A DNA stretch of 64,000 nt from an uncultured virus (IMG/VR IMGVR_UViG_3300035429_000176) (IMGVR_UViG_3300035429_000176), one strand, 5' to 3'; shown: positions 1-64,000, numbered from the stretch's first letter. Numbers and translations are program-made. The notes: generated by a model from the letters alone, not told the origin.

Positions 1-243
1 TCATTCATGTGGTATATCGAAAGGATTCTCGCCAGTGAATACAAGAACATCACGGGTCATACATTCTGCAATGTCCTTCAAAACTCCGTCAAGCTGCAAG
101 CGGGCGGTGTCTGACATGGTCTCATTTTTGCGTATGGCATACACGTTACGGTACAGTCGTGCCAATGGAATGAGGCTTTGCGTAAGCAGAGCCGCATCAC
201 GACTGTCGAACTCACCGGTTGTCCTTGCGATATTGTACTTCAT
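1..243 (-). CDS. Hypothetical phage protein (80 aa)
   Basis: ORF with ATG and stop, directly downstream of 252..539 in the same orientation. Confidence 0.6.
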   Translation of the reverse strand: MKYNIARTTGEFDSRDAALLTQSLIPLARLYRNVYAIRKNETMSDTARLQLDGVLKDIAECMTRDVLVFTGENPFDIPHE

Positions 244-251
244 TGGGAATG

Positions 252-539
252 TTATTCATTGTGATTGGTATGCAGTTCTGGATATTTCGATAGCCTACCT
301 GATTCCTTGATACGCTCTATCACACATCTGCCTATGAACGAGCAGATGTAGTCTTTCCGGCTGCGAATCTCATTTTCAGCAGCCAAGTGGACACTCATGT
401 GAGTAGTGTTTTCTTGCGCAGAATTGAACTCGCGCAGAACCGGTGAAAGTTGGTATTCGATTTTTTCAAGCTCGCAATATTGTCTTGCATAGCTTTCCAG
501 TTCCAATATCCAGTCCGGGAATGATTGTTCTTTTTCCAT
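252..539 (-). CDS. Hypothetical phage protein (95 aa)
   Basis: ORF preceded by a copy of the conserved phage promoter motif (559-603, minus strand). Confidence 0.65.
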   Translation of the reverse strand: MEKEQSFPDWILELESYARQYCELEKIEYQLSPVLREFNSAQENTTHMSVHLAAENEIRSRKDYICSFIGRCVIERIKESGRLSKYPELHTNHNE

Positions 540-558
540 GCTGATGTTTTTATCAGCG

Positions 559-603
559 CAAAAATAACGGGTGGGAGTTTTCTTGCCCGTTTATCTTTTT
601 ACG
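559..603 (-). promoter_or_regulatory. Phage promoter motif copy 1: CGTAAAAAGATAAAC-N22-TATTTTTG
   Basis: Bacteroides -7 box TAnnTTTG with a conserved upstream box at fixed 22-nt spacing; 8 copies found in the window. Confidence 0.75.
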
Positions 604-738
604 CTTGCAAGAGAGCTTTTCTTTGTAGGCTTTCTTTTTTATTCAATTTTTATTCTTGCCCTAAAATCGAAAATTTCTTCACGTGCGCACGCACGCGCGG
701 TAGATGTAGTAGTAGATATATATATTTATTTTATGGTA

Positions 739-1151
739 TATCTTCCGAAGAAATGGGATATAATTGTACATTTATTGCTATTTCTTCCGAAGAAATACCC
801 TTTTCTTCCGAAGAAATGTACATTTATGGCTGTTTCCTCCGAAGAAATACCCCTTTTCTGTACATTTATGGTTATTTCTTCTGAAGAAATAAATGTAATA
901 TCTTCTGAAATTATGTCAAAAAATAGCTCATTTCAACCATTTCAGAAGATTTTTGAGGTGCTTTTGAGCTGATTTTCGCATAAAAAATTCAATCTGTACA
1001 AGAATGTACATTTATGCGTGTTTTTTCCGAAGAAATACCCCTTTCCTGTACAATTAAGGCAATATCTTCCGAAGAAATCCGAAGAAATGGGATATAATTG
1101 TACATTTATTGCTATTTCTTCCGAAGAAATACCCTTTTCTTCCGAAGAAAT
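739..1151. repeat. Array of ~9 palindromic 15-mers TTTCTTC(C/T)GAAGAAA in two clusters, including a 74-bp direct repeat (744-817 and 1078-1151); probable replication origin
   Basis: Copies start at 739, 781, 802, 833, 875, 1021, 1063, 1115 and 1136. Spacings within clusters are 21, 31, 42 and 52 bp. An AT-rich spacer separates the clusters and TGTACA motifs are interspersed. Confidence 0.8.
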
Positions 1152-1279
1152 TTTACGGTCCGGACATGAAAAAAGCGACATTCTCTCGAACATCGCTTCA
1201 AAGCAAATCAGTAAAATCGTCCCCTTTTCGGGTTGGGGTTCCCTTGACATGAAGACAATCTAAAGTAGAGGGTAATAGA

Positions 1280-1579
1280 TTATTCTTCCTCGTCTTCTTC
1301 TCCGGCAAGTTTGACAAGCTTGTCCTCAATGGTGAGTTTGACCTCGCCATCGTCTATGCTGATATTCTTAGGCATGATGATTTTAATGAACTCTGTCGAC
1401 ACTTTCACCCTGTCTTTAGGGTCAAGTTCCAGGAAGTCCTGCATTATTAGTGGCGTCACATCTCCTTCGGGTATAGTGTTGTGCGCTTCAAGCCATTTCT
1501 CAATCATCCCTTTTGCCAGTGCCGTTATTTTGTTGGGCGTACCTTTTTGCCGCCCTCCGGTCTTTTTTCCTATTGCCAT
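1280..1579 (-). CDS. Putative terminase small subunit
   Basis: N-terminal GKKTGGRQKGTPNK motif typical of small terminase-like proteins; acidic C-terminus. Confidence 0.65.
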   Translation of the reverse strand: MAIGKKTGGRQKGTPNKITALAKGMIEKWLEAHNTIPEGDVTPLIMQDFLELDPKDRVKVSTEFIKIIMPKNISIDDGEVKLTIEDKLVKLAGEEDEEE

Positions 1580-1596
1580 ACCATAATGATTATTAG

Positions 1597-1664
1597 TGTA
1601 AAAAGATAAAATGATGTTGCGAAGATAAGGGCTTACTTTCGCACTCGAGGTATAACTTTTAATA
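1597..1664. promoter_or_regulatory. Overlapping divergent promoter motif copies 2 (+, 1597-1641, TGTAAAAAGATAAAA-N22-TACTTTCG) and 3 (-, 1620-1664, TATTAAAAGTTATAC-N22-TATCTTCG)
   Basis: Same boxes and 22-nt spacing as the other copies; lies between the divergent TerS and 1682 genes. Confidence 0.7.
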
Positions 1665-1681
1665 ATTAAAACAGAAGTCTT

Positions 1682-2161
1682 ATGGGATTAATTGGAAGTG
1701 CTATAGGGGCAGCAGGTAGTATCTTTGGTGGTATCTCTGCATCGAAAGCAATGAAGAAAATTCAAAGAAACGTTGAGGCGCAGCGACAGAAGAACCAAAA
1801 TTGGTATGATCGCAGGTACAATGAGGATTATACGCAACGAGCCGATGCGCAACGTATTCTCACGCAGACGGAAGAGAGTATCAAGAACCGTAATAAGCAG
1901 GCAGCAGGTGTACAGGCTGTAATGGGTGGTACTGATGAAAGTGTAGCAGCAGCGAAGGAAGCAAACAGTAAGGCTCTTGCTGATGCAACATCACAGATTG
2001 CAGCACAGGCGGATGCGCGCAAAGACAACATCGAGGCCACCTATATGCAGAATGACAATGCTTTTGTTGAGCAACTTAATCAATTAGAAAAAGGTAAGGC
2101 AGAAGCGATAGCTGGAGCCGTACAAGGAGTAACGAGTGCGGCAAGCAAAATGCCATTTTAA
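1682..2161 (+). CDS. Putative virion ejection/DNA pilot-like protein
   Basis: Gly/Ala-rich hydrophobic N-terminus (GLIGSAIGAAGSIFGG) followed by a Q/A-rich coiled coil; first gene of the operon containing the giant protein. Confidence 0.65.
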   Translation: MGLIGSAIGAAGSIFGGISASKAMKKIQRNVEAQRQKNQNWYDRRYNEDYTQRADAQRILTQTEESIKNRNKQAAGVQAVMGGTDESVAAAKEANSKALADATSQIAAQADARKDNIEATYMQNDNAFVEQLNQLEKGKAEAIAGAVQGVTSAASKMPF

Positions 2162-2177
2162 TGTGTGGAGGTAACTT

Positions 2178-3275
2178 ATGGCGACATATGATGATATATT
2201 AGGTAATGGAGGTGGCACACCTTTTCCGAAAGGTTCTAAAGAATGGCATGAACAGCAGCAAGACGGTTCTTCTGTACCTCCACCTGTAAAGGGTACACAG
2301 GAATGGGCGGAACAAAAAGCGGCCACCGCTCCTGTTGTTACCGCACTCAAACCTGACATAACTACTACGCCGCCACCTCCGACCAAGCAAGAAGGCTCGG
2401 ACGGTGGTGCCCTTTCATATGCTGAACTGTTCAAGAAACTTAATCCTTATACTCCACCAACTGACGAAGAACTTGCTAAAGAGAAGAAAAAGCAGAAACG
2501 TGACCAAATTTTTGCTGCAATTGGTGATGGTATATCGGCACTCTCGAACTTGTTCTTCACCACGCAGTACGCTCCAAATATGTATACCGGTAAAAATACC
2601 ATGTCAGAACGTACCAGAGTGAGGTATGACAGGCTGATGAAAGAACGTGAAGGCAAGGAGAAAGAATATTATGAGGGGCTGATGAGGGCAAAAATCGCCG
2701 ATGATGCAAAAGCAGACGGTGAACGTAAGTGGCAAAGACAGCTTGGCCTTGACAATTACAACCGCATACGGAACGATGCCAAAGAGGAACGCGACAGGCA
2801 GATGTTTGAATTGAATCTCCAGCTGCAAGGCAATAAAATATCTGCATCCGAAGCTGAGGCCAAGCGCAAAGGAATTGAAGCAAAATATGCAGAAGAACTT
2901 GAAAAGGCAAGGCTTGAAACCGAAAAGGCTAAAGCTAAGTATTATAACCGTGGCGGTAGTGGTGGTATGGGTGGTTCGTACAGCATTTACAACCCTAATA
3001 CTGGAAAGACGGAGTATTTTAAGAACCAGGGTGAGCGTGACCGCCGTGCGGGTGAACTAGGCTATGACATGTCTCCGGGAAGCTCATCAAGCGAAAGTAG
3101 TGATAACCTTATGGGAAACAAAAAAACAACCAGTCAAAAAGGTGCTTCGGCTTCCGCTAGACTTGGACAGCAGGAAGCCGAAAAGAAGAGAAAAGCCAAT
3201 GGCAAGAAAACAGGTCTCGGACTTGGGAACGGAGAAAACAATAGTAGTGGTAAGAAGACAGGATTAGGATTATGA
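2178..3275 (+). CDS. Putative internal virion/ejection protein (365 aa)
   Basis: Hydrophobic patch FAAIGDGISALSNLFF and coiled coils; stop overlaps the start of the giant ORF (ATGA). Confidence 0.65.
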   Translation: MATYDDILGNGGGTPFPKGSKEWHEQQQDGSSVPPPVKGTQEWAEQKAATAPVVTALKPDITTTPPPPTKQEGSDGGALSYAELFKKLNPYTPPTDEELAKEKKKQKRDQIFAAIGDGISALSNLFFTTQYAPNMYTGKNTMSERTRVRYDRLMKEREGKEKEYYEGLMRAKIADDAKADGERKWQRQLGLDNYNRIRNDAKEERDRQMFELNLQLQGNKISASEAEAKRKGIEAKYAEELEKARLETEKAKAKYYNRGGSGGMGGSYSIYNPNTGKTEYFKNQGERDRRAGELGYDMSPGSSSSESSDNLMGNKKTTSQKGASASARLGQQEAEKKRKANGKKTGLGLGNGENNSSGKKTGLGL

Positions 3276-6200
3276 CAGACGATAAATTAAAAAACTTGTA
3301 CTCAGTACTGAAAAAGGACGGATATGATGATATTGGTACAGAAGAGCAATTCCGTGATGCAATGAAAGACAAAGGAAAGGCGAATCAACTTTTCTCTGTC
3401 TTGAAGAATGATGGCTATGACGACATCGGTAATGATGAAAATGCGTTCTATGATGCTCTCAATCCTGTTGTATCAGAATCCGAAACGTTACAGCCTGTCG
3501 TACAAACGGAACAGCAGTCGGTCTCTCAACAAGCTGCTACCGAACAGCCATGGGAACCAACGGAGGCGGAGAAAAACGTCATTCAGGAAGATTTAAACCG
3601 CATGGCGCGTAGAACACTGCAAATGACTGACGCATTCAACGAACGTGTAGACAATATACAGGAATACGGGCTGAATCCCGGATTGCAAACTAAAGAGGGT
3701 AAAATGCAGTTTAATCCGGTAAATGGCAAGATAGAGAAAAATTACATCACTCCCGCTGGAAACAAGTACACCAACAAAGTTCTTGCCGATATGGAAAGTT
3801 TTAGATATCGGCAGGCGGCTGATATGTCTGTGAGCGGACAATTGCGTAAGGCCAATCAAAGGCTTTCCAATATTGAGGAAAGATTGGAAGCCAGAGGTCG
3901 TGAGTTGTTAGAGAAGCACGAACGTAATAAGCCAGGTGGATTCACAGGTTTCCTTCAAGAGATGGCTAATACTCAAGCTGGAGATAGAATGGGCGGTAGA
4001 ACGGCGGAGAATCCTGAGGACTATACCGAGTTGCAGGGAGATAGCGAATATCAGTCTTTGCGACTTGCGGCGCGTAAAGCACGTGAGGAAATCCAACAAC
4101 TTCAAAATACAAAGGATAAAGAACAGCATGGAGAAAGGTTTTGGCATGATTTTCTGCGTAATACATGGCAATCTGTTGCCGACGTAGACGCTTGGGACTT
4201 TGGTGTGAACAAATTGCGTGATGCTCGTACAATGCTTGATATAGCAGGAAAGTCGGAAGCCGGTGCTGAGTTGAACGAAGCTGAAACGGACGCTCTATAC
4301 GAAATGTATCTGCATAACAATATCATGGAGCAGTTTGGAGACCTGGGTAGAGGTGCTCGCTGGGGAGATATTGCAGGTGGCTCATTGTCGTTTATGAAGG
4401 ATTTCCTTTTGACTGGTGGTTTTTCGGGAGTAGGCACAAAGCTCCCAACAACCTTATCAACCAAGATAGCGACAAAAGCTGCAACAAGGGTGGGTGTAGA
4501 CGCAGCCGAATCTCTAGGCGTAAAAGTTGCTAAAGAAGGGCTGTTCTCAACGGTACGCCAAGGTGGAAAAAAAGTGGTGAGCAGATTATTGGCAGAACAA
4601 GGCGTCGGCGGTGTATCAGGGATATTGGCGACAAAAGCGCTAGGAGTAACAGCAGAGGACTTGCTAATTCGTGCTCCGCTGATGGCTACGACTATACAAG
4701 GACAAACTACAGCGGCTAAAATTATAGATTCAAAACTAGGACCAGTTATTGCTGACCCAGAAACGGGAATATTGCAATTTTCAGATGATAAATCGTGGGG
4801 TGAAGTTGCATGGCAGACAGGAGCCGACCAAGTGATTGAAAATTTTTCCGAAATGTGGGGTGCGCACCTTCCTGGGATGGCAGACGTTACAAAGACATTT
4901 GGTGCACGCAATTTGACTGCCGCTCTGCTTCGGGCGACTCGTCCCGGAGCAGAAACGATAATGTCAAAAACAACAGAGTTTCTTGGTCGTGCTGGAGTTA
5001 ATGGGTATTTCGGTGAAGTGGGTGAAGAATATTACGGTCAGTTGTGGCGTACTATGCTCAATCTTGACAGCGCCTACGGTATGGATAAAGAAGGCAATAA
5101 GGTAAACAACCTTATGACTTCTGAATTTCATGGTGATATTTGGGGTGGGATGGCTCTTTCTATCGGTCTTACTGGTGGGGGGACCATGGCATTGAACTAT
5201 GCGGGTAAAGGTATGGGAAAAGCCTACGATGGTACTAAATATACTCGGTATAAGCATGAAATCAACAAGGCAGATGCAAGAGCGGCGGAGATGTTTACTC
5301 CCGAAGTTTGGGAGGGCATGCGTACGATAATTGATTCTTCCGATAACAGCGACATGGGTAATATTGCCGCGCAGGTGATAGCTGATACCGAAATGACAGA
5401 TGCACAACGGAGTGCCGCAATGGACTACATGGAAAAATCTATGATTATGAGAGGGAATAATCTTAGAGAGTATGTGAACCGTAGGAATGGTGACATTCCA
5501 ACCCATGAGGAAGATGAAATAAATCAATCCTATATTAACGGTTATAATGCTACAGGAAGCCAAGAGATGAACGACGCCAAGAATATGTATGATTATCAAC
5601 GGGAGCGTATGAAGTTGGAACTCGGTGTAAATGATGAAGCTCTTGAGGGGGATGCGGTGGACTGGCTGCATGAAGCAAGAAATGCTAGGGATGCTGGAAC
5701 TGAACAGGGATGGAAACGTGCAGACATAATAATGGACTACGTGAATGCCAAGCAGGTTTACAATGGCATGATTCAACGGGTACGTGATGATATAGACGGA
5801 CGGGTGGAACAGAGCAATTCGATGATAGATGCACGTGTGAACCGCAAGACAGGTATGATACAGGGGGCAACCATGAAGCAGGATGAACGCAAGGTGTATG
5901 TTCTTAGTGGGACTCTTGTACCATATGCAGATGGTAGCGGTGTAAGTGTGACTGATTCTGACAATAGCATCATTGTTCGTGATGCGGACACAGGTGGGCT
6001 TGAACAAGTATCTCCCGATGCTATATTGTCTATTGATGATGTACAAGACCCATACGAGCAGAAGGAGTTGGTTGCACAATCTATCAGAGAACAATTTGCA
6101 CGTGAAGCTGCGGATAAGATTGATGGTGTTGTCACATTCAATCCGGGCGAAACCTATACCATTGTCGGTGAAGGCGGTTCGCAAATACAGGTCACAATAG

Positions 6201-9200
6201 TTTCAGATGAGAACGGAATCATAGACAATGGCGACGGAACTATCAATGTGACAGACGGAACAAATGTATTCCCTATAGCAAAAGAGGCTATCCAACAGTT
6301 TGTGGACGCATCTAACATTGCACGAATCGCAGAGTTTGAGCAACAGAGAGCTGAAGAAAACTTTGCTTTGCAGCAGGAAGAGCAGGAAGCAGACCGACCG
6401 CAATATGCAATGAATGACCTTGTGACGCTCCGTGATGAAAATGGTATAGGTATTCGTGGTAACATCACCGCCGATGTGGATGCCGATGGACTATATGAAG
6501 TTTATACGGAAGATGCCTTGAATGGTAAGCGTGTGAATATGTTTACCCGTGAAGAGCTTGATTCCATGCTGATAGAACACAATGGGCAACCTGTTGAGAT
6601 TGCCAATTCAAGTGTGAATGATAATTCGGAAGTGGCAGCAAGTTCTCTGGAGGAACAGCAGTTGCAAGTGTCTGCATTAGAACGAATCCCCAAAGATGAA
6701 CAAGGTAATCCTATCTATGAGCAGGCGGAAACTCCCGACCTTGCTTGGGATGCCATTGTTGAGCAGACAGAGGGAGACGAAGCTATGGCCCAGTCCGTGG
6801 CTAACGGAATGGTTGTGGACAAAGAAGCAGCATTGAAGAAAATCGAGAAAACGAAATCTGCCGGTGGAAACACTATTGCAGAGAAGATTGTAGCAGAGAA
6901 AGAACGCAAGGCGGCGATTGATGCAGCCAAACAGGAATTGTCCATTTGGCAAAAGATAGCCGGCACTGCCAACCGCAGAAAAATGGAAGCAGATGCGGAG
7001 CGCAGACGTATTGCCGATGAAGCTGCCGCATTGCGCAAGGCGGAAGAAGAAAAATTGCGTGCAGAGCGTGAGGAAGCAGAACGCAAGGAACGTGAAGCAC
7101 TTAACGGAGTTCCCGATATAGTGGAAGATGTTCCCAAAGATGCCCGTGCAAGAGGATATAGACGTGTAAACGGCCATAAGGTTGACAGACAAGAACCATT
7201 ACAGACTGTACAAGGTAAAGAGGTGAACGTGAAATTCAGCAATGATGTAGTGGTTCCTGGCAATGTAACCGTGATTGATGCGTCATTGTTGCAACCGAGT
7301 CATATACAAGGTGTGCGCAATTCTCTGCATTTTATTGATGAAGCGCAACCAAAGGAACGCAATGACGAAGCAAGCGTATTGTCTGCACGGAAAATCGCCG
7401 AGAACATTCGTCCGGAAGAAATCACATCAAGTATTACCGCTTACACCGGTGCGCCGACCGTAAACGAACGTGGTGAAGTAATACAGGGAAACAACCGTAG
7501 TGATGCCTTGCGCCTGATGTGGGAAAGTCATTCGGAACAGGCCGAAGCATATAGACAATACCTGAAAGACCATGCGGAAGAGTTTGGACTGCGTGCCGAG
7601 GACATTGCGCCCATACAAAGCCCGGTGTTGGTAAATATGCTTCATGTGGACGATACAGAAGCCCTCAATCTTGGTCAGTTTGTTGCACAAGACACAGAAA
7701 GTGGAGGTGTTGAACGTATCAAACCTAAAAACACCTTGCAGCGCATGGGAACCGAAATGCGTTCGTTTGCCAACCTGTTGCTTAGGACTTCAGATGATGA
7801 AATGTCGTTTGCCGGACTTGTGGATGCCAATGGTGCAAATGTTCTGAAATGGATGAGTCAAAGAGGTTTCATCAGTCACACACAATACAAGAGTGCGTTT
7901 GACAGCAAGGGCAACCTAACTCCTGAATCCAAGAATGATTTGCGTGGTATCATGTATCAAAGCATCTTCAAGGACGGCAGCACACGGTTGGAGGAAATGT
8001 TCAACGTATTGCCGGTAAAAGCACAAAAGGCTATTCTTGCCACTGCTTTCCGTGATTATGACAGTCCGAACAGTGAACGAATGGTAGATGAGATACAGAA
8101 TTCCGTTCGTGCTTACTATGCTTTGTCCCAAGATAAAATGTTTGCAGAGGCAAAGAATTTCAAGGAAGCACGTATTGCTGTAGAAAACTGGAAACGCCAG
8201 TATCAAATGGATGATGTTACAGGGGAAAGTTATCTCCCTGCTGATAATTTCAGTAACTTTGTCTTGCATTTGGCCGCAATGTATAAAGGTGAAAGCCAAA
8301 GCTTCATTCAAAACACATTCGGCAAGATTTATGACCTTATACAAGGTACACAGGAAGAAACTCTGTTCGAACAGCCGGACAATACCCCTCGGACGCTCGT
8401 ACAGGCTATTAAAGAAGCATTAAATTTAGATTACAATGGACAACAGCGAAGCAATGTATTGGTTGGCGATACTGCAACAAGCCAACGAGGGCAGCAAGGA
8501 AGCAATGGAGCTCTTACGCCAAGAGAACGAGTTGAGGACGGAAATGGGACAACCGATGATACAGGAAGAACTGAAAGCATTGGTGAACAAAGCGAAATAG
8601 AACCTTCTTTATCACAAGAAGAAATGCTATCTTCTGATGATACTGACAATCAACTTAGTGCAAAAATAGCAAGACGCATTGAAGTTCAAGAAGATGATTG
8701 GGTTGAAAGCGGAAAGTATGGCGATACTTATAAACAGACAATTATTGTTGATGGTACTCATAAAGTTATAAAAGTTGATACACCCGATACGAAAGGTAAT
8801 TATACAGGTAGTACTTATGAGTATGACGGTCAAACATTCGGAGATTTGTTGGATGTTGCTAATTATATTGATGCATCTTCGTCTTTAGCCAATGCCGTTG
8901 CAGTGGCAGAGAAAGAAACCGATACTACTCCTACGGAGAAACAGAAAGAAGCCGGCAATTATAAGAAAGGTCATGTGCAGGTTGGTACATTCAATATCAC
9001 CATTGAGAACCCGAAAGGATCCGTTCGTAGCGGAATAGACACAGAGGGCAACAAATGGGAAACGACCATGCAGAACACCTATGGCTATATTCGTGGCACG
9101 GAAGGTGTAGACGGCGACCATATAGACGTGTTCCTCTCTGATGATATTGACGGGTGGAATGGTCGCAAGGTGTTTGTGGTGGACCAGTATAATGAGGACG

Positions 9201-12200
9201 GCAGCTTTGATGAGCATAAGGTAATGCTTGGTTTCAATGAAACTGACGATGCTGAGGCAGCTTACTTCGCGAATTATGACAGCGATTGGGCAAAGAATCA
9301 CAAGACTGTGGTAACTGCCGTCAACTTGGAAGATTTCGAGAAGTGGATTGACTGTAGCCACCGCAAGACCAAGCCATTTGCAGAGTACAAGAGTGTCAAG
9401 ACCGTGGAGGGACAGAACGCACTACAGAAGAATACCCAAGACAATGTTCCTTACACCATTGCTCCGGTACAGTACACCACAAAGAGGGGTAAAGTATTGG
9501 ATATGCAGATTGTGAAGTTTGGCATGGAACTGTCTAAGGATGAGTTCAGAAGTGCCAATGCATTTGCCAAGAGCCTTAAAGGATGGTATGACGCAAAACA
9601 GAGGGGCTTCTTGATGCGTAGCGAAGATGATGCTAAACAGTTGGTGGATGCCGTAATCCCGAAAGAGGATGCAGCCCTTTCTGTCACTCAATCTGAAGAT
9701 TCGGAGAATGCTGTAGAAAACACTCCGCAAGCCGGTGAAGACATATTCCAAATGGCGGAACGTATTGCCAAAGAAGAGGAAGAAAAACGGAGAGCATCCA
9801 AAGAAAACGCACGAAAGGCGGAAGAAGCCGGAAAAGAACCCGTATCTTTGGAACATTGGAAGCGGATGGACGGTGACGCACGCATGGCGGAAGCCGGAAA
9901 ACGACCGTTAACACGTGAGGAGATAGAGAGTGCTTCCACTGACGAAGTATTGAAAGCAAACGCTTTGGATTATCTTGACGGTAACCAGGGCATGATACAA
10001 AGTATATCCTATTTAAAAGTTTACGAAGATGTTAGGTATTCCAACAGAACTGCTGCCGCAGATAGCGGCGCAACCGACAGCGCACAGCTGGATACACCCG
10101 CTCTTGGAAACGAGCAGCGAGTGGACGTTCGAGATAGAGGACAAAGTGGAAACTCGAATGCACGACTGGATAGAGAAACTGGTGAAGAAGGAGTTCCCGC
10201 AGAGGGAGGACCACTACATGCTGACCCGTCTGACGCGCGAAGCGATGCTACCGGCAATGGAAATGGAGGCAGTGAGACACTTCCTGTTCGAGAATCCGTA
10301 CTACAACCTGGTGATTCCCGGGGTGACGTGCATTCAGGAAGCAGTGTACGTAGCGGGGAGGGACGCGATGTCGGAGGAAGAACAGGACGAAAGAGCAGTA
10401 CAACTTCTCGAAAAAATAGTAAGTGGGGAGTACAGGCTGACACAGCAAGAAATGCAAAGAATGATAGAGGATTGGACCTCAACGACCCGCTCGACAAAGA
10501 ACTTGCCGACACGCTGAAGGAGTTCGACAGCGTGCTTGACGAGTTCAACCGTGCTGGACGGGAAGAACTTAGTATGAGCCTTGTCGGCATGAACAGCCGA
10601 CAGATGGAAGTGTTGCCGCGGTTGGTTTCAGCCGGGGCAAAGGTTGGTTATGCATATATAAAGAAAGGCGCGCACAATTTTGCCGAATGGGCGAAACGGA
10701 TGCGCGAGGCGCTCGGCGGCAAACTAAAAGACGCAGGACTTGGCGAGAACGAAATAGATGCGTTCATCAAAGAAATGTGGAAGAGCAAGCTTCCCATGGA
10801 CGGTGAGGTGCATACCGTTGAGGAGTGGGCTGGCATCATCGGCAAGGTTGAACTTCGGAAGAAGGTGAGTGAATCGCTGGAAGAGAAGCGCAAGGCGCAA
10901 CGGGCAGCCGAACCTATCCCCGTGAAGACATGTGACCGCGAAAACATCGTGGAGACACTTCCTTTCCTGTTGCCGCAGCAGCAGGATGACGTGCTGAAAG
11001 CGGAGACGCAGTTCTTTGATGAGAGCCACGACGACAGAGACCACGCTTTCGGCAAGGGCTATATGTTCACCAACGGCACGGGAACGGGGAAGACCTACAC
11101 CGGACTGGGTATTGTGAAGCGTTTCATCAAGCAGGGTAAAGGACGTATCCTTATCCTTACTCCTTCACAGACTAAGGTGAAAGACTGGATAGAGGATGCG
11201 GCCAACCTTGATATCGAACTGAACGACCTTGACAAGACGGCCAAGGCGAGAAAGGATGGCACGACCGCCATTACCGAGAAAGGCGAAGGCGCAGTGATAA
11301 CGACTTATGCCAACTTCAGGCAAAACAAGGCGTTACTTGAAGACCTGTTTGACCTGATTGTGTATGACGAGAGCCACCGATTGTTGGAGAATAAGGGCGG
11401 TGTCGGAACTACAGGATCGATGCAGCATTACAAGTTGAGTAACCGTAACGAGCAATTCGCCTTCCTTCGACTACAAGATATCAATCCGACATGGAACGAG
11501 CTTAATGCCAAGAACGAAGAGTTTAGCACCCAGCGCGATGCAATCATAAAACGTATAGAAAAAGAGAGCGGCACAACCAATGAACTGACGCTTGGACAAA
11601 GAGGCGAACTGCCGCCTGTGTTTAATGGCAATTGGACTCAGGGCATGGAACTGAAATTCCCCGAACTTGCCAAGCTACGGAATGAATGTCTTTCTTTAGA
11701 TGCAAAATACGCCAAAGAGGTGAAGCCCGAATTGGAACGACAAGCCAAAGAGAACGTAAAACATACAAAAGTAGTTTTCTTGAGTGCGACTCCTTTCAAT
11801 ACGCGTGAGAACCTTGATTACGTGGAGGGATACATCTTTTCTTATCCAGAAAAGGAGAAACAAGACGGTTATTCCACACAAAGTCCCCGTTCACAGTTTT
11901 ACCTCGAACATTTCGGGGCAGGGTACAAATGGCGTTATCACCGTTTGGAAAGCAGCGGAAGTAATCCGGAAGCGGTATCGAAGCAGGAAGTGGAGTTCAG
12001 CAATTACCTGCAACACACGTTACAGACGATGAGCGGACGTATCATTGACAGTCCGTTTGACTATTCGAGAAACTTCCCCACTGTGACGCTTGACAAGGCG
12101 GAAGAATTCAACAACGCCATGGAGGAACTGTCACGAAATAAAGCAACATCGTACGCCTATCATGAAGTGATGGGTAATTATAATTACACCAGTGCATTGT

Positions 12201-15200
12201 TCGAGAGTATGAAGGTGACGCAAATCATTCCCCGCCTAAAAGAACATTTTGTACGCGGACGGAAAGCGGTGATATTTCATCGTCGTGTGGAGAGCAAGAA
12301 CCCGCTTGTTCCACCATTCAAAACCATATTCGATGTGGCTGTACAATCGTTGAAGGAAGAATATGATGCCACGAAAAAAGCAGAGAACAAGAAGGAGATT
12401 GCAAGGCTTCGCAGGAAATATTCCGGTATGCTGGAATGGGAGCAAACACTTGACCTCCGTATGCCGAGAGAACAGTTGGCAGATGCTTTCGGGAAAAACA
12501 ATGTGCTTTTCTTCAGTGGCAAGGAGAGTAAGAAGATAAAGGACAAAGCCGTAGAAGACTTCAACAATGATGCATCCGGCAAAAACGTCATCGTGATACA
12601 GGAAGATAGCGGAAAGGAAGGTATCAGTCTGCATGACACCACCGGAGAGCATCAGCGAGTGCTGGTGACATTGGCCTTACCACAAAGCCCGATTACTGCT
12701 TTGCAGATAGAAGGGCGTATTTATCGTATCGGTAACAAGAGCAACGCTATCTTTGAATATCCCTTGTTGGGATTGAACACGGAACTTATGCTGTTCGGGC
12801 AGAAATTCAATCAGCAGGTGAGCACGACAGAGAACCTTGCATTAGGATCGCAGGCGCGTAACCTGCGTGAGAGTTTCGCCCGCGGTGTGGAAGAACACAG
12901 CGGAAATGTGGATATCGACAACCAAGGTGTGGGCGGTAAGGAGTTTGACACTCCGAGCCATACGGAGACGGACGCTTTTGACAGTGCTGTGCTGGATTAT
13001 TACACCAACCAGAAACTTTCGGGTAAAAGAGACAGTCGCGAAGGAACGGATTATTATCCTACACCCGAACCTTTGGGCTTCATGATGAACCAATGGGGAC
13101 GTATTGGCGATGGCGAAAGTGTGCTTGAACCGAGCGCAGGTCATGGAGCGATAGCCAGATATGTGCCAAGAGAAAACCCGTTGACCGCTGTAGAACCCTC
13201 TCAAAGTTTGTTTAGTAAACTACAGATAAAAGCCGGAGGAAACGGGCGGAAATTCGAGAATACTATCTTTGAGGATTACAACGTGGTGAACAAGCACGAT
13301 GTAGTATTGATGAACCCACCTTTCGGAGCAGGTGGCAGGCTTGCCGTGGACCATGTGGCGAAAGCTTTCCAACACTTGGAAGAGGGCGGACGTATCGTTG
13401 CCATCATTCCGAGAGGCTCGACAGACAAAAAGTTCGACAAATGGTATGAAGAACAGAAGAGTGTGGTGCTAACCGCTGAAATCGGCTTGCCCGATATTAC
13501 GTTTGAACGTGCCGGTACGAGCGTAAACTGTCGCGTGGTGGTTATTGACAAGGTGACGAATGAAATCTTACGTCAGGATGCGGCATCCCGTGCTGTACAT
13601 ATGGATTTGAGCGGAGAACACTATGAGAAGATAGAGGACTTCTTCGAGGAGATACGGAACATTGACGTGCCGGAACGCACGATAGACCATAAAGCGAAAC
13701 TGAAGAAGAAAGCTGCACCGACGGCACGTGAATTACGTACTGTCAAGGGTATTAATTACGTAAGCTTGACGGAGGACAGTATCAGTGTTTCAGGGCGCGG
13801 TGTCTGGGGTGGTTTGGAATGGAAGGACAAGACGGGAAAGGCACTGATCAATTATCTTGCAGACCAATACAGAAGATTCAAGAGCAACTATGATTACGCT
13901 GTTCGAGATAGAAGAGAGACGCAGGAGGCTGCATACGGTGAGATGAAAGAGCTTGCATGCAAACTTGCCGGAATGACAGAGGATGAGATGCAACGGTATA
14001 TTGACAAGAAATCCGGGGATGATATGCTATATAGAAGCGATGAGTTAATAGAGTCTATCAACGAACAGTTCAACGAAGAATTACAGCAGCAAATTGACGG
14101 TACGTTACCCAAAGGACATATCTATCAGTTAGGTAATCCCGGTAATGTGTTATTAGGTACCGGTGTGCCGAATCTCCCGATACAGCTTAATTCGACAAGG
14201 CTGATAGACAAGGCTACCCGATTCGGTCACAACTATGGACTTGAAGAAATCAAGGATTTGGTAGTTGCTCTTCAAAGCCCAATAGCTGTATTTGCCTATG
14301 GTGACAAGTCGAAAGGACAAAATATTATTGTTGAGTTATCAAGCAACGATAAAAATTTTGTTGTGGGTATGTCATTGAACCCGACTGTTGGAGGAAAGAC
14401 TTTGGAAATAAACAGCATCAGGAATGTATTTCCTAAAGATAATGCCGAATGGTTGAATTGGATAACCCAAGAAAAGTTGTTGTATGTGGATAAAGAAAGA
14501 ATCCAAAACCTAATAGACCAACAGCGAACGATTCTCGCTGACGTGGACTACTTGGATTTGGATTCTGTTACAAAGATAGTGGAAAGTTTTGAGAATCCAA
14601 GTGTTGAAAGGGAAAATCTGCGTGAAGGTGAAGGGGTATATACCGATGAGAGATTGAGCTATGAGAATGATCCGGTGGCAAAACTGCTCGGTCAGTCAAG
14701 GAGAACGGCAAAGCAACGGAGGGAATTTGCACAGCGTGAACGCCAAAGAATGGCAGAGCGTGTGGAAAGCCTTGCAGAGAAGTTGCACCTTGGTAATGTG
14801 GAGGTTGTTACCGATGCTTCCGTCTTGGAGGGAAAGAAACAGCGTGCAAAAGGTTTCTACTCAAAGAGTACAGGGAAGATAACCATTGTCATTCCGAATC
14901 ATACAAGTACGTTCGATGTTGAGCAGACACTGCTGCATGAGGCTGTTGCACATTACGGTTTGCGGCAATTATTCGGAGAACATTTTGACACATTCCTTGA
15001 TAATGTATTCAATAATGCCGATGAGACCATACGCAAACGCATTGTAGATATGGCTGCAAAAAACGGTTGGGATTTCCGTAAGGCTACCGAAGAATATCTT
15101 GCTTCGCTTGCCGAAAAAACAGAATTTGAAAATATCAATGCAAGCTGGTGGCGTCAGATTAAGGATTTCTTCCTGAATATGCTCCATAAGATTGGCTTTG

Positions 15201-18200
15201 AAGATTTCAGAGGGGTTACCCTGACTGACAACGAACTCCGCTATATCCTGTGGCGCAGTTATGAGAACCTTGCAGAACCAGGCAGATATCGCAGCATATT
15301 GGGAGAAGCTGCCGATATGAGTAAACAATATGAGCTGAAAGTTGGTAACTATGCTGAAATTTCAGAAAGTCAATCAACTGTAGCTGAAACCGATAATAAC
15401 TTGTATCGTGATGGAGACCCAGAGATACACGAGCGTACTTTGGCACGAGCAAAATATGAACAACGTGTGAAGAGTGGAATGTACCAGTCACAGGAAGCCT
15501 TGCAGGACGGTATGCTTGGTTTGAAAGAAGCAATGAATGCAATTCTCGGCAAGAATACCCGAATGGAAGATGTTGATGGATTTGAAAATGCTTACTTAGG
15601 TGAGAACCGCTTGTCAAGTGTGAACAAAGCCGAAGCCGATGCCTTTGCGCACCTATTGTTCAAGCCAATGCTTGAAGAGATAGCTAGACTTGCACACAGT
15701 GCAGCAGAGCGCGAAGAACTGACCGATTATATGATGGCTAAACACGGTCTTGAACGCAATAGAGTAATGGCAGAGCGTGATGCACAAAAGGACTTTGCAG
15801 AATACCAGAAGCAGCATCCGAAGGGTACAAAGGCTTTGCAGGACTTTATCGACGAGTGTCGCAAGCGTGATTATGCAGGTCTTACCGCCCTTGCAGGTAT
15901 GGAAGAGATTGTAGATGCAGAAGCCGAAGCACAGGCTATGGTAGATGAGTATGAGAACGCACACGATACCACCGCATTGTGGAGTAAGGTTAATGCCGTC
16001 AGCAAGGCAATCCTTTCCAAGTCCTACGAATGTGGAATGATGAGCAAGGAAACCTATGACAGTGTGAGAGATATGTATGAGTTTTATATCCCTTTGCGTG
16101 GATTTGATGAAAAAACGAGTGCTGAAACTTACGCTTACCTTACGCATAAGCAGAGTATATTCAATGCACCTATCAAGAAAGCGGAGGGAAGACGCTCTAA
16201 AGCGGACGATCCTTTTGCCAACCTGCAATCCATGGCCGAGAGTGCCATTATGCAGGGAAACCGCAACAAACTCGTGAAGCAGAAGTTCTTGAACTTTGCC
16301 CTCAACCATCCGAGCGACCTTGTTAGTGTGAGTGATTTGTGGTTGCAGTACGATGCAGTTTCCGATGAATGGAAACCGATATTCCCCGACAATATTGACA
16401 TCAACGATAGTCCCGAAGAGGTAGAGCGAAAGTTGAACGAGTTTGAGGATAAGATGAAGCAGCTTGCTGAATCTGCCCCCGATAACTACAAGCACGGCAA
16501 AGATGCGGCAAATATTCCGTATCGTGTTGTTGAGAGCCGAGATTTGCGACAACATCAAGTGGTGGTGAAGCGAAACGGCAGGGACTATGTGATTACCATC
16601 AACGGTAATCCGAGAGCTGCACAGGCATTGAACGGACAGACGAACCCGGATAATGACATCAGCGGAAGTATCGGTCAGCTTGTACATCTTATTGGAGATG
16701 TGAACAGAACACTGTCCTCACTGTACACCACATTACAGCCGGACTTCATTGCAAGTAACTTCTTGCGTGATATGTTATATTCCAATTCTATGGTGTGGGT
16801 TAAGGAAAGTCCGAAATATGCCATGCAATATAACAGGAACTTTGCGAAGTTGCCTATTGCAAGAATGGTTGTGTTATTGGATAAATACCGCAGGAGAACG
16901 CTTGATATGAACGATGAAACAGAGAAAATTTTTTATCAGTTCATGATGAACGGTGGCGAGACAGGATTTTCGAGAATGGCAGACATTGACGAGCATAAGA
17001 AAGAAATCAAGAAGATGCTGAAAGCGGCGAATGAAAAAATTCCTGCCCATGTGGTACGTGAATGTATGGCTACCTGGATAGGCGAAGTGGGACGAGGTAT
17101 AGAGATGCGTGCCCGATTTGCCGCCTTTGTAACAAGCAGGAATGCGGGCCGGACAATAGACCGCAGTATTTGGGATGCCAAGGAAATCAGTGTGAACTTC
17201 AACAAGAAAGGCGCAGGTGATAAGTTCTTGGGGGCTGAAGGACAAACCATGTTGGGAAATGTAGCAGCCGGTGTATCGGGTGCAGGACGAGCCGGATATA
17301 TCTTTTGGAATGCCGCCCTGCAAGGAACGTTCGGAAACTTCTTGAAGTATGCGATGAGGCATCCCGGTAAAATGGGTACTGTCGTTGCATCATGGTATGG
17401 TTTAGCCATGCTTGTTACCGCACTTGCTTCGGCTGGAGGTGATGATGACGATGACAGCTACTATGACATACCCGAGCATACTCGCAGACAGAACCTCATT
17501 GTCAAAGGACCTGGTAACGCATGGATAAAGATTCCTTTGCCTATCGAGTACCGAGCCGTGTATGCGATGGGAGAACTTACCGGTTCTTCCCTGTTCCATA
17601 ACGAGAAATTGGAAGTTAGTGATGTATTGGCACAGATGAGCAAGTTGCTTCCTGTAGATATGATGGAGGGGGCAAAAGCGTTGTGGCCAAGCAGCGTCAA
17701 GCCGATGGTGGAAGTATCGAATAACGAGAGTTGGTACGGTAGTCCGATATGGAAAGATACACCCTACAATAAATATATGCCGAATTGGACGAAAGCCTAT
17801 AAGAGTGCGAATAAAGACCTTGTAAACCTTTCTGAAACACTGAACGAAGTCAGTGGAGGAAGCAAATATAGGAAAGGTACTATTGACTTGAATCCTGCTG
17901 CCATTGAGTATCTATTGAAACAATACACCGGCGGCTTCTTCACTGTAACCAACCAAATTCGTAATTTGATCAATGTGGGAACAGGTGAAAAAGATTTTGA
18001 TTGGCGTTATGTTCCGCTTGCCAACCGAATGTTGATGAGCGGTGGCGATGAACGTAATGTAGGTAGGGGGCTGGATGAGAAGTTCTTTGGTTATTTGGAT
18101 GCATACCGTGCAAAGGCGAGTGAATTCAGCGCCATTAAAGGTGATTTGAGTTTACCGTTGGAGAAGAAAGCAGAACTGATAAGCGAGATTATCATTGATT

Positions 18201-18370
18201 CTGAATATGTAAAAATGAAAGGGATGGAACGTATTTACTCAAAACTAAAGAAAGCTTATGATACTGCTAAGGAAATCGGAGATACCTCAAAAGCAGAAGA
18301 ACTTGAAAAGAGGATTAATGAGTTAAAGCGGAAATTCATTTTAGAGATGGAGCAAGACGAACGTAAATAG
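3272..18370 (+). CDS. Giant polyvalent (DarB-like) virion protein, 5032 aa: ParB-like, inorganic pyrophosphatase-like, SF2 helicase, N6-adenine MTase, zincin-like peptidase and LPD38-like C-terminus
   Basis: LQPSH...GAPTV...GNNR (~7290-7500); QKEAGNYKKGH...YGYIRGTEGVDGDHIDVF (~8940-9135); NGTGTGKT (~11072), DESH (~11366), SATP (~11783), QIEGRIYR (~12703); YYPTP, VLEPSAGHG and NPPF (~13050-13325); HEAVAH (~14936). Confidence 0.88.
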   Translation: MTDDKLKNLYSVLKKDGYDDIGTEEQFRDAMKDKGKANQLFSVLKNDGYDDIGNDENAFYDALNPVVSESETLQPVVQTEQQSVSQQAATEQPWEPTEAEKNVIQEDLNRMARRTLQMTDAFNERVDNIQEYGLNPGLQTKEGKMQFNPVNGKIEKNYITPAGNKYTNKVLADMESFRYRQAADMSVSGQLRKANQRLSNIEERLEARGRELLEKHERNKPGGFTGFLQEMANTQAGDRMGGRTAENPEDYTELQGDSEYQSLRLAARKAREEIQQLQNTKDKEQHGERFWHDFLRNTWQSVADVDAWDFGVNKLRDARTMLDIAGKSEAGAELNEAETDALYEMYLHNNIMEQFGDLGRGARWGDIAGGSLSFMKDFLLTGGFSGVGTKLPTTLSTKIATKAATRVGVDAAESLGVKVAKEGLFSTVRQGGKKVVSRLLAEQGVGGVSGILATKALGVTAEDLLIRAPLMATTIQGQTTAAKIIDSKLGPVIADPETGILQFSDDKSWGEVAWQTGADQVIENFSEMWGAHLPGMADVTKTFGARNLTAALLRATRPGAETIMSKTTEFLGRAGVNGYFGEVGEEYYGQLWRTMLNLDSAYGMDKEGNKVNNLMTSEFHGDIWGGMALSIGLTGGGTMALNYAGKGMGKAYDGTKYTRYKHEINKADARAAEMFTPEVWEGMRTIIDSSDNSDMGNIAAQVIADTEMTDAQRSAAMDYMEKSMIMRGNNLREYVNRRNGDIPTHEEDEINQSYINGYNATGSQEMNDAKNMYDYQRERMKLELGVNDEALEGDAVDWLHEARNARDAGTEQGWKRADIIMDYVNAKQVYNGMIQRVRDDIDGRVEQSNSMIDARVNRKTGMIQGATMKQDERKVYVLSGTLVPYADGSGVSVTDSDNSIIVRDADTGGLEQVSPDAILSIDDVQDPYEQKELVAQSIREQFAREAADKIDGVVTFNPGETYTIVGEGGSQIQVTIVSDENGIIDNGDGTINVTDGTNVFPIAKEAIQQFVDASNIARIAEFEQQRAEENFALQQEEQEADRPQYAMNDLVTLRDENGIGIRGNITADVDADGLYEVYTEDALNGKRVNMFTREELDSMLIEHNGQPVEIANSSVNDNSEVAASSLEEQQLQVSALERIPKDEQGNPIYEQAETPDLAWDAIVEQTEGDEAMAQSVANGMVVDKEAALKKIEKTKSAGGNTIAEKIVAEKERKAAIDAAKQELSIWQKIAGTANRRKMEADAERRRIADEAAALRKAEEEKLRAEREEAERKEREALNGVPDIVEDVPKDARARGYRRVNGHKVDRQEPLQTVQGKEVNVKFSNDVVVPGNVTVIDASLLQPSHIQGVRNSLHFIDEAQPKERNDEASVLSARKIAENIRPEEITSSITAYTGAPTVNERGEVIQGNNRSDALRLMWESHSEQAEAYRQYLKDHAEEFGLRAEDIAPIQSPVLVNMLHVDDTEALNLGQFVAQDTESGGVERIKPKNTLQRMGTEMRSFANLLLRTSDDEMSFAGLVDANGANVLKWMSQRGFISHTQYKSAFDSKGNLTPESKNDLRGIMYQSIFKDGSTRLEEMFNVLPVKAQKAILATAFRDYDSPNSERMVDEIQNSVRAYYALSQDKMFAEAKNFKEARIAVENWKRQYQMDDVTGESYLPADNFSNFVLHLAAMYKGESQSFIQNTFGKIYDLIQGTQEETLFEQPDNTPRTLVQAIKEALNLDYNGQQRSNVLVGDTATSQRGQQGSNGALTPRERVEDGNGTTDDTGRTESIGEQSEIEPSLSQEEMLSSDDTDNQLSAKIARRIEVQEDDWVESGKYGDTYKQTIIVDGTHKVIKVDTPDTKGNYTGSTYEYDGQTFGDLLDVANYIDASSSLANAVAVAEKETDTTPTEKQKEAGNYKKGHVQVGTFNITIENPKGSVRSGIDTEGNKWETTMQNTYGYIRGTEGVDGDHIDVFLSDDIDGWNGRKVFVVDQYNEDGSFDEHKVMLGFNETDDAEAAYFANYDSDWAKNHKTVVTAVNLEDFEKWIDCSHRKTKPFAEYKSVKTVEGQNALQKNTQDNVPYTIAPVQYTTKRGKVLDMQIVKFGMELSKDEFRSANAFAKSLKGWYDAKQRGFLMRSEDDAKQLVDAVIPKEDAALSVTQSEDSENAVENTPQAGEDIFQMAERIAKEEEEKRRASKENARKAEEAGKEPVSLEHWKRMDGDARMAEAGKRPLTREEIESASTDEVLKANALDYLDGNQGMIQSISYLKVYEDVRYSNRTAAADSGATDSAQLDTPALGNEQRVDVRDRGQSGNSNARLDRETGEEGVPAEGGPLHADPSDARSDATGNGNGGSETLPVRESVLQPGDSRGDVHSGSSVRSGEGRDVGGRTGRKSSTTSRKNSKWGVQADTARNAKNDRGLDLNDPLDKELADTLKEFDSVLDEFNRAGREELSMSLVGMNSRQMEVLPRLVSAGAKVGYAYIKKGAHNFAEWAKRMREALGGKLKDAGLGENEIDAFIKEMWKSKLPMDGEVHTVEEWAGIIGKVELRKKVSESLEEKRKAQRAAEPIPVKTCDRENIVETLPFLLPQQQDDVLKAETQFFDESHDDRDHAFGKGYMFTNGTGTGKTYTGLGIVKRFIKQGKGRILILTPSQTKVKDWIEDAANLDIELNDLDKTAKARKDGTTAITEKGEGAVITTYANFRQNKALLEDLFDLIVYDESHRLLENKGGVGTTGSMQHYKLSNRNEQFAFLRLQDINPTWNELNAKNEEFSTQRDAIIKRIEKESGTTNELTLGQRGELPPVFNGNWTQGMELKFPELAKLRNECLSLDAKYAKEVKPELERQAKENVKHTKVVFLSATPFNTRENLDYVEGYIFSYPEKEKQDGYSTQSPRSQFYLEHFGAGYKWRYHRLESSGSNPEAVSKQEVEFSNYLQHTLQTMSGRIIDSPFDYSRNFPTVTLDKAEEFNNAMEELSRNKATSYAYHEVMGNYNYTSALFESMKVTQIIPRLKEHFVRGRKAVIFHRRVESKNPLVPPFKTIFDVAVQSLKEEYDATKKAENKKEIARLRRKYSGMLEWEQTLDLRMPREQLADAFGKNNVLFFSGKESKKIKDKAVEDFNNDASGKNVIVIQEDSGKEGISLHDTTGEHQRVLVTLALPQSPITALQIEGRIYRIGNKSNAIFEYPLLGLNTELMLFGQKFNQQVSTTENLALGSQARNLRESFARGVEEHSGNVDIDNQGVGGKEFDTPSHTETDAFDSAVLDYYTNQKLSGKRDSREGTDYYPTPEPLGFMMNQWGRIGDGESVLEPSAGHGAIARYVPRENPLTAVEPSQSLFSKLQIKAGGNGRKFENTIFEDYNVVNKHDVVLMNPPFGAGGRLAVDHVAKAFQHLEEGGRIVAIIPRGSTDKKFDKWYEEQKSVVLTAEIGLPDITFERAGTSVNCRVVVIDKVTNEILRQDAASRAVHMDLSGEHYEKIEDFFEEIRNIDVPERTIDHKAKLKKKAAPTARELRTVKGINYVSLTEDSISVSGRGVWGGLEWKDKTGKALINYLADQYRRFKSNYDYAVRDRRETQEAAYGEMKELACKLAGMTEDEMQRYIDKKSGDDMLYRSDELIESINEQFNEELQQQIDGTLPKGHIYQLGNPGNVLLGTGVPNLPIQLNSTRLIDKATRFGHNYGLEEIKDLVVALQSPIAVFAYGDKSKGQNIIVELSSNDKNFVVGMSLNPTVGGKTLEINSIRNVFPKDNAEWLNWITQEKLLYVDKERIQNLIDQQRTILADVDYLDLDSVTKIVESFENPSVERENLREGEGVYTDERLSYENDPVAKLLGQSRRTAKQRREFAQRERQRMAERVESLAEKLHLGNVEVVTDASVLEGKKQRAKGFYSKSTGKITIVIPNHTSTFDVEQTLLHEAVAHYGLRQLFGEHFDTFLDNVFNNADETIRKRIVDMAAKNGWDFRKATEEYLASLAEKTEFENINASWWRQIKDFFLNMLHKIGFEDFRGVTLTDNELRYILWRSYENLAEPGRYRSILGEAADMSKQYELKVGNYAEISESQSTVAETDNNLYRDGDPEIHERTLARAKYEQRVKSGMYQSQEALQDGMLGLKEAMNAILGKNTRMEDVDGFENAYLGENRLSSVNKAEADAFAHLLFKPMLEEIARLAHSAAEREELTDYMMAKHGLERNRVMAERDAQKDFAEYQKQHPKGTKALQDFIDECRKRDYAGLTALAGMEEIVDAEAEAQAMVDEYENAHDTTALWSKVNAVSKAILSKSYECGMMSKETYDSVRDMYEFYIPLRGFDEKTSAETYAYLTHKQSIFNAPIKKAEGRRSKADDPFANLQSMAESAIMQGNRNKLVKQKFLNFALNHPSDLVSVSDLWLQYDAVSDEWKPIFPDNIDINDSPEEVERKLNEFEDKMKQLAESAPDNYKHGKDAANIPYRVVESRDLRQHQVVVKRNGRDYVITINGNPRAAQALNGQTNPDNDISGSIGQLVHLIGDVNRTLSSLYTTLQPDFIASNFLRDMLYSNSMVWVKESPKYAMQYNRNFAKLPIARMVVLLDKYRRRTLDMNDETEKIFYQFMMNGGETGFSRMADIDEHKKEIKKMLKAANEKIPAHVVRECMATWIGEVGRGIEMRARFAAFVTSRNAGRTIDRSIWDAKEISVNFNKKGAGDKFLGAEGQTMLGNVAAGVSGAGRAGYIFWNAALQGTFGNFLKYAMRHPGKMGTVVASWYGLAMLVTALASAGGDDDDDSYYDIPEHTRRQNLIVKGPGNAWIKIPLPIEYRAVYAMGELTGSSLFHNEKLEVSDVLAQMSKLLPVDMMEGAKALWPSSVKPMVEVSNNESWYGSPIWKDTPYNKYMPNWTKAYKSANKDLVNLSETLNEVSGGSKYRKGTIDLNPAAIEYLLKQYTGGFFTVTNQIRNLINVGTGEKDFDWRYVPLANRMLMSGGDERNVGRGLDEKFFGYLDAYRAKASEFSAIKGDLSLPLEKKAELISEIIIDSEYVKMKGMERIYSKLKKAYDTAKEIGDTSKAEELEKRINELKRKFILEMEQDERK

Positions 18371-18424
18371 TTAAACCTAAAATGATTGCTTGGGGTACTA
18401 CTTTTGTACTCTAAGCAATCATTA
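18362..18424 (+). repeat. ~63-bp direct repeat (left copy) containing promoter motif copy 4 (18362-18406) and a hairpin
   Basis: Near-identical to 19333-19395. Stem GATTGCTTGGGGTAC / GTACTCTAAGCAATC with TACTTTT in the loop. Confidence 0.9.
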
Positions 18425-18440
18425 TTATTTAAACAGGCTC

Positions 18441-18818
18441 TTATTCTGTTCGTTTTTCAATATCCTTTATAAGGCTTTCTATGTCAAGTGTTTCTTCTTC
18501 TACTTGGTATGCCTTGTATGTTTTAATGGCAACATATACAACGAATATTGTGCCTACAATTGAAGCCACGAAAATTACAGCTTTAACGTATTCGCTTGTA
18601 AACTCTGCTGTAATATATGCAATCCATAATGTCAAATCAATGCCAAAGAGTGATAGCAACTGACTTACTTTCTCTACTTTGTTTGCTTTGATTTTATATT
18701 TAAGTTCCCATTTCTTCTCCCAATCCTTCAGGATGTTTCTCAGAATGGACTCGGCTATGACGCAATGATGGGTTTCGGTGTTATTGAATTCAATAATCTT
18801 CGATTTCCTTCCAACCAT
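18441..18818 (-). CDS. Moron gene: two-transmembrane protein (125 aa)
   Basis: Two hydrophobic segments (LLSLFGIDLTLWIAYITA; AVIFVASIVGTIFVVYVAI); AT-rich; opposite strand to the structural operon. Confidence 0.75.
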   Translation of the reverse strand: MVGRKSKIIEFNNTETHHCVIAESILRNILKDWEKKWELKYKIKANKVEKVSQLLSLFGIDLTLWIAYITAEFTSEYVKAVIFVASIVGTIFVVYVAIKTYKAYQVEEETLDIESLIKDIEKRTE

Positions 18819-18821
18819 GTC

Positions 18822-19187
18822 TTACTTTTTTGTTATTCCAAATTCGATATTGATTTGTCGGTAATCCTCATCATCATATTGCTTATAAAGTTTATAGTCC
18901 ATAAAGAGCTTATAGTCGTTCTTATATGTACCAATCTCCATTGGTTCTGTCGGCATTACATTGGATGTGGAACCAGGATTCACTATTGTCACATTTGCCA
19001 TGTGTTCATTTATGAATTGCAATCTTGTGACGTTTTTTGCACCATCCTCCTGAAGAAGAGTCACATTGAATGTCATGTTTCCTTCTATAGGGTCTTCTAT
19101 TATAACTGATACTGTGGAGCCGAAACTTATATTCGCTCTTTCAGATTTAATGAGTTTAAAATGCGGGTCAGTATTAATCCTGCACAT
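18822..19187 (-). CDS. Moron gene: small beta-rich protein, possibly DUF6864-like (121 aa)
   Basis: Alternating hydrophobic beta pattern and a PTEPMEIGT..YKLF motif; 3-nt gap to the next gene; own TATCTTTG box at 19231-19238 (-). Confidence 0.7.
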   Translation of the reverse strand: MCRINTDPHFKLIKSERANISFGSTVSVIIEDPIEGNMTFNVTLLQEDGAKNVTRLQFINEHMANVTIVNPGSTSNVMPTEPMEIGTYKNDYKLFMDYKLYKQYDDEDYRQINIEFGITKK

Positions 19188-19230
19188 ATATATTTTTTTA
19201 AATAATTAAATGTTTAACGTTTAATCCTTG

Positions 19231-19260
19231 CAAAGATAGACAAAGTTATGATGTCATAAC
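19231..19260 (-). promoter_or_regulatory. Host-type promoter of the moron operon (tandem TATCTTTG and TAACTTTG boxes) with near-palindrome GTTATGATGTCATAAC
   Basis: CAAAGATA at 19231-38 and CAAAGTTA at 19241-48 on the + strand read as TAnnTTTG on the - strand. Confidence 0.6.
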
Positions 19261-19332
19261 GTTTTTGGGTTATAAAAGGTGCTGTCCTATTATGAAAATT
19301 AACATTTTTATATGCGCTTAAGCTACTTTATG

Positions 19333-19395
19333 CGTAAATAGTTAAACATGGAAAGATTGCTTAGGGTACTACTTTTGTACTCTAAGCAATCATTA
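19333..19395 (+). repeat. ~63-bp direct repeat (right copy) containing promoter motif copy 5 (19333-19377), upstream of portal
   Basis: CGTAAATAGTTAAAC-N22-TACTTTTG; near-identical to 18362-18424. Confidence 0.9.
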
Positions 19396-19407
19396 AACAA
19401 CGAAAAT

Positions 19408-21378
19408 ATGCATAATAAAGGCAAAGGAAAATTGTTACCAATGAGCCGAATTGCACTGAAACGGAATGAATTATCTGAAATTGATACCGTTGCTTCCGCA
19501 AAGCGGTATGGTGACCGCAGAGCATTTGATATTCTAATGGAAGCGCAGTACTATTGGAATCAGATGGAGGACTTTCGAAAAGACCGGGAGCGAAACAAAC
19601 GCTATACCTATGGTTTCCAATGGGACGATATGATTTGTGTGGACGGAAAATCCATGAGCGAGGAAGAATACATTAAAAGTCAAGGCAACGTGCCTTTGAA
19701 AAACAACCTTATCCGTAGGCTTGTACGAAGCGTGCTTGGCGTGTATCGAAGCCAAAGTAAAGAACCAACCTGTACCGCACGTGATCGGGATGAACAGAAA
19801 CTTGGTGAAACGATGAGTACGATACTTCAATGCAACATGCAGCTTAACCGAATGAACGATGTATACGCCCGAACTATGGAAGAGTTCCTGATAAGCGGTT
19901 TTATCGTTCACCGTAAATCGTACGGTTGGCGTAATGGAAAAGAGGATTGTTGGACGGACTATGTACAACCCAATAATTTCTTTATCGACAACAACATGAG
20001 AGATTTCAGAGGTTGGGATGTTTCCGTGCTTGGAGAAGTTCACGACATTTCTTTCGGACAGTTGTGTGAACAGTTCGCATCAAGTCCGCAGGAATACAGA
20101 CAATTGCGCGACATTTACAAGTGGGCGGCAAGGAAAGATTACATAGCCACATACGCGGAGCGTTTCGGGTATAGCCGCTTGGAGAACTACGATTTTCTAT
20201 TCACAAGCGAGCCGGGACGATGCCGTGTGATAGAGATATGGCGCAAGGAGCAAAAACCGAGATACCGTTGCCATGACTACCAAAACGGCGATATTTTCAA
20301 AATAGACGAAGAAGATTACGCACAAGTGGTGCTTACTGAAAATGAAGAACGTATGCGTATGGCCAAGGAAGCCGGTATGCCGGAAGATGAGGTTCCGTTG
20401 ATAAAAGCTACTTGGTTTGTGGACGATTATTGGTATTTCTATTACCTTTCTCCTTTTGGCGACATATTGAGGGAGGGGGAAACGCCTTACGAGCATGGAA
20501 GCCATCCATATGTTTTCAAGGCATATCCGTTCATTGATGGTGAAATCCATTCATTCGTTGCTGATGTAATCGACCAACAGCGATATACCAACCGATTGAT
20601 AACCCTCTATGACTGGATAATGCGGGCGAGTGCCAAAGGCGTGCTGATGATGCCCGAAGATTGCTTGCCTGATGGTGTGAGCATTGACGATATTGCAGAG
20701 AGCTGGACGGAATTTAACGGTGTCATCGTATACAAGCCGAGCAAAAGCGGAAAAGTGCCGGAACAGGTGGCCAATAACTCCACAAATATAGGCATTGCGG
20801 AACTGCTTAATATGCAACTCAAATTTTTTGAAGATATATCGGGAGTTACGGGCGCATTACAAGGAAAGCCCGGGTATTCCGGTGAAAGTGCATCGCACTA
20901 TAACCAACAGACAGAAAACGCCACGAAGTCATTGCTCGACCTGCTTGAATGCTTCAGTTGTTTTGTAGTGGACGGAGCATATAAGGATGTGAAGAATATG
21001 CAGCAGTTTTATGATAGCAAACGTGTATTCAATATTGCAGGTAAGAGTGGTGCACAAATCGAATATGACCCGAAGAAAATACGTGATGTAGAATTTGATT
21101 TAAGCATTACCGAAAGCACTTCAACACCGGCATACAGGCATCTTGCTAACGATATGCTTATGCAGTTGTACCAGTCTCAGGCAATCAGTGTAGAGCAGCT
21201 GCTTGAGCATGGAGATTTCCCGTTTGCAGATGAATTGTTGCAAAGTATCAAATCACAGAAGGAACAGTTGGAGCAGGGCAAAGTGCCCGATGGTCTTTCT
21301 CCTCAATTGCTTCAACAGGTCGAACAAGATGCAAATATAGATGCAGTAAATCAGTTACATAATGCAATGAGAACTTAA
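19408..21378 (+). CDS. Portal protein (P22-like); likely start ATG 19408, not 19348
   Basis: Size ~656 aa; YTYGFQW, NNLIRRLVRSVLG, DQQRYTNR and ISGVTGALQG motifs resemble P22-type portals. ATG 19348 lies inside the promoter motif. Confidence 0.8.
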   Translation: MHNKGKGKLLPMSRIALKRNELSEIDTVASAKRYGDRRAFDILMEAQYYWNQMEDFRKDRERNKRYTYGFQWDDMICVDGKSMSEEEYIKSQGNVPLKNNLIRRLVRSVLGVYRSQSKEPTCTARDRDEQKLGETMSTILQCNMQLNRMNDVYARTMEEFLISGFIVHRKSYGWRNGKEDCWTDYVQPNNFFIDNNMRDFRGWDVSVLGEVHDISFGQLCEQFASSPQEYRQLRDIYKWAARKDYIATYAERFGYSRLENYDFLFTSEPGRCRVIEIWRKEQKPRYRCHDYQNGDIFKIDEEDYAQVVLTENEERMRMAKEAGMPEDEVPLIKATWFVDDYWYFYYLSPFGDILREGETPYEHGSHPYVFKAYPFIDGEIHSFVADVIDQQRYTNRLITLYDWIMRASAKGVLMMPEDCLPDGVSIDDIAESWTEFNGVIVYKPSKSGKVPEQVANNSTNIGIAELLNMQLKFFEDISGVTGALQGKPGYSGESASHYNQQTENATKSLLDLLECFSCFVVDGAYKDVKNMQQFYDSKRVFNIAGKSGAQIEYDPKKIRDVEFDLSITESTSTPAYRHLANDMLMQLYQSQAISVEQLLEHGDFPFADELLQSIKSQKEQLEQGKVPDGLSPQLLQQVEQDANIDAVNQLHNAMRT

Positions 21379-21381
21379 ACC

Positions 21382-21417
21382 AAAGGGGCACATCATCACA
21401 GATATGCCCCTTTCTTT
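21382..21417. terminator. Bidirectional intrinsic terminator between convergent genes
   Basis: AAAGGGGCACATC...GATATGCCCCTTTCTTT hairpin. Confidence 0.7.
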
Positions 21418-21664
21418 ATTCTTTGGATAATTGGTCGCATTCAATCCATGTTTCTTCAGTATCATCAAAACGAACGGTACAACCGTATTTATCAGTATCT
21501 ATATCTAATACAGTACCGCTTTTCCCATTATCATTGCACATCACCCGGTCTCCGATGTTAAACTTGTTGATATTGTCAAGTGCGAGCGGGTCATTGGTAA
21601 GTGTGGCAATGCCATCAATATTTCCGTACTTTCCCATTCTCTTTGGTATTTGAAAATGAATCAA
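21416..21664 (-). CDS. Small protein with SH3/KOW-like signature (start possibly 21637)
   Basis: KFNIGDRVMC..G..GTV...YGCTVRFDD pattern. Confidence 0.6.
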   Translation of the reverse strand: MIHFQIPKRMGKYGNIDGIATLTNDPLALDNINKFNIGDRVMCNDNGKSGTVLDIDTDKYGCTVRFDDTEETWIECDQLSKE

Positions 21665-21968
21665 GCCATGAGAAATACTGTTTTCGTTTCAATGCAATAA
21701 CAGCAGAAGGAAGCATAGCTGAACCGTTTCCATAAGTCGTGCAGTAGAAGCATTCGCGTTCAAGGTCGCCCACAAACGTATTATGATTGATGTAGCCTTT
21801 CTGTTTCAACTTACGGAAATTCTTTCTATCCATAATGATAAGTTGACCTTTTTTCCCACCGGCAGGCATAACATAGTAACGTTCTCCAGTTTCTTTGTGT
21901 TTTTCGTCTGCCTGTCTGACTGCTTCACGTAAACGAAGCGAAGCTCTGATTTTTCTGAAAATGTTCAT
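21615..21968 (-). CDS. Hypothetical phage protein (117 aa)
   Basis: ORF in the terL operon. Confidence 0.65.
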   Translation of the reverse strand: MNIFRKIRASLRLREAVRQADEKHKETGERYYVMPAGGKKGQLIIMDRKNFRKLKQKGYINHNTFVGDLERECFYCTTYGNGSAMLPSAVIALKRKQYFSWLDSFSNTKENGKVRKY

Positions 21969-21992
21969 TGTTCCTTGTTTTTATAGTTAAAC

Positions 21993-24089
21993 TTATATTG
22001 TAGCTGCTGAAACAGCTTTTTTCTTTTTGACAACAAATCGTCCGATACGAAGCACAATCTTTGGAATTTCCATTTCAAAGAAACATATATGCAAGCCTAT
22101 GGCTCTTGTCATTAGCAAGTCATCATGTTTACCGGTAATCGCTCCGAAAGCTCCGTTCGGTTTTTTCTCGTAACACAAATATTCGTCCAGACAACGTTCG
22201 TCACGTTCTGTGTATAAATTCTCACGAATAACCTTGACTAAGGTTGATATAATCATCGGTTTGGTTGAGACATTGGTATGGAAGCCGTATTTGGTAGGCA
22301 ATCCCTCGCGTACGGCTTCTTCGGACTGACCACGTGCATAGAGATTAGGGTAAATCTCTTTGATTTGATTAAGGATGAACTGTGACTGGTCGCCATCTAC
22401 CTGCCGCTCCTTGTCATGCGTTTCCAAGGTGTTGCTTTCTATCACCAAGAGTGAATTGTCATAAAAAGCCGCTATTTGTGCCGCTTTCCACGCAAGCTGG
22501 TCGATGTCGCAATGTCCGTACCATTGTGCCACTACGACAGGCTTGCCACCATCAATCATAAACAGACGGTCAAGCACAAGAACAACAGAGAAGTCTGCTT
22601 TATTGGAACGTCCACCCACATCGACAATCGTGAGGTAACGATTTGTAACAACTTCCTTTTCATCTGCTTCCGGCAACTCCCAAATATGCAACAATCCCTG
22701 TTTGTCTTTCACAAAACGCAAGTTCTGCAAAGCGTTCTTGCCCTCATCCGCATCGGCACAGACTTCACCGACATATTTAGGCTTCTTGCAGGTCTTACGC
22801 ATTGCATCGACCTTGTATTTGTCGAACACACGTGCTCCCGAATGTACGAAGGCTTCCACATCATCAGACGGAAATTCGGCAGCCATCTGCCCATGGTCAT
22901 TGTACTTCCTGCGTTCGGCTATGTACCAATGGATAGCTTCGAGCGTAGCACCTTTTTCCCACAGCGACCAAAGATACTTACCGCATTCCTCACGTTCGGA
23001 ATCTGTATTTTCATTGTCCCGATTCTGATAAAGCCATTCTGCAAAATCCCATTTTTCTTTGTCCGAATCAAAAGCGAGTGTATATTGCTCGATGTCGAAC
23101 CATGAAACGAACATTGCCTCGAATTGGGATTTCCCTTCTTTTGCGGCAGTATATTCGCGATGAAAGAAGTTCCCGGTGCCATTTGCTGTGCTTTCATAAA
23201 CAATCATGGTGTAGGGCTTGAGGAGAATACCCGAACAGGCGGAGCGCACAATGTCTTCCGGTTTCTTTCCCTCCGTAGCCTTCCATATTCCCACTTCGGA
23301 GAGATGTACAAGATTGTAATCACCGCCACGACACGAATCCGGGCGTTCAGCCGTACCAATCTTGATTTTGCAGTTACGCTGCGGAATACGCGATATACTT
23401 CCCGATTTTCCCACTCCTACAATCTTCGGCTCGTTCTCATTGTAGGCTTCATTAATTTTATAGAACATTTCGACAGGATAACTTTTAATCATCCGGTCGA
23501 ACATATCCTTGATTTCATCGGAGCCTGCGCCCTGATGTGCAATGATAAGTGAGTTTAAGCCGGTTTTGTGAAGCAACTGCAACCATGCCATATAAAGCTG
23601 TGAAGTGGTGGAACCACCCCATTGCCGTGCTTTAAGCAGGATGATGCGTATCGGTTTCCCTGCAATACGCAATTTCTCAAGCCGATCCACAAAACGCCGT
23701 TGAGGTCTTGTCAGACGAAACAGGACATCCTCACCACCGCCTTTGGCCTTGATATAGACAAATGTTGCCGCCCAAAACGGAAAATCCTCGCAGCTGCGTA
23801 TTCGTACAAACTGCTCTATGACCTTCAAGCGATCATCCTGATTGTCTTCCACGCCCATGTAGTCCGTGAGGAATTTGGAAATAGAACCGGCTTCGATGAG
23901 TTGGCGTACAAGCGGTACTTTCATGATACGTTCCGGTAACCACTGGGTATGTATAGGAAAGTCACTGATGGTACACTTTACACGTTTACCGACAGAACCT
24001 TCTCCGGTAATTGGATTGAACTTTGCATATACAATCGCATTGCGGCGTTCATTCTCTGTCAATATGTCCTTGATGGTCTTATCTTTCAT
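21993..24089 (-). CDS. terL: Terminase large subunit
   Basis: Walker A-like LKARQWGGST, Walker B HLSEVG, coupling motif ESTANG, nuclease motifs VDVGG and HDDLLM. Confidence 0.92.
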   Translation of the reverse strand: MKDKTIKDILTENERRNAIVYAKFNPITGEGSVGKRVKCTISDFPIHTQWLPERIMKVPLVRQLIEAGSISKFLTDYMGVEDNQDDRLKVIEQFVRIRSCEDFPFWAATFVYIKAKGGGEDVLFRLTRPQRRFVDRLEKLRIAGKPIRIILLKARQWGGSTTSQLYMAWLQLLHKTGLNSLIIAHQGAGSDEIKDMFDRMIKSYPVEMFYKINEAYNENEPKIVGVGKSGSISRIPQRNCKIKIGTAERPDSCRGGDYNLVHLSEVGIWKATEGKKPEDIVRSACSGILLKPYTMIVYESTANGTGNFFHREYTAAKEGKSQFEAMFVSWFDIEQYTLAFDSDKEKWDFAEWLYQNRDNENTDSEREECGKYLWSLWEKGATLEAIHWYIAERRKYNDHGQMAAEFPSDDVEAFVHSGARVFDKYKVDAMRKTCKKPKYVGEVCADADEGKNALQNLRFVKDKQGLLHIWELPEADEKEVVTNRYLTIVDVGGRSNKADFSVVLVLDRLFMIDGGKPVVVAQWYGHCDIDQLAWKAAQIAAFYDNSLLVIESNTLETHDKERQVDGDQSQFILNQIKEIYPNLYARGQSEEAVREGLPTKYGFHTNVSTKPMIISTLVKVIRENLYTERDERCLDEYLCYEKKPNGAFGAITGKHDDLLMTRAIGLHICFFEMEIPKIVLRIGRFVVKKKKAVSAATI

Positions 24090-24597
24090 GGTGCATGATT
24101 TTAACAGGCTTGTTTAGCAGAGCCATGATGAGTCCCAATACATAACACCAAAGATGCAATACGGCATTTATGCCCGGAAACAGGAAGCCTGCCACAAGGT
24201 AAAACAGCATCCATAACTGATAATACCGTTTACGTAATACCTCAAACGATATTGAACCAAACAGGGCGAAAACCAATCCGGACAATCCTACCGTTGGCGA
24301 ATCCATTGTCGTGAAATATCCAAGGGTATCAACTGGAACTGTAACGGCAATCATATAGGCTGACAGCAATCTTCCTATCCCAATATCGTAAATGAAAATA
24401 ATCGATAATAAACACCATGAATTGAGCAAGGCATGAAACATATTCGTATGGAAAAACGGATACAGCAAGCGTCCTGGCATATTACTTCCAGCGTAAATGC
24501 CGACAGTTTGCCAATCCCATTCTCCTGAAAATGACAAACACACAATCATGGCAGAAATTAGGAGAGCCGTAATCTTCTCAACTTTTCTTGCATCCAT
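24079..24597 (-). CDS. Rhomboid-family intramembrane serine protease
   Basis: FFHTNMFHALLN, catalytic GLSG, downstream His (VLHLW); multiple TM segments. Confidence 0.85.
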   Translation of the reverse strand: MDARKVEKITALLISAMIVCLSFSGEWDWQTVGIYAGSNMPGRLLYPFFHTNMFHALLNSWCLLSIIFIYDIGIGRLLSAYMIAVTVPVDTLGYFTTMDSPTVGLSGLVFALFGSISFEVLRKRYYQLWMLFYLVAGFLFPGINAVLHLWCYVLGLIMALLNKPVKIMHHER

Positions 24598-24992
24598 CGT
24601 TTTTTAGCCTTGCATATCATCATCTTGGCACTACCCGGTGTGAGATAGAATTTCGGTGCGGGTTGAGCAATCACTTTAGCACACAGCTCAGAAATGGTAA
24701 GTTCCGGGTATTCTGATTTGAGAGCGACAACCCTTGTATGAATTTCCTCATACATTTCTTTCTTCAACGGCCGCATACCGCTTAAATCGTTCTCACCCCT
24801 CATCATGACGGAAACGACCAATGCTGCACGAATATCGCTGACCCAAAACCTCCGGGACGGCATGTTTACAATTACTTTATACACTTCAGGCATACGGATA
24901 TAATCACACGATGAAATGTATTCATCGTATGCTCTCATCAAGTCGTTCATACGCTCCATAGAGTATTCCATAACTGCTCCTTTATGCTTCAT
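24558..24992 (-). CDS. Conserved hypothetical protein, candidate late-gene regulator (likely start 24992)
   Basis: Basic helical protein; TAACTTTG box at 25013-25020 (-) just upstream of ATG 24992. The function is inferred. Confidence 0.6.
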   Translation of the reverse strand: MKHKGAVMEYSMERMNDLMRAYDEYISSCDYIRMPEVYKVIVNMPSRRFWVSDIRAALVVSVMMRGENDLSGMRPLKKEMYEEIHTRVVALKSEYPELTISELCAKVIAQPAPKFYLTPGSAKMMICKAKKRWMQEKLRRLRLS

Positions 24993-25030
24993 TTTTCTTC
25001 CCGTTATAGTACCAAAGTTACCAATAGAAG

Positions 25031-25075
25031 CGTAAAAAGATAAACATGACATCCTGCTTTCCCTGCCTATTTTTG
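25031..25075 (+). promoter_or_regulatory. Promoter motif copy 6: CGTAAAAAGATAAAC-N22-TATTTTTG, upstream of the scaffold/capsid operon
   Basis: Both boxes are identical to copy 1. Confidence 0.8.
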
Positions 25076-25112
25076 TCTTGTAGAATCTGACTATAAATTA
25101 AATTTTTGAATT

Positions 25113-25904
25113 ATGCCTAATAATACGGAAGTTAAGAGCAATCGCGAGCGATACACAGAGCGATTGAAAGCAAAGTATCCGGACAGAGAATTTGCCGATG
25201 ATGAAGCGTTATTCGGTCAAATCAATGACGATTACGATGGTTACGACAAGGAATTGTCCGGTTACAAGGAACGTGAAAAAGCGCTGTCCGACCTGTTTGC
25301 AAGCAACCCGCAAAGTGCCGCTTTCCTTACTGACTGGAGAAAAGGCGAAGACCCTATCATCGGTATGGTGCGCAAATTCGGGGATGATTTCAAGGCTGCA
25401 CTTGAAGACCCCGAAAAGCAGGAGGCACTTGCAGCCGCCAACAAGGAATTTGCGGAACGAATCGCCCAAGAGAAAGAGTACGAGGGAGAGTATCAGAAGA
25501 ACCTCGACGAAACCCTGACCACCCTTGAAACCATGCAACAGGAAGAAGGACTGCCAGATGAGGACATCGACAGCGCAATGGATTTTCTTGTAGGCATTGT
25601 ACGTGACGGAATCATGGGTAAGTTTACACGTGAAAGTATAGAAATGGCCATAAAAGCAATCAGGCACGACAGCGATGTGGAAGCTGCCGGACACGAGGGT
25701 GAAGTAAAGGGGCGCAACAGCAAGATTGAAGAAAAACTACGCAAAGCAGGCAAAAATGACGGTACAGCCGACCTTGCCGGTAAAAACGGTGGCGGCAGTG
25801 GCGGTTCACGACAGATGCCTGACCTCGGTGCAATCGGGCGTTATGATGGTACACAGAACATTTGGGAGCGTGGCGGTGAAAAACGCAAGGCGATAAACAG
25901 ATAA
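25113..25904 (+). CDS. Putative capsid scaffolding protein
   Basis: Acidic, helical, 263 aa; immediately upstream of the major capsid gene. Confidence 0.65.
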   Translation: MPNNTEVKSNRERYTERLKAKYPDREFADDEALFGQINDDYDGYDKELSGYKEREKALSDLFASNPQSAAFLTDWRKGEDPIIGMVRKFGDDFKAALEDPEKQEALAAANKEFAERIAQEKEYEGEYQKNLDETLTTLETMQQEEGLPDEDIDSAMDFLVGIVRDGIMGKFTRESIEMAIKAIRHDSDVEAAGHEGEVKGRNSKIEEKLRKAGKNDGTADLAGKNGGGSGGSRQMPDLGAIGRYDGTQNIWERGGEKRKAINR

Positions 25905-25945
25905 ATATAAACCAATTACATTTTTAACTTTTAAAATTTCGAGCA

Positions 25946-27388
25946 ATGAAGAAAACAATGAGTTTCTTTTGTCGCATTACGCTGATGATATTGGCGTTTG
26001 TGACGGGTGCATCAAGCGGTGTCATGATGGCAGAAGCATCGAACCTGCCTGATGCGGGTAAAACAACAGCCGGTGCGGACGGTACGGGTGGAACAGACGG
26101 TATTTCCACTGAAACAGGAGGGCGTGAAACCGGCGACCCAAATTTCTATTTGAGTGATGTGGACAAACGCATCGTGAAAATCCGTCCGATGGCTACTCCA
26201 ATTGACCAAATCAGCCGTTATGCAAAATCAAGCTCCACCAATTCATTTGAAGTGAAGTATTACAGTGTGGGTACACGTGAAATCAAATGCAGTACCAACA
26301 AAAAGCTGGAAGCTATGCTCAGCGGTGCGAGCGTGTCGTTGCCGGTAGATGATTTGAATATGTTCACGTTGGATGATACCATTAGGGTAGTCGGTGTCAG
26401 TGCCATCACCAAACCGGACGGAACGAAATATACGGAAGATGACAGCAACGTTCCGGACCTCGTGCTTTGTGTGTGCGGAAAGGACAGCTCAACAAATCTT
26501 CCTACAGTGTATGCCGTAAATGGCAAAATGGATGATTCAAGCAAACAGCCGATTCTTGTTCCGGAAATTCCACAAGGAACAACGCTTGTACGCATGGGAA
26601 AAGCATGTGGGGAATTGGATGTTCAGACAGGACGATTCAATAATATCCCTATGCCTGAAACCCAGTATTGTCAGAACTTCATGATTCAGGTAGAGCAATC
26701 AACTTTTGACAAGATTGCCGCCAAAGAAGTGAACTGGAATTTCTCAGACATTGAAGAAGACGGTGTATATGATATGCGCCTCGCAATGGAAAATACTTAT
26801 CTGTTCGGTGTGAAGCAGGTTATCAAGCACATTGCAAAGGACGGCATGAACACTTGGTTTACAGGTGGTATCTGGTGGATGGCCGGAAAGGACATCGAGG
26901 TGGGCGAATGGGATACTGACAAGAAATGCGCCATAATTACCGATGAAAACCTTGTGGATATTACCAAAGACCTTTTTGTTGGTACCGGCATCGGTAACAA
27001 GCGTAAGATTTTATTTTGTGGAAGTGATATGCTCTCTGCATTCTCCAAGATAAAGAGCGAAAAATTCCGCTTGAAAGATACCGTGGAGGTATGGAACTTG
27101 AAATTTAAATCTTGGGATACTGATTTCGGAGAAGTATTGACCATACATCATGAACTGTTCGATGTAAACGGAATGAGTGATTGCGGCTTTGCAATGGATC
27201 CGGAATATCTTTCCAAAAAAACACATGTGTCTTGGGCACGTAACGTACTCGACTTGCAAAAGGCCGGTATCCGCCGTACCGATGCGGTAGTTATCCAAGA
27301 GGTGAGCTGCCTGTATCTGCGCTATGCAAAGGCACATGCACGTATGAGACTGGCTAAAGCACCTGCCCAAGATTTAAATGCGGCATAA
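25946..27388 (+). CDS. Major capsid protein
   Basis: 480 aa; follows scaffold and precedes a terminator; TPIDQI, ENTYLFG and FTGGI motifs. Confidence 0.75.
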   Translation: MKKTMSFFCRITLMILAFVTGASSGVMMAEASNLPDAGKTTAGADGTGGTDGISTETGGRETGDPNFYLSDVDKRIVKIRPMATPIDQISRYAKSSSTNSFEVKYYSVGTREIKCSTNKKLEAMLSGASVSLPVDDLNMFTLDDTIRVVGVSAITKPDGTKYTEDDSNVPDLVLCVCGKDSSTNLPTVYAVNGKMDDSSKQPILVPEIPQGTTLVRMGKACGELDVQTGRFNNIPMPETQYCQNFMIQVEQSTFDKIAAKEVNWNFSDIEEDGVYDMRLAMENTYLFGVKQVIKHIAKDGMNTWFTGGIWWMAGKDIEVGEWDTDKKCAIITDENLVDITKDLFVGTGIGNKRKILFCGSDMLSAFSKIKSEKFRLKDTVEVWNLKFKSWDTDFGEVLTIHHELFDVNGMSDCGFAMDPEYLSKKTHVSWARNVLDLQKAGIRRTDAVVIQEVSCLYLRYAKAHARMRLAKAPAQDLNAA

Positions 27389-27418
27389 TAAAGAGTTCAT
27401 AAAGAATTATTAATTACC

Positions 27419-27458
27419 GGGGATGGGATAAGGTGTCCCGTCCCCTTTTTACTTTTAA
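27419..27458 (+). terminator. Intrinsic terminator after the capsid gene
   Basis: GGGGATGGGA-TAAGGTG-TCCCGTCCCC followed by a T-run. Confidence 0.75.
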
Positions 27459-27462
27459 GAAT

Positions 27463-27966
27463 ATGATTACGAAAACCTACAAGGCGAATACCAATATCAG
27501 TATTAATGTGGTACTTCCGAGCAAGAAGAACCTGCATATCGCATTCGTTCCATTGTCAAACGGAAGCAGTGTATTCACTACCGACAACGAGGACATACAG
27601 AAGTCTGTAGAGAACCATTACAAGTTTGGCAAACTGTTCAAACTTCATTCTGTGCACGGGCAATCCGAGACAGTAGAAACAGCCGGAAAAGCGTCTAAAA
27701 ACGGTTCATCTGAAAAACTTCATTCCGAAAGTACGCACAATGGTGAAGACACGCCTGCCAACGAAACCGGCAGACAGGACGAAATGCCGCAAGAAGACGC
27801 AGGGGATAACAATACGACATCTCGCAAAGTCAAAGTAAGCGACATTGCAAGTGCAAAAGATTACCTTGCAGACACTTTCGGTATCAGCCGCACTTCCATG
27901 CGCTCGACCAAGGCAATCATGGAGCAGGCAGCAGCAAACGGAATTGAGTTTGAAGGTCTGGAATAA
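27463..27966 (+). CDS. Hypothetical phage structural-region protein
   Basis: ORF from MITKTY, downstream of the capsid terminator. Confidence 0.65.
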   Translation: MITKTYKANTNISINVVLPSKKNLHIAFVPLSNGSSVFTTDNEDIQKSVENHYKFGKLFKLHSVHGQSETVETAGKASKNGSSEKLHSESTHNGEDTPANETGRQDEMPQEDAGDNNTTSRKVKVSDIASAKDYLADTFGISRTSMRSTKAIMEQAAANGIEFEGLE

Positions 27967-27978
27967 AGATAAGGGCTT

Positions 27979-28617
27979 ATGGCTGTATATCAGAAGAACA
28001 AAATACAGGAGAATGTACGCACCGCCCTGGACCAAAACATGAACAGCGATACGTTGAAGATTATAGGCGATGTGGACACTCTTGCACTTGACGACATCAT
28101 TGCATCAAAGATTTTGGAAGCAGTAAAGCGTGTGCACAGCTCTGCACCGTCCTATTTGCTTGACGGCGGACACAACTTCGGTGATGCCATATATTGGAAA
28201 GAGCATGAAAGCGGATGGATATTACTGCCGGAAGATTTCATGCGTTTTGTCGTTTTCCAAATGAACGATTGGGAGCGTGCGGTATTTAATCCCATAAACA
28301 CCGATGACCCTGAATATGAAAAACAGTCTTCCCGATTTAAAGGCATAAGGGGAACATGTCAACGGCCTGTATGCGCCATATCCATACGGCCAGAAGGAAG
28401 AGTGATGGAATTTTATTCATGCAAAACGACAGAAGCGAAAGTGAGCCGTGCTGTATATCTGCCTTACCCGAAAATAGACAAATATGGCGCGGTAGAAATC
28501 TGTGAGAAATGTTATGATGCTGTGATATATACCATAGCTGCATTAGTATTAACGACATTCGGCGATACGGAAAAAAGTGCCGCATTGAACGAATTGGCTA
28601 AATCTGTATTAATATGA
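27979..28617 (+). CDS. Putative head-tail adaptor protein
   Basis: 212 aa; LPEDFMRF and AVIYTIAALVL patterns seen in adaptor/tail tubular proteins; position in the operon. Confidence 0.55.
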   Translation: MAVYQKNKIQENVRTALDQNMNSDTLKIIGDVDTLALDDIIASKILEAVKRVHSSAPSYLLDGGHNFGDAIYWKEHESGWILLPEDFMRFVVFQMNDWERAVFNPINTDDPEYEKQSSRFKGIRGTCQRPVCAISIRPEGRVMEFYSCKTTEAKVSRAVYLPYPKIDKYGAVEICEKCYDAVIYTIAALVLTTFGDTEKSAALNELAKSVLI

Positions 28618-31600
28618 GTTACGAATCAAAACATATAGACGGTGATGTCTCCGTTGGTCGCAATACAGCGATAGGTGGTGATGCGACCGTTCAGGGAAAG
28701 ACCCACTTGAAAGGAAACGTAATGGTGGACGGCTGGCTTGAGGCAAAGAATATCAAAGCAGCTAGTAAAGGTCTCTTTACTACTATTGAAAAATTGAAAG
28801 CAGCCTACCCGTTTCCGCATGACGGTTGGTGGGCACTTGTCGGGCTTTCCTTACCTGCTCCTATATACGTGGGTGATGGAGGCGAGTGGGTTCCAACTGG
28901 ACAGACAGGTGGTAATCCTTCTATAGACAGTGGTAAATTTAACGAAGCTGTTGAAAAGCTACAAGAAGATATTACTAAATTACAAGATGATGTATCGGAT
29001 ATAGAGGATAAAAATAACTCGCAAGATACTAACCTTACTACACTTGGGAATAGTGTCAATTCTTTGCAGGAACAGGTAAATACAACCAAAGACACCGCCA
29101 ACAAAGCAAGTGCCAAAGCGAATGAGGTAGGAAACCAATTGAATGACTTTAAGGGAACGAAAGGAGAAAATGGTGGTATTGCACCTCTTAATGAGTATGG
29201 AAAAGTACCTAGCCGTTATTTACCGGCTTCTATGGATGATGTGAAAGATTTCGACGGTTTCGTGGAAAAAGTGGTTGTTCAACCATCGTCTATCGGGAAA
29301 AGTTCAACGGATGATGGATGTAAGATTTACTACCATAAGGACACCGATTCGCTTGTTCTTTTCTATGACGGTGTATATTACAACAACTGGCTGGATTCCG
29401 AATTGTTTGGAAATGAAACTATTGACGGGATAACTCCTGTTTCGGATAAGGTGTATTCTGACACAATTACAAACAAGACTTATCGTTGGAGCGGTTCGGC
29501 ACTTGTTATCATTGGTTCAGACCTCGCCCTTGGCTATACAAGTTCGACCGCATTTCCGGGCGATGAGGGTGCGGATTTGAAGCAGAAAATGCTACAAGCC
29601 AATGAAGATATTACGGAAAACAAGAACGTATTGTTGTCCCATTACAAACAGATAGTAGCACGAAGCGTAGTAAATGTGAACCAACTCTTTGGACTTACTA
29701 ATCGTAAGATAACATTCTCGGTGGCTCTTGATAGATGTGCGACATCCGAATATGCTGAATCTTTGCAAATACCAGGTATTGTGCTTACCTTTCAGACTGA
29801 AGCAGGTTGGCAGTCCAAACAATGGGTTATCACTGATGATTGGAATAAGGAAAGCAACTGGACGGACTTCGGAGCTTCCAACGGAGAAAGCGTTGGCAAC
29901 ACAATCAATGTAAACGCCCTGTGCAAAGATGTGGAATATACGCTATCCACCGCCATAAAAGCAATTATTGACCTTGAGCAAGAGAGCGGAGTGGCATACA
30001 TTAAGAGCGGTATTGTAGTGACATTCAAGACTGCAGAGAGCGACACCAACGGTGCACCTGTATGGCTTGCCTATCAATTTACACGAGAAGTAAGCGATGT
30101 AAACCCGGATGATTTGAAGCCGTGGGTAGCCTTTGGAAACGGAGGTGGCAAGGTGGAAACATCGGACACCCCAGCAGAGGGAGGAAAAGATGCACTTTCA
30201 ACAGGCGGTGCTTACGCGATGCAGGAAAAAGCAATCGCTGGTTTTGACGAGGAAAGCGATGAGGATTATATCTACTACAAAGCTGTGAACCTGAATGGTG
30301 GACAAATAGAAGATGTGATACTGAAAATACCTAAGAACGGAGGTGGAGGCGGTTCCAGCGAGGACAGTACCCTATCCATTTATTTTGAGGATGTCGCTCC
30401 CATTGTAGCGTTCGGTTCTGACATAAAAATTAATGTGGCCCTACGTAGTGTGAGTTATCCGGGAGGTGTAGAAACACTTGGCGTTATCCGTAATGTGAGC
30501 ATAATTGATGCAAGTACGGGACTAACCCTATTTAGCGAGGACATGAATATCGTAGGTTCTGCAAGTGCCACAGACTACAAGTTTGAACTTGACTTTACTG
30601 GCTATTTCAGCGGAGCGGCGAGCAAGAGTTTCTTTGTGCAAGCTACAGATGCTGACGGAAATACTAAGAAGAAAGCCATTACAGTAGTAGCCGTGGACAT
30701 CACCGTGGAGCAGCCTATGGCATTGAACTACACAAGTGACACTGTTCTTACCGTAGGTGGATCCGCCAAGAACATCGAACAGTTTTATAAATTTCCCAAT
30801 AACACATCATCCATACTTGCGACCGTGGAAATGTACTACAACGGAGAATGGAAGAAACTCGGTGAAGCAATGGTAAGCGACAGTTATACCAAGAGTATAT
30901 CCGTAAATCCGAACGATGTGTTTGGTGGTGGTGAACGGCTCTCGCATGGTGCATATCCTGTGCGTATCTTCGGTACGGAAAGCAAGTCGGGGGTAAAAGG
31001 CAATACCATCTATTCAGCTCTTATGTGCATAGACGAGAATAATAGCACACCTATTGTCGCCCTCCGTTTCAATGACAAGAACAATGGTACATTGCGTCTG
31101 TATGACAATCTGACCGTAGAAGTAGCTGCCTATACACCTGACAAGACAGAAACGCATATTGATGTCTTCTATGATGAAGAAAAGGTTACTTCTGTTGATG
31201 CCATGATTGCTGAAACGATTACCGTGAACAAGCAGATAAGCGGCTATAAGGCGGACGGAAGCCAAAGTATTACTGTACACGCTGAAAGTGGAAGTGTCAG
31301 CACCAATGAAATAGAAGTGACGGTTAAAGGAAGTGCCATTGACATTGCCATCAAGGACGGTGCTTTGTTTGGGTATGACTTCTCCACACGAAGCAACAGT
31401 GAAAGTGACCACACCATTATCAACAATGGGGTAAAGATGGAAATCAAAGGTGCGAACTGGTCAAGCAACGGATTTATAGACTATCTGAACGAACGCTCTT
31501 TGCGCATTGCCGAGAATGTGACAGCCGAGATATTGGATTACCGTCCTTTCGGAAATCCGTCCGTAGAAAGTGCTAGTGGTTGTGCTTTCCAATTCGCTTT

Positions 31601-34600
31601 TGCGACCAAGAACATCAAGGAAGCCAGCTCAAAACTCATAGAGTGTTACGATGCCGACAGCGGTGCCGGATTCTATGTATGCGGAAACAAGGTTGCTATT
31701 TTCTGCAAAACAGGTCAGCCGGCATTGGTAGAACGCTCTTTTAAGAACGGAGAAAAGCACACTATGGCTATCGTTGTAGAGCCTTCAACTATCTTTGTAA
31801 CCCGTGGTGGCAGCAACTATTCATGCATGAAGCTGTATTTAGATGGCGAAGAGGTGGGCTGTATAGGATATATCAGTAACAGCGGAGCTATTCTCAACTC
31901 AAAGACTGTCACTTTTGACGGAACAGAGGGAGACCTATACCTTTATTACATCCTTGCTTACAACAGTTACTACGAGTGGGCACAGGCATTTAGAAATTAC
32001 TTGTGCAAACTGACCGACACAACGGCGATGATTGATGAATATGAGAGGGAGAATTTGCTTGATACGCAAAACCGTCCGACTCTTGAATCTCTTGCCGCCA
32101 AAGGTATCCCTTACTATGTAGTTGTGAATGATCAGCAGACTTTTGACACCTTTGACGGAGATATTGACACGAGCAAGAAGTTCAAATGCACACTATTCTA
32201 CTATGATCCCAAACGACCTTGGCGCAGCTTCAAGGCTATCAATGTGCAATGGCGCAGACAGGGAACGACATCGGCAAAGCGCCCTATCAAGAATGCCCGT
32301 TTCTATCTTCAGAAGAATGACGGTTGGAAAGTTTCTCCTATCTATCCGGAATATACCAACGAAGATGCAAAGGTTTCGTATGACCTGATGAAATTAGGCT
32401 ATGTACGTGTAGGCGAGAATTCTATACCTGTGAAAATCATCACGGTAAAGGTGGACTACTCCGATAGTAGCAATGCCAATGACTGCGGAGTTTGTAACCT
32501 TATGAATGCTACATATCGTGCCCTTGGCAACAACTATCTGACTCCGGCACAACGTGCCTTTGACGGAACATGGGTAAAAGGAGACATATCATTGAGCGGA
32601 TTGACGATGAACCATTCGACTGCCAACCACCCGATTGCCGCATTCCGTTCGACTATGGAAAGTCTTACCGATGCTTGGTTCCATGCCAAAGGTAATTGGA
32701 AAGAGGATAAAGGCGAGCAGGTGGCACTCGGTTTCAAAGACACACCCGGCTACAACAAAGGGTGTTTGAACTATGGCGACTTCATCGAATACTTCGGCAG
32801 AAGAGACGAAACCCTTGATGAAATTGAATCACGCTTCAAGAGCGATAGTACCACAGACAAAAGTAAACTCTATATGCTCTCCCTTTATTGTGGCGAGAAC
32901 TACCGCTTTATGGCATACGAGAGCGGTGCTTGGACTGTACAAAGCGGAGAAATGAAGCAGGTAGATGGCGAGTGGCAGATAACAGGTAAGGTGTTGAATC
33001 CTGTAAGCGGTTATGAGCTGCTGACTTATGATGCCATGAACTGGTGGCAGGGAGTGGGAAGCATTGATGACATGATGGAACCGACCACGGCAGAATCATC
33101 GTGGGTAACAAAACTGAAACTCGGACAACCGACCTATCCGATGTGGACACGCTACTTCGAGTGTATGATAGACGATGACCAACTGCAAATAGACTTGGCT
33201 ATGGGACGCAAAGTGCCTTACGACTTGTTTAACGTGTTGGTGTTCTGTGACAGTTGCGACTATGCCAAGGAGGAACTTAAAGACACTTGGAAGGAGATTT
33301 GGAAAACGAAGATGTGGAAGTACATAAATCCGTACAGCCTTGTGTCGTACTATCTCTTTACGGACTACCTTGCCGCCGTTGACCAACAGGCGAAGAATAT
33401 GCAACCTATGTGGTTCTTGGAGGACGGTTGCAGCGTGAAAGACGGAGTATATAGCGGAGCAAACGGTATGGAAGCCAGAAGAATGTACTGCAACAAGGTG
33501 TATGATTGTGATACCTGTAACGGCAAGGACAATGACGGTGGCCAGACCATTGATCCGGAGGTTGACCCTGGCGACTTGACGAGTAGCGCGTACGCAGGAC
33601 GAGGCAGCGTGTTGTGGAACGACATACGCGGACAGCAGACTATGGAGGTGGATCAAAACGGTAACACCATTACGCTTTCGGCTATCGCTGACACCATGCG
33701 TTCACTTCCGGACACGCTCGGCATTGGTTCGGGGCCATTCTCTCCGAAAGGTGCGCTCCATTACTTCGTTACGGAAATATTGAAGAAGTGGCCAAAAGTG
33801 GTGTCAAGTTACGACGGAGAGCGTAAGTACATCAAATACACCGGATACAGCGATATTTATTTCTATGCTTTGCAGGGATTGGGACTTACTTCTTTACCGG
33901 CGTTCATCGAACAACGTTGGAGAATCCGCGACGGCTACTACCGTTGTGGCGACTTCAAAGCAGAGAGCGGTTATATAGGCGGTCGTATCGGTGCGAAAGA
34001 GGGGGCGGTTATTCGTTTTAAGGCTGCAAAGACAGGCTACTTCGGAATTGGTAACGACAGTGGAAACATCACGCAGGGCATCTATCTGAAAGCAGGAGAA
34101 GAGGGTGTGTTCAGTAATTTCCAACATGGCGAGAACATCATGCTCTACATCTATCAAGCCGACCGTATGAGTATGATTGACTTGAGTGAAATCAGCATTG
34201 ACCCTCAATTCGGTAATACATTGTCGAAGATGGTGTTGTTGCAGGAACTTTTCCTTGGTAGCAACACGCACGGAGATTGGACGATGTCGCCTGGTAACAC
34301 TGGCTATATGACCAATCTTGATTTGGGCGATATGCCGTTCTTGCGGGTATTCGATGTGCGGCATACGGAACTATTGAGCGTTAACGCATCGAAGTGTCCA
34401 CGTTTGGAGAAAGTATATGCGGATGGCACAGGGTTATCGACCATAGACCTTGCAGAAACTGCTCCCATTAGTACATTGACGCTGCCCGATACGATGACGG
34501 AACTTGTATTGAACAATTTGCCAAACCTGACTTATCCCGGAGGACTTACGCTAGGAGGTGTAGGCAAGGTAGCAAAGATATTCGTAAATGAATGTCCGTA

Positions 34601-36540
34601 TGTGGATGCTATGACACTTTTAGAGCAGATAATTAATGCGAGTGCGATCAGAACTGTACGTATTCCTAATGTAAATGCAACTGCTAGTGTTGATTTGTTA
34701 CGTTCTATAAAGGATAGTGGAGCAATTGGGCTTGATGCAAACGGGAACGCATACGATGAGAGTGGACAATGTAGTGGTATTACAGGACGTTGGATATTGA
34801 GTGAACTTGTAGAAGAGAGTGAAGTAAATGTCCTTACTGCATATTTTCCACAGTTAGAGCTCCATAATTCGCAATTTTCTATTGTGAAAATCAATGATGT
34901 TGTGGATAACGATTCATGTGAGAAGTACAGCAATCCTGAAAACAAGACAGGTGAAGACTACGGTAACACATATATTCCTAGTGGGCATACTCTTGCTATA
35001 AAGAAAGGTTGCCATGCTTTTAAATGCTCGTTCAACACGAAGAAGAATCAAATGGAAGGTGTACAGTTGAGTGATACAGACTTTAATTATCTGAAAGATG
35101 GTAGTAGCTTTGATGTTACAGATACGGCAGGGGAGGGTTTTGATATATTTTGGCATGCTCCTCACTATTGGTATAAGGGCGTAAATGATTATAAGAACCA
35201 AGTGAAGTATTTTATTACTTCTGTTACGGAAAACGAGCCTATTTCAACTGCATTACATAGCAAGAAGGCTAAACTTTCTGAACTTCTGTACAAGGAGAAC
35301 ACTGGAGTGTATGCGAATGATGCTGTTATTGGTGAGGTTATGAGTGAGGATGTTATATCTACAGCTTCTAATACTAACAGCTATAAGATGGACGTAAAAG
35401 GTATGAAGCAGGTGAAATGGCCGGGATTGAATCATGCGCGACTAGGTGGTGTATTCACTGATGAAAGTAATTGTGTACTTGGTATATTCATTATGTCCGT
35501 AAGTCATACGTATTTTGACTTTTCTATAGGTGAGTGTGTATTCTGCGATGTACCTAGCGGTGCAAAATGGTTCTATTTTACTTCTTTTCGCGACATTGGT
35601 GATGTAGAGTGTCTTTCTGTGGATAGTGCTAGCATTGAGGCTCTTGAGCCGGAATGGATTGAACATACAGTAGGTGATAATGACAGTCTTGTAGGTGTTT
35701 ATCCTATTACTATTGACGGTTTGAAGATGCCACGAAGTCTTTCTGGCGAGGTACGCTCAAAGAAAGGTAATGGTACATCCACTACGTCAGGTGAATGGAA
35801 ATACGACAGTAGTGGTAATCCTATTGAGATGCCGATTGCTACCTTAAACTACACAGCAAAGGATTTCCAGAATATTTCCCGTTTGAGAGGTGCAGGTTAC
35901 CAATTACAGGATTATGAACAACACAAAGAGATTAGTAATCTTTGGTGGGCATTAAACGGAACAACCAACGAACAATCTGTAGTCGGTAATGGAGGACATG
36001 ACGCTATTTTAAATAAGCTGGATTCCATTGGCATGGCAGATAGTAGTAATGCTGGCAATTCCCTTAATTCTATACTTGGTTTGAAGCATTATGTAGGCTG
36101 TGATTCAGAGTGGATGGATTATATTGCATTTAATATCCCAAGTTATGAAACATTCTACAAAGCAAAATGTATTGATACTGATAGTTCGTATCCTTCGGAT
36201 TATATAGCTCATATTTATGATCCTGTGAAAAAGACTGAACGTACAGTGAAATCAGTTGAATCTTCCAATGCAAATTGTGTGGTACGCTTGGTGCATGGAG
36301 CAAAATGCGATGTTTTGCCAAGCAGGGTTCATAATGCAGATACAAGTAAGTATGTTACTCATTATGCGGCTGGTTATTGGATCAATAGTAGCAAAGGCCG
36401 TTGTGTTTTGCGGTCCGGCAGCAACTCGATTGCGAANNNNNNNNNNNNNNNNNNNNNNNNNNNNNNNNNNNNNNTCGAACTCGAACACGAACTACGGGGC
36501 GCGTCTGGCCTTCCGCGGAAAATTCGTAATAATTGAATAG
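28614..36540 (+). CDS. Large tail/adhesin protein and DGR target (~2641 aa): coiled coil, LamG-like, CotH-kinase-like, LRR and C-terminal C-type-lectin-like variable domain
   Basis: The N gap (36437-36474) is 38 nt but the aligned TR segment (37448-37484) is 37 nt. Correcting this gives the true C-terminus ...SNSNTNYGARLAFRGKFVIIE* at 36540. Confidence 0.85.
36397..36513 (+). repeat. DGR variable repeat (VR)
   Basis: Aligns to the TR. All 5 readable mismatches are at TR adenines (36421 G, 36430 T, 36508-10 GCC). The central 38 nt are N. Confidence 0.95.
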
Positions 36541-36549
36541 AGCGATGCT

Positions 36550-36610
36550 CGTTTTTGCGAAAAAAGCGTTAGAGGGAGAGTCGACCAACGGGAGACTGCT
36601 CCCTCTCTCT
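36550..36610 (+). promoter_or_regulatory. Post-VR hairpins (candidate DGR target-recognition cruciform and/or terminator)
   Basis: CGTTTTT-GCGA-AAAAAGCG with a GNRA-type loop, then AGAGGGAGAGTC...GACTGCTCCCTCT followed by a T-rich run. Confidence 0.6.
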
Positions 36611-36665
36611 TTTTCTAATGTAGGTTGGGTAATATATTATAGAGCAGCATGAATATTTGTGCCTT

Positions 36666-36702
36666 AAAATGTTCTATATATGGAACATTTTTTGTATCTT
36701 TG
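36666..36702 (+). promoter_or_regulatory. TA operon promoter (TATCTTTG 36695-36702) with palindromic operator AAAATGTTC-TATATATG-GAACATTTT
   Basis: Perfect 9-bp inverted arms (36666-74 and 36683-91) just upstream of the -7 box. Confidence 0.75.
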
Positions 36703-36719
36703 CAATGCAATAACAAGGT

Positions 36720-37064
36720 ATGGAATTGAAAGCAAGATTCAAAGTGATAATGTCAAGCGAGGCAGATGCCTTTCTTGATACTTTGCGCCAAGACATTAAA
36801 GACAAGATTGTTTATAATGTAGATAAGGTTGCCAATGGATATATGGATAAAGACCTTTTTAAAAAATTGGATGGTACGGATATTTGGGAGTTCCGCACCC
36901 TGTATAAAGGTATTCAATATCGTCTGTTGGCTTTTTGGGACACCGACGCGGAAACGTTGGTCATTGCCACGCATGGATTTGTGAAGAAAACACAAAAGAC
37001 CCCACGCAAAGAGATAAACAAGGCGGAAGCCGTCAGAATATTATATTTCAACTCAAAAAAATAA
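36720..37064 (+). CDS. RelE/HigB-like toxin (Gp49/DUF891 type)
   Basis: IWEFRT...YRLLAF...HGFVKKTQKTP..EI signature. Confidence 0.88.
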   Translation: MELKARFKVIMSSEADAFLDTLRQDIKDKIVYNVDKVANGYMDKDLFKKLDGTDIWEFRTLYKGIQYRLLAFWDTDAETLVIATHGFVKKTQKTPRKEINKAEAVRILYFNSKK

Positions 37065-37068
37065 GTAT

Positions 37069-37380
37069 ATGGAAGCAATTAAATTTTATACCCTTGATGA
37101 AGTTAAGGATAAACATATAGGTGAGGTCGGTACACCGCACAGAGATAAGTATGAAGCTGAATTGCAATCATTTTTGATTGGGGAAGCCATAAAAAAAGCC
37201 CGTAAATCCCAAAACATGACCCAAGAGGAATTGGCACAAAAAATCGGTGTACAGCGTTCACAAGTATCCAAGATAGAAAGCGGACGTAATCTGACCCTTT
37301 CCACCATTGCGCGAGTGTTTAAGGCCATGGGTATGAAGGCGTCTTTGAGTATTTCCGGTTTAGGAAGCATAACTCTTTAA
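37069..37380 (+). CDS. XRE-family HTH antitoxin (HigA-like)
   Basis: MTQEELAQKIGVQRSQVSKIESG HTH; toxin-first gene order. Confidence 0.88.
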   Translation: MEAIKFYTLDEVKDKHIGEVGTPHRDKYEAELQSFLIGEAIKKARKSQNMTQEELAQKIGVQRSQVSKIESGRNLTLSTIARVFKAMGMKASLSISGLGSITL

Positions 37381-37407
37381 AAAAATAAAAGGCGGACAAT
37401 CCCTCGC

Positions 37408-37523
37408 GCCGTTGTGTTTTGCGGTCCGGCAACAACTCGAATGCGAACAGCGGTCTCGCTTATGCGAACGCGAACAACGCTTCATCGAACTCGAACACGA
37501 ACTACGGGGCGCGTCTGAAATTC
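37408..37523 (+). ncRNA. DGR template repeat (TR)
   Basis: AAC-rich copy of the VR (AAC AAC TCG AAT GCG AAC ... AAC TAC GGG GCG CGT CTG AAA TTC), directly upstream of the RT gene. Confidence 0.95.
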
Positions 37524-37626
37524 TGTTGGTTAAATTAATCGGAGACCCTGCACAGGTACGAGATTACCACCGCCATTCTCCGAGGGATTCGAGCCTCGGC
37601 AACAGCATGATAATATATATTTATTA

Positions 37627-39117
37627 ATGGAAAGCCGGAACATATCTTTAACCACATGTGGGGAGAGGTTGGACCACTCCCTACGAGACCGGAAGGCGGT
37701 CAGCGATATATACGATTTATTCCAACCGGCCGTAGCTGCACCTGCGGTCTGTTATCCGTTATATAATCTCATACCGGAGATTATATCCGATGAGAATTTG
37801 GAAAGGTCATTCAAGCGTGTCATGGCAAATCTGAGAAGTGCAGATACCCGAAGCGGGAATCGGCAAAGAGAGATAGCTGTAATAGATGGCATTGAATGTT
37901 CACCAAGAATGGTCCGTTATGTAAAAAACAAGCATAAGATACTTGATGCACTGAAAGAACAGATAGGTAACGGCACATTCCGTATAAAGAACCTCAAGTC
38001 GTTTACTGTGGATGACGGACCGAAAGTAAGAATTGTGCAAGCCCCGTCAGTCATAGAGCGTATTGGAAGCAATGCGATTATGGAGCCGTTGGAAAAGCAT
38101 CTTTCACCCCTATTGATAGAAACAACGGCTGCATCCATACAAGGACGTGGACCGCATGGTTTGTTTCATCAGGTGCAGGATACATTGGCAGAGAACCCCA
38201 ATATACACTATTATTATCAAAGCGATTATAAAGGATATTATGACAGTATCGACCATGATATATTAATCTCCACAATCAGGCGGTATGTCGGAGACCCTGT
38301 CTTATTGCCTATTCTTGAAAATTTTGTCAAAGCACTATATCCCAACGGGAAGCATGGCATAAGCAAAGGACTGCGTTCCTCACAATTCTTTGGAAACCTT
38401 TACCATAATGATATTGATCACCGGATGATTGATGAATATGGTGCAAAACATTACTTCCGTTTTTGTGATGACATCTTTATTCTCGGTGAGAGTAAACGTG
38501 ATTTGTGGAAATTGCGGGACAAACTACACTATGAAGCAGCTCAAATAGGGCTGACAATAAAACCAAGCGAAAAAGTGGCTCCCATATCCGCCGGTATGGA
38601 TGCCCTTGGCTTTGTCAACTACGGCGACTATACATTGCTACGAAAACGGACAAAAGTAAATGCAGCCCGAAAACTTTCCAAGATTAAATCACGGAAACGG
38701 AGACAGCAAATAATTGGTTCATTCAAGGGTATGGCCTGCCATGCAGATTGCAAACATTTATTTTATATACTTACCAAGAACAACATGAAGAAATTTTCTG
38801 AAATGGGTGTTACGTACACTCCAGCAGATGGAAAAAAACGCTTTCCCGGCAAGGTTATGCGTTTGAGTGACATCGTAAATATTCCAATTGAGATACATGA
38901 TTTTGAAACAGGAATAGACACCAAAGAGGGGGAAGACCGTTATCTGGTATCGTTCCGCAATTCCAGGACTCAAGAATGGGGAAAGTTCTTTACTGCATCG
39001 GTTGAGATGAAAGGGATTCTTGACCAAATCAGCGATATTGAGGACGGCTTTCCATTTGAAACAGTTCTCAAATGTGAAATGTTTGACGGAGGCAAACGAA
39101 AATACAATTTTACCTGA
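37627..39117 (+). CDS. DGR reverse transcriptase with a fused ~110-aa C-terminal domain; start codon uncertain
   Basis: QSDYKGYYDSIDH, GISKGLRSSQ (DGR-type GxxxSQ), YFRFCDD and GMDALGF motifs; adjacent TR. Confidence 0.93.
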   Translation: MESRNISLTTCGERLDHSLRDRKAVSDIYDLFQPAVAAPAVCYPLYNLIPEIISDENLERSFKRVMANLRSADTRSGNRQREIAVIDGIECSPRMVRYVKNKHKILDALKEQIGNGTFRIKNLKSFTVDDGPKVRIVQAPSVIERIGSNAIMEPLEKHLSPLLIETTAASIQGRGPHGLFHQVQDTLAENPNIHYYYQSDYKGYYDSIDHDILISTIRRYVGDPVLLPILENFVKALYPNGKHGISKGLRSSQFFGNLYHNDIDHRMIDEYGAKHYFRFCDDIFILGESKRDLWKLRDKLHYEAAQIGLTIKPSEKVAPISAGMDALGFVNYGDYTLLRKRTKVNAARKLSKIKSRKRRQQIIGSFKGMACHADCKHLFYILTKNNMKKFSEMGVTYTPADGKKRFPGKVMRLSDIVNIPIEIHDFETGIDTKEGEDRYLVSFRNSRTQEWGKFFTASVEMKGILDQISDIEDGFPFETVLKCEMFDGGKRKYNFT

Positions 39118-39118
39118 C

Positions 39119-39163
39119 GGGAAAAAGATAACATACTAATCCGCTCGGTATCCGCTACTTTTG
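39119..39163 (+). promoter_or_regulatory. Promoter motif copy 7: GGGAAAAAGATAACA-N22-TACTTTTG, upstream of the lysis/tail operon
   Basis: Same core and spacing as the other copies. Confidence 0.7.
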
Positions 39164-39184
39164 TCGTAAATCAAAATTCATGCA

Positions 39185-39691
39185 ATGGAAAAGATTTACG
39201 GCACAAAGAAGCGGCAGGATTGTCTTGTACGTACAGGACGCTCCAAGTGGATACTGTTTTATGGCTTCGGGAAAGATGATGAGAATAGTGAGAATGGCTG
39301 GGAGTACCGGCATACATTCGACCATAAACCCACACTTTCCGAAGTCAAGGAACTTGTTGTGTCCGCTATAAACACGGCTACGGAGGAAAAGATTATAAAC
39401 GGCTTTGTCTGGAACGGGAAAGCGGTATATCTTTCACCCGAAAACCAATTAAACTTTTCCGCTATAGAACGTAGTGAAAAGATTCCTTATCCGCTTATTC
39501 TAAAAATCAATGAACAGGAAGATGGTACGCCCATCTATCATACTTTCGAGAATGCAGATGATTTTATTGCGTTCTCCCAAGCAGCGTGCGCCTATGTGAT
39601 AAAGACTGTTCAGGAAGGGTGGAAAGAAAAGGATGAAGTGGATTGGACGGTATTTAATTTAAAAAGTAATAACGATGAAAAAGTTGATTGA
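39185..39691 (+). CDS. DUF4376-like tail-associated protein
   Basis: GFVWNGKAVYLSPENQLNF and GWKEKD motifs. Confidence 0.6.
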   Translation: MEKIYGTKKRQDCLVRTGRSKWILFYGFGKDDENSENGWEYRHTFDHKPTLSEVKELVVSAINTATEEKIINGFVWNGKAVYLSPENQLNFSAIERSEKIPYPLILKINEQEDGTPIYHTFENADDFIAFSQAACAYVIKTVQEGWKEKDEVDWTVFNLKSNNDEKVD

Positions 39692-39920
39692 ATGGCTCGG
39701 AATGAGTAACAGGTGGAAACACCTCATAGGAGGACTGATTATCGGCATTTTTGCATTTGGTTGGTTTACCGCAATGTATGCCGGAGTTTTGACAGCAGGT
39801 GCTTTGGAATATAAAGACAAGGTGCATGGCGGTAGATGGGATTGGATTGACTTTGGTCTTACAGTAGCCGGAGCAATGATAGGACAACTAATAGGAGGAA
39901 CTTTAATATGGAACAACTAA
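39675..39920 (+). CDS. Small membrane protein of the lysis cassette (holin-like)
   Basis: NRWKHL...ALEYKD..GGRWDWIDF; hydrophobic. Confidence 0.6.
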   Translation: MKKLIEWLGMSNRWKHLIGGLIIGIFAFGWFTAMYAGVLTAGALEYKDKVHGGRWDWIDFGLTVAGAMIGQLIGGTLIWNN

Positions 39921-40267
39921 GCACAATTATCCAAGTTGTCGGTTCGCTCATCACATTAGTTATATTGCCCTTGCTATTGCTTAGAAGCAAAAAGAAAAAG
40001 GCAGATGCCGAGGCTGAAAAAACCGAAGCAGATAACATCACAGCTTATGCTGCTGAATGGAAAGAATTGTACGAGAAGAAGGAAAAGCGAGTTGTCGAAC
40101 TGGACGCCAAAATTGACCACCTTTACGCCGAGATAACCAAGTATCGTGACGCTATCCGCGAGCTAAGCAAAAAGAACAGCGAGCTTGCCGTTCAGAATCA
40201 AGCACTGGAATTCCGGAAATGCAATAAACATGGTTGTGCAGACCGCGTCCCACCAAGTGAATATTAA
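39908..40267 (+). CDS. Putative holin (N-terminal TM plus coiled coil)
   Basis: One TM segment, then a coiled coil; immediately upstream of the endolysin. Confidence 0.6.
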   Translation: MEQLSTIIQVVGSLITLVILPLLLLRSKKKKADAEAEKTEADNITAYAAEWKELYEKKEKRVVELDAKIDHLYAEITKYRDAIRELSKKNSELAVQNQALEFRKCNKHGCADRVPPSEY

Positions 40268-40281
40268 CCAAATAAATAAGT

Positions 40282-40887
40282 ATGAAGATATTGATTGATA
40301 ACGGGCATGGTGAAAACACTCCCGGAAAACGTAGTCCTGACGGTTCGTTGCGTGAATATGCTTATGCACGTGAAATTGCAGATAGAATAGCACATGAACT
40401 TTCCGCAAGAGGTTATGATGCCGAACGCATTGTTCGGGAAACAGTAGATGTTCCACTATCAGAACGTGCAAGGCGTGTAAACGAAGTTTGCGGACGATAT
40501 GGAACGGCCAATGTAGTTCTTGTTTCTATCCACTGCAATGCTGCCGGAAACGGTGCAGAATGGATGAACGCAAGAGGATGGAGCGCTTATACATCGAAAG
40601 GCAAGACAAAGGCTGATAAACTGGCAACTTTCTTGTATGAAGAAGCTGAAAAAAACTTTATTAGTCAAAGAATACGCAAAGATAATTCTGACGACGATCC
40701 TGACTGGGAAGAAAACTTCTATATTTTGAGTAAGACAAAATGCCCGGCTGTACTTACGGAAAACTTTTTTCAGGATAACAAGGATGATGTCCTGTACCTT
40801 TGTTCCGAAGAAGGCAAACAAGCTATTGTCAAAACCCATGTAGAGGCAATAACCAGATATATTCAGAAGTATGGTAAAATGGTTTAA
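40282..40887 (+). CDS. Endolysin, N-acetylmuramoyl-L-alanine amidase (Amidase_3)
   Basis: ILIDNGHG, LRE, VSIHCNA and PAVLTENFF zinc-binding motifs. Confidence 0.93.
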   Translation: MKILIDNGHGENTPGKRSPDGSLREYAYAREIADRIAHELSARGYDAERIVRETVDVPLSERARRVNEVCGRYGTANVVLVSIHCNAAGNGAEWMNARGWSAYTSKGKTKADKLATFLYEEAEKNFISQRIRKDNSDDDPDWEENFYILSKTKCPAVLTENFFQDNKDDVLYLCSEEGKQAIVKTHVEAITRYIQKYGKMV

Positions 40888-41419
40888 AGATATTGTAGCA
40901 ATATTGTTTGTGGTATTATTTTTCACATCACTGTTTTTTAATATGCGTTTTTGCATATCGAATAAAAAGTTACCTATAAATGATACCACAAGAATAACTG
41001 TTTTCGATACCATACCCTATTACAAGCCTGTACCCAAGGATAGTACCGTTATTAAATACATCACGCAGATTCTTCCTACTGCAAAACCGGATAGTACGAA
41101 ACAGACTCCGGACGTAGCAGATACGACTAAACCTCCAAATAAAGACAAAGACAGTGTTGAGGTTGAAATCCCCATTACGCAGAAGATGTATGAAACAGAC
41201 ACATATCGGGCTTATGTAAGTGGCTTTCATCCACAACTTGACAGCCTGATACTTTTTGCCGGGCGTGATATAATGACCGTAACAGGTAATTATCCCAAAC
41301 CCAAGAAGAAAAAGTTCAGTATCAGTCTGCAGGTAGGATATGGAATAACACTAAGAGAAACACCGCAATTTTCTCCATGTCTTAGTGTAGGTTTATCGTA
41401 TAATTTGTTTGATTTCTGA
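40871..41419 (+). CDS. Putative spanin-like lysis accessory protein
   Basis: N-terminal TM, DT-rich linker, YRAYVSG, C-terminal beta hairpin ending in aromatic residues; follows the endolysin. Confidence 0.55.
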   Translation: MVKWFKDIVAILFVVLFFTSLFFNMRFCISNKKLPINDTTRITVFDTIPYYKPVPKDSTVIKYITQILPTAKPDSTKQTPDVADTTKPPNKDKDSVEVEIPITQKMYETDTYRAYVSGFHPQLDSLILFAGRDIMTVTGNYPKPKKKKFSISLQVGYGITLRETPQFSPCLSVGLSYNLFDF

Positions 41420-41421
41420 TT

Positions 41422-41871
41422 ATGATAGATATTATATTAACGGTCAATAAGGAAAAAGTATATGAAGAGGTAGCAAGGACCACATCGTACACCGGTGCGA
41501 AAATGGATGATGAGTTTGCCTACGATCGTATATTTACGACGGATGAGGATAAAAGCATGCTTGAACGTTTTTGGTGCGAGAGTAAGAATACCATATGCAA
41601 CAGTTTAAAGAAAATGCTTCTTGACGAAACGGAAGCTGACAGTGAATACAGGCTTTCGTTGGGGCTGTCGAATTCATTTGATGAAGCTCTAAAAGAAAGT
41701 ATGCAGCGTAGCTTGTTTTCATTCTTCGTGATGAATGTCACTGCAAAGTGGTACACGTTTACCAATAAGGAAGAAGCTGCCGGATATGCAACGGAAGCTG
41801 CTACCTATATGGAGGATATAATGCGTAAGGCATTTTTTAAAAGAAAGCCCATGCGCCCGACATACGAATAA
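41422..41871 (+). CDS. Putative virion (head-tail) protein
   Basis: First of three similar-sized helical ORFs with related C-terminal patterns. Confidence 0.55.
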   Translation: MIDIILTVNKEKVYEEVARTTSYTGAKMDDEFAYDRIFTTDEDKSMLERFWCESKNTICNSLKKMLLDETEADSEYRLSLGLSNSFDEALKESMQRSLFSFFVMNVTAKWYTFTNKEEAAGYATEAATYMEDIMRKAFFKRKPMRPTYE

Positions 41872-41889
41872 TCATTAATTCAAAATATT

Positions 41890-42402
41890 ATGGCAGAAAA
41901 TAAGAAAACATTAACCGTGACACAACAGGTCAAAGAACTTGTCTATGATATTCAGAACAAAGCGTATTTGACGGGACAGGCACGAGAAGCGGCCGGCAAG
42001 AGCTATCAAGTCGCATCCAATATGCAAGCAAGTGATGATGAGGAAAACAGCTATCAAATCCGTCGTTCGTTGGCAAATGCGTTTTCGTCTTTGAAGAGTT
42101 TGCTTGGAGAGTATCTTTCAGAAGACAAAAGTACAAGCAACAATCTGATTGCAAAAGAAATTGATGATAATGGTGTATTAGAACTTGCATTTGAGTTGCC
42201 GAGTAACTATAACAACTCTTCGGCTGATGCGTTGGGCAATGGTATTCATGCCTACCTTGTAGATATGGCTTTGGGAGATTGGTTTGCCATTACCAACCCG
42301 GAAGATGCAGCTTCATACGTACAGCATTCGGCAATAAGTTTAGAGAATGTAAAGCGTGCGCTTTATAAACGTAGCCGACCTGAAAGACCGACTTATTCTT
42401 AA
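41890..42402 (+). CDS. Putative virion (head-tail) protein
   Basis: IHAYLVDMALGDWF resembles IHEYLICKVLADWM in the next ORF, suggesting paralogues. Confidence 0.55.
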   Translation: MAENKKTLTVTQQVKELVYDIQNKAYLTGQAREAAGKSYQVASNMQASDDEENSYQIRRSLANAFSSLKSLLGEYLSEDKSTSNNLIAKEIDDNGVLELAFELPSNYNNSSADALGNGIHAYLVDMALGDWFAITNPEDAASYVQHSAISLENVKRALYKRSRPERPTYS

Positions 42403-42411
42403 TGTATTCTC

Positions 42412-42942
42412 ATGGGATATTGTTGTAAGAAACTCCAGCAGACAAAAACAGTAACGCTGACATTCAAACGTTCAGAGTTACTTTATGACGTAGAGAACTA
42501 CTCCTTTGTGGAAGGTGATATTATGGAAACGGAGAATGAACATGCCCGGCATCAGGTGTTTGACATTGGACAAAGTGGTAATGTGAATCGGGTTACACGT
42601 GTACTCAATCTTACCCATGCAGAATGTGTGGAAATGCTATATCCATATACCAAAGAGGAAATCTCGGACGAACAGGAAGCTCTTGATGATATTCTTGTAG
42701 CTCCCGAAGAATATCATATTGTACTCACTTTACCGGAGGATTTTTCTTTATCTACGGTGAAGCTACTAAAACATCTGATACACGAGTATCTTATCTGTAA
42801 GGTACTTGCAGATTGGATGAGTATAACGAATCCAAGTAGTAAGGCTAATTGGGAGGAGAAGATAATGAGCATCAGAGTTAAGATACAGACATCGCTTATG
42901 TCGAGGAAGGGCAAAATAAAACGAAAGTTGAAACCTTTCTGA
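42412..42942 (+). CDS. Putative virion (head-tail) protein
   Basis: Paralogue-like to 41890..42402. Confidence 0.55.
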   Translation: MGYCCKKLQQTKTVTLTFKRSELLYDVENYSFVEGDIMETENEHARHQVFDIGQSGNVNRVTRVLNLTHAECVEMLYPYTKEEISDEQEALDDILVAPEEYHIVLTLPEDFSLSTVKLLKHLIHEYLICKVLADWMSITNPSSKANWEEKIMSIRVKIQTSLMSRKGKIKRKLKPF

Positions 42943-42943
42943 T

Positions 42944-42985
42944 AAAAAGAGGAGCCGGAGTGCATCACGCATTCCGGCTCTTTTG
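42944..42985. terminator. Bidirectional terminator between convergent operons
   Basis: GAGCCGGAGTGC-ATCAC-GCATTCCGGCTC flanked by A- and T-runs. Confidence 0.8.
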
Positions 42986-43033
42986 CTAACAATCTTTCTT
43001 AACCTTAATATGAAAAAAACTAACCTATGTAAG

Positions 43034-45682
43034 TTATCTTGGTTTATTAAGCATACGGGGGGTGAATTGGACGGTAAACCCCAACAAACTTTCAGATTTG
43101 TCTAGTTTGCATATTAGTACAAGTCGGAATGCTTTGTATGGTGTGCCATGGAAACCTCGCATATATTTATCGGTACTACTCCATACTGCATGCCAGTTGA
43201 ATAAATCATTTGAGCCATACAGAATTTGTGAGACATGGCTACTCTTGAAATATCCGCGTTGTATGATGGTGTCTATTGTTTTGAACATGTTTGGATCATC
43301 TATCTTGAATGGACGGGTAACAGCTAATGCTGTAATGGATTTTACTGTGTCATCGGCTTGTGAACAATTGATAAGTTTATTATCAGAAGTCATGGCGAGT
43401 GCCTCGGGATAGGAGTTTAAATTACTTACGATGTTGCTTTGTATCATTCCCCATTGTTTGCTTTCCATAGAATACAGGTAAGCATATGTACATGATGGAT
43501 TGTAAATGATAATACGTTGATGTGTGTAATCATAAATCATCCTACATCTTTTAAGGAATTCGCGGAAAGTGAGAAATTGAAAGTCGATTAGATAAAACCC
43601 ATTGTTGTTGATTAATGTATTCAAGTGGGGTAGGGAGTCGACAGAGAAAGCTAATTCGCTATCAATGATATCGGAAATACATTGGCTTGTAGAGCCACTG
43701 ATAAGCATAATCCCACGGTCGGTAGCGAATAGGACGGCATTATCAATTTGAGTAATACTATCTGTATTGACACATACATCGCGTGTGATTGGTTGACGCG
43801 CGGAATAAGAGCCTGTAGAAGAAACTTCGAGAGCCCAGATTCCATCAGTAGAGAAGCAATAAAGGGGAAATTGCCCAAATTGACCTTGCGATAAAGCTTT
43901 TGCGGCTGAACTGAGTCCAATAATTGTACCTGTTCCAACAGCGCAGACTCCGAGAGCGGGAAATGAAAAAGGATCGTTTACATCCGAAGTGTATATTTTG
44001 TTTAAATATGGGATTCCAATCTCTGTGTCAGTGATGAGACTCATATCAGGTTTACTAGAGAAACTTGTGTTGATACTTCCATATACCCCATTAAGTGTTT
44101 CATGTTTATGTAATTTGTTGAATGAATAGGATTTCGTTCCATTTTCATCTATGCGCTCAATTAAAAGTTCTGTTGCATTGATGTTAGGATAAAAGAAGTA
44201 TGAATCAACGATATTCATTGGTATACCGGAAAGAAACTGTACCATAACCTTTCGTTTCTCTGCTTCAATGAAGCTGTATGCTTTATAGGAATATGTTTTC
44301 TCAACGGCTTTTTTAGTCTCGTCATCATACTCTCCATTAGCATATTGAAAACAAGATTCAAGTGGGAATGTCGGAGGGATAATAGTTACTCCGGTCAGAT
44401 TTAGACGTGCGTTGTATGGAAATGCATGTTTTGCGACAATTATTCCCATTAAATTGCTGTCACCCTCCATTACTTCTTTTGCCTCAAGTGAATTGAGAGC
44501 ACCATTTTCAATAGAAACAATGTTCTCTCCAGATTGTATATTCTTTACGTCAATAGAAGAGATGAGGTAAAAAGGTAATGACGAATCATTGTCTACAAGT
44601 GATTTACCTGACATTCCAAAGAATAGTTGGTTAGAATTTATTGATTCACTTGCATTATGATACCGATATATTAATTTACCGTTGATATTCTCATTACTGG
44701 AGTTAGCGCAATAACTTAAAGATGCGGACGAACCACCCATTGGTCCCCAATAGGCATATGGGGAGATTGATTTGCACATACTATCCTGATCAACAGTATA
44801 GAGTGGGGGAGTGATAAATATATCAATACTCTTAACCAATTCCCCCCATTCGGCTACAGATTCTTTCACTTCATCGAAATTTGTTATCTCGTAATATAAT
44901 CTAGATGCAACATACGATACAACCATATTGAATTTGGTGTATAGACCATTGTTAACTTCATAACCTGTATAATGTATGAGATAAGGTATGCCATATGATG
45001 GGTAGACTTTTACTGGAGATGAAATGTAGTTGAGGGTTCCGTCATACATACGGTAGGCATATCTTATCATGAATGGGTATTGGAATAATCCTGCTTTTTT
45101 GGCATCGGCGGTATATTTATTGGTAAATGCCAACACAGTATCTCTTACAGCTTGGCTGGCTTCTATTGAGAGAATAAGTGAATTAAGAATAATAGACGGA
45201 GTAAATCCGGGGAAACTTGCAGATAACATATCCGAGTTTCCCATAGATGCTCTTAGTCGGAAAGAGAGCGATGGAAATACTGGGTTACTTCCCATGAGTG
45301 CATATGTTCCTGACTTGTAGAGGGCATAAATTATGCCCTCAGAAGTGAGTATGATTAATGTGTTTCCAAGTGATGTTACCTGATAGAGTTCTCCAGAAAT
45401 AGATACTATATCTTCGGGCTGCTTATCAGTGTCGTTAGAGGATAACCATTGTAAGGCGGTGGATTCTGTATCGTAAATTATGTAATGTTTATATACCGAG
45501 ATGTTGTGTATGTATATCACTTTTTTCCCTTGTGGGAGAGTGAATAAACATTGAGGCTTTTGAATGCCTTTTAATACTCCATCTTCAGGAATAAGATTCA
45601 TTGCAACTGACAAGTCACCATCTGCACATTCGTAATCTGATGGATTGGCAGAATATCCATTGTACTTAATCTCTTTTATCAT
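43034..45682 (-). CDS. Putative tail nozzle/stabilization protein (882 aa)
   Basis: Beta-propeller-like repeats; C-terminal TRPFK motif; size typical of podoviral nozzle proteins. Confidence 0.6.
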   Translation of the reverse strand: MIKEIKYNGYSANPSDYECADGDLSVAMNLIPEDGVLKGIQKPQCLFTLPQGKKVIYIHNISVYKHYIIYDTESTALQWLSSNDTDKQPEDIVSISGELYQVTSLGNTLIILTSEGIIYALYKSGTYALMGSNPVFPSLSFRLRASMGNSDMLSASFPGFTPSIILNSLILSIEASQAVRDTVLAFTNKYTADAKKAGLFQYPFMIRYAYRMYDGTLNYISSPVKVYPSYGIPYLIHYTGYEVNNGLYTKFNMVVSYVASRLYYEITNFDEVKESVAEWGELVKSIDIFITPPLYTVDQDSMCKSISPYAYWGPMGGSSASLSYCANSSNENINGKLIYRYHNASESINSNQLFFGMSGKSLVDNDSSLPFYLISSIDVKNIQSGENIVSIENGALNSLEAKEVMEGDSNLMGIIVAKHAFPYNARLNLTGVTIIPPTFPLESCFQYANGEYDDETKKAVEKTYSYKAYSFIEAEKRKVMVQFLSGIPMNIVDSYFFYPNINATELLIERIDENGTKSYSFNKLHKHETLNGVYGSINTSFSSKPDMSLITDTEIGIPYLNKIYTSDVNDPFSFPALGVCAVGTGTIIGLSSAAKALSQGQFGQFPLYCFSTDGIWALEVSSTGSYSARQPITRDVCVNTDSITQIDNAVLFATDRGIMLISGSTSQCISDIIDSELAFSVDSLPHLNTLINNNGFYLIDFQFLTFREFLKRCRMIYDYTHQRIIIYNPSCTYAYLYSMESKQWGMIQSNIVSNLNSYPEALAMTSDNKLINCSQADDTVKSITALAVTRPFKIDDPNMFKTIDTIIQRGYFKSSHVSQILYGSNDLFNWHAVWSSTDKYMRGFHGTPYKAFRLVLICKLDKSESLLGFTVQFTPRMLNKPR

Positions 45683-45683
45683 A

Positions 45684-46046
45684 TTACAAAAGGTATTTAG
45701 TGATAATTGGTAATAGTTTACCGTATTCGTTTTCCGTTGGTTCTCCTACACATAATCTTGCTTTAGCTGTTGCTCTACATTCTTGGAGAATTGCTGTACA
45801 AAGTCTGCTTGATGAAGTTCTGAAATGATTTCCTGCCTTATTCGTTGGGAATACCATCGCTTCATGCCTCCCGTTTGGTGAACGTAGTCTAACATAAAGG
45901 TAAAATTCATCTTGGTCAATCATTATGTCCAAAACATCTCCGCGTGAGAGCTGGAGATGTTTTGCGACGCGAGCACTAATATCTATCCGTCCTGATGCGT
46001 AAAAGGTGATATCAGCTTTTCGGGTGTTTCCTAATATACTTTGCAT
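45684..46046 (-). CDS. Hypothetical phage protein (120 aa)
   Basis: ORF tightly packed in the operon. Confidence 0.65.
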   Translation of the reverse strand: MQSILGNTRKADITFYASGRIDISARVAKHLQLSRGDVLDIMIDQDEFYLYVRLRSPNGRHEAMVFPTNKAGNHFRTSSSRLCTAILQECRATAKARLCVGEPTENEYGKLLPIITKYLL

Positions 46047-46437
46047 TTGGCTTGTCGAATTTATAATAAGTTTTTCCTTGTGGAGTTTTCTGAATTGATA
46101 CGGACAATTTTACTCGACAGTTATCGGATAGTCCATATTCATAAAGGATGCGGCCGACTGACGGACAGAGCGTTTCAAATCCTATACATTTATACTTGTC
46201 GTTGTATTGAATATCGCACATTTGGGTTGCTTGTTCAATAACTGGATTGATTATGAATCCGAATGTATCGTCTCCAGAAATACGGAAAACGAATACATGC
46301 GCTGCATCACTCTTCCTGGCATTATTCTTGATATGCAAGAACAAGCGTTTGGAAAGCGTTATAGAGTTGTCGGCAGGATCGGCAATCACATAATACAGGA
46401 GTGATTGCCACCATAATTTTAACTTACTGATAATCAT
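46012..46437 (-). CDS. Hypothetical phage protein (141 aa)
   Basis: ORF directly downstream of promoter motif copy 8. Confidence 0.65.
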   Translation of the reverse strand: MIISKLKLWWQSLLYYVIADPADNSITLSKRLFLHIKNNARKSDAAHVFVFRISGDDTFGFIINPVIEQATQMCDIQYNDKYKCIGFETLCPSVGRILYEYGLSDNCRVKLSVSIQKTPQGKTYYKFDKPNAKYIRKHPKS

Positions 46438-46441
46438 AGTA

Positions 46442-46486
46442 CGAAAGTATGATGAATGATTAGCTTTTGTAGTTTAACTTTTTACT
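46442..46486 (-). promoter_or_regulatory. Promoter motif copy 8: AGTAAAAAGTTAAAC-N22-TACTTTCG
   Basis: Same boxes and spacing; upstream of the operon containing the nozzle-like gene. Confidence 0.75.
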
Positions 46487-46710
46487 GACGTATTGAGATG
46501 TACTCGACGCGAACGGAAAGAAACTGTTTCGACAAACCGGAATGACAGAGTTGTTTCGATTTCCAGTCGATGCCGGTTGGCGGCTTCTTTTGTTGCAAAA
46601 ATGTAAGAACAGATTTCTTGCTTTGTTGTTCCTTTTGTTGCTACAATGTTGGCATAATATTTGCGTCCGAAGAGGAACGCAATGATTTCTTTTAATACTG
46701 TTGAATTCAT
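46474..46710 (-). CDS. Hypothetical phage protein (78 aa)
   Basis: ORF with ATG in the leftward operon. Confidence 0.6.
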   Translation of the reverse strand: MNSTVLKEIIAFLFGRKYYANIVATKGTTKQEICSYIFATKEAANRHRLEIETTLSFRFVETVSFRSRRVHLNTSVKS

Positions 46711-46723
46711 AATCTATTGGTTT

Positions 46724-47131
46724 TAATCTGTGAATAAATTCTTTTGTTCCGGTTGTTTGGGAGTAGGGATGATGCTATTAACACGTTCAATCTCCCGGTC
46801 AATCTCGGCTTCGAGTGCTTTGCAAATTCGTAAATTAGCTTGAGTACGACATTTGAAATTATTCTTTTTGTGCTTTGCGCAATGGCAACAACTTCTCCAA
46901 GTTCATATTTCGGCAATATCTCGCCCATATCAAACTCTCTTTCATCAGCATCGTACATACAAGGCCAATCAACAATCTTTTTGTCAGAATGGTGTCTGTG
47001 TATATTGAATCCTGCGACCCATTCTCCCCTAAAAGTTCTTGGACATTTGATTATTCTTCTCGTCATAGTCTTCCGCCCTTCCAATACAGCTTGAGTAAGC
47101 CAAATTTATCATTGAACATTATTTTCTTCAT
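46724..47131 (-). pseudogene. Frameshifted ASCH-like gene fused by a deletion to a remnant of a second small gene
   Basis: MKKIMFNDKFGL joins TQAVLEGRKTMTRR only if one base is added near 47095. After IAQS another frame reads FKCRTQANLRICKALEAEIDREIERVNS. Confidence 0.55.
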
Positions 47132-47624
47132 TGTAGTATTCTTTATTAAAGTGTCCGTTGGCAATCAGCCAATCAATAGCCAATACACAAGATTCGACAG
47201 GTGATGCGGTTTCAAAGGATTTCACATAGGGATAAGAGAGTAACCAAGCATCGCTTGTTTCGTGATGCAAGCCAAAAACATTCTCACTGGTTCCTATTCT
47301 GATTTCGGTCGGAAGTAACTCCAACAGCCTACACAAACTCCATGCTGGAACATCCTTGCCCCACAATCTATCAAACACCTCTTCACCGGTCATTGGTGTT
47401 CCATCTGGATGCTTATGAAAAGGCGATGCTAACTTTGCTATTCTTTCCGGTGTCCAAAACTTCCCTCTTGATGTTGGCGGCTTAGTTTGCAACTCCCATT
47501 CCAATGCAGATACTTTACTCTTTGTGTAATGATACACCATATCTGCTGTTCCCGGCTTTAGTCCCAAAACGAGCAATCTTTTTGACTGCTCACGGGTAGT
47601 ACATATTTGCGATTTAAACTCCAT
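47109..47624 (-). CDS. Hypothetical phage protein (171 aa)
   Basis: QICTTREQSKRLL..GL...TADM and PAWSL..LLELLP motifs, common in Bacteroidales phages. Confidence 0.7.
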   Translation of the reverse strand: MEFKSQICTTREQSKRLLVLGLKPGTADMVYHYTKSKVSALEWELQTKPPTSRGKFWTPERIAKLASPFHKHPDGTPMTGEEVFDRLWGKDVPAWSLCRLLELLPTEIRIGTSENVFGLHHETSDAWLLSYPYVKSFETASPVESCVLAIDWLIANGHFNKEYYNEENNVQ

Positions 47625-47655
47625 AATTTTTGTTTCTATTTAATACACTATCGAA

Positions 47656-48417
47656 TTATTGTAATTTCAAGTTTTCACTAACAGATTCAGCATGGATACC
47701 TTTACATATTTCCACATTTTTGCCGGTTTCTATGCCTCTCATAGCGCATAGAGCATCAATATCCGACTTTGATTCTCTGGCCTTACCAATCTTTTTTCCT
47801 TTAAGGAAATTATCTATTTCACTTTTTGTGGTACGTACAAGAGCTGTGATATTATTTTCTGTTTCCAATATCCTTTTGCTCTCATCAAATTTTTCTGAAA
47901 GGCCTATAACACAACCGTATAGGAATGATTTTAAATACATAATAAGGCTTTTGGGGCTTTTCCCGTATTTCCATATACAATCATGTTTATATTCCTCATA
48001 ATTACGTTTGCCGATAGCTATAAACTGGTGAGATAAAAAGGAAATGAGATACAGAACTACTTCAACATTCTTTTTTCGTCCTATTATTTCAAATTCACTA
48101 CGTTTCATTCTGCCATTATTAAATTTGCTAATAATAAGACTACGGCACATATTATATTCACAAACTACTGATATGAGGTCACTATACCATCTACCATTTG
48201 TGCTTATTTTGAAAGGTATTTCTTCTGATACAATTGGATTCTCTAACTTCTCTTGCTCCGGTATATCGTTTTCAGTTAGATTATACTCCATCAACAAGCG
48301 TGTTATGCCTGCCGCAGCTGCATTTGCTTCGCCTTCGTTACCCAATGCAGTAGCTGACTCTTTTAGATTCATTAGCTTGCGCAACTTCTCTAATATTTTA
48401 TCTTTCTTTGTTTTCAT
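47656..48417 (-). CDS. DUF2786-like protein
   Basis: KILEKLRKLMNL...EGEANAA...LLMEYNL N-terminus; SFLYG. Confidence 0.7.
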   Translation of the reverse strand: MKTKKDKILEKLRKLMNLKESATALGNEGEANAAAAGITRLLMEYNLTENDIPEQEKLENPIVSEEIPFKISTNGRWYSDLISVVCEYNMCRSLIISKFNNGRMKRSEFEIIGRKKNVEVVLYLISFLSHQFIAIGKRNYEEYKHDCIWKYGKSPKSLIMYLKSFLYGCVIGLSEKFDESKRILETENNITALVRTTKSEIDNFLKGKKIGKARESKSDIDALCAMRGIETGKNVEICKGIHAESVSENLKLQ

Positions 48418-48435
48418 AATACTTGTTTTTTGATA

Positions 48436-48690
48436 TTAGTTAAAACTGATTTCCACGTACCTATAGAACCGTATGTATCCGAAACAATAAGAGGGATTCT
48501 CTGTATTATCACCTATCTCAATTCGCACGTTATAGCCTTTCATCCGTAAAAAGCGTGCGGCTATTTCGTAGACGGTGTATCGTTTCTCATGAATGTCCCA
48601 GTAGCTGATTCCACGCTCTGTTTGAGGAATGCCTTTTTTCAGAATCTTCTTAAAGGATTTGATGGTTCGTATGATTTCTTTTTTATTCAT
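48436..48690 (-). CDS. Hypothetical protein (84 aa)
   Basis: ORF in the leftward operon. Confidence 0.55.
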   Translation of the reverse strand: MNKKEIIRTIKSFKKILKKGIPQTERGISYWDIHEKRYTVYEIAARFLRMKGYNVRIEIGDNTENPSYCFGYIRFYRYVEISFN

Positions 48691-48720
48691 TTTTGGTCCT
48701 CCTTTTTTCCACCATATTTT

Positions 48721-49050
48721 TCAACATAATTCCTCCTCCGTATTAGCTAATTCCTCCTTGATCGCTTCTTTCAGTGCAGGTAATATTTTCGATGCAAACC
48801 TTTTGCAACAGCCTTGCATTTCCTTTGTGCTACATTGATAAGAAACACTTTGGAACATTTTACGTGAAAAATAGTCTTCATCAAGGTGTAGGATAAATTT
48901 CCGTATATCTTCCTGAGTAGACCAGCAGTAATTAAAATTACCCCAATCTGTCATTGCAAAGAACTCTTTGCTGTCTGTTAACATCACTTCACCCAACCAA
49001 CAATTAGAAACGGTCCGCAATGAATATCTATATACTGTTTCTTTTGCCAT
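48721..49050 (-). CDS. Hypothetical protein (109 aa)
   Basis: TDWGNFNYCW motif; ORF in the operon. Confidence 0.6.
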   Translation of the reverse strand: MAKETVYRYSLRTVSNCWLGEVMLTDSKEFFAMTDWGNFNYCWSTQEDIRKFILHLDEDYFSRKMFQSVSYQCSTKEMQGCCKRFASKILPALKEAIKEELANTEEELC

Positions 49051-49062
49051 AATGCTTATAAT

Positions 49063-49983
49063 TTATAAATCAAAATATTCTTTACATTTAAATCCTTTTC
49101 TCGGCTCAAAATCCTTAAACTCACATGTCCTAAATATCCACTTCTTATCAGCCCACCCAGCCAAATCCTTTTGCCATTGAGGGATAATCTGACGAGGATT
49201 GTTTAAGTCCCGGTAAGGCTGGCAATATGGTAAGAATCGCCTGCCTTTTGTTCTCCAATAATTAACGCGGGTAAATGCTTCCTTAAAGTCATTCAATAAT
49301 ATACAGTAGAAAAAGTATTCGCCCTTATAGCCATACTTATCAATCAAAGCCGTAGCCCGTTCACATTCCGCGATTTGTCCCGGTGTATCACAACCGAATC
49401 GTATACGCTTTATCCATTTCACCTTTGCAAGCAACCGGGCCATATCATCCGTTACCAGCCGGGCATCTAATCCCTGATTAAAGTCAACCCGCACGCCCAT
49501 GGAGATTATTTTTTCAATCTGCTGCAAACCGTAGTCGGATGCAAGAATGTTGTTATCCATGAGAATCACATTTTTTCGCCCAGCAGATACTTCCGCAATA
49601 TCCATGTAAGGAGTGATGTTTCCTTCTTTGACAGGTACAACACACCATTTACAACGATTAGGACAGCCCCTTGTCAAAAAGCCATAAGCCAAATTCTTAT
49701 CAACATTGTACAGATCGTAATCAGGAATCATTCTATCAATTTCCGGTAGAAGAACCTTTTTTATGTCATACCCTGTACCGCCTTTCTCTATCTGATCAGC
49801 ATTAGTTATCCATTGCCGATAATCCTCTGTAAAGCTGAATACTTTAGCCATATAAACTTTATCATAATGATCGAAAGGATTATACCACCCAACCTTGTCA
49901 CCCTTTGCCTTATGATAACTGCTGATTTTCATCAAGGCAAGATTAGGATAATTGCTATCAACAGCCAATAGTCCGATGTTCAT
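49063..49983 (-). CDS. Radical SAM protein
   Basis: TRGCPNRCKWC (CxxxCxxC), MDNN and DFNQGLDARL motifs. Confidence 0.88.
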   Translation of the reverse strand: MNIGLLAVDSNYPNLALMKISSYHKAKGDKVGWYNPFDHYDKVYMAKVFSFTEDYRQWITNADQIEKGGTGYDIKKVLLPEIDRMIPDYDLYNVDKNLAYGFLTRGCPNRCKWCVVPVKEGNITPYMDIAEVSAGRKNVILMDNNILASDYGLQQIEKIISMGVRVDFNQGLDARLVTDDMARLLAKVKWIKRIRFGCDTPGQIAECERATALIDKYGYKGEYFFYCILLNDFKEAFTRVNYWRTKGRRFLPYCQPYRDLNNPRQIIPQWQKDLAGWADKKWIFRTCEFKDFEPRKGFKCKEYFDL

Positions 49984-49997
49984 TTCTATTGTTGTTA

Positions 49998-50837
49998 TTA
50001 GTTAAACACTATCTTCTGCTGCAGCACTTCGTCTGCATAATATTGATTGAAACTTTTATCACTTATCCACCAATTAAACCCAAATTCGGCATCGGTGAAG
50101 TTACGATTGAGATATCCCGCATCAATCAATTTTTGAATTGTTTGTATCCACTTTCGCTTCATATGAGGAAAACGCTGGCAGTCTTTTAGCTTCTGTTTGT
50201 AGTTAGACATCGGGCAAAGAATACATCCAATACGCTTATAGCCTTCATCGTATAATTTGCAGTGCGGTATATTATTTGAGTTAAGATACTGCCAAACTTC
50301 ACGTTCAGTCCAGTAAAGAATAGGCGAGACAAGAATCTTATCTTTTCCATTGACGCATGTAACCATATTTTCTTTATGCTCGGAAAATTGGTCGAAATTC
50401 CCGCTGAATTTGCTGCTAATCTCAATTTCTTCACGTTTAGAGCGCCGCACACTTTCAGCTTTACGAATGCCGATCAAGGTGACTTTACCTGCACCGGACA
50501 TTTCTTTAAATTCAGCACAGCACCAGCGCATCGTTCGTGTAGGAATTATATGCTTTTTTAGAGCCATGTCATAAATAGACATTTTAGGCTTTATCAGTTC
50601 CACGTCTGGGTAATTCCTCTTCACAAATCGAATAACGTCCGGAGGGTCAATGCTCGTAAGGTTCATGTGAGCCTTGAATTTTACTCCTGCCATTACCGCA
50701 AGATGGTAGAGGACTTGACTATCCTTGCCGCCGGAGAAAGCTAAATAAAAGCCATTATCCGGGTCGTAGTCAAGTGCCATCTGTTCACATTTGCGAAGTA
50801 AAGCGATAGAGTAATCTATTTTAGATTGCAGATTCAT
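49998..50837 (-). CDS. PAPS reductase/DndC-like PP-loop family protein
   Basis: AFSGGKDS, RWCCAEFKE, GIRKAES..R and RIGCILCP motifs. Confidence 0.88.
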   Translation of the reverse strand: MNLQSKIDYSIALLRKCEQMALDYDPDNGFYLAFSGGKDSQVLYHLAVMAGVKFKAHMNLTSIDPPDVIRFVKRNYPDVELIKPKMSIYDMALKKHIIPTRTMRWCCAEFKEMSGAGKVTLIGIRKAESVRRSKREEIEISSKFSGNFDQFSEHKENMVTCVNGKDKILVSPILYWTEREVWQYLNSNNIPHCKLYDEGYKRIGCILCPMSNYKQKLKDCQRFPHMKRKWIQTIQKLIDAGYLNRNFTDAEFGFNWWISDKSFNQYYADEVLQQKIVFN

Positions 50838-50853
50838 TTGATTCCTTTCTATA

Positions 50854-51060
50854 TTATTTTGATTCAACTTTCTGCCATCCAAACTTAAAAATGTCTGCTT
50901 TAAGACGGGATTCAACATCTATCTTGTTTAAGATATAGCCTTTAGAGTCTACATACTCTCCATCTATGATATATAGATATTGAGTACCCATTGCTGGAAG
51001 ATATTTATGGGTTAATTTAGCACCACTTTGCATGGCTTTTATTGCTTCTCCTATATTCAT
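50854..51060 (-). CDS. Hypothetical protein (68 aa)
   Basis: ORF with ATG in the operon. Confidence 0.55.
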   Translation of the reverse strand: MNIGEAIKAMQSGAKLTHKYLPAMGTQYLYIIDGEYVDSKGYILNKIDVESRLKADIFKFGWQKVESK

Positions 51061-51072
51061 ATCTAATTTGTT

Positions 51073-51813
51073 TTACGCTAATTGTTTATCGAAAATCTTA
51101 ATACATTCAAATAAATATTTTGCCACTGTTGGATTTACCGCATTGCCGATACTTCCAACTCTGTGTGACCAATCGGGAAACCCATCATCATTTCTAACAG
51201 TGCTATGCGCTGGGATTTCAAGAATCCTTTTTGCGCAAGTATATCCGACACTCGTATCTGATGTCCACTGTTTAAATATCGAGTTAATGCTTCCACATTT
51301 GCAAACGTCGCCTTGTAATCCGATTTTGTTGGAGTAGGCAATAAGATAAAGTCTTTCCCTTTTGTGTGGGTATCCAAAAGCGTAGTTTGATATACATTGC
51401 CATTCCGCATTATACCCGATTTTGGAAAGGTCGCATAGGACTTGTTCGAGACCGGAAATAGTGAGAGCTGGCGAATTTTCAATGATGACGTATTTAGGTC
51501 TAACTTCCCATATAATTCGGTACATCTCACTCCACAACCCAGAGCGCTTTCCCTTAATACCTTCACGTTTTCCGGCAACACTGATGTCTTGACACGGAAA
51601 TCCTCCACTAATGATGTCCACATATCGGAGTCCGGTTGTTTTTGTAATATCTGTGAATCTTTCTGCATGAGGAAATTTGTTTTTTAATATTTCACCTTGA
51701 AATTTTTCTATCTCACAATTCCACAAAGTGTCAATTCCTGCCATTTCGGCACCTAATTCAAAACCGCCAATACCACTAAACAAGGAGCCGTGAGTCAATT
51801 TACTTTGCTTCAT
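51073..51813 (-). CDS. DNA cytosine-5 methyltransferase, alpha subunit
   Basis: FSGIGG (motif I), GGFPCQDIS (IV), ENS (VI), RERL (VIII), GNAV (X); motif IX is not evident in this frame. Confidence 0.9.
   Translation of the reverse strand: MKQSKLTHGSLFSGIGGFELGAEMAGIDTLWNCEIEKFQGEILKNKFPHAERFTDITKTTGLRYVDIISGGFPCQDISVAGKREGIKGKRSGLWSEMYRIIWEVRPKYVIIENSPALTISGLEQVLCDLSKIGYNAEWQCISNYAFGYPHKRERLYLIAYSNKIGLQGDVCKCGSINSIFKQWTSDTSVGYTCAKRILEIPAHSTVRNDDGFPDWSHRVGSIGNAVNPTVAKYLFECIKIFDKQLA
51135..51668 (-). CDS. Nested out-of-frame beta subunit of the C5 MTase (start uncertain)
   Basis: 177-codon alternative frame containing FPKSGIMRNG, LLPTPTKSD and EMMMGFPIGHT (motif IX-like), as in M.EcoHK31I-type enzymes. 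Confidence 0.7.
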   Translation of the reverse strand: MQKDSQILQKQPDSDMWTSLVEDFRVKTSVLPENVKVLRESALGCGVRCTELYGKLDLNTSSLKIRQLSLFPVSNKSYATFPKSGIMRNGNVYQTTLLDTHTKGKDFILLPTPTKSDYKATFANVEALTRYLNSGHQIRVSDILAQKGFLKSQRIALLEMMMGFPIGHTELEVSAMR

Positions 51814-51819
51814 TTCTGT

Positions 51820-51976
51820 TCCGATAGAATACAAAATTATCTTCACATTCTCCGTTCTGATGCGTTATATATTCATTGGTGATGATTTCGGGGTGTTTTG
51901 GCAATCGGTAAACTAATCCTCCATACACCCATTCATCGTTTTTTGAGCGTTTCCCTCTGAATTTTATCATTCTCAT
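51820..51976 (-). pseudogene. YopX-like gene remnant
   Basis: MRMIKFRGKR...VYGGL N-terminus, then frameshifted and truncated at the MTase gene. Confidence 0.45.
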
Positions 51977-52416
51977 CCTTTACCTCCTTTCTTCAATTCT
52001 GCAATAAGAGCATCGGCAAATTCCACAGAACTTACAGCAACCCCCTCAAAATCTCTCTCTCCAACCAGTACATCTCCATACTGATTACTTAATCGCCCTT
52101 GCATAGCAGCTTTTGCTATTTCATACCTGCGTTGTTCCCAGTCTATGGCTTTTTCAAATTCAAGTGCTGTTCCGGGTATTTTTCTACCGTCTTTTGTTAT
52201 GAATGAACCGCATGAAACCAGCATAGTACCTGAAGGTTCAACATCTATGACCTCGCCGGTAGCCTTTACTTTAGCTTTAAGTTTTTCAGCAGCTCTCATT
52301 TGTCTCGTGTGTTCTGCTACACAAGTTTTACACCTGTTAGGATATGATTTGCTGAACTCTGAAATATGTTTAGTCTTTCCACATACTTCACACTTCTTTA
52401 CTTCTAAATAATCCAT
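51973..52416 (-). CDS. Phage protein with N-terminal CxxC zinc finger
   Basis: CEVC...CKTC and IDWEQRRYEIAKAAMQG...ADALIAELKK. Confidence 0.7.
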   Translation of the reverse strand: MDYLEVKKCEVCGKTKHISEFSKSYPNRCKTCVAEHTRQMRAAEKLKAKVKATGEVIDVEPSGTMLVSCGSFITKDGRKIPGTALEFEKAIDWEQRRYEIAKAAMQGRLSNQYGDVLVGERDFEGVAVSSVEFADALIAELKKGGKG

Positions 52417-52418
52417 AT

Positions 52419-52643
52419 TTATTTTTTATTTGAATTAATGGTTGTTGGCTCATAGTACTTGCATTTGTCTGTTTCCGGATTGTATGCTGGCCATACCCAT
52501 TGCAAACGTGTATCGGGTGGATCAGGCAAATAGCGTTTACAACTCTTGCGGATTGAGCAGGTAACGCCCGAACAATAACTATAATCTGTATTCATCGTCA
52601 TAATGTTTTTAATTAGTTTACTGTTTTCTGAATGACTGCTCAT
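52419..52643 (-). CDS. Small Cys-rich hypothetical protein (start probably downstream)
   Basis: YCSGVTCSIRKSCKRY. Confidence 0.5.
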   Translation of the reverse strand: MSSHSENSKLIKNIMTMNTDYSYCSGVTCSIRKSCKRYLPDPPDTRLQWVWPAYNPETDKCKYYEPTTINSNKK

Positions 52644-53361
52644 TGCCGAAATTGATGATTAGCATCATTTCACGGAAACGGTCTGCAATTCGTTCGTCGT
52701 AATATTCTGCAATTTCTTTTGCCGTAAGATTGGATGAGACCAGCGTACAGAACTGCTCTTCATAGCGGAAAGACAGCATATCCATGGCGGCGGTTACGTA
52801 ATCGCCATAATGAATGCTTTCTTTCGGTTCGGAGCCGAGTTCGTCGATTGCGAGTATTTCGATTTGGCGCAGCCTTTTGTAGCGTGCCACATCGGAGGTG
52901 TTGTCGCGTGTGGGATTGTTATACGCTTTAGCCAGCAAAACGAGTTCTTTAGCCGATACCATCATGTAGCCGCGTATCGGATATGCATCCGCATTGCCGT
53001 TATACCCCTCATCAGAGCGCAAGTAGTTTATAAGGTTTTGCAATGCACGCAGAATGGTGGTTTTCCCATTTCCGGCATCGCCGCAAAGGAACAATCCGAA
53101 AGTGGAGGCTTCCGATGTAATCCAATTGGAAATGTCCCAAAGGTGCTTTTTGTATTGTTCGGTGGCATTAAATTCCCTATGCCTATGAGCAACTTCCACC
53201 CGGCACGCTTCATATAGCATAGCGTAAACTTGCTTGGCGGTATATGGCAATCTAAAACGAGTTACCATATGTTTTCTCTTCATCAGATTTGAGAAGATTA
53301 CCTCTGCGTTGATTTCTGCTTTCGGGTCTAACTTTATCATCTTTTCTTTTATTTTTATCAT
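52618..53361 (-). CDS. DnaC/IstB-like AAA+ ATPase (helicase loader)
   Basis: GDAGNGKTT, LAIDELG, SSNL and RIADRFREM motifs; adjacent to the initiator gene. Confidence 0.85.
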   Translation of the reverse strand: MIKIKEKMIKLDPKAEINAEVIFSNLMKRKHMVTRFRLPYTAKQVYAMLYEACRVEVAHRHREFNATEQYKKHLWDISNWITSEASTFGLFLCGDAGNGKTTILRALQNLINYLRSDEGYNGNADAYPIRGYMMVSAKELVLLAKAYNNPTRDNTSDVARYKRLRQIEILAIDELGSEPKESIHYGDYVTAAMDMLSFRYEEQFCTLVSSNLTAKEIAEYYDERIADRFREMMLIINFGNEQSFRKQ

Positions 53362-54052
53362 TTACAATTCTCAACCATGCGTTGAAGTGCTGTTTGGCAT
53401 CCTGTAAGGAAGAATGCCGGTCTTTCCCGTCTGCCAGGCATTGTACCCGGAAGTCGTCAAGACTGCTGCGCAAAGAGGAAATATTCGTTGCATGAAGCAC
53501 TTGTAATTGGTCAAGCCAACACTCGTCTTTTTTCAGTTCGGCAATTTCTTCATCGATAGTCATGGAGTAAGGCTCGTATTGCAGTTCGTTTTGCACTGTT
53601 GTACTACCTTGTATCGTTTGTGGATTGTCATTCTTTCGTGGCAGTTTTTCAGTTTGTTTGGGCTTTCTTTTCTCGATTAGGTTATAATCCCCAATATAGC
53701 AAACACGACGGCACTGTACGCATATACGACTATACCTTTCCTGAATACCTTTAGAAGTCAATACTTTTTCAGCGTCAAACAATTCTTTTGAAAACAACCC
53801 CAGTGTCAGGCAGGTTTTGATTACTTCTGATATATATGCCTCCTCAAATCCCGTAAGCTCCGAGCAAATGAAAGGCAACTCTTTATCCCACTTCATATAA
53901 TACCCACTCTTGTAGATATTGCAGAGCAGCAGAGCATATACCGTTATAGCTTTTCCACCTTGATACTTGATTAGTTTTCTTATTTTAAGGTCGTTAAATA
54001 TATCTATATCCAGAGGGAAATAGTCAAGACCTTTTTTAAAAGTTCGTGCCAT
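53252..54052 (-). CDS. DUF4373-family phage replication initiator
   Basis: GLDYFPLD...KIRKL...LLCNIY..GYY...LTSKGIQERY. Confidence 0.8.
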   Translation of the reverse strand: MARTFKKGLDYFPLDIDIFNDLKIRKLIKYQGGKAITVYALLLCNIYKSGYYMKWDKELPFICSELTGFEEAYISEVIKTCLTLGLFSKELFDAEKVLTSKGIQERYSRICVQCRRVCYIGDYNLIEKRKPKQTEKLPRKNDNPQTIQGSTTVQNELQYEPYSMTIDEEIAELKKDECWLDQLQVLHATNISSLRSSLDDFRVQCLADGKDRHSSLQDAKQHFNAWLRIVNDKNKRKDDKVRPESRNQRRGNLLKSDEEKTYGNSF

Positions 54053-54063
54053 ATCTGACTTTT

Positions 54064-54477
54064 TTAAAATTCATTTCTCAAATAATCATCCACTTCACGA
54101 ATGAAATCATCCAGCGAAAAGCACAGAACATATTTGTATTCTCCGTTTTCACATATTATCTTTTGCCATTCTTTTTGTGATGGAGATTGATAGCCACCTT
54201 TCTTTTTCATTTCAATGAGCAGCGCACCATAATCACGATTGCTTTTCAACAGAATCAAATCGGATACACCGGCTGTTACGCCCTCAGCTTTCAATTTGCC
54301 ACCTGTAACAGTATCACGTCTTCCTCCGTTCGGCACAGCAAACAACCGGCCTTTTAACTTTGGATACTTCAAATTGAACCACTCTACGCAAGAGCATTGT
54401 ATGCGATGTTCCTCATCGTCATATTTTTGCTTCTTTTTTCGTTTCCTTTCCATTTGAAGCATTTCCTCAAGTGTCAT
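54064..54477 (-). CDS. VRR-NUC domain nuclease
   Basis: EHRIQ, FAVPNGGRR, GVTAGVSDL, IEMK and QSPSQKEW motifs. Confidence 0.85.
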   Translation of the reverse strand: MTLEEMLQMERKRKKKQKYDDEEHRIQCSCVEWFNLKYPKLKGRLFAVPNGGRRDTVTGGKLKAEGVTAGVSDLILLKSNRDYGALLIEMKKKGGYQSPSQKEWQKIICENGEYKYVLCFSLDDFIREVDDYLRNEF

Positions 54478-55084
54478 TGTCGCTTTGCTTTTCGGGTGTA
54501 ACAATGGTGTCTTTTCCGGTCTTGTCTACTACAACTTTTTTCCCACCAACGGTTATCGTTGTCCTGCAACCTTCGGGGAGAGATTGTATGAAATTTCGTA
54601 CAACAGGCGAATTGGCATTTTCACTGATAGTATCCGTAATGGACTCATCTGCGGCATATGGATAGACATCCATAATGGCAGTTTCCGCTACCGATGCAAT
54701 TTGGTAGTCAGCCATTGTACCTTTCATACCTTCGTCCAATTTCTTCACTGCGTCACGCAAGTCGGCAACTTGTACCAACACCTGGGTAGACGTTTTTTTC
54801 TCAGCACCGCTTTTCTCGTCCAATGTGATGAAAACCAGCTTGCACTTGAACCAACGGTCGGCAGATTCGTCTTCGCATGGGAACAGTTCGCTGTAGTTGG
54901 CACGTTTGATGTCAGATACCGTGAATTCTCCTGAAATAAACGGTGTCATCTCTTCGATGATACGCGCTTCCGCTTCGGTGAAGCTGAGCGCGTCAACCAG
55001 ATAGGGTTCCGTTACTTTCTTGTTCATTCCGTTATCCATTGTCTTTTCATAACGGATTTTACATTCAAACCACGTGTGCATCAT
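54467..55084 (-). CDS. DUF4494-like protein
   Basis: WFECKIRYEK...EPYLVDALSFTEAEARI. Confidence 0.8.
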   Translation of the reverse strand: MMHTWFECKIRYEKTMDNGMNKKVTEPYLVDALSFTEAEARIIEEMTPFISGEFTVSDIKRANYSELFPCEDESADRWFKCKLVFITLDEKSGAEKKTSTQVLVQVADLRDAVKKLDEGMKGTMADYQIASVAETAIMDVYPYAADESITDTISENANSPVVRNFIQSLPEGCRTTITVGGKKVVVDKTGKDTIVTPEKQSDNDT

Positions 55085-55356
55085 GAGTTCATTTTTTCTT
55101 TGAGTTGTTTACTGACTACAAGTTTTACTGTTCGTCTAGCCGGAATGACTACCGTTGTTCTCTTGTAGATATTACGGGCTTTCCTTTCTTTTGTGATATA
55201 AGTCTTGATAGTGCCAAAACCACGTATATAGACACTTTCACCTTTACAAAGTGCTTTCTCAATAGCATCAAAAGCACAATCTACGGCTTGAATAGCCTGT
55301 GAACGACTAATAGTCGTATTGTTGATAACATGTTCAACGATCTCAATTTTTCTCAT
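55081..55356 (-). CDS. HU/IHF-like DNA-binding protein
   Basis: GESVYIRGFGT...RKARN...IPARRTVK. Confidence 0.85.
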   Translation of the reverse strand: MRKIEIVEHVINNTTISRSQAIQAVDCAFDAIEKALCKGESVYIRGFGTIKTYITKERKARNIYKRTTVVIPARRTVKLVVSKQLKEKMNS

Positions 55357-55444
55357 TGTTTTTATTTTTATTAAAATGATAGATCACTATTGTTTGGTCT
55401 ACAATTCTCAGTTTTGTATTGAGTATTTTCAACTGATTTTTTCA

Positions 55445-55624
55445 TTATGATTCTTGATTTAAATCCGCAGATAGAAGTAGGATGATGGCTGCAATGGCAA
55501 AACTCATTCCTAAAATGGCATACGTATATGCTTTAGAGGATTTGGATTCTAAAGCAAAATGAAAGTTAACAGCAAAAATGATGATATTCAAAACAATAAA
55601 TATTATATCAAAATAGATTCTCAT
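55445..55624 (-). CDS. Small two-TM protein (59 aa; below the ORF-track cutoff)
   Basis: Translated by hand: MRIYFDIIFIVLNIIIFAVNFHFALESKSSKAYTYAILGMSFAIAAIILLLSADLNQES. Confidence 0.5.
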   Translation of the reverse strand: MRIYFDIIFIVLNIIIFAVNFHFALESKSSKAYTYAILGMSFAIAAIILLLSADLNQES

Positions 55625-55672
55625 ATTACTTTATTTACTGGTTACTATTATTTTTCCTCATAATCACAAATG

Positions 55673-56422
55673 CTAATAGGGATTCTTGTTAAATGTTAAC
55701 GAAAGCCCATTTGTAGCGGCTGTTATTTCTATCTCTGGATATAATCTTTCTATTCCATGGATAAACTCCGTAGCATTGCTGTTATTGTCGGACAGATGCA
55801 GGAGTAGAATGTTGCATACTTGAGACAGGTCATTGGCTTGCAATGTGAGGAGACAGTTATCATAGGACATGTGCGACTTAATGGTGCGTTCGTAGCGTTT
55901 CTTGTCAATGCACCCGGCAGTGAAATTTGCATCAAGAATTTCCTTGCTATAATTGCACTCCAACATTACATTGTTAAGACCGGGAAATTTGTATTTTAGG
56001 AAATAGGTGTCTGTGGCAAACAGCACTGTTCCGCACTCTTCATGACGGATGAGGTATCCGTAAGGTTCCGCAGCATCATGTTGTACAGGGAACGGTATCA
56101 CTCTAAATCCATTTATCACAACTTGTTCGAATGGTAACAGCCCTTTTGCCCAATAGCTGGAAGAGAAACCAAGCGCATGTTTTGTGCCTTGACTCATATA
56201 GCAAGGTATGCAGGCGTTTATAAAATCGCCCACACATTTGGCATGGTCGCCATGCTCATGGCTGACGATACAACCAACAATGCTGTTTAGATTGAAGTCA
56301 AGAACCTTTTTTACTTTGTTGAACTTAACTCCAGCTTCCACTGCAAGTACCTCACCAGTCTTTTCAGACTGGAAGAGGTAACAGTTGCCTGATGATGAAG
56401 AACCTAATACATGAAGTTTCAT
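55673..56422 (-). CDS. Metallo-beta-lactamase-fold hydrolase/nuclease
   Basis: GSSSSGNCY, SHEHGDH, HDA, ECNY and HLS motifs. Confidence 0.88.
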   Translation of the reverse strand: MKLHVLGSSSSGNCYLFQSEKTGEVLAVEAGVKFNKVKKVLDFNLNSIVGCIVSHEHGDHAKCVGDFINACIPCYMSQGTKHALGFSSSYWAKGLLPFEQVVINGFRVIPFPVQHDAAEPYGYLIRHEECGTVLFATDTYFLKYKFPGLNNVMLECNYSKEILDANFTAGCIDKKRYERTIKSHMSYDNCLLTLQANDLSQVCNILLLHLSDNNSNATEFIHGIERLYPEIEITAATNGLSLTFNKNPY

Positions 56423-56433
56423 TTCAAATAGGA

Positions 56434-57324
56434 TTAATAGCCCGGTCCATCATCCTCGGTTGAGGCTTGGTTTTCGGTACTTGTTTCACCTTGGGTCTCT
56501 TTAATTTCTCCTGTTTCAGGGTCAACACCTGCCGGAACTTCATTGGAAACCGGAGCTGCTGCATCATCAAAACTGATAGTGCCTTTGTTGGCTTGCGTGG
56601 AAATTTCTTTCGCAACCTGTTCTGTAACATCGACATAATCGGCGTCCTCTACATTTTCTTCAACGGTACGCATACCCATTGACAGTTCCGGTGAGTATGT
56701 ATAGCACCAGAACGAGGCGGCACGGTAACGTAACATCTGTTCGGGCATAGTACGCCACTTGCTGCCGTTTTTGCTATACCAACCCTCATCAATCGCCATT
56801 TGTATGGTAACGGCTGTACCACGTAAGGCAAGTGGTGATTTTGATGTAACCGGTTTTCCGTTCTCATCATGCGTAACACCTTTAGGAGTAGTCCATGCCA
56901 CACACTTGACATTTGCCACACCGTTATTGCAAACTCCACTTGATGTCAATTCAAACTTCAGTGGTTCAAAGCGTCCACAAGTATTGATAGTGGCAATTAG
57001 GAACTTGGACGACCAAGATGGGCGACCATATACAATGTACAAGTTCTGCATTACCATAAGAGGGGATGCTCCAATGCGTGTGGCCACATCGAATGCGATT
57101 ACGCAGTTGGCTACTGCTTCGGCTTCAGAGACCGTTTTTTTAGGTCCTTCTCCGGTCTTACCGCCAACAACACCGCCAATGCGGTAACTTTCGGGTACAA
57201 GACTGGAATTGGCAAACATGGTGGAGAAACGGTTGAGCGTTTCAATGGTTGTCGGGTCAAAGAAGTTGATGCCAGCAGGAACGTTACTTTGATGTGTAAC
57301 CGGTGCGATTTGTCTTTCGTTCAT
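56434..57324 (-). CDS. RecT/Bet-like single-strand annealing protein
   Basis: PLMVMQNLYIVYGRPSW and KWRTMPEQMLRYRAA motifs; lies between the ATPase and MBL nuclease genes. Confidence 0.7.
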   Translation of the reverse strand: MNERQIAPVTHQSNVPAGINFFDPTTIETLNRFSTMFANSSLVPESYRIGGVVGGKTGEGPKKTVSEAEAVANCVIAFDVATRIGASPLMVMQNLYIVYGRPSWSSKFLIATINTCGRFEPLKFELTSSGVCNNGVANVKCVAWTTPKGVTHDENGKPVTSKSPLALRGTAVTIQMAIDEGWYSKNGSKWRTMPEQMLRYRAASFWCYTYSPELSMGMRTVEENVEDADYVDVTEQVAKEISTQANKGTISFDDAAAPVSNEVPAGVDPETGEIKETQGETSTENQASTEDDGPGY

Positions 57325-57351
57325 AATTCTAATAATTAAAGATTTAACTAT

Positions 57352-59322
57352 TTATTTTACTGTTAGTTGACTGTCTGTTGTAACCTGCAAGAATATCATT
57401 TGTGCGTTGGAAGCAATGAATGTATTCACGCTTTCGGCACGGTCAATGAACATTGGAGCATAGACTTCGTAATGCCTTGCCAATGTGTTGGTGATGTCAA
57501 TACCTGCGTTCACTTGCTTTGCTGTATTGCACGTACCATAGGACACACCATCAATTATAGGAATACATACTTCGTATTCGTTTCCGTCAAGAGTGGTATC
57601 GAAAAGTTTCCAGTGTACCATGCCAAACAGCGAGTTCAAACGGCTCTCACAATCATCAATGCGAGCTTTGGCAAACTTAGCAGCTATATATTCACGTTTC
57701 TCTATGTCGGCTATCTTCTGTGCGAGTTCACGACCTTCCTTTTCAAGACGCTCTATTTCTTTATCATAGTTGGCGATAATGGTACGGTTGTTTAGTTGGA
57801 TTTCCAAGTTCTTAATAGCAGATTTCACCAACTCGGCACGTTCGGACAGTTCGGTATCTGTCTGAGTATATGTGATATTTGCTATTTCTTTTTCTATCTC
57901 ATCCAAACGTTTCAGGTTTGCTGCATACGCAGGCAGCTCGTTTTCGTTGATGGCGGACGGTGTTGCTTTCGGGGTGGATTTCAGACGATCATACAGCCCT
58001 GCAATACATTCGTCAATGGCAGTAATCTTTTTGGAATGCTCTACAAGTTCTTCATTACGCCTGTTTAATTCCTCTCGGTATGATTCGACTTGTGTCGACA
58101 GGGATTTTCCACGTGATTGATTCTCTTTGAGCCTGTTTTGTTTATATTCTTCAAACTTTTGGAGAGCGTCTTGTATCATATTGTCGGGTAAAGGCTGACC
58201 GCAATGAGGACAGATATTATCACCGGTGTACTGTGTGGCACGAATGGATGCCCATTCGGAACGTAATTCTTCAAGTCTGCTTGTTGTTCCAGTTATTTCT
58301 TCGTTCAAATACTTGATGCGTTCTTTTGCACGGGTAATGTCTATATTGCAATCCGATCGTTCGGAATGAATATTCTTCAACTCTTTCTCGATTTCATTAC
58401 GTGTTTCGTTCTGCTTATCGGCTTCCTCCTGACGACTTCTCCTTTCTGCGGCAAGAATATCCTTCTGTTGCTGTTCGATTTGCCGTTTTTCACGGTTCAG
58501 CGCAGCTTTTTTATCGATGGCAGATTGCTTGCGAGCATCTTCAGAATGCAGAAGTTCGTTTATTTCTTCCAGCTCTTTCTTTTTGTCGGTGAGCATTTCT
58601 TCCAATAAGTTCCAATCCTCGGCTTCTGGTTTCATCTTGTCCGTTTGGTCGATACGTGGCTTGATTTCATCCGCTTGCATTTTTAGACGTTTTTTCTCTG
58701 CGGCAATCTGCCGACGATAATCCGCCAATGATTTGCCACTCAACATGTCTACGAGAGCGGTAAATTCTGCATTTCCCTGCGCCAATTCGTTGTCTGTTTT
58801 GGCTCTGGCAATGGACATTAACACTTCACGTTGAACATCTTGTTTTAACGATAGGAAATACTCGGTATTGGTTAGCATCTTGAAAAGGTTCTCATCAATG
58901 ATTTCGGCATTTATACGTTCCTTATACTCATTGACACGAACAGGTACGCCGTCCCATGTGCATTCGGTGACATTCCCCTTGAACACTTCCTCTACTTGTC
59001 CACGAGGTTTGACCCATTGCTCCTTATACTCTCGTTTGATGGTAATTTCCGTTCCATCAACGACTAATGTTCCCTCTACGGAGCATTCACAATGCTGTAG
59101 GGGATTGCCCTTTTCGTCTGTGGTGCGCAAGTTGAAGTCTTTACGGTCTTTGCTGTCCTTGCCGAAAAGCAGCCAACAGAACGCATCCATGTGCCTGGAC
59201 TTGCCGAGACCGTTACGACCACAGATACGTGTAACAGTGCCATCTGTATGGAACTGTGTTGTCCTTTCTTTTTCTCCACGCCAGTTGCGAAGCGTGATTG
59301 ATTTTAGCTGAATTGCTTTCAT
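57352..59322 (-). CDS. SbcC/Rad50-like coiled-coil ATPase
   Basis: GRNGLGKS Walker A, CPHC zinc hook, PMFIDRAES Walker B. Confidence 0.85.
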   Translation of the reverse strand: MKAIQLKSITLRNWRGEKERTTQFHTDGTVTRICGRNGLGKSRHMDAFCWLLFGKDSKDRKDFNLRTTDEKGNPLQHCECSVEGTLVVDGTEITIKREYKEQWVKPRGQVEEVFKGNVTECTWDGVPVRVNEYKERINAEIIDENLFKMLTNTEYFLSLKQDVQREVLMSIARAKTDNELAQGNAEFTALVDMLSGKSLADYRRQIAAEKKRLKMQADEIKPRIDQTDKMKPEAEDWNLLEEMLTDKKKELEEINELLHSEDARKQSAIDKKAALNREKRQIEQQQKDILAAERRSRQEEADKQNETRNEIEKELKNIHSERSDCNIDITRAKERIKYLNEEITGTTSRLEELRSEWASIRATQYTGDNICPHCGQPLPDNMIQDALQKFEEYKQNRLKENQSRGKSLSTQVESYREELNRRNEELVEHSKKITAIDECIAGLYDRLKSTPKATPSAINENELPAYAANLKRLDEIEKEIANITYTQTDTELSERAELVKSAIKNLEIQLNNRTIIANYDKEIERLEKEGRELAQKIADIEKREYIAAKFAKARIDDCESRLNSLFGMVHWKLFDTTLDGNEYEVCIPIIDGVSYGTCNTAKQVNAGIDITNTLARHYEVYAPMFIDRAESVNTFIASNAQMIFLQVTTDSQLTVK

Positions 59323-59352
59323 CTACTTTGATTTTTAATAGTGAAAAAATAG

Positions 59353-59439
59353 TGGGAGGAACAGGATTTGAACCTGTGTCCTGCTGCATCTTGGCCATTT
59401 GGGTACGTACCGCCGCTCTATCCGCTGAGCTATCCTCCC
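59353..59439 (-). ncRNA. tRNA-like element with an aberrant anticodon arm (pseudo-tRNA)
   Basis: Acceptor stem GGGAGGA/TCCTCCC, D arm GCTC-AGCGGATA-GAGC and T arm ACAGG-TTCAAAT-CCTGT are intact. The anticodon region is ~31 nt and non-canonical. Confidence 0.7.
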
Positions 59440-59442
59440 TTA

Positions 59443-59712
59443 TCATTTGAAATAGTCTTGTTGTAACCTTTGTAGTGTACGCAGTTCGATTGTGCGGTAT
59501 TCAATTTTGCCCGGACGCTTGCAGGGGGTTATTTTACCCTGCTTGCGCCATCTATCCACATTGCCACGCCCAAACATAGCGTATGCTTTTCGCTGGCTGA
59601 CCATTTCGGGGTCATTGTGTGTATCGGCAAGCATACGGACTACAGAGGACGCTACATCGCGGACGAAAGTGTCATAAGTAACGGATTTATCGGGAAAATC
59701 AATAGTGAGCAT
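59443..59712 (-). CDS. Excisionase-like HTH protein
   Basis: SQRKAYAMFGRGNVDRWRKQGKI. Confidence 0.6.
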   Translation of the reverse strand: MLTIDFPDKSVTYDTFVRDVASSVVRMLADTHNDPEMVSQRKAYAMFGRGNVDRWRKQGKITPCKRPGKIEYRTIELRTLQRLQQDYFK

Positions 59713-59723
59713 AGGATTACGGA

Positions 59724-59936
59724 TTAAAGTGAATACTCTGCACGATAATTTTCATCGGTTTTAATGAAATATGTAAGCACTTTTATTAGGGAACGTTTAG
59801 AACCGGGCTTGGCAATAGAGTCAACCAGACTTTCTCTCTTTTGCTTGTCTGTAGCAATAAAGATGTAGCCCACGTGTCTTGCTTCCGGTTTAAGAGGCTT
59901 GATTTGAGAATTTAATTTTTTGAAATTGATAGACAT
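59724..59936 (-). CDS. Hypothetical early protein (70 aa)
   Basis: ORF from MSINFKK. Confidence 0.5.
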   Translation of the reverse strand: MSINFKKLNSQIKPLKPEARHVGYIFIATDKQKRESLVDSIAKPGSKRSLIKVLTYFIKTDENYRAEYSL

Positions 59937-59955
59937 GATATTGTAAGTTAAGAGG

Positions 59956-60153
59956 TTATTTGTTTTCATTTTGAAACTCCATCCATGATATACGTACCAG
60001 TTTCCATGTGAGAAAGATGAATACAGCTGATACAAGATAGCCAATGAACGATGCGATGTTTCCAAGTATGATATGTGCCACAATGCTGACAACCACCGCA
60101 AAAAGCATGATGCAGGATAGTATCAGTTGTGAAATATTTACAAATTTGTTCAT
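59956..60153 (-). CDS. Small two-TM early protein
   Basis: Two hydrophobic segments. Confidence 0.55.
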   Translation of the reverse strand: MNKFVNISQLILSCIMLFAVVVSIVAHIILGNIASFIGYLVSAVFIFLTWKLVRISWMEFQNENK

Positions 60154-60165
60154 GATGATTACAAA

Positions 60166-60357
60166 TTACGATATTCTGATTACTGTTATGATACGCTTTT
60201 CTCGGTCCGTTTCTGTCTGGTACTTACGATTCAGGATAAGTCCGAGGTCGGAAGCCTGAGCACGGACGCTCTTAGTCTTTTCAATGGGGAAAGTAACCGC
60301 TTTACCTACTTTCAAATCCGTTAAAGTTGGACGTACTTTTACTTGATTTTCTGCCAT
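60166..60357 (-). CDS. Cro-like small DNA-binding protein
   Basis: First gene of the early operon, divergent from the repressor; TATCTTTG box at 60398-60405 (-). Confidence 0.6.
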   Translation of the reverse strand: MAENQVKVRPTLTDLKVGKAVTFPIEKTKSVRAQASDLGLILNRKYQTETDREKRIITVIRIS

Positions 60358-60470
60358 TTTATTTGTTTTTTATGGGTTATTGTTTAACTTTATAGTGCAA
60401 AGATAATCAATCTACTTGATTATAAGAGTAAATATACTGATTTAACAAGTAAATTAACTATTATTAAAAT

Positions 60471-60854
60471 ATGGAAACCATAAACGACAGGCTGCAATGG
60501 ATTGTCAATGAAAAATTTGATGGCAATAAAGCTGCTTTTGCAAAAGCCATTGGAATCGTGCCAACAAGTATATCTAATTATTTAGGAAAGCAAAGAGCGT
60601 CTAAACCTTCCGTTGATATGATTGCTAAAATCGTCAATGTACTTAACGTGGACGCTCGTTGGCTTCTCACAGGGGAAGAGACAGCAAAAGTTGAGCAAGT
60701 TTTAACTCATGGTGATTTCTCACCGGCTTCAATCCATGGGGATGCGGTGAATGGCAACATGGATATTGCTGTTTTGCAAGAAAAGGTGAAACATTTAGAG
60801 GAACTTCTTGCAGAAAAAGAAAGATTGATAAGTGTTTTGATGGAACGGAAATGA
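60471..60854 (+). CDS. CI-like XRE repressor
   Basis: NKAAFAKAIGIVPTSISNY HTH and VDARWLLTG; C-terminal coiled coil. Confidence 0.85.
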   Translation: METINDRLQWIVNEKFDGNKAAFAKAIGIVPTSISNYLGKQRASKPSVDMIAKIVNVLNVDARWLLTGEETAKVEQVLTHGDFSPASIHGDAVNGNMDIAVLQEKVKHLEELLAEKERLISVLMERK

Positions 60855-61915
60855 GAAAGGGTTTAAGCTGTATAGGTCTTTGGTTGTGTCTGCTTTTAAT
60901 TATAGGGTGTTCAAACTCTGATAGCCAACCTGAGAATGTTGAGGTATATTTGGAAGCTAATACCGACCGTGTTTTATTAAAGGAAGAAGGTGGTACAGCT
61001 TACATAAATATTGCTTCCAATACGAGGTGGACGATACTAGTTGAAAATGATGAAATACCGGTTATTGATTTGGATATTACTCCACTTGCAGGTGACGGAG
61101 ATGGTGCTATTAAAATAACTTATGGTCGTGAGATAAACAAAGTACAGTGTGAACACGCTACTCTTATTTTTTATTATTATTCTGAAGGAAAAAGAGTAAG
61201 TAAGGAAGTGATTTTGACTAGGCAAGAAAATGATGGTAATAAAGATGAAGAGGGTTGGAAAACTTTTACAACTTTTGCAAAAGCTACAAATTCTTTTCCT
61301 GCTACATTTAAGACCATGGATGGGTATAAATTAATACCCACAGCTATTTCGATTTTCTCAACACCTGGTGATGTGTATTATATTGCAGGTCAGTATAAAG
61401 ATTCTATGTTTGATATAGAAAAGAAAGAAATACATCTAGAGCTTTTGAGTGAACCTGTTTGTATAAGTGGATTATCAATTGGATTTGAGAGTGTTGATGC
61501 ATACCCTTCAAATGCTCCTTTTCATTCATCTAATTATAATGAAGTTAAACCTGTACTTTTTGATGAACATACTATAATTATTCCTATGTTTTTCTGGGTT
61601 GCTAGTACGACTGATGCAATACAAGAAGAGTTAAAACGGCATTCCTTTATGTTGGTGTATGATTCTAATGGAAATTCTGATAGTAATTTGGGGGTGTGTT
61701 TGTTGCATAATGTTTCGGATGATGAATATAGGATAAGAACATTATATACTGTACAATATTGTGCGTTTGATATAGCGTCTGCAATTAGCCGATTTGAATC
61801 GGAGAAAGGAAATAAACCTAGTAGAATGACAATAGAGTATAAAGTGAATTCATTAAGTGATCGTTTAGAGGATGCTAGGATTGAAAAATATACTTTAGAT
61901 TATAAATTTCAATAG
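60851..61915 (+). CDS. BACON-domain lipoprotein
   Basis: Lipobox LLLIIGC followed by acidic residues; EGGTAYINIASNTRWTI and P.AGDGDG BACON pattern; overlaps the cI stop. Confidence 0.75.
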   Translation: MRKGLSCIGLWLCLLLIIGCSNSDSQPENVEVYLEANTDRVLLKEEGGTAYINIASNTRWTILVENDEIPVIDLDITPLAGDGDGAIKITYGREINKVQCEHATLIFYYYSEGKRVSKEVILTRQENDGNKDEEGWKTFTTFAKATNSFPATFKTMDGYKLIPTAISIFSTPGDVYYIAGQYKDSMFDIEKKEIHLELLSEPVCISGLSIGFESVDAYPSNAPFHSSNYNEVKPVLFDEHTIIIPMFFWVASTTDAIQEELKRHSFMLVYDSNGNSDSNLGVCLLHNVSDDEYRIRTLYTVQYCAFDIASAISRFESEKGNKPSRMTIEYKVNSLSDRLEDARIEKYTLDYKFQ

Positions 61916-62032
61916 AAAAACGCTGCTAACAAATAGTTGTACAATATTATAGAACTCGTTGAAAAGCAACGATAATTAGCTGCGGCGCAGGCAGCAATCG
62001 AGGAATAACGGTAGTTCCGATTTAGTTGTTGA

Positions 62033-62074
62033 ATTAGGCTGTAATGACTTGTAAATAAGGCATTACAGCCTAAT
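62033..62074. terminator. Perfect 14-bp inverted repeat (terminator or att-associated hairpin)
   Basis: ATTAGGCTGTAATG-N14-CATTACAGCCTAAT. Confidence 0.7.
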
Positions 62075-62132
62075 CTGTTTTCAGACGGTTCGTTCATTTG
62101 ACCGCATAAGAATAGCCAAATGAACGGTATTT

Positions 62133-62187
62133 GCATACACCTGGACATACATTTGTGAATATAGGAGCATACACCAAAGCATACACC
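62133..62187 (+). repeat. Three GCATACACC direct repeats upstream of int (candidate arm-type sites)
   Basis: Copies at 62133, 62167 and 62179, plus a degenerate ACATACATT at 62145. Confidence 0.6.
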
Positions 62188-62203
62188 ATTAAATTATTGA
62201 TAT

Positions 62204-63406
62204 ATGGCTACATTTAAAGCAGTTGTAAGAAAGAAAAGAGCCGATGGCTTTTATCCGGTGTACATTCGCATCGTTCACCGTTCCAGAATGGGTTATATCA
62301 AAACTGATAAGCTCATTACAGATAAGCAAATTCTAAAGTCTGGAGAAATTAAAGATGCGGTAGTAAATGAATATTGTTCAAGGGAAATCCTGAAATACAC
62401 CGATATGGCGAATCGCAAGGATATATCCGAATACTCTGTTTCAGAACTGATAGAGTATCTTACTCACGTAGAGGATAATGTTTGCTTTAGCGAATATGCA
62501 ACCATGCATATCAATCGTATGATTTGCGAGGGTCACGAACGTAATGCGAAGAATTATCGTCTTGCTGTTAATCATTTGGAGCGTTATCTTGGAACAACCC
62601 ATGTGATGTTTAATCACTTGACATCAACCGTACTAAAGAAATGGATTGCATCCCTTTCTTTAACCAATAGAGCCAAAGAAATGTATCCGACTTGTATAAG
62701 ACAAATTTTTAAATGTGCGATAGCGGAATATAATGATGAAGAACGTGATATAATACGTATCAAGTTCAATCCATGGCACAAAGTTCAAATACCCAAGTCA
62801 GATACAACACTAAAACGTGCTATTAGCGCAGAGGCTTGTCGTGAGTTTTTCAATCGTCCGTTGCCTATAAGCAAAATGATTTCTTCCCTGCCAGAATTGG
62901 GAAGAGATATTGCTCTTCTTTCTCTTTGTTTGGGAGGTATCAATTCTGTTGATTTGTACGAACTCAAAAAGAAAGACTACCAAAATGGAGTCATTGGCTA
63001 TAAAAGAGCAAAGATTAGAAACAGTCGCCGTGATGAAGGTTATATGGAAATGAGAGTTGAACCGTTTATCCAATCCACGTTTGACAAATACCTCTCTACT
63101 GATGAAAATGAAGAATATCTGTTTAATTTCCACAAGCGTTACAGCAATTCCGACAGTTTCAATGCGAATGTAAACATCGGAATACGAAAGATTTGTCTGG
63201 ATATGGGTATGAGTAAAGAAGATTGTTATTGTTTCTATACATCCCGGCACACGTTCGCTACGATGATGCTTACCCTCGGTGCGGATCTTTATACCACGAG
63301 CAAACTGCTCGGCCATGCCAACGTGAAGACCACGCAGATATACGCGAAAATCGTTGACAGCAAGAAGACGGAAGCCGTCAATCTGGTAGATAAGGTGTTT
63401 GATTAG
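62204..63406 (+). CDS. int: Tyrosine integrase, apparently chimeric after ~63240
   Basis: Arm-binding N-terminus, SAM-like domain and catalytic YTSRHT...LGH...TTQIY. Confidence 0.92.
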   Translation: MATFKAVVRKKRADGFYPVYIRIVHRSRMGYIKTDKLITDKQILKSGEIKDAVVNEYCSREILKYTDMANRKDISEYSVSELIEYLTHVEDNVCFSEYATMHINRMICEGHERNAKNYRLAVNHLERYLGTTHVMFNHLTSTVLKKWIASLSLTNRAKEMYPTCIRQIFKCAIAEYNDEERDIIRIKFNPWHKVQIPKSDTTLKRAISAEACREFFNRPLPISKMISSLPELGRDIALLSLCLGGINSVDLYELKKKDYQNGVIGYKRAKIRNSRRDEGYMEMRVEPFIQSTFDKYLSTDENEEYLFNFHKRYSNSDSFNANVNIGIRKICLDMGMSKEDCYCFYTSRHTFATMMLTLGADLYTTSKLLGHANVKTTQIYAKIVDSKKTEAVNLVDKVFD

Positions 63407-63409
63407 TAA

Positions 63410-63540
63410 AGCATTTTGAGAATCATGCTATTTTTAAGGATATTAATATTGAGATTCACTTTTACCACGCAAGCATTTTGAGATTTGTGTAATTTTTCAA
63501 TGAAAACATTTTGAGATATGTGCGGATTCTCTTATCTTTG
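63410..63540 (+). promoter_or_regulatory. CATTTTGAGA direct repeats and TATCTTTG promoter upstream of the AAA ATPase
   Basis: Repeats at 63412, 63474 and 63507 (degenerate copy at ~63445); -7 box at 63533-63540. Confidence 0.55.
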
Positions 63541-63566
63541 TCCCATATTGATAACTGTGCAGATAT

Positions 63567-64000
63567 ATGATATTCAAAAGGAAAATATATAATGAGCTTC
63601 TGCAATGGAAGCGGACGGATGAAGGCAGGACTGCCCTATTGATACAGGGTGCGAGACGTGTCGGGAAATCCACCATCGCTGAAGAGTTTGCAACTAACGA
63701 ATACGAAACCCATATACTGGTGGATTTTGCCGCATGTTCGACAGAAATTCGGGATTTGTTCAATGACGTGTCCGACCTTAACCGAATTTTCATGCGCCTG
63801 CAACTGGAATACGCTGTCGAGTTGAAGGAACGGAAGTCTGTCATCATCTTTGATGAAGTCCAGCTTGCACCCAAAGCGAGGCAGGCGATCAAGTATCTTG
63901 TGAAAGACGGAAGGTATGATTACATAGAGACCGGCTCGTTGATTTCAATCCGAAAGAATGTCAAGGACATCCTGATTCCAAGCGAGGAGGTCAAACTCCA
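63567..64000 (+). CDS. AAA_14/DUF4143-family ATPase, partial (runs off the window)
   Basis: Translated by hand: MIFKRKIYNELLQWK...QGARRVGKST...IIFDEVQ...ETGSL. Absent from the ORF track because it has no stop in the window. Confidence 0.85.
   Translation, partial: MIFKRKIYNELLQWKRTDEGRTALLIQGARRVGKSTIAEEFATNEYETHILVDFAACSTEIRDLFNDVSDLNRIFMRLQLEYAVELKERKSVIIFDEVQLAPKARQAIKYLVKDGRYDYIETGSLISIRKNVKDILIPSEEVKL

Follow-up and report, generated by a model that had tools for sequence, protein, structure and literature searches.

A predicted type II toxin-antitoxin (TA) operon sits in the narrow space that separates VR from TR in an avd-less DGR carried by a Bacteroidales phage. In the reading that we favour, to which we give a probability of roughly two in three, this operon replaces the TR-proximal promoter box with a predicted operator-promoter of its own, and the toxin, antitoxin, TR RNA, RT and CH1 are likely expressed as one antitoxin-repressed transcript. 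Transcription would begin near 36707 and read through from the TA genes into TR, RT and CH1, while the antitoxin would bind 36666-36691 and repress its own operon. The supply of TR RNA and RT would then be kept at a feedback-set level and would rise upon degradation of free antitoxin. The TA pair is most likely retained as a prophage addiction or defence module, DGR control being a side effect, and the slot that it occupies is probably swapped between phages by recombination in the conserved flanks.

The window (the whole 64-kb stretch of DNA that was analysed) has the context of a gut Bacteroidales prophage, with a DGR that hypermutates a likely tail protein. On the plus strand the cassette runs from the target gene and VR through hairpins, a palindrome, a TAnnTTTG box, toxin, antitoxin, TR and RT to CH1 (Table 1). 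Open reading frames, Pfam matches and repeat alignment bear out the order from target to RT given in an earlier note on this DNA. The target matches PHROG 14959 (E=5e-245) and, weakly, the tail PHROG 5302, and is homologous to gp14 of Bacteroides phage BS-TP4; a search of its 2640 residues for Laminin_G_3, CotH and CLec3 domains found none in Pfam, leaving PHROG 14959 alone. Its 3′-end was read in the TR register because a run of N shifts the frame.

Table 1. Features of the DGR cassette and its TA operon, in window coordinates
Feature	Position	Strand	Basis or remark
DGR target gene	28614..36540	+	~2640 aa ORF; likely tail/receptor-binding protein with C-terminal VR
VR	36397..36510	+	Repeat alignment; partly N, ends in fixed VR-specific end
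Short hairpins after VR, then GC-rich hairpin with T-tract	36540..36613	+	Predicted terminator insulating target from cassette
Palindrome	36666..36691	.	9-bp arms; predicted antitoxin operator
Bacteroidetes -7 box TAnnTTTG	36695..36702	+	Predicted +1 near 36707
RelE/HigB-like toxin, Gp49 (DUF891) family	36720..37064	+	114 aa; Pfam PF05973, E=1e-17; dN/dS 0.03-0.06
XRE-HTH predicted antitoxin/repressor	37069..37380	+	103 aa; HTH_3, E=2e-15
Conserved TR leader	37390..37407	+	Predicted pairing with spacer: 37390-37393 with 37593-37596, 37398-37403 with 37584-37589
TR	37408..37520	+	Repeat alignment; AAC codons
Structured spacer RNA, Rfam RT-3 (RF03068)	37537..37700	+	73.3 bits against gathering score 40.5; overlaps RT start
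DGR RT	37627..39117	+	496 aa; RVT_1
RT C-terminal domain, predicted OB-fold/SSB-like	38785-39114	+	Model pLDDT 85; best Z 6.2 to PRD1 SSB, weak
CH1 accessory gene, DUF4376-like	39185..39691	+	168 aa, pI 5.0; homologous to CH1 of Wu DGR #134

For the RT, a structure model of a 64% identical relative best matches the DGR RT 8UBD (E=2e-15); matches to the RT tail in the ESM Atlas are unnamed clusters under 0.9. Compensatory changes are seen in the pairing of leader and spacer. In 57 of 58 representatives the RT is followed by CH1, and it is this gene, 3′ of the RT and overlooked in the earlier note, that is the accessory gene of the lineage, so that describing the VR-TR gap as an accessory-gene slot was mistaken. 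The observation that no avd-like gene is present does hold for the cassette: no avd lies upstream of the TR, and beside the Gp49 toxin and XRE genes the slot has no other plus-strand ORF of at least 60 aa. The analogy with avd drawn from it found no support, since the slot is normally free of genes in this lineage (Wu Lineage 3a, with CH1), and the TA pair as a replacement of avd was rejected on that ground.

Within the window the two repeats differ little where they can be read. Five mismatches at TR adenines had been claimed; the readable mismatches in the body of the repeat (36421 and 36430) are both at TR adenines, but there are two of them and not five. The 33 nt past the N run are identical between VR and TR. 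The other three claimed mismatches (36508-36510 against 37518-37520) were rejected as products of mutagenesis, since they are the fixed VR-end/TR-end difference that occurs in every displayed relative that retains the VR. The N run is one nt longer in the VR (38 nt) than in the TR (37 nt; offset 1011, then 1010), and the target frame is therefore shifted across the gap only. Across the loci of 152 relatives, 2139 VR/TR mismatches fall at TR adenines and 58 elsewhere, counts from an aligner that favours mismatches at A, and adenine-specific variation of the VR occurs with or without the TA pair.

The two inserted genes have the features of a type II Gp49/HigBA pair, namely a toxin-first order, a Gp49 toxin and an XRE-HTH partner. 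Five toxin residues (W56, E57, R59, R68 and H85), presumably the catalytic residues of a RelE-like active site, show little or no variation across 30 homologues. The same residues align to S. pneumoniae HigB 6AF3, which the toxin matches at E=9e-4. The TA genes are intact and the toxins are under purifying selection; toxin and antitoxin are a predicted type II TA pair. It is highly improbable that the toxin is instead restrained by the RT or its RNA or cDNA in a retron-like defence system. Toxin and RT are likely co-transcribed, and a toxin/antitoxin model exists for retrons (PMC8867640). Against this, the toxin has a protein partner: all 59 non-DGR homologues of the toxin lie beside an XRE gene, and none of the 59 has an RT in a flank of ~1.5 kb. 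Moreover, the RT is a DGR RT and usually has no toxin (80 of 152 RT loci are toxin-less), and PADLOC yields a partial NsnC-domain match only.

The evidence that carries the favoured reading comes from a census of relatives, in which 152 of 194 unique RT loci were resolved. This survey of slot occupants, of the kind proposed in the earlier note, found the gap between VR and TR empty in 80 loci and filled by a TA pair in 72. At 70 nt or less from the TR, 61 of the 80 empty loci have an exact box (shuffled sequences: mean 2.1, maximum 6) versus 0 of the 72 TA loci, whereas all 72 TA loci have a box ahead of the toxin together with a TA-type palindrome. Neither an exact box between toxin start and TR nor a hairpin with T-tract between antitoxin and TR was found in any TA locus. 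The comparison shows the predicted promoter box next to the TR replaced by a TA operon across relatives. The join is tight, with the TR leader starting 7-13 nt past the antitoxin stop in 72/72 TA loci, and the leader motif is also found in 74/80 empty loci.

The window conforms to this pattern. The box at 36695 is the sole exact plus-strand match in 36400-38000 to TAnnTTTG, the Bacteroidetes consensus described in PMC7366714; a sigma-70 promoter scan, which addresses the wrong promoter type, gave matches at chance level and was set aside. Much of what had been noticed about the antitoxin-TR gap stands: the TR was placed about 28 nt past the antitoxin stop (27 nt lie between), and the plus-strand scan agrees that the gap has neither TAnnTTTG box nor terminator. 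Termination at about 37385 had been named as evidence that would speak against read-through, and no terminator-like site is predicted between antitoxin and TR. The only such sites on the plus strand in 35500-40000 are at 36590-36609, ahead of the TA operon; by a crude rule, a hairpin with T-tract precedes the box in 59/72 TA loci and 39/80 empty loci.

The palindrome at 36666-36691 is the predicted antitoxin operator. Its motif is present in 40/40 loci of the first TA type (TA-1), 0/32 of the second (TA-2) and 1/62 empty loci, these motif counts having been chosen after the sequences were viewed, in place of a count of perfect palindromes that missed imperfect operators (TA-1 10/40). A look for an antitoxin regulon in the phage gave a single exact copy of the operator core in the 64-kb window, and five copies when one mismatch is allowed. 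In TA-2 the toxin ATG lies 4 nt past the box in 32/32 loci. Non-DGR homologues have the box in 53 of 59 loci, many with a similar palindrome, and the Gp49-family operon HigBA2 of A. baumannii shows autorepression, an inactive internal promoter, and expression that goes up when cells are in stationary phase or short of iron (PMC5906591).

Several observations count against a single promoter. Many toxin-first operons have promoters within them (PMC10643148), boxes with one mismatch are present in the TA genes, one RNA-library contig (X12) has its start within the toxin gene, at 36980, and 18 of the 80 empty slots have no exact box, which points to the existence of other promoter forms in this DGR family. 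These same observations would suit a passenger TA pair, with TR and RT served by a cryptic or internal promoter of their own and independent of the operator. We consider such independence improbable, given the short distance from antitoxin stop to leader, the lack of an exact box past the toxin start in 72/72 loci, the fact that no near-match box is common to all TA types, and the inactive internal promoter of the Gp49-family homologue.

Contigs from RNA libraries, which cannot show a single transcript, give a weak hint in the direction of read-through: they span the antitoxin-TR junction in 4/4 runs (3 studies) and extend from toxin to CH1 in 2/4 runs, and one ends 4 nt past the box of the common allele, a place equivalent to the predicted +1. 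Thin or absent cover of lysis genes and differences in depth between contigs were left out of the evidence. In one study, two contigs stop at 37697, close to where RT-3 ends, maybe as an artefact of structure. The earlier proposal that TR and RT are read from the TA promoter is well supported by the distribution of boxes and TA-type palindromes, with the bridging contigs as a weak addition.

The slot has been filled more than once. TA-1 and TA-2 are 36%/32% identical while their RTs are 72-74% identical, and a single clade of 11 DGR toxins is rejected (p-AU 1.9e-5); together these show that this DGR slot took up TA pairs on two or more occasions. A protein search with the toxin returned solely near-identical copies among the 120 matches listed. 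Near-identical RTs, as placed in a quick tree, differ in slot state, and the cassette in the window is mosaic too.

Repeated capture invites a selective explanation, in which TA promoters were recruited because antitoxin turnover raises receptor mutagenesis in a stressed lysogen. At least two unrelated TA pairs in the same slot, each with its own promoter, would fit, as would the TA pairs borne by 71 of the 90 resolved loci whose RT is at least 63% identical (a threshold picked after viewing the data). TA transcription can rise under stress without toxin activity (PMC10643148, citing LeRoux 2020), and coupling of DGRs to stress has been raised as a mere possibility (PMC12875486). However, viral DGRs seem steadily active rather than stress-triggered (PMC8144416). 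The slot is also the cassette's sole terminator-insulated intergenic site, and recurrence may mark tolerance of inserts; the 80 relatives without TA mutate all the same. An active RelE-like RNase would, in addition, cut the RT mRNA. Of the TR adenines, a fraction of 0.44-0.54 has changed in loci with TA versus 0.525 without (p=0.044, uncorrected for kinship), and within one clade (17 versus 11 loci) p=0.16; VR-TR distance is a weak measure of rate, as kin are not independent and the values are near the per-event mutation density of roughly 50% (bioRxiv 2024.11.15.621889). No strong damping of mutagenesis by TA is visible in the VR mutation load, which barely differs. A selected switch is accordingly unlikely in our judgement, and the stress-tied diversification of the earlier note is plausible rather than demonstrated.

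A further role, compatible with the favoured reading, would be that the TA pair, lying between 116-nt direct repeats, guards against deletion by killing lysogens that lose the DGR core through VR-TR recombination. Fused target-TR forms do exist, including an isolated phage record (BKO1-TP3), and the toxins are under purifying selection (dN/dS 0.03-0.15). Yet of the nine fused forms three fall in TA clades, five in TA-less groups and one in a mixed clade, with no clear deficit, and they are indistinguishable from assembly collapse; such a guard seems unlikely. These counts likewise do not single out the stabilisation of the cassette suggested in the earlier note.

If TR and RT are under antitoxin control, the locus offers a testable handle on the timing of phage diversification. 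DGR activity in Bacteroides spans 100- to 10,000-fold and follows avd/TR/rt transcript levels (bioRxiv 2024.11.15.621889), and in a cultured and prevalent phage, BS-TP4, the locus points to a promoter, an operator and a repressor as candidates for the control of TR and RT. The VR-TR gap of avd-less DGRs emerges as an exchangeable cassette of predicted promoters, for which near-identical RTs with and without TA are natural controls. Even if the coupling is accidental, TA-dependent diversification is predicted and open to simple genetics. Only tentatively, and with the odds somewhat against it, can it be proposed that gut Bacteroidales phages repeatedly wired hypermutation to TA promoters, and that in the lysogen antitoxin turnover thereby tunes receptor diversification in response to stress; were this true, the TA operon would be a naturally occurring cassette for DGR regulation that can be swapped, and the sister alleles without TA would be controls already in place.

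The closest described system is Wu DGR #134 (Bacteroides sp. 1_1_14, NZ_GG774705; Lineage 3a, architecture E1-X; PMC5758913 supplement), which corresponds to the 83% clade of the window RT and shares with the window the order TG-X1-X2-TR-RT-CH1 and its spacing. There X1 (‘toxin RelE, 114 aa’) and X2 (‘transcriptional regulator, 103 aa’) were tabulated in 2018 merely as non-DGR genes, called without obvious insight, and the table comes with no analysis of promoter, operator, second TA type or transcript (PMC5758913). Other Lineage 3a/E1 DGRs of Bacteroides prophages (TG-TR-RT-CH1) likewise have no avd, CH1 past the RT and a very long target whose C-terminal part holds the VR; the remaining 13 of the 14 CH1 DGRs are free of inserted genes, whereas in the window a TA operon replaces the TR-proximal box. 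BS-TP4 (PQ571277) is 91.5% identical over the region and shares with the window its RelE, regulator, RT and DUF4376 genes; its DGR was reported, with the phage present in 31.3% of 930 viromes, in a paper whose main text contains neither ‘toxin’ nor ‘RelE’ (PMC12694917). In the literature searched, a TA pair inside a DGR is undiscussed beyond the Wu table and the promoter swap is unreported. The DGR of Bordetella phage BPP-1 (mtd-avd-TR-brt) similarly has a gene ahead of the TR in what serves as one operon and a structured spacer past the TR, but avd is an essential part of the mechanism while the TA pair is unrelated and dispensable (80/152 relatives are without it). The Gp49-family HigBA systems (A. 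baumannii HigBA2, PMC5906591; S. pneumoniae HigB, PDB 6AF3) share the toxin-first order, Gp49 toxin, XRE antitoxin and promoter palindrome, and the window operon differs in that it likely runs on into a retroelement RNA and RT. The TA pairs of Tn3 transposition modules (bioRxiv 848275) offer a parallel for repeated independent capture at one fixed core position, for which stabilisation and coupled expression were proposed; there promoters of the res site may drive the TA genes, whereas in this case it is likely the TA promoter that drives the element.

Transcription of the DGR, the diversity machinery of this phage, would start near 36707, upstream of the predicted toxin-antitoxin (TA) pair in the slot between VR and TR, and would run on through toxin, antitoxin, TR RNA, RT and the accessory gene CH1 as one transcript under the control of the antitoxin, which would act as repressor by way of the palindrome. 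We give this reading, the most likely of those considered, roughly two chances in three. It is proposed on the pattern of the Gp49-family HigBA2 of A. baumannii, reported to autorepress, to have no internal promoter activity, and to increase when cells reach stationary phase or run short of iron (PMC5906591). The order given in the earlier note, from target/VR through hairpins, palindrome and box, toxin and XRE-HTH antitoxin to TR and RT, is found complete in the window. The same note counted five readable VR/TR mismatches, all at TR adenines; the placement holds and the number does not, the repeat body showing only two, while the other three are a fixed VR-end/TR-end difference also present in relatives. 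The window lies within a 69.9-kb provirus record with portal, capsid and integrase genes, and Bacteroides phage BS-TP4 is a near relative (91.5% over 35500-39700).

Features of the window
Feature	Position	Remarks
Polyvalent protein	3272-18370	5032 aa; domains InPase, ddrB-ParB, helicase, MuF_C, LPD38
Target gene		2640 aa, ends in VR
VR	36397..36510	end of target gene
Hairpins, terminator-like site		between VR and palindrome
Palindrome	36666-36691	putative operator
TAnnTTTG box	36695-36702
Toxin	36720..37064	Gp49-family, RelE/HigB-like; after box
XRE-HTH gene	37069..37380	predicted antitoxin; between toxin and TR
Leader	37390..37407	conserved stretch before TR
TR	37408..37520	template
Spacer		3' of TR; Rfam RT-3
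RT	37627..39117	after TR
RT, first ~40 codons	37627-37750	overlap structured spacer; low model confidence in a relative
RT C-terminal 110 aa	38785-39114	strongly conserved
CH1		accessory gene after RT

Searches for relatives of the RT in collections of viruses and genomes gave at least 194 loci after removal of duplicates; these are the best matches listed, at most 80 per search, so the sample leans to close kin. The VR-TR pair was resolved in 152, all with adenine-biased VR differences (2139 vs 58 elsewhere). The 42 others comprise 19 with too short upstream DNA, 12 with a toxin, two apparently TA-less and nine target-TR fusions. A survey of related phages had been named in advance as a check: the slot is empty in 80 of the 152 (93-233 bp, without an ORF of 60 aa) and TA-bearing in 72, where two unlike pairs occur, TA-1 in 40 loci (the antitoxin is of the window's type in 30 of them and of another type in 10) and TA-2 in 32. 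By a threshold set post hoc, 61 of 62 resolved loci below 63% RT identity are empty and 71 of 90 at or above it carry a TA. The idea that the TA fills an accessory-gene slot in place of avd thus fails; since Lineage 3 DGRs are listed without avd and 13/14 CH1 DGRs without an inserted gene (Wu et al. 2018, PMC5758913), a substitute for avd is ruled out, and the TA is an insert in an avd-less lineage.

In the nine fused loci (L140 [BKO1-TP3, PQ571269; 2400-2530], L033, L185, L224, L236, L271, L274, L356, L378) the target ORF continues directly into TR and the VR-TR gap is absent. A rival explanation of the insert is a guard against VR-TR deletion; the fusions may be either true recombinational deletions or assembly collapse. 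L025/L119 have lost most of TR and spacer 3' of the antitoxin and kept the TA and most of RT, by deletion or by misassembly at a short repeat.

Evidence for a shared promoter comes from the distribution of TAnnTTTG, the Bacteroidetes -7 element (PMC7366714). An exact box lies within 70 nt of TR, followed by the conserved leader, in 61 of 80 empty slots (shuffles: mean 2.1, maximum 6) vs 0 of 72 TA loci, which have it 5' of the toxin in 72/72 and show no exact box 3' of the toxin start. The leader is retained 7-13 nt past the antitoxin stop in all 72. This swap supports the earlier suggestion that TR-RT RNA comes from the TA promoter. The reported absence of box and terminator between antitoxin and TR is borne out, a hairpin-T-tract being found there, by a crude rule, in 0/72. 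The rival here is an independent internal promoter driving TR-RT, and a missing exact box does not prove a missing promoter, because 18/80 empty slots have none (L365, L383, L368, L384, L363, L364, L318, L319, L310, L313, L315, L325, L326, L386, L387, L390, L331, L340). Several of these have a hairpin immediately 5' of the leader, which suggests that the leader is longer there or that the promoter is of a different kind.

RNA-library contigs offer a weak hint of read-through from toxin and antitoxin into TR, as they indicate no strand, start or single transcript. Nine runs recorded as RNA contain the stretch; in the four examined of 17 listed (three studies, contigs only), contigs span the antitoxin-TR junction in 4/4. 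Single contigs cover 36715-39453 and 36720-39717 in two studies, and another contig begins within the toxin gene. The 11 extra letters of the 36715-39453 contig match the common allele and stop 4 nt past that allele's box, a spacing equal to the box-to-ATG distance of the TA-2 toxin (32/32 loci, e.g. L069 3119-3138). That distance is also common in non-DGR TA-2 homologues, and the TA-2 toxin mRNA is predicted to be leaderless.

Promoter and operator are read as the TA's own because non-DGR homologues have the same box (53/59), often alongside a similar palindrome. Among 301 Bacteroidales genomes searched, 79 and 80 have homologous pairs; in 59 loci examined, the partner gene was present in 59 and an RT within the flanks in none. 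Judged from sequence, the palindrome goes with TA type: one motif marks 40/40 TA-1, 0/32 TA-2 and 1/62 empty loci, a second 32/32 TA-2 loci only (both chosen after inspection). Sequence comparison likewise indicates that TAs have been captured into the slot repeatedly. Between TA-1 and TA-2 the toxins are 36% identical and the antitoxins 32%, as against 72-74% for their RTs, and TA-2 also accompanies RTs of 64% and 50% identity. A single origin of 11 DGR-slot toxins is rejected (n=66, p-AU 1.9e-5) in a tree whose non-DGR members were found by querying with those toxins. Slot state is patchy on a quick RT tree (61 representatives), near-identical RTs differing in it, and the window cassette is a mosaic (upstream region 95.9% like one clade, antitoxin-TR-RT 99-100% like another). 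Toxin dN/dS is 0.03-0.15 (five pairs).

A selected stress switch is one rival on function, a retron-like unit another. An effect of the TA on mutation rate is plausible by analogy, because TA transcription can rise under stress without toxin activity (PMC10643148) and Bacteroides DGR activity is reported to follow transcript level (bioRxiv 2024.11.15.621889). The proposed tie of diversification to stress goes no further, VR mutation load being similar with and without TA. Of the TR adenines, a fraction of 0.46, 0.44 and 0.54 is changed in the three TA groups vs 0.525 in empty loci (64 TA vs 76 empty full-length VRs, p=0.044, uncorrected for kinship; within one clade, 17 vs 11 loci, p=0.16). 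Viral DGRs reportedly appear steadily active (PMC8144416), and in Hankyphage the DGR becomes more active once the phage repressor is released (PMC12135933), a route different from a TA promoter. For these reasons the TA is read as a module for addiction or defence that has been maintained and on whose promoter the DGR now depends.

Leader 37390-37403 is predicted to pair with spacer 37584-37596, which would enclose TR in a loop, and the pairing shows compensatory changes across 14 sequences in the alignment that also gave the structure; the Rfam RT-3 match covers the spacer alone. The true RT start is uncertain because more distant RTs lack the first ~40 codons. The C-terminal 110 aa match a PHROG family of unknown function (105 positions) and have a predicted OB-fold weakly resembling SSBs (best Z 6.2); the domain may take the place of Avd where DGRs lack avd.

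Literature searches turned up no description of a DGR driven by a TA promoter, though subscription papers and figures may hold one; the consulted parts of PMC11863486, PMC8008677, PMC12724379, PMC8867640, PMC5737381 and PMC12875486 contain none, nor does the main text of the BS-TP4 paper, whose supplements, like those of the Bacteroides DGR survey, may. That main text gives the DGR without mention of a toxin (PMC12694917). Both parts belong to known families, and the layout has been on record without interpretation since 2018, because DGR #134, the 14th CH1 DGR of Wu et al. (PMC5758913), is this cassette, TG-X1-X2-TR-RT-CH1, with X1 listed as 'toxin RelE, 114 aa' and X2 as 'transcriptional regulator, 103 aa'. 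The nearest concept is that of Tn3 transposition modules with fixed TA pairs (bioRxiv 848275).
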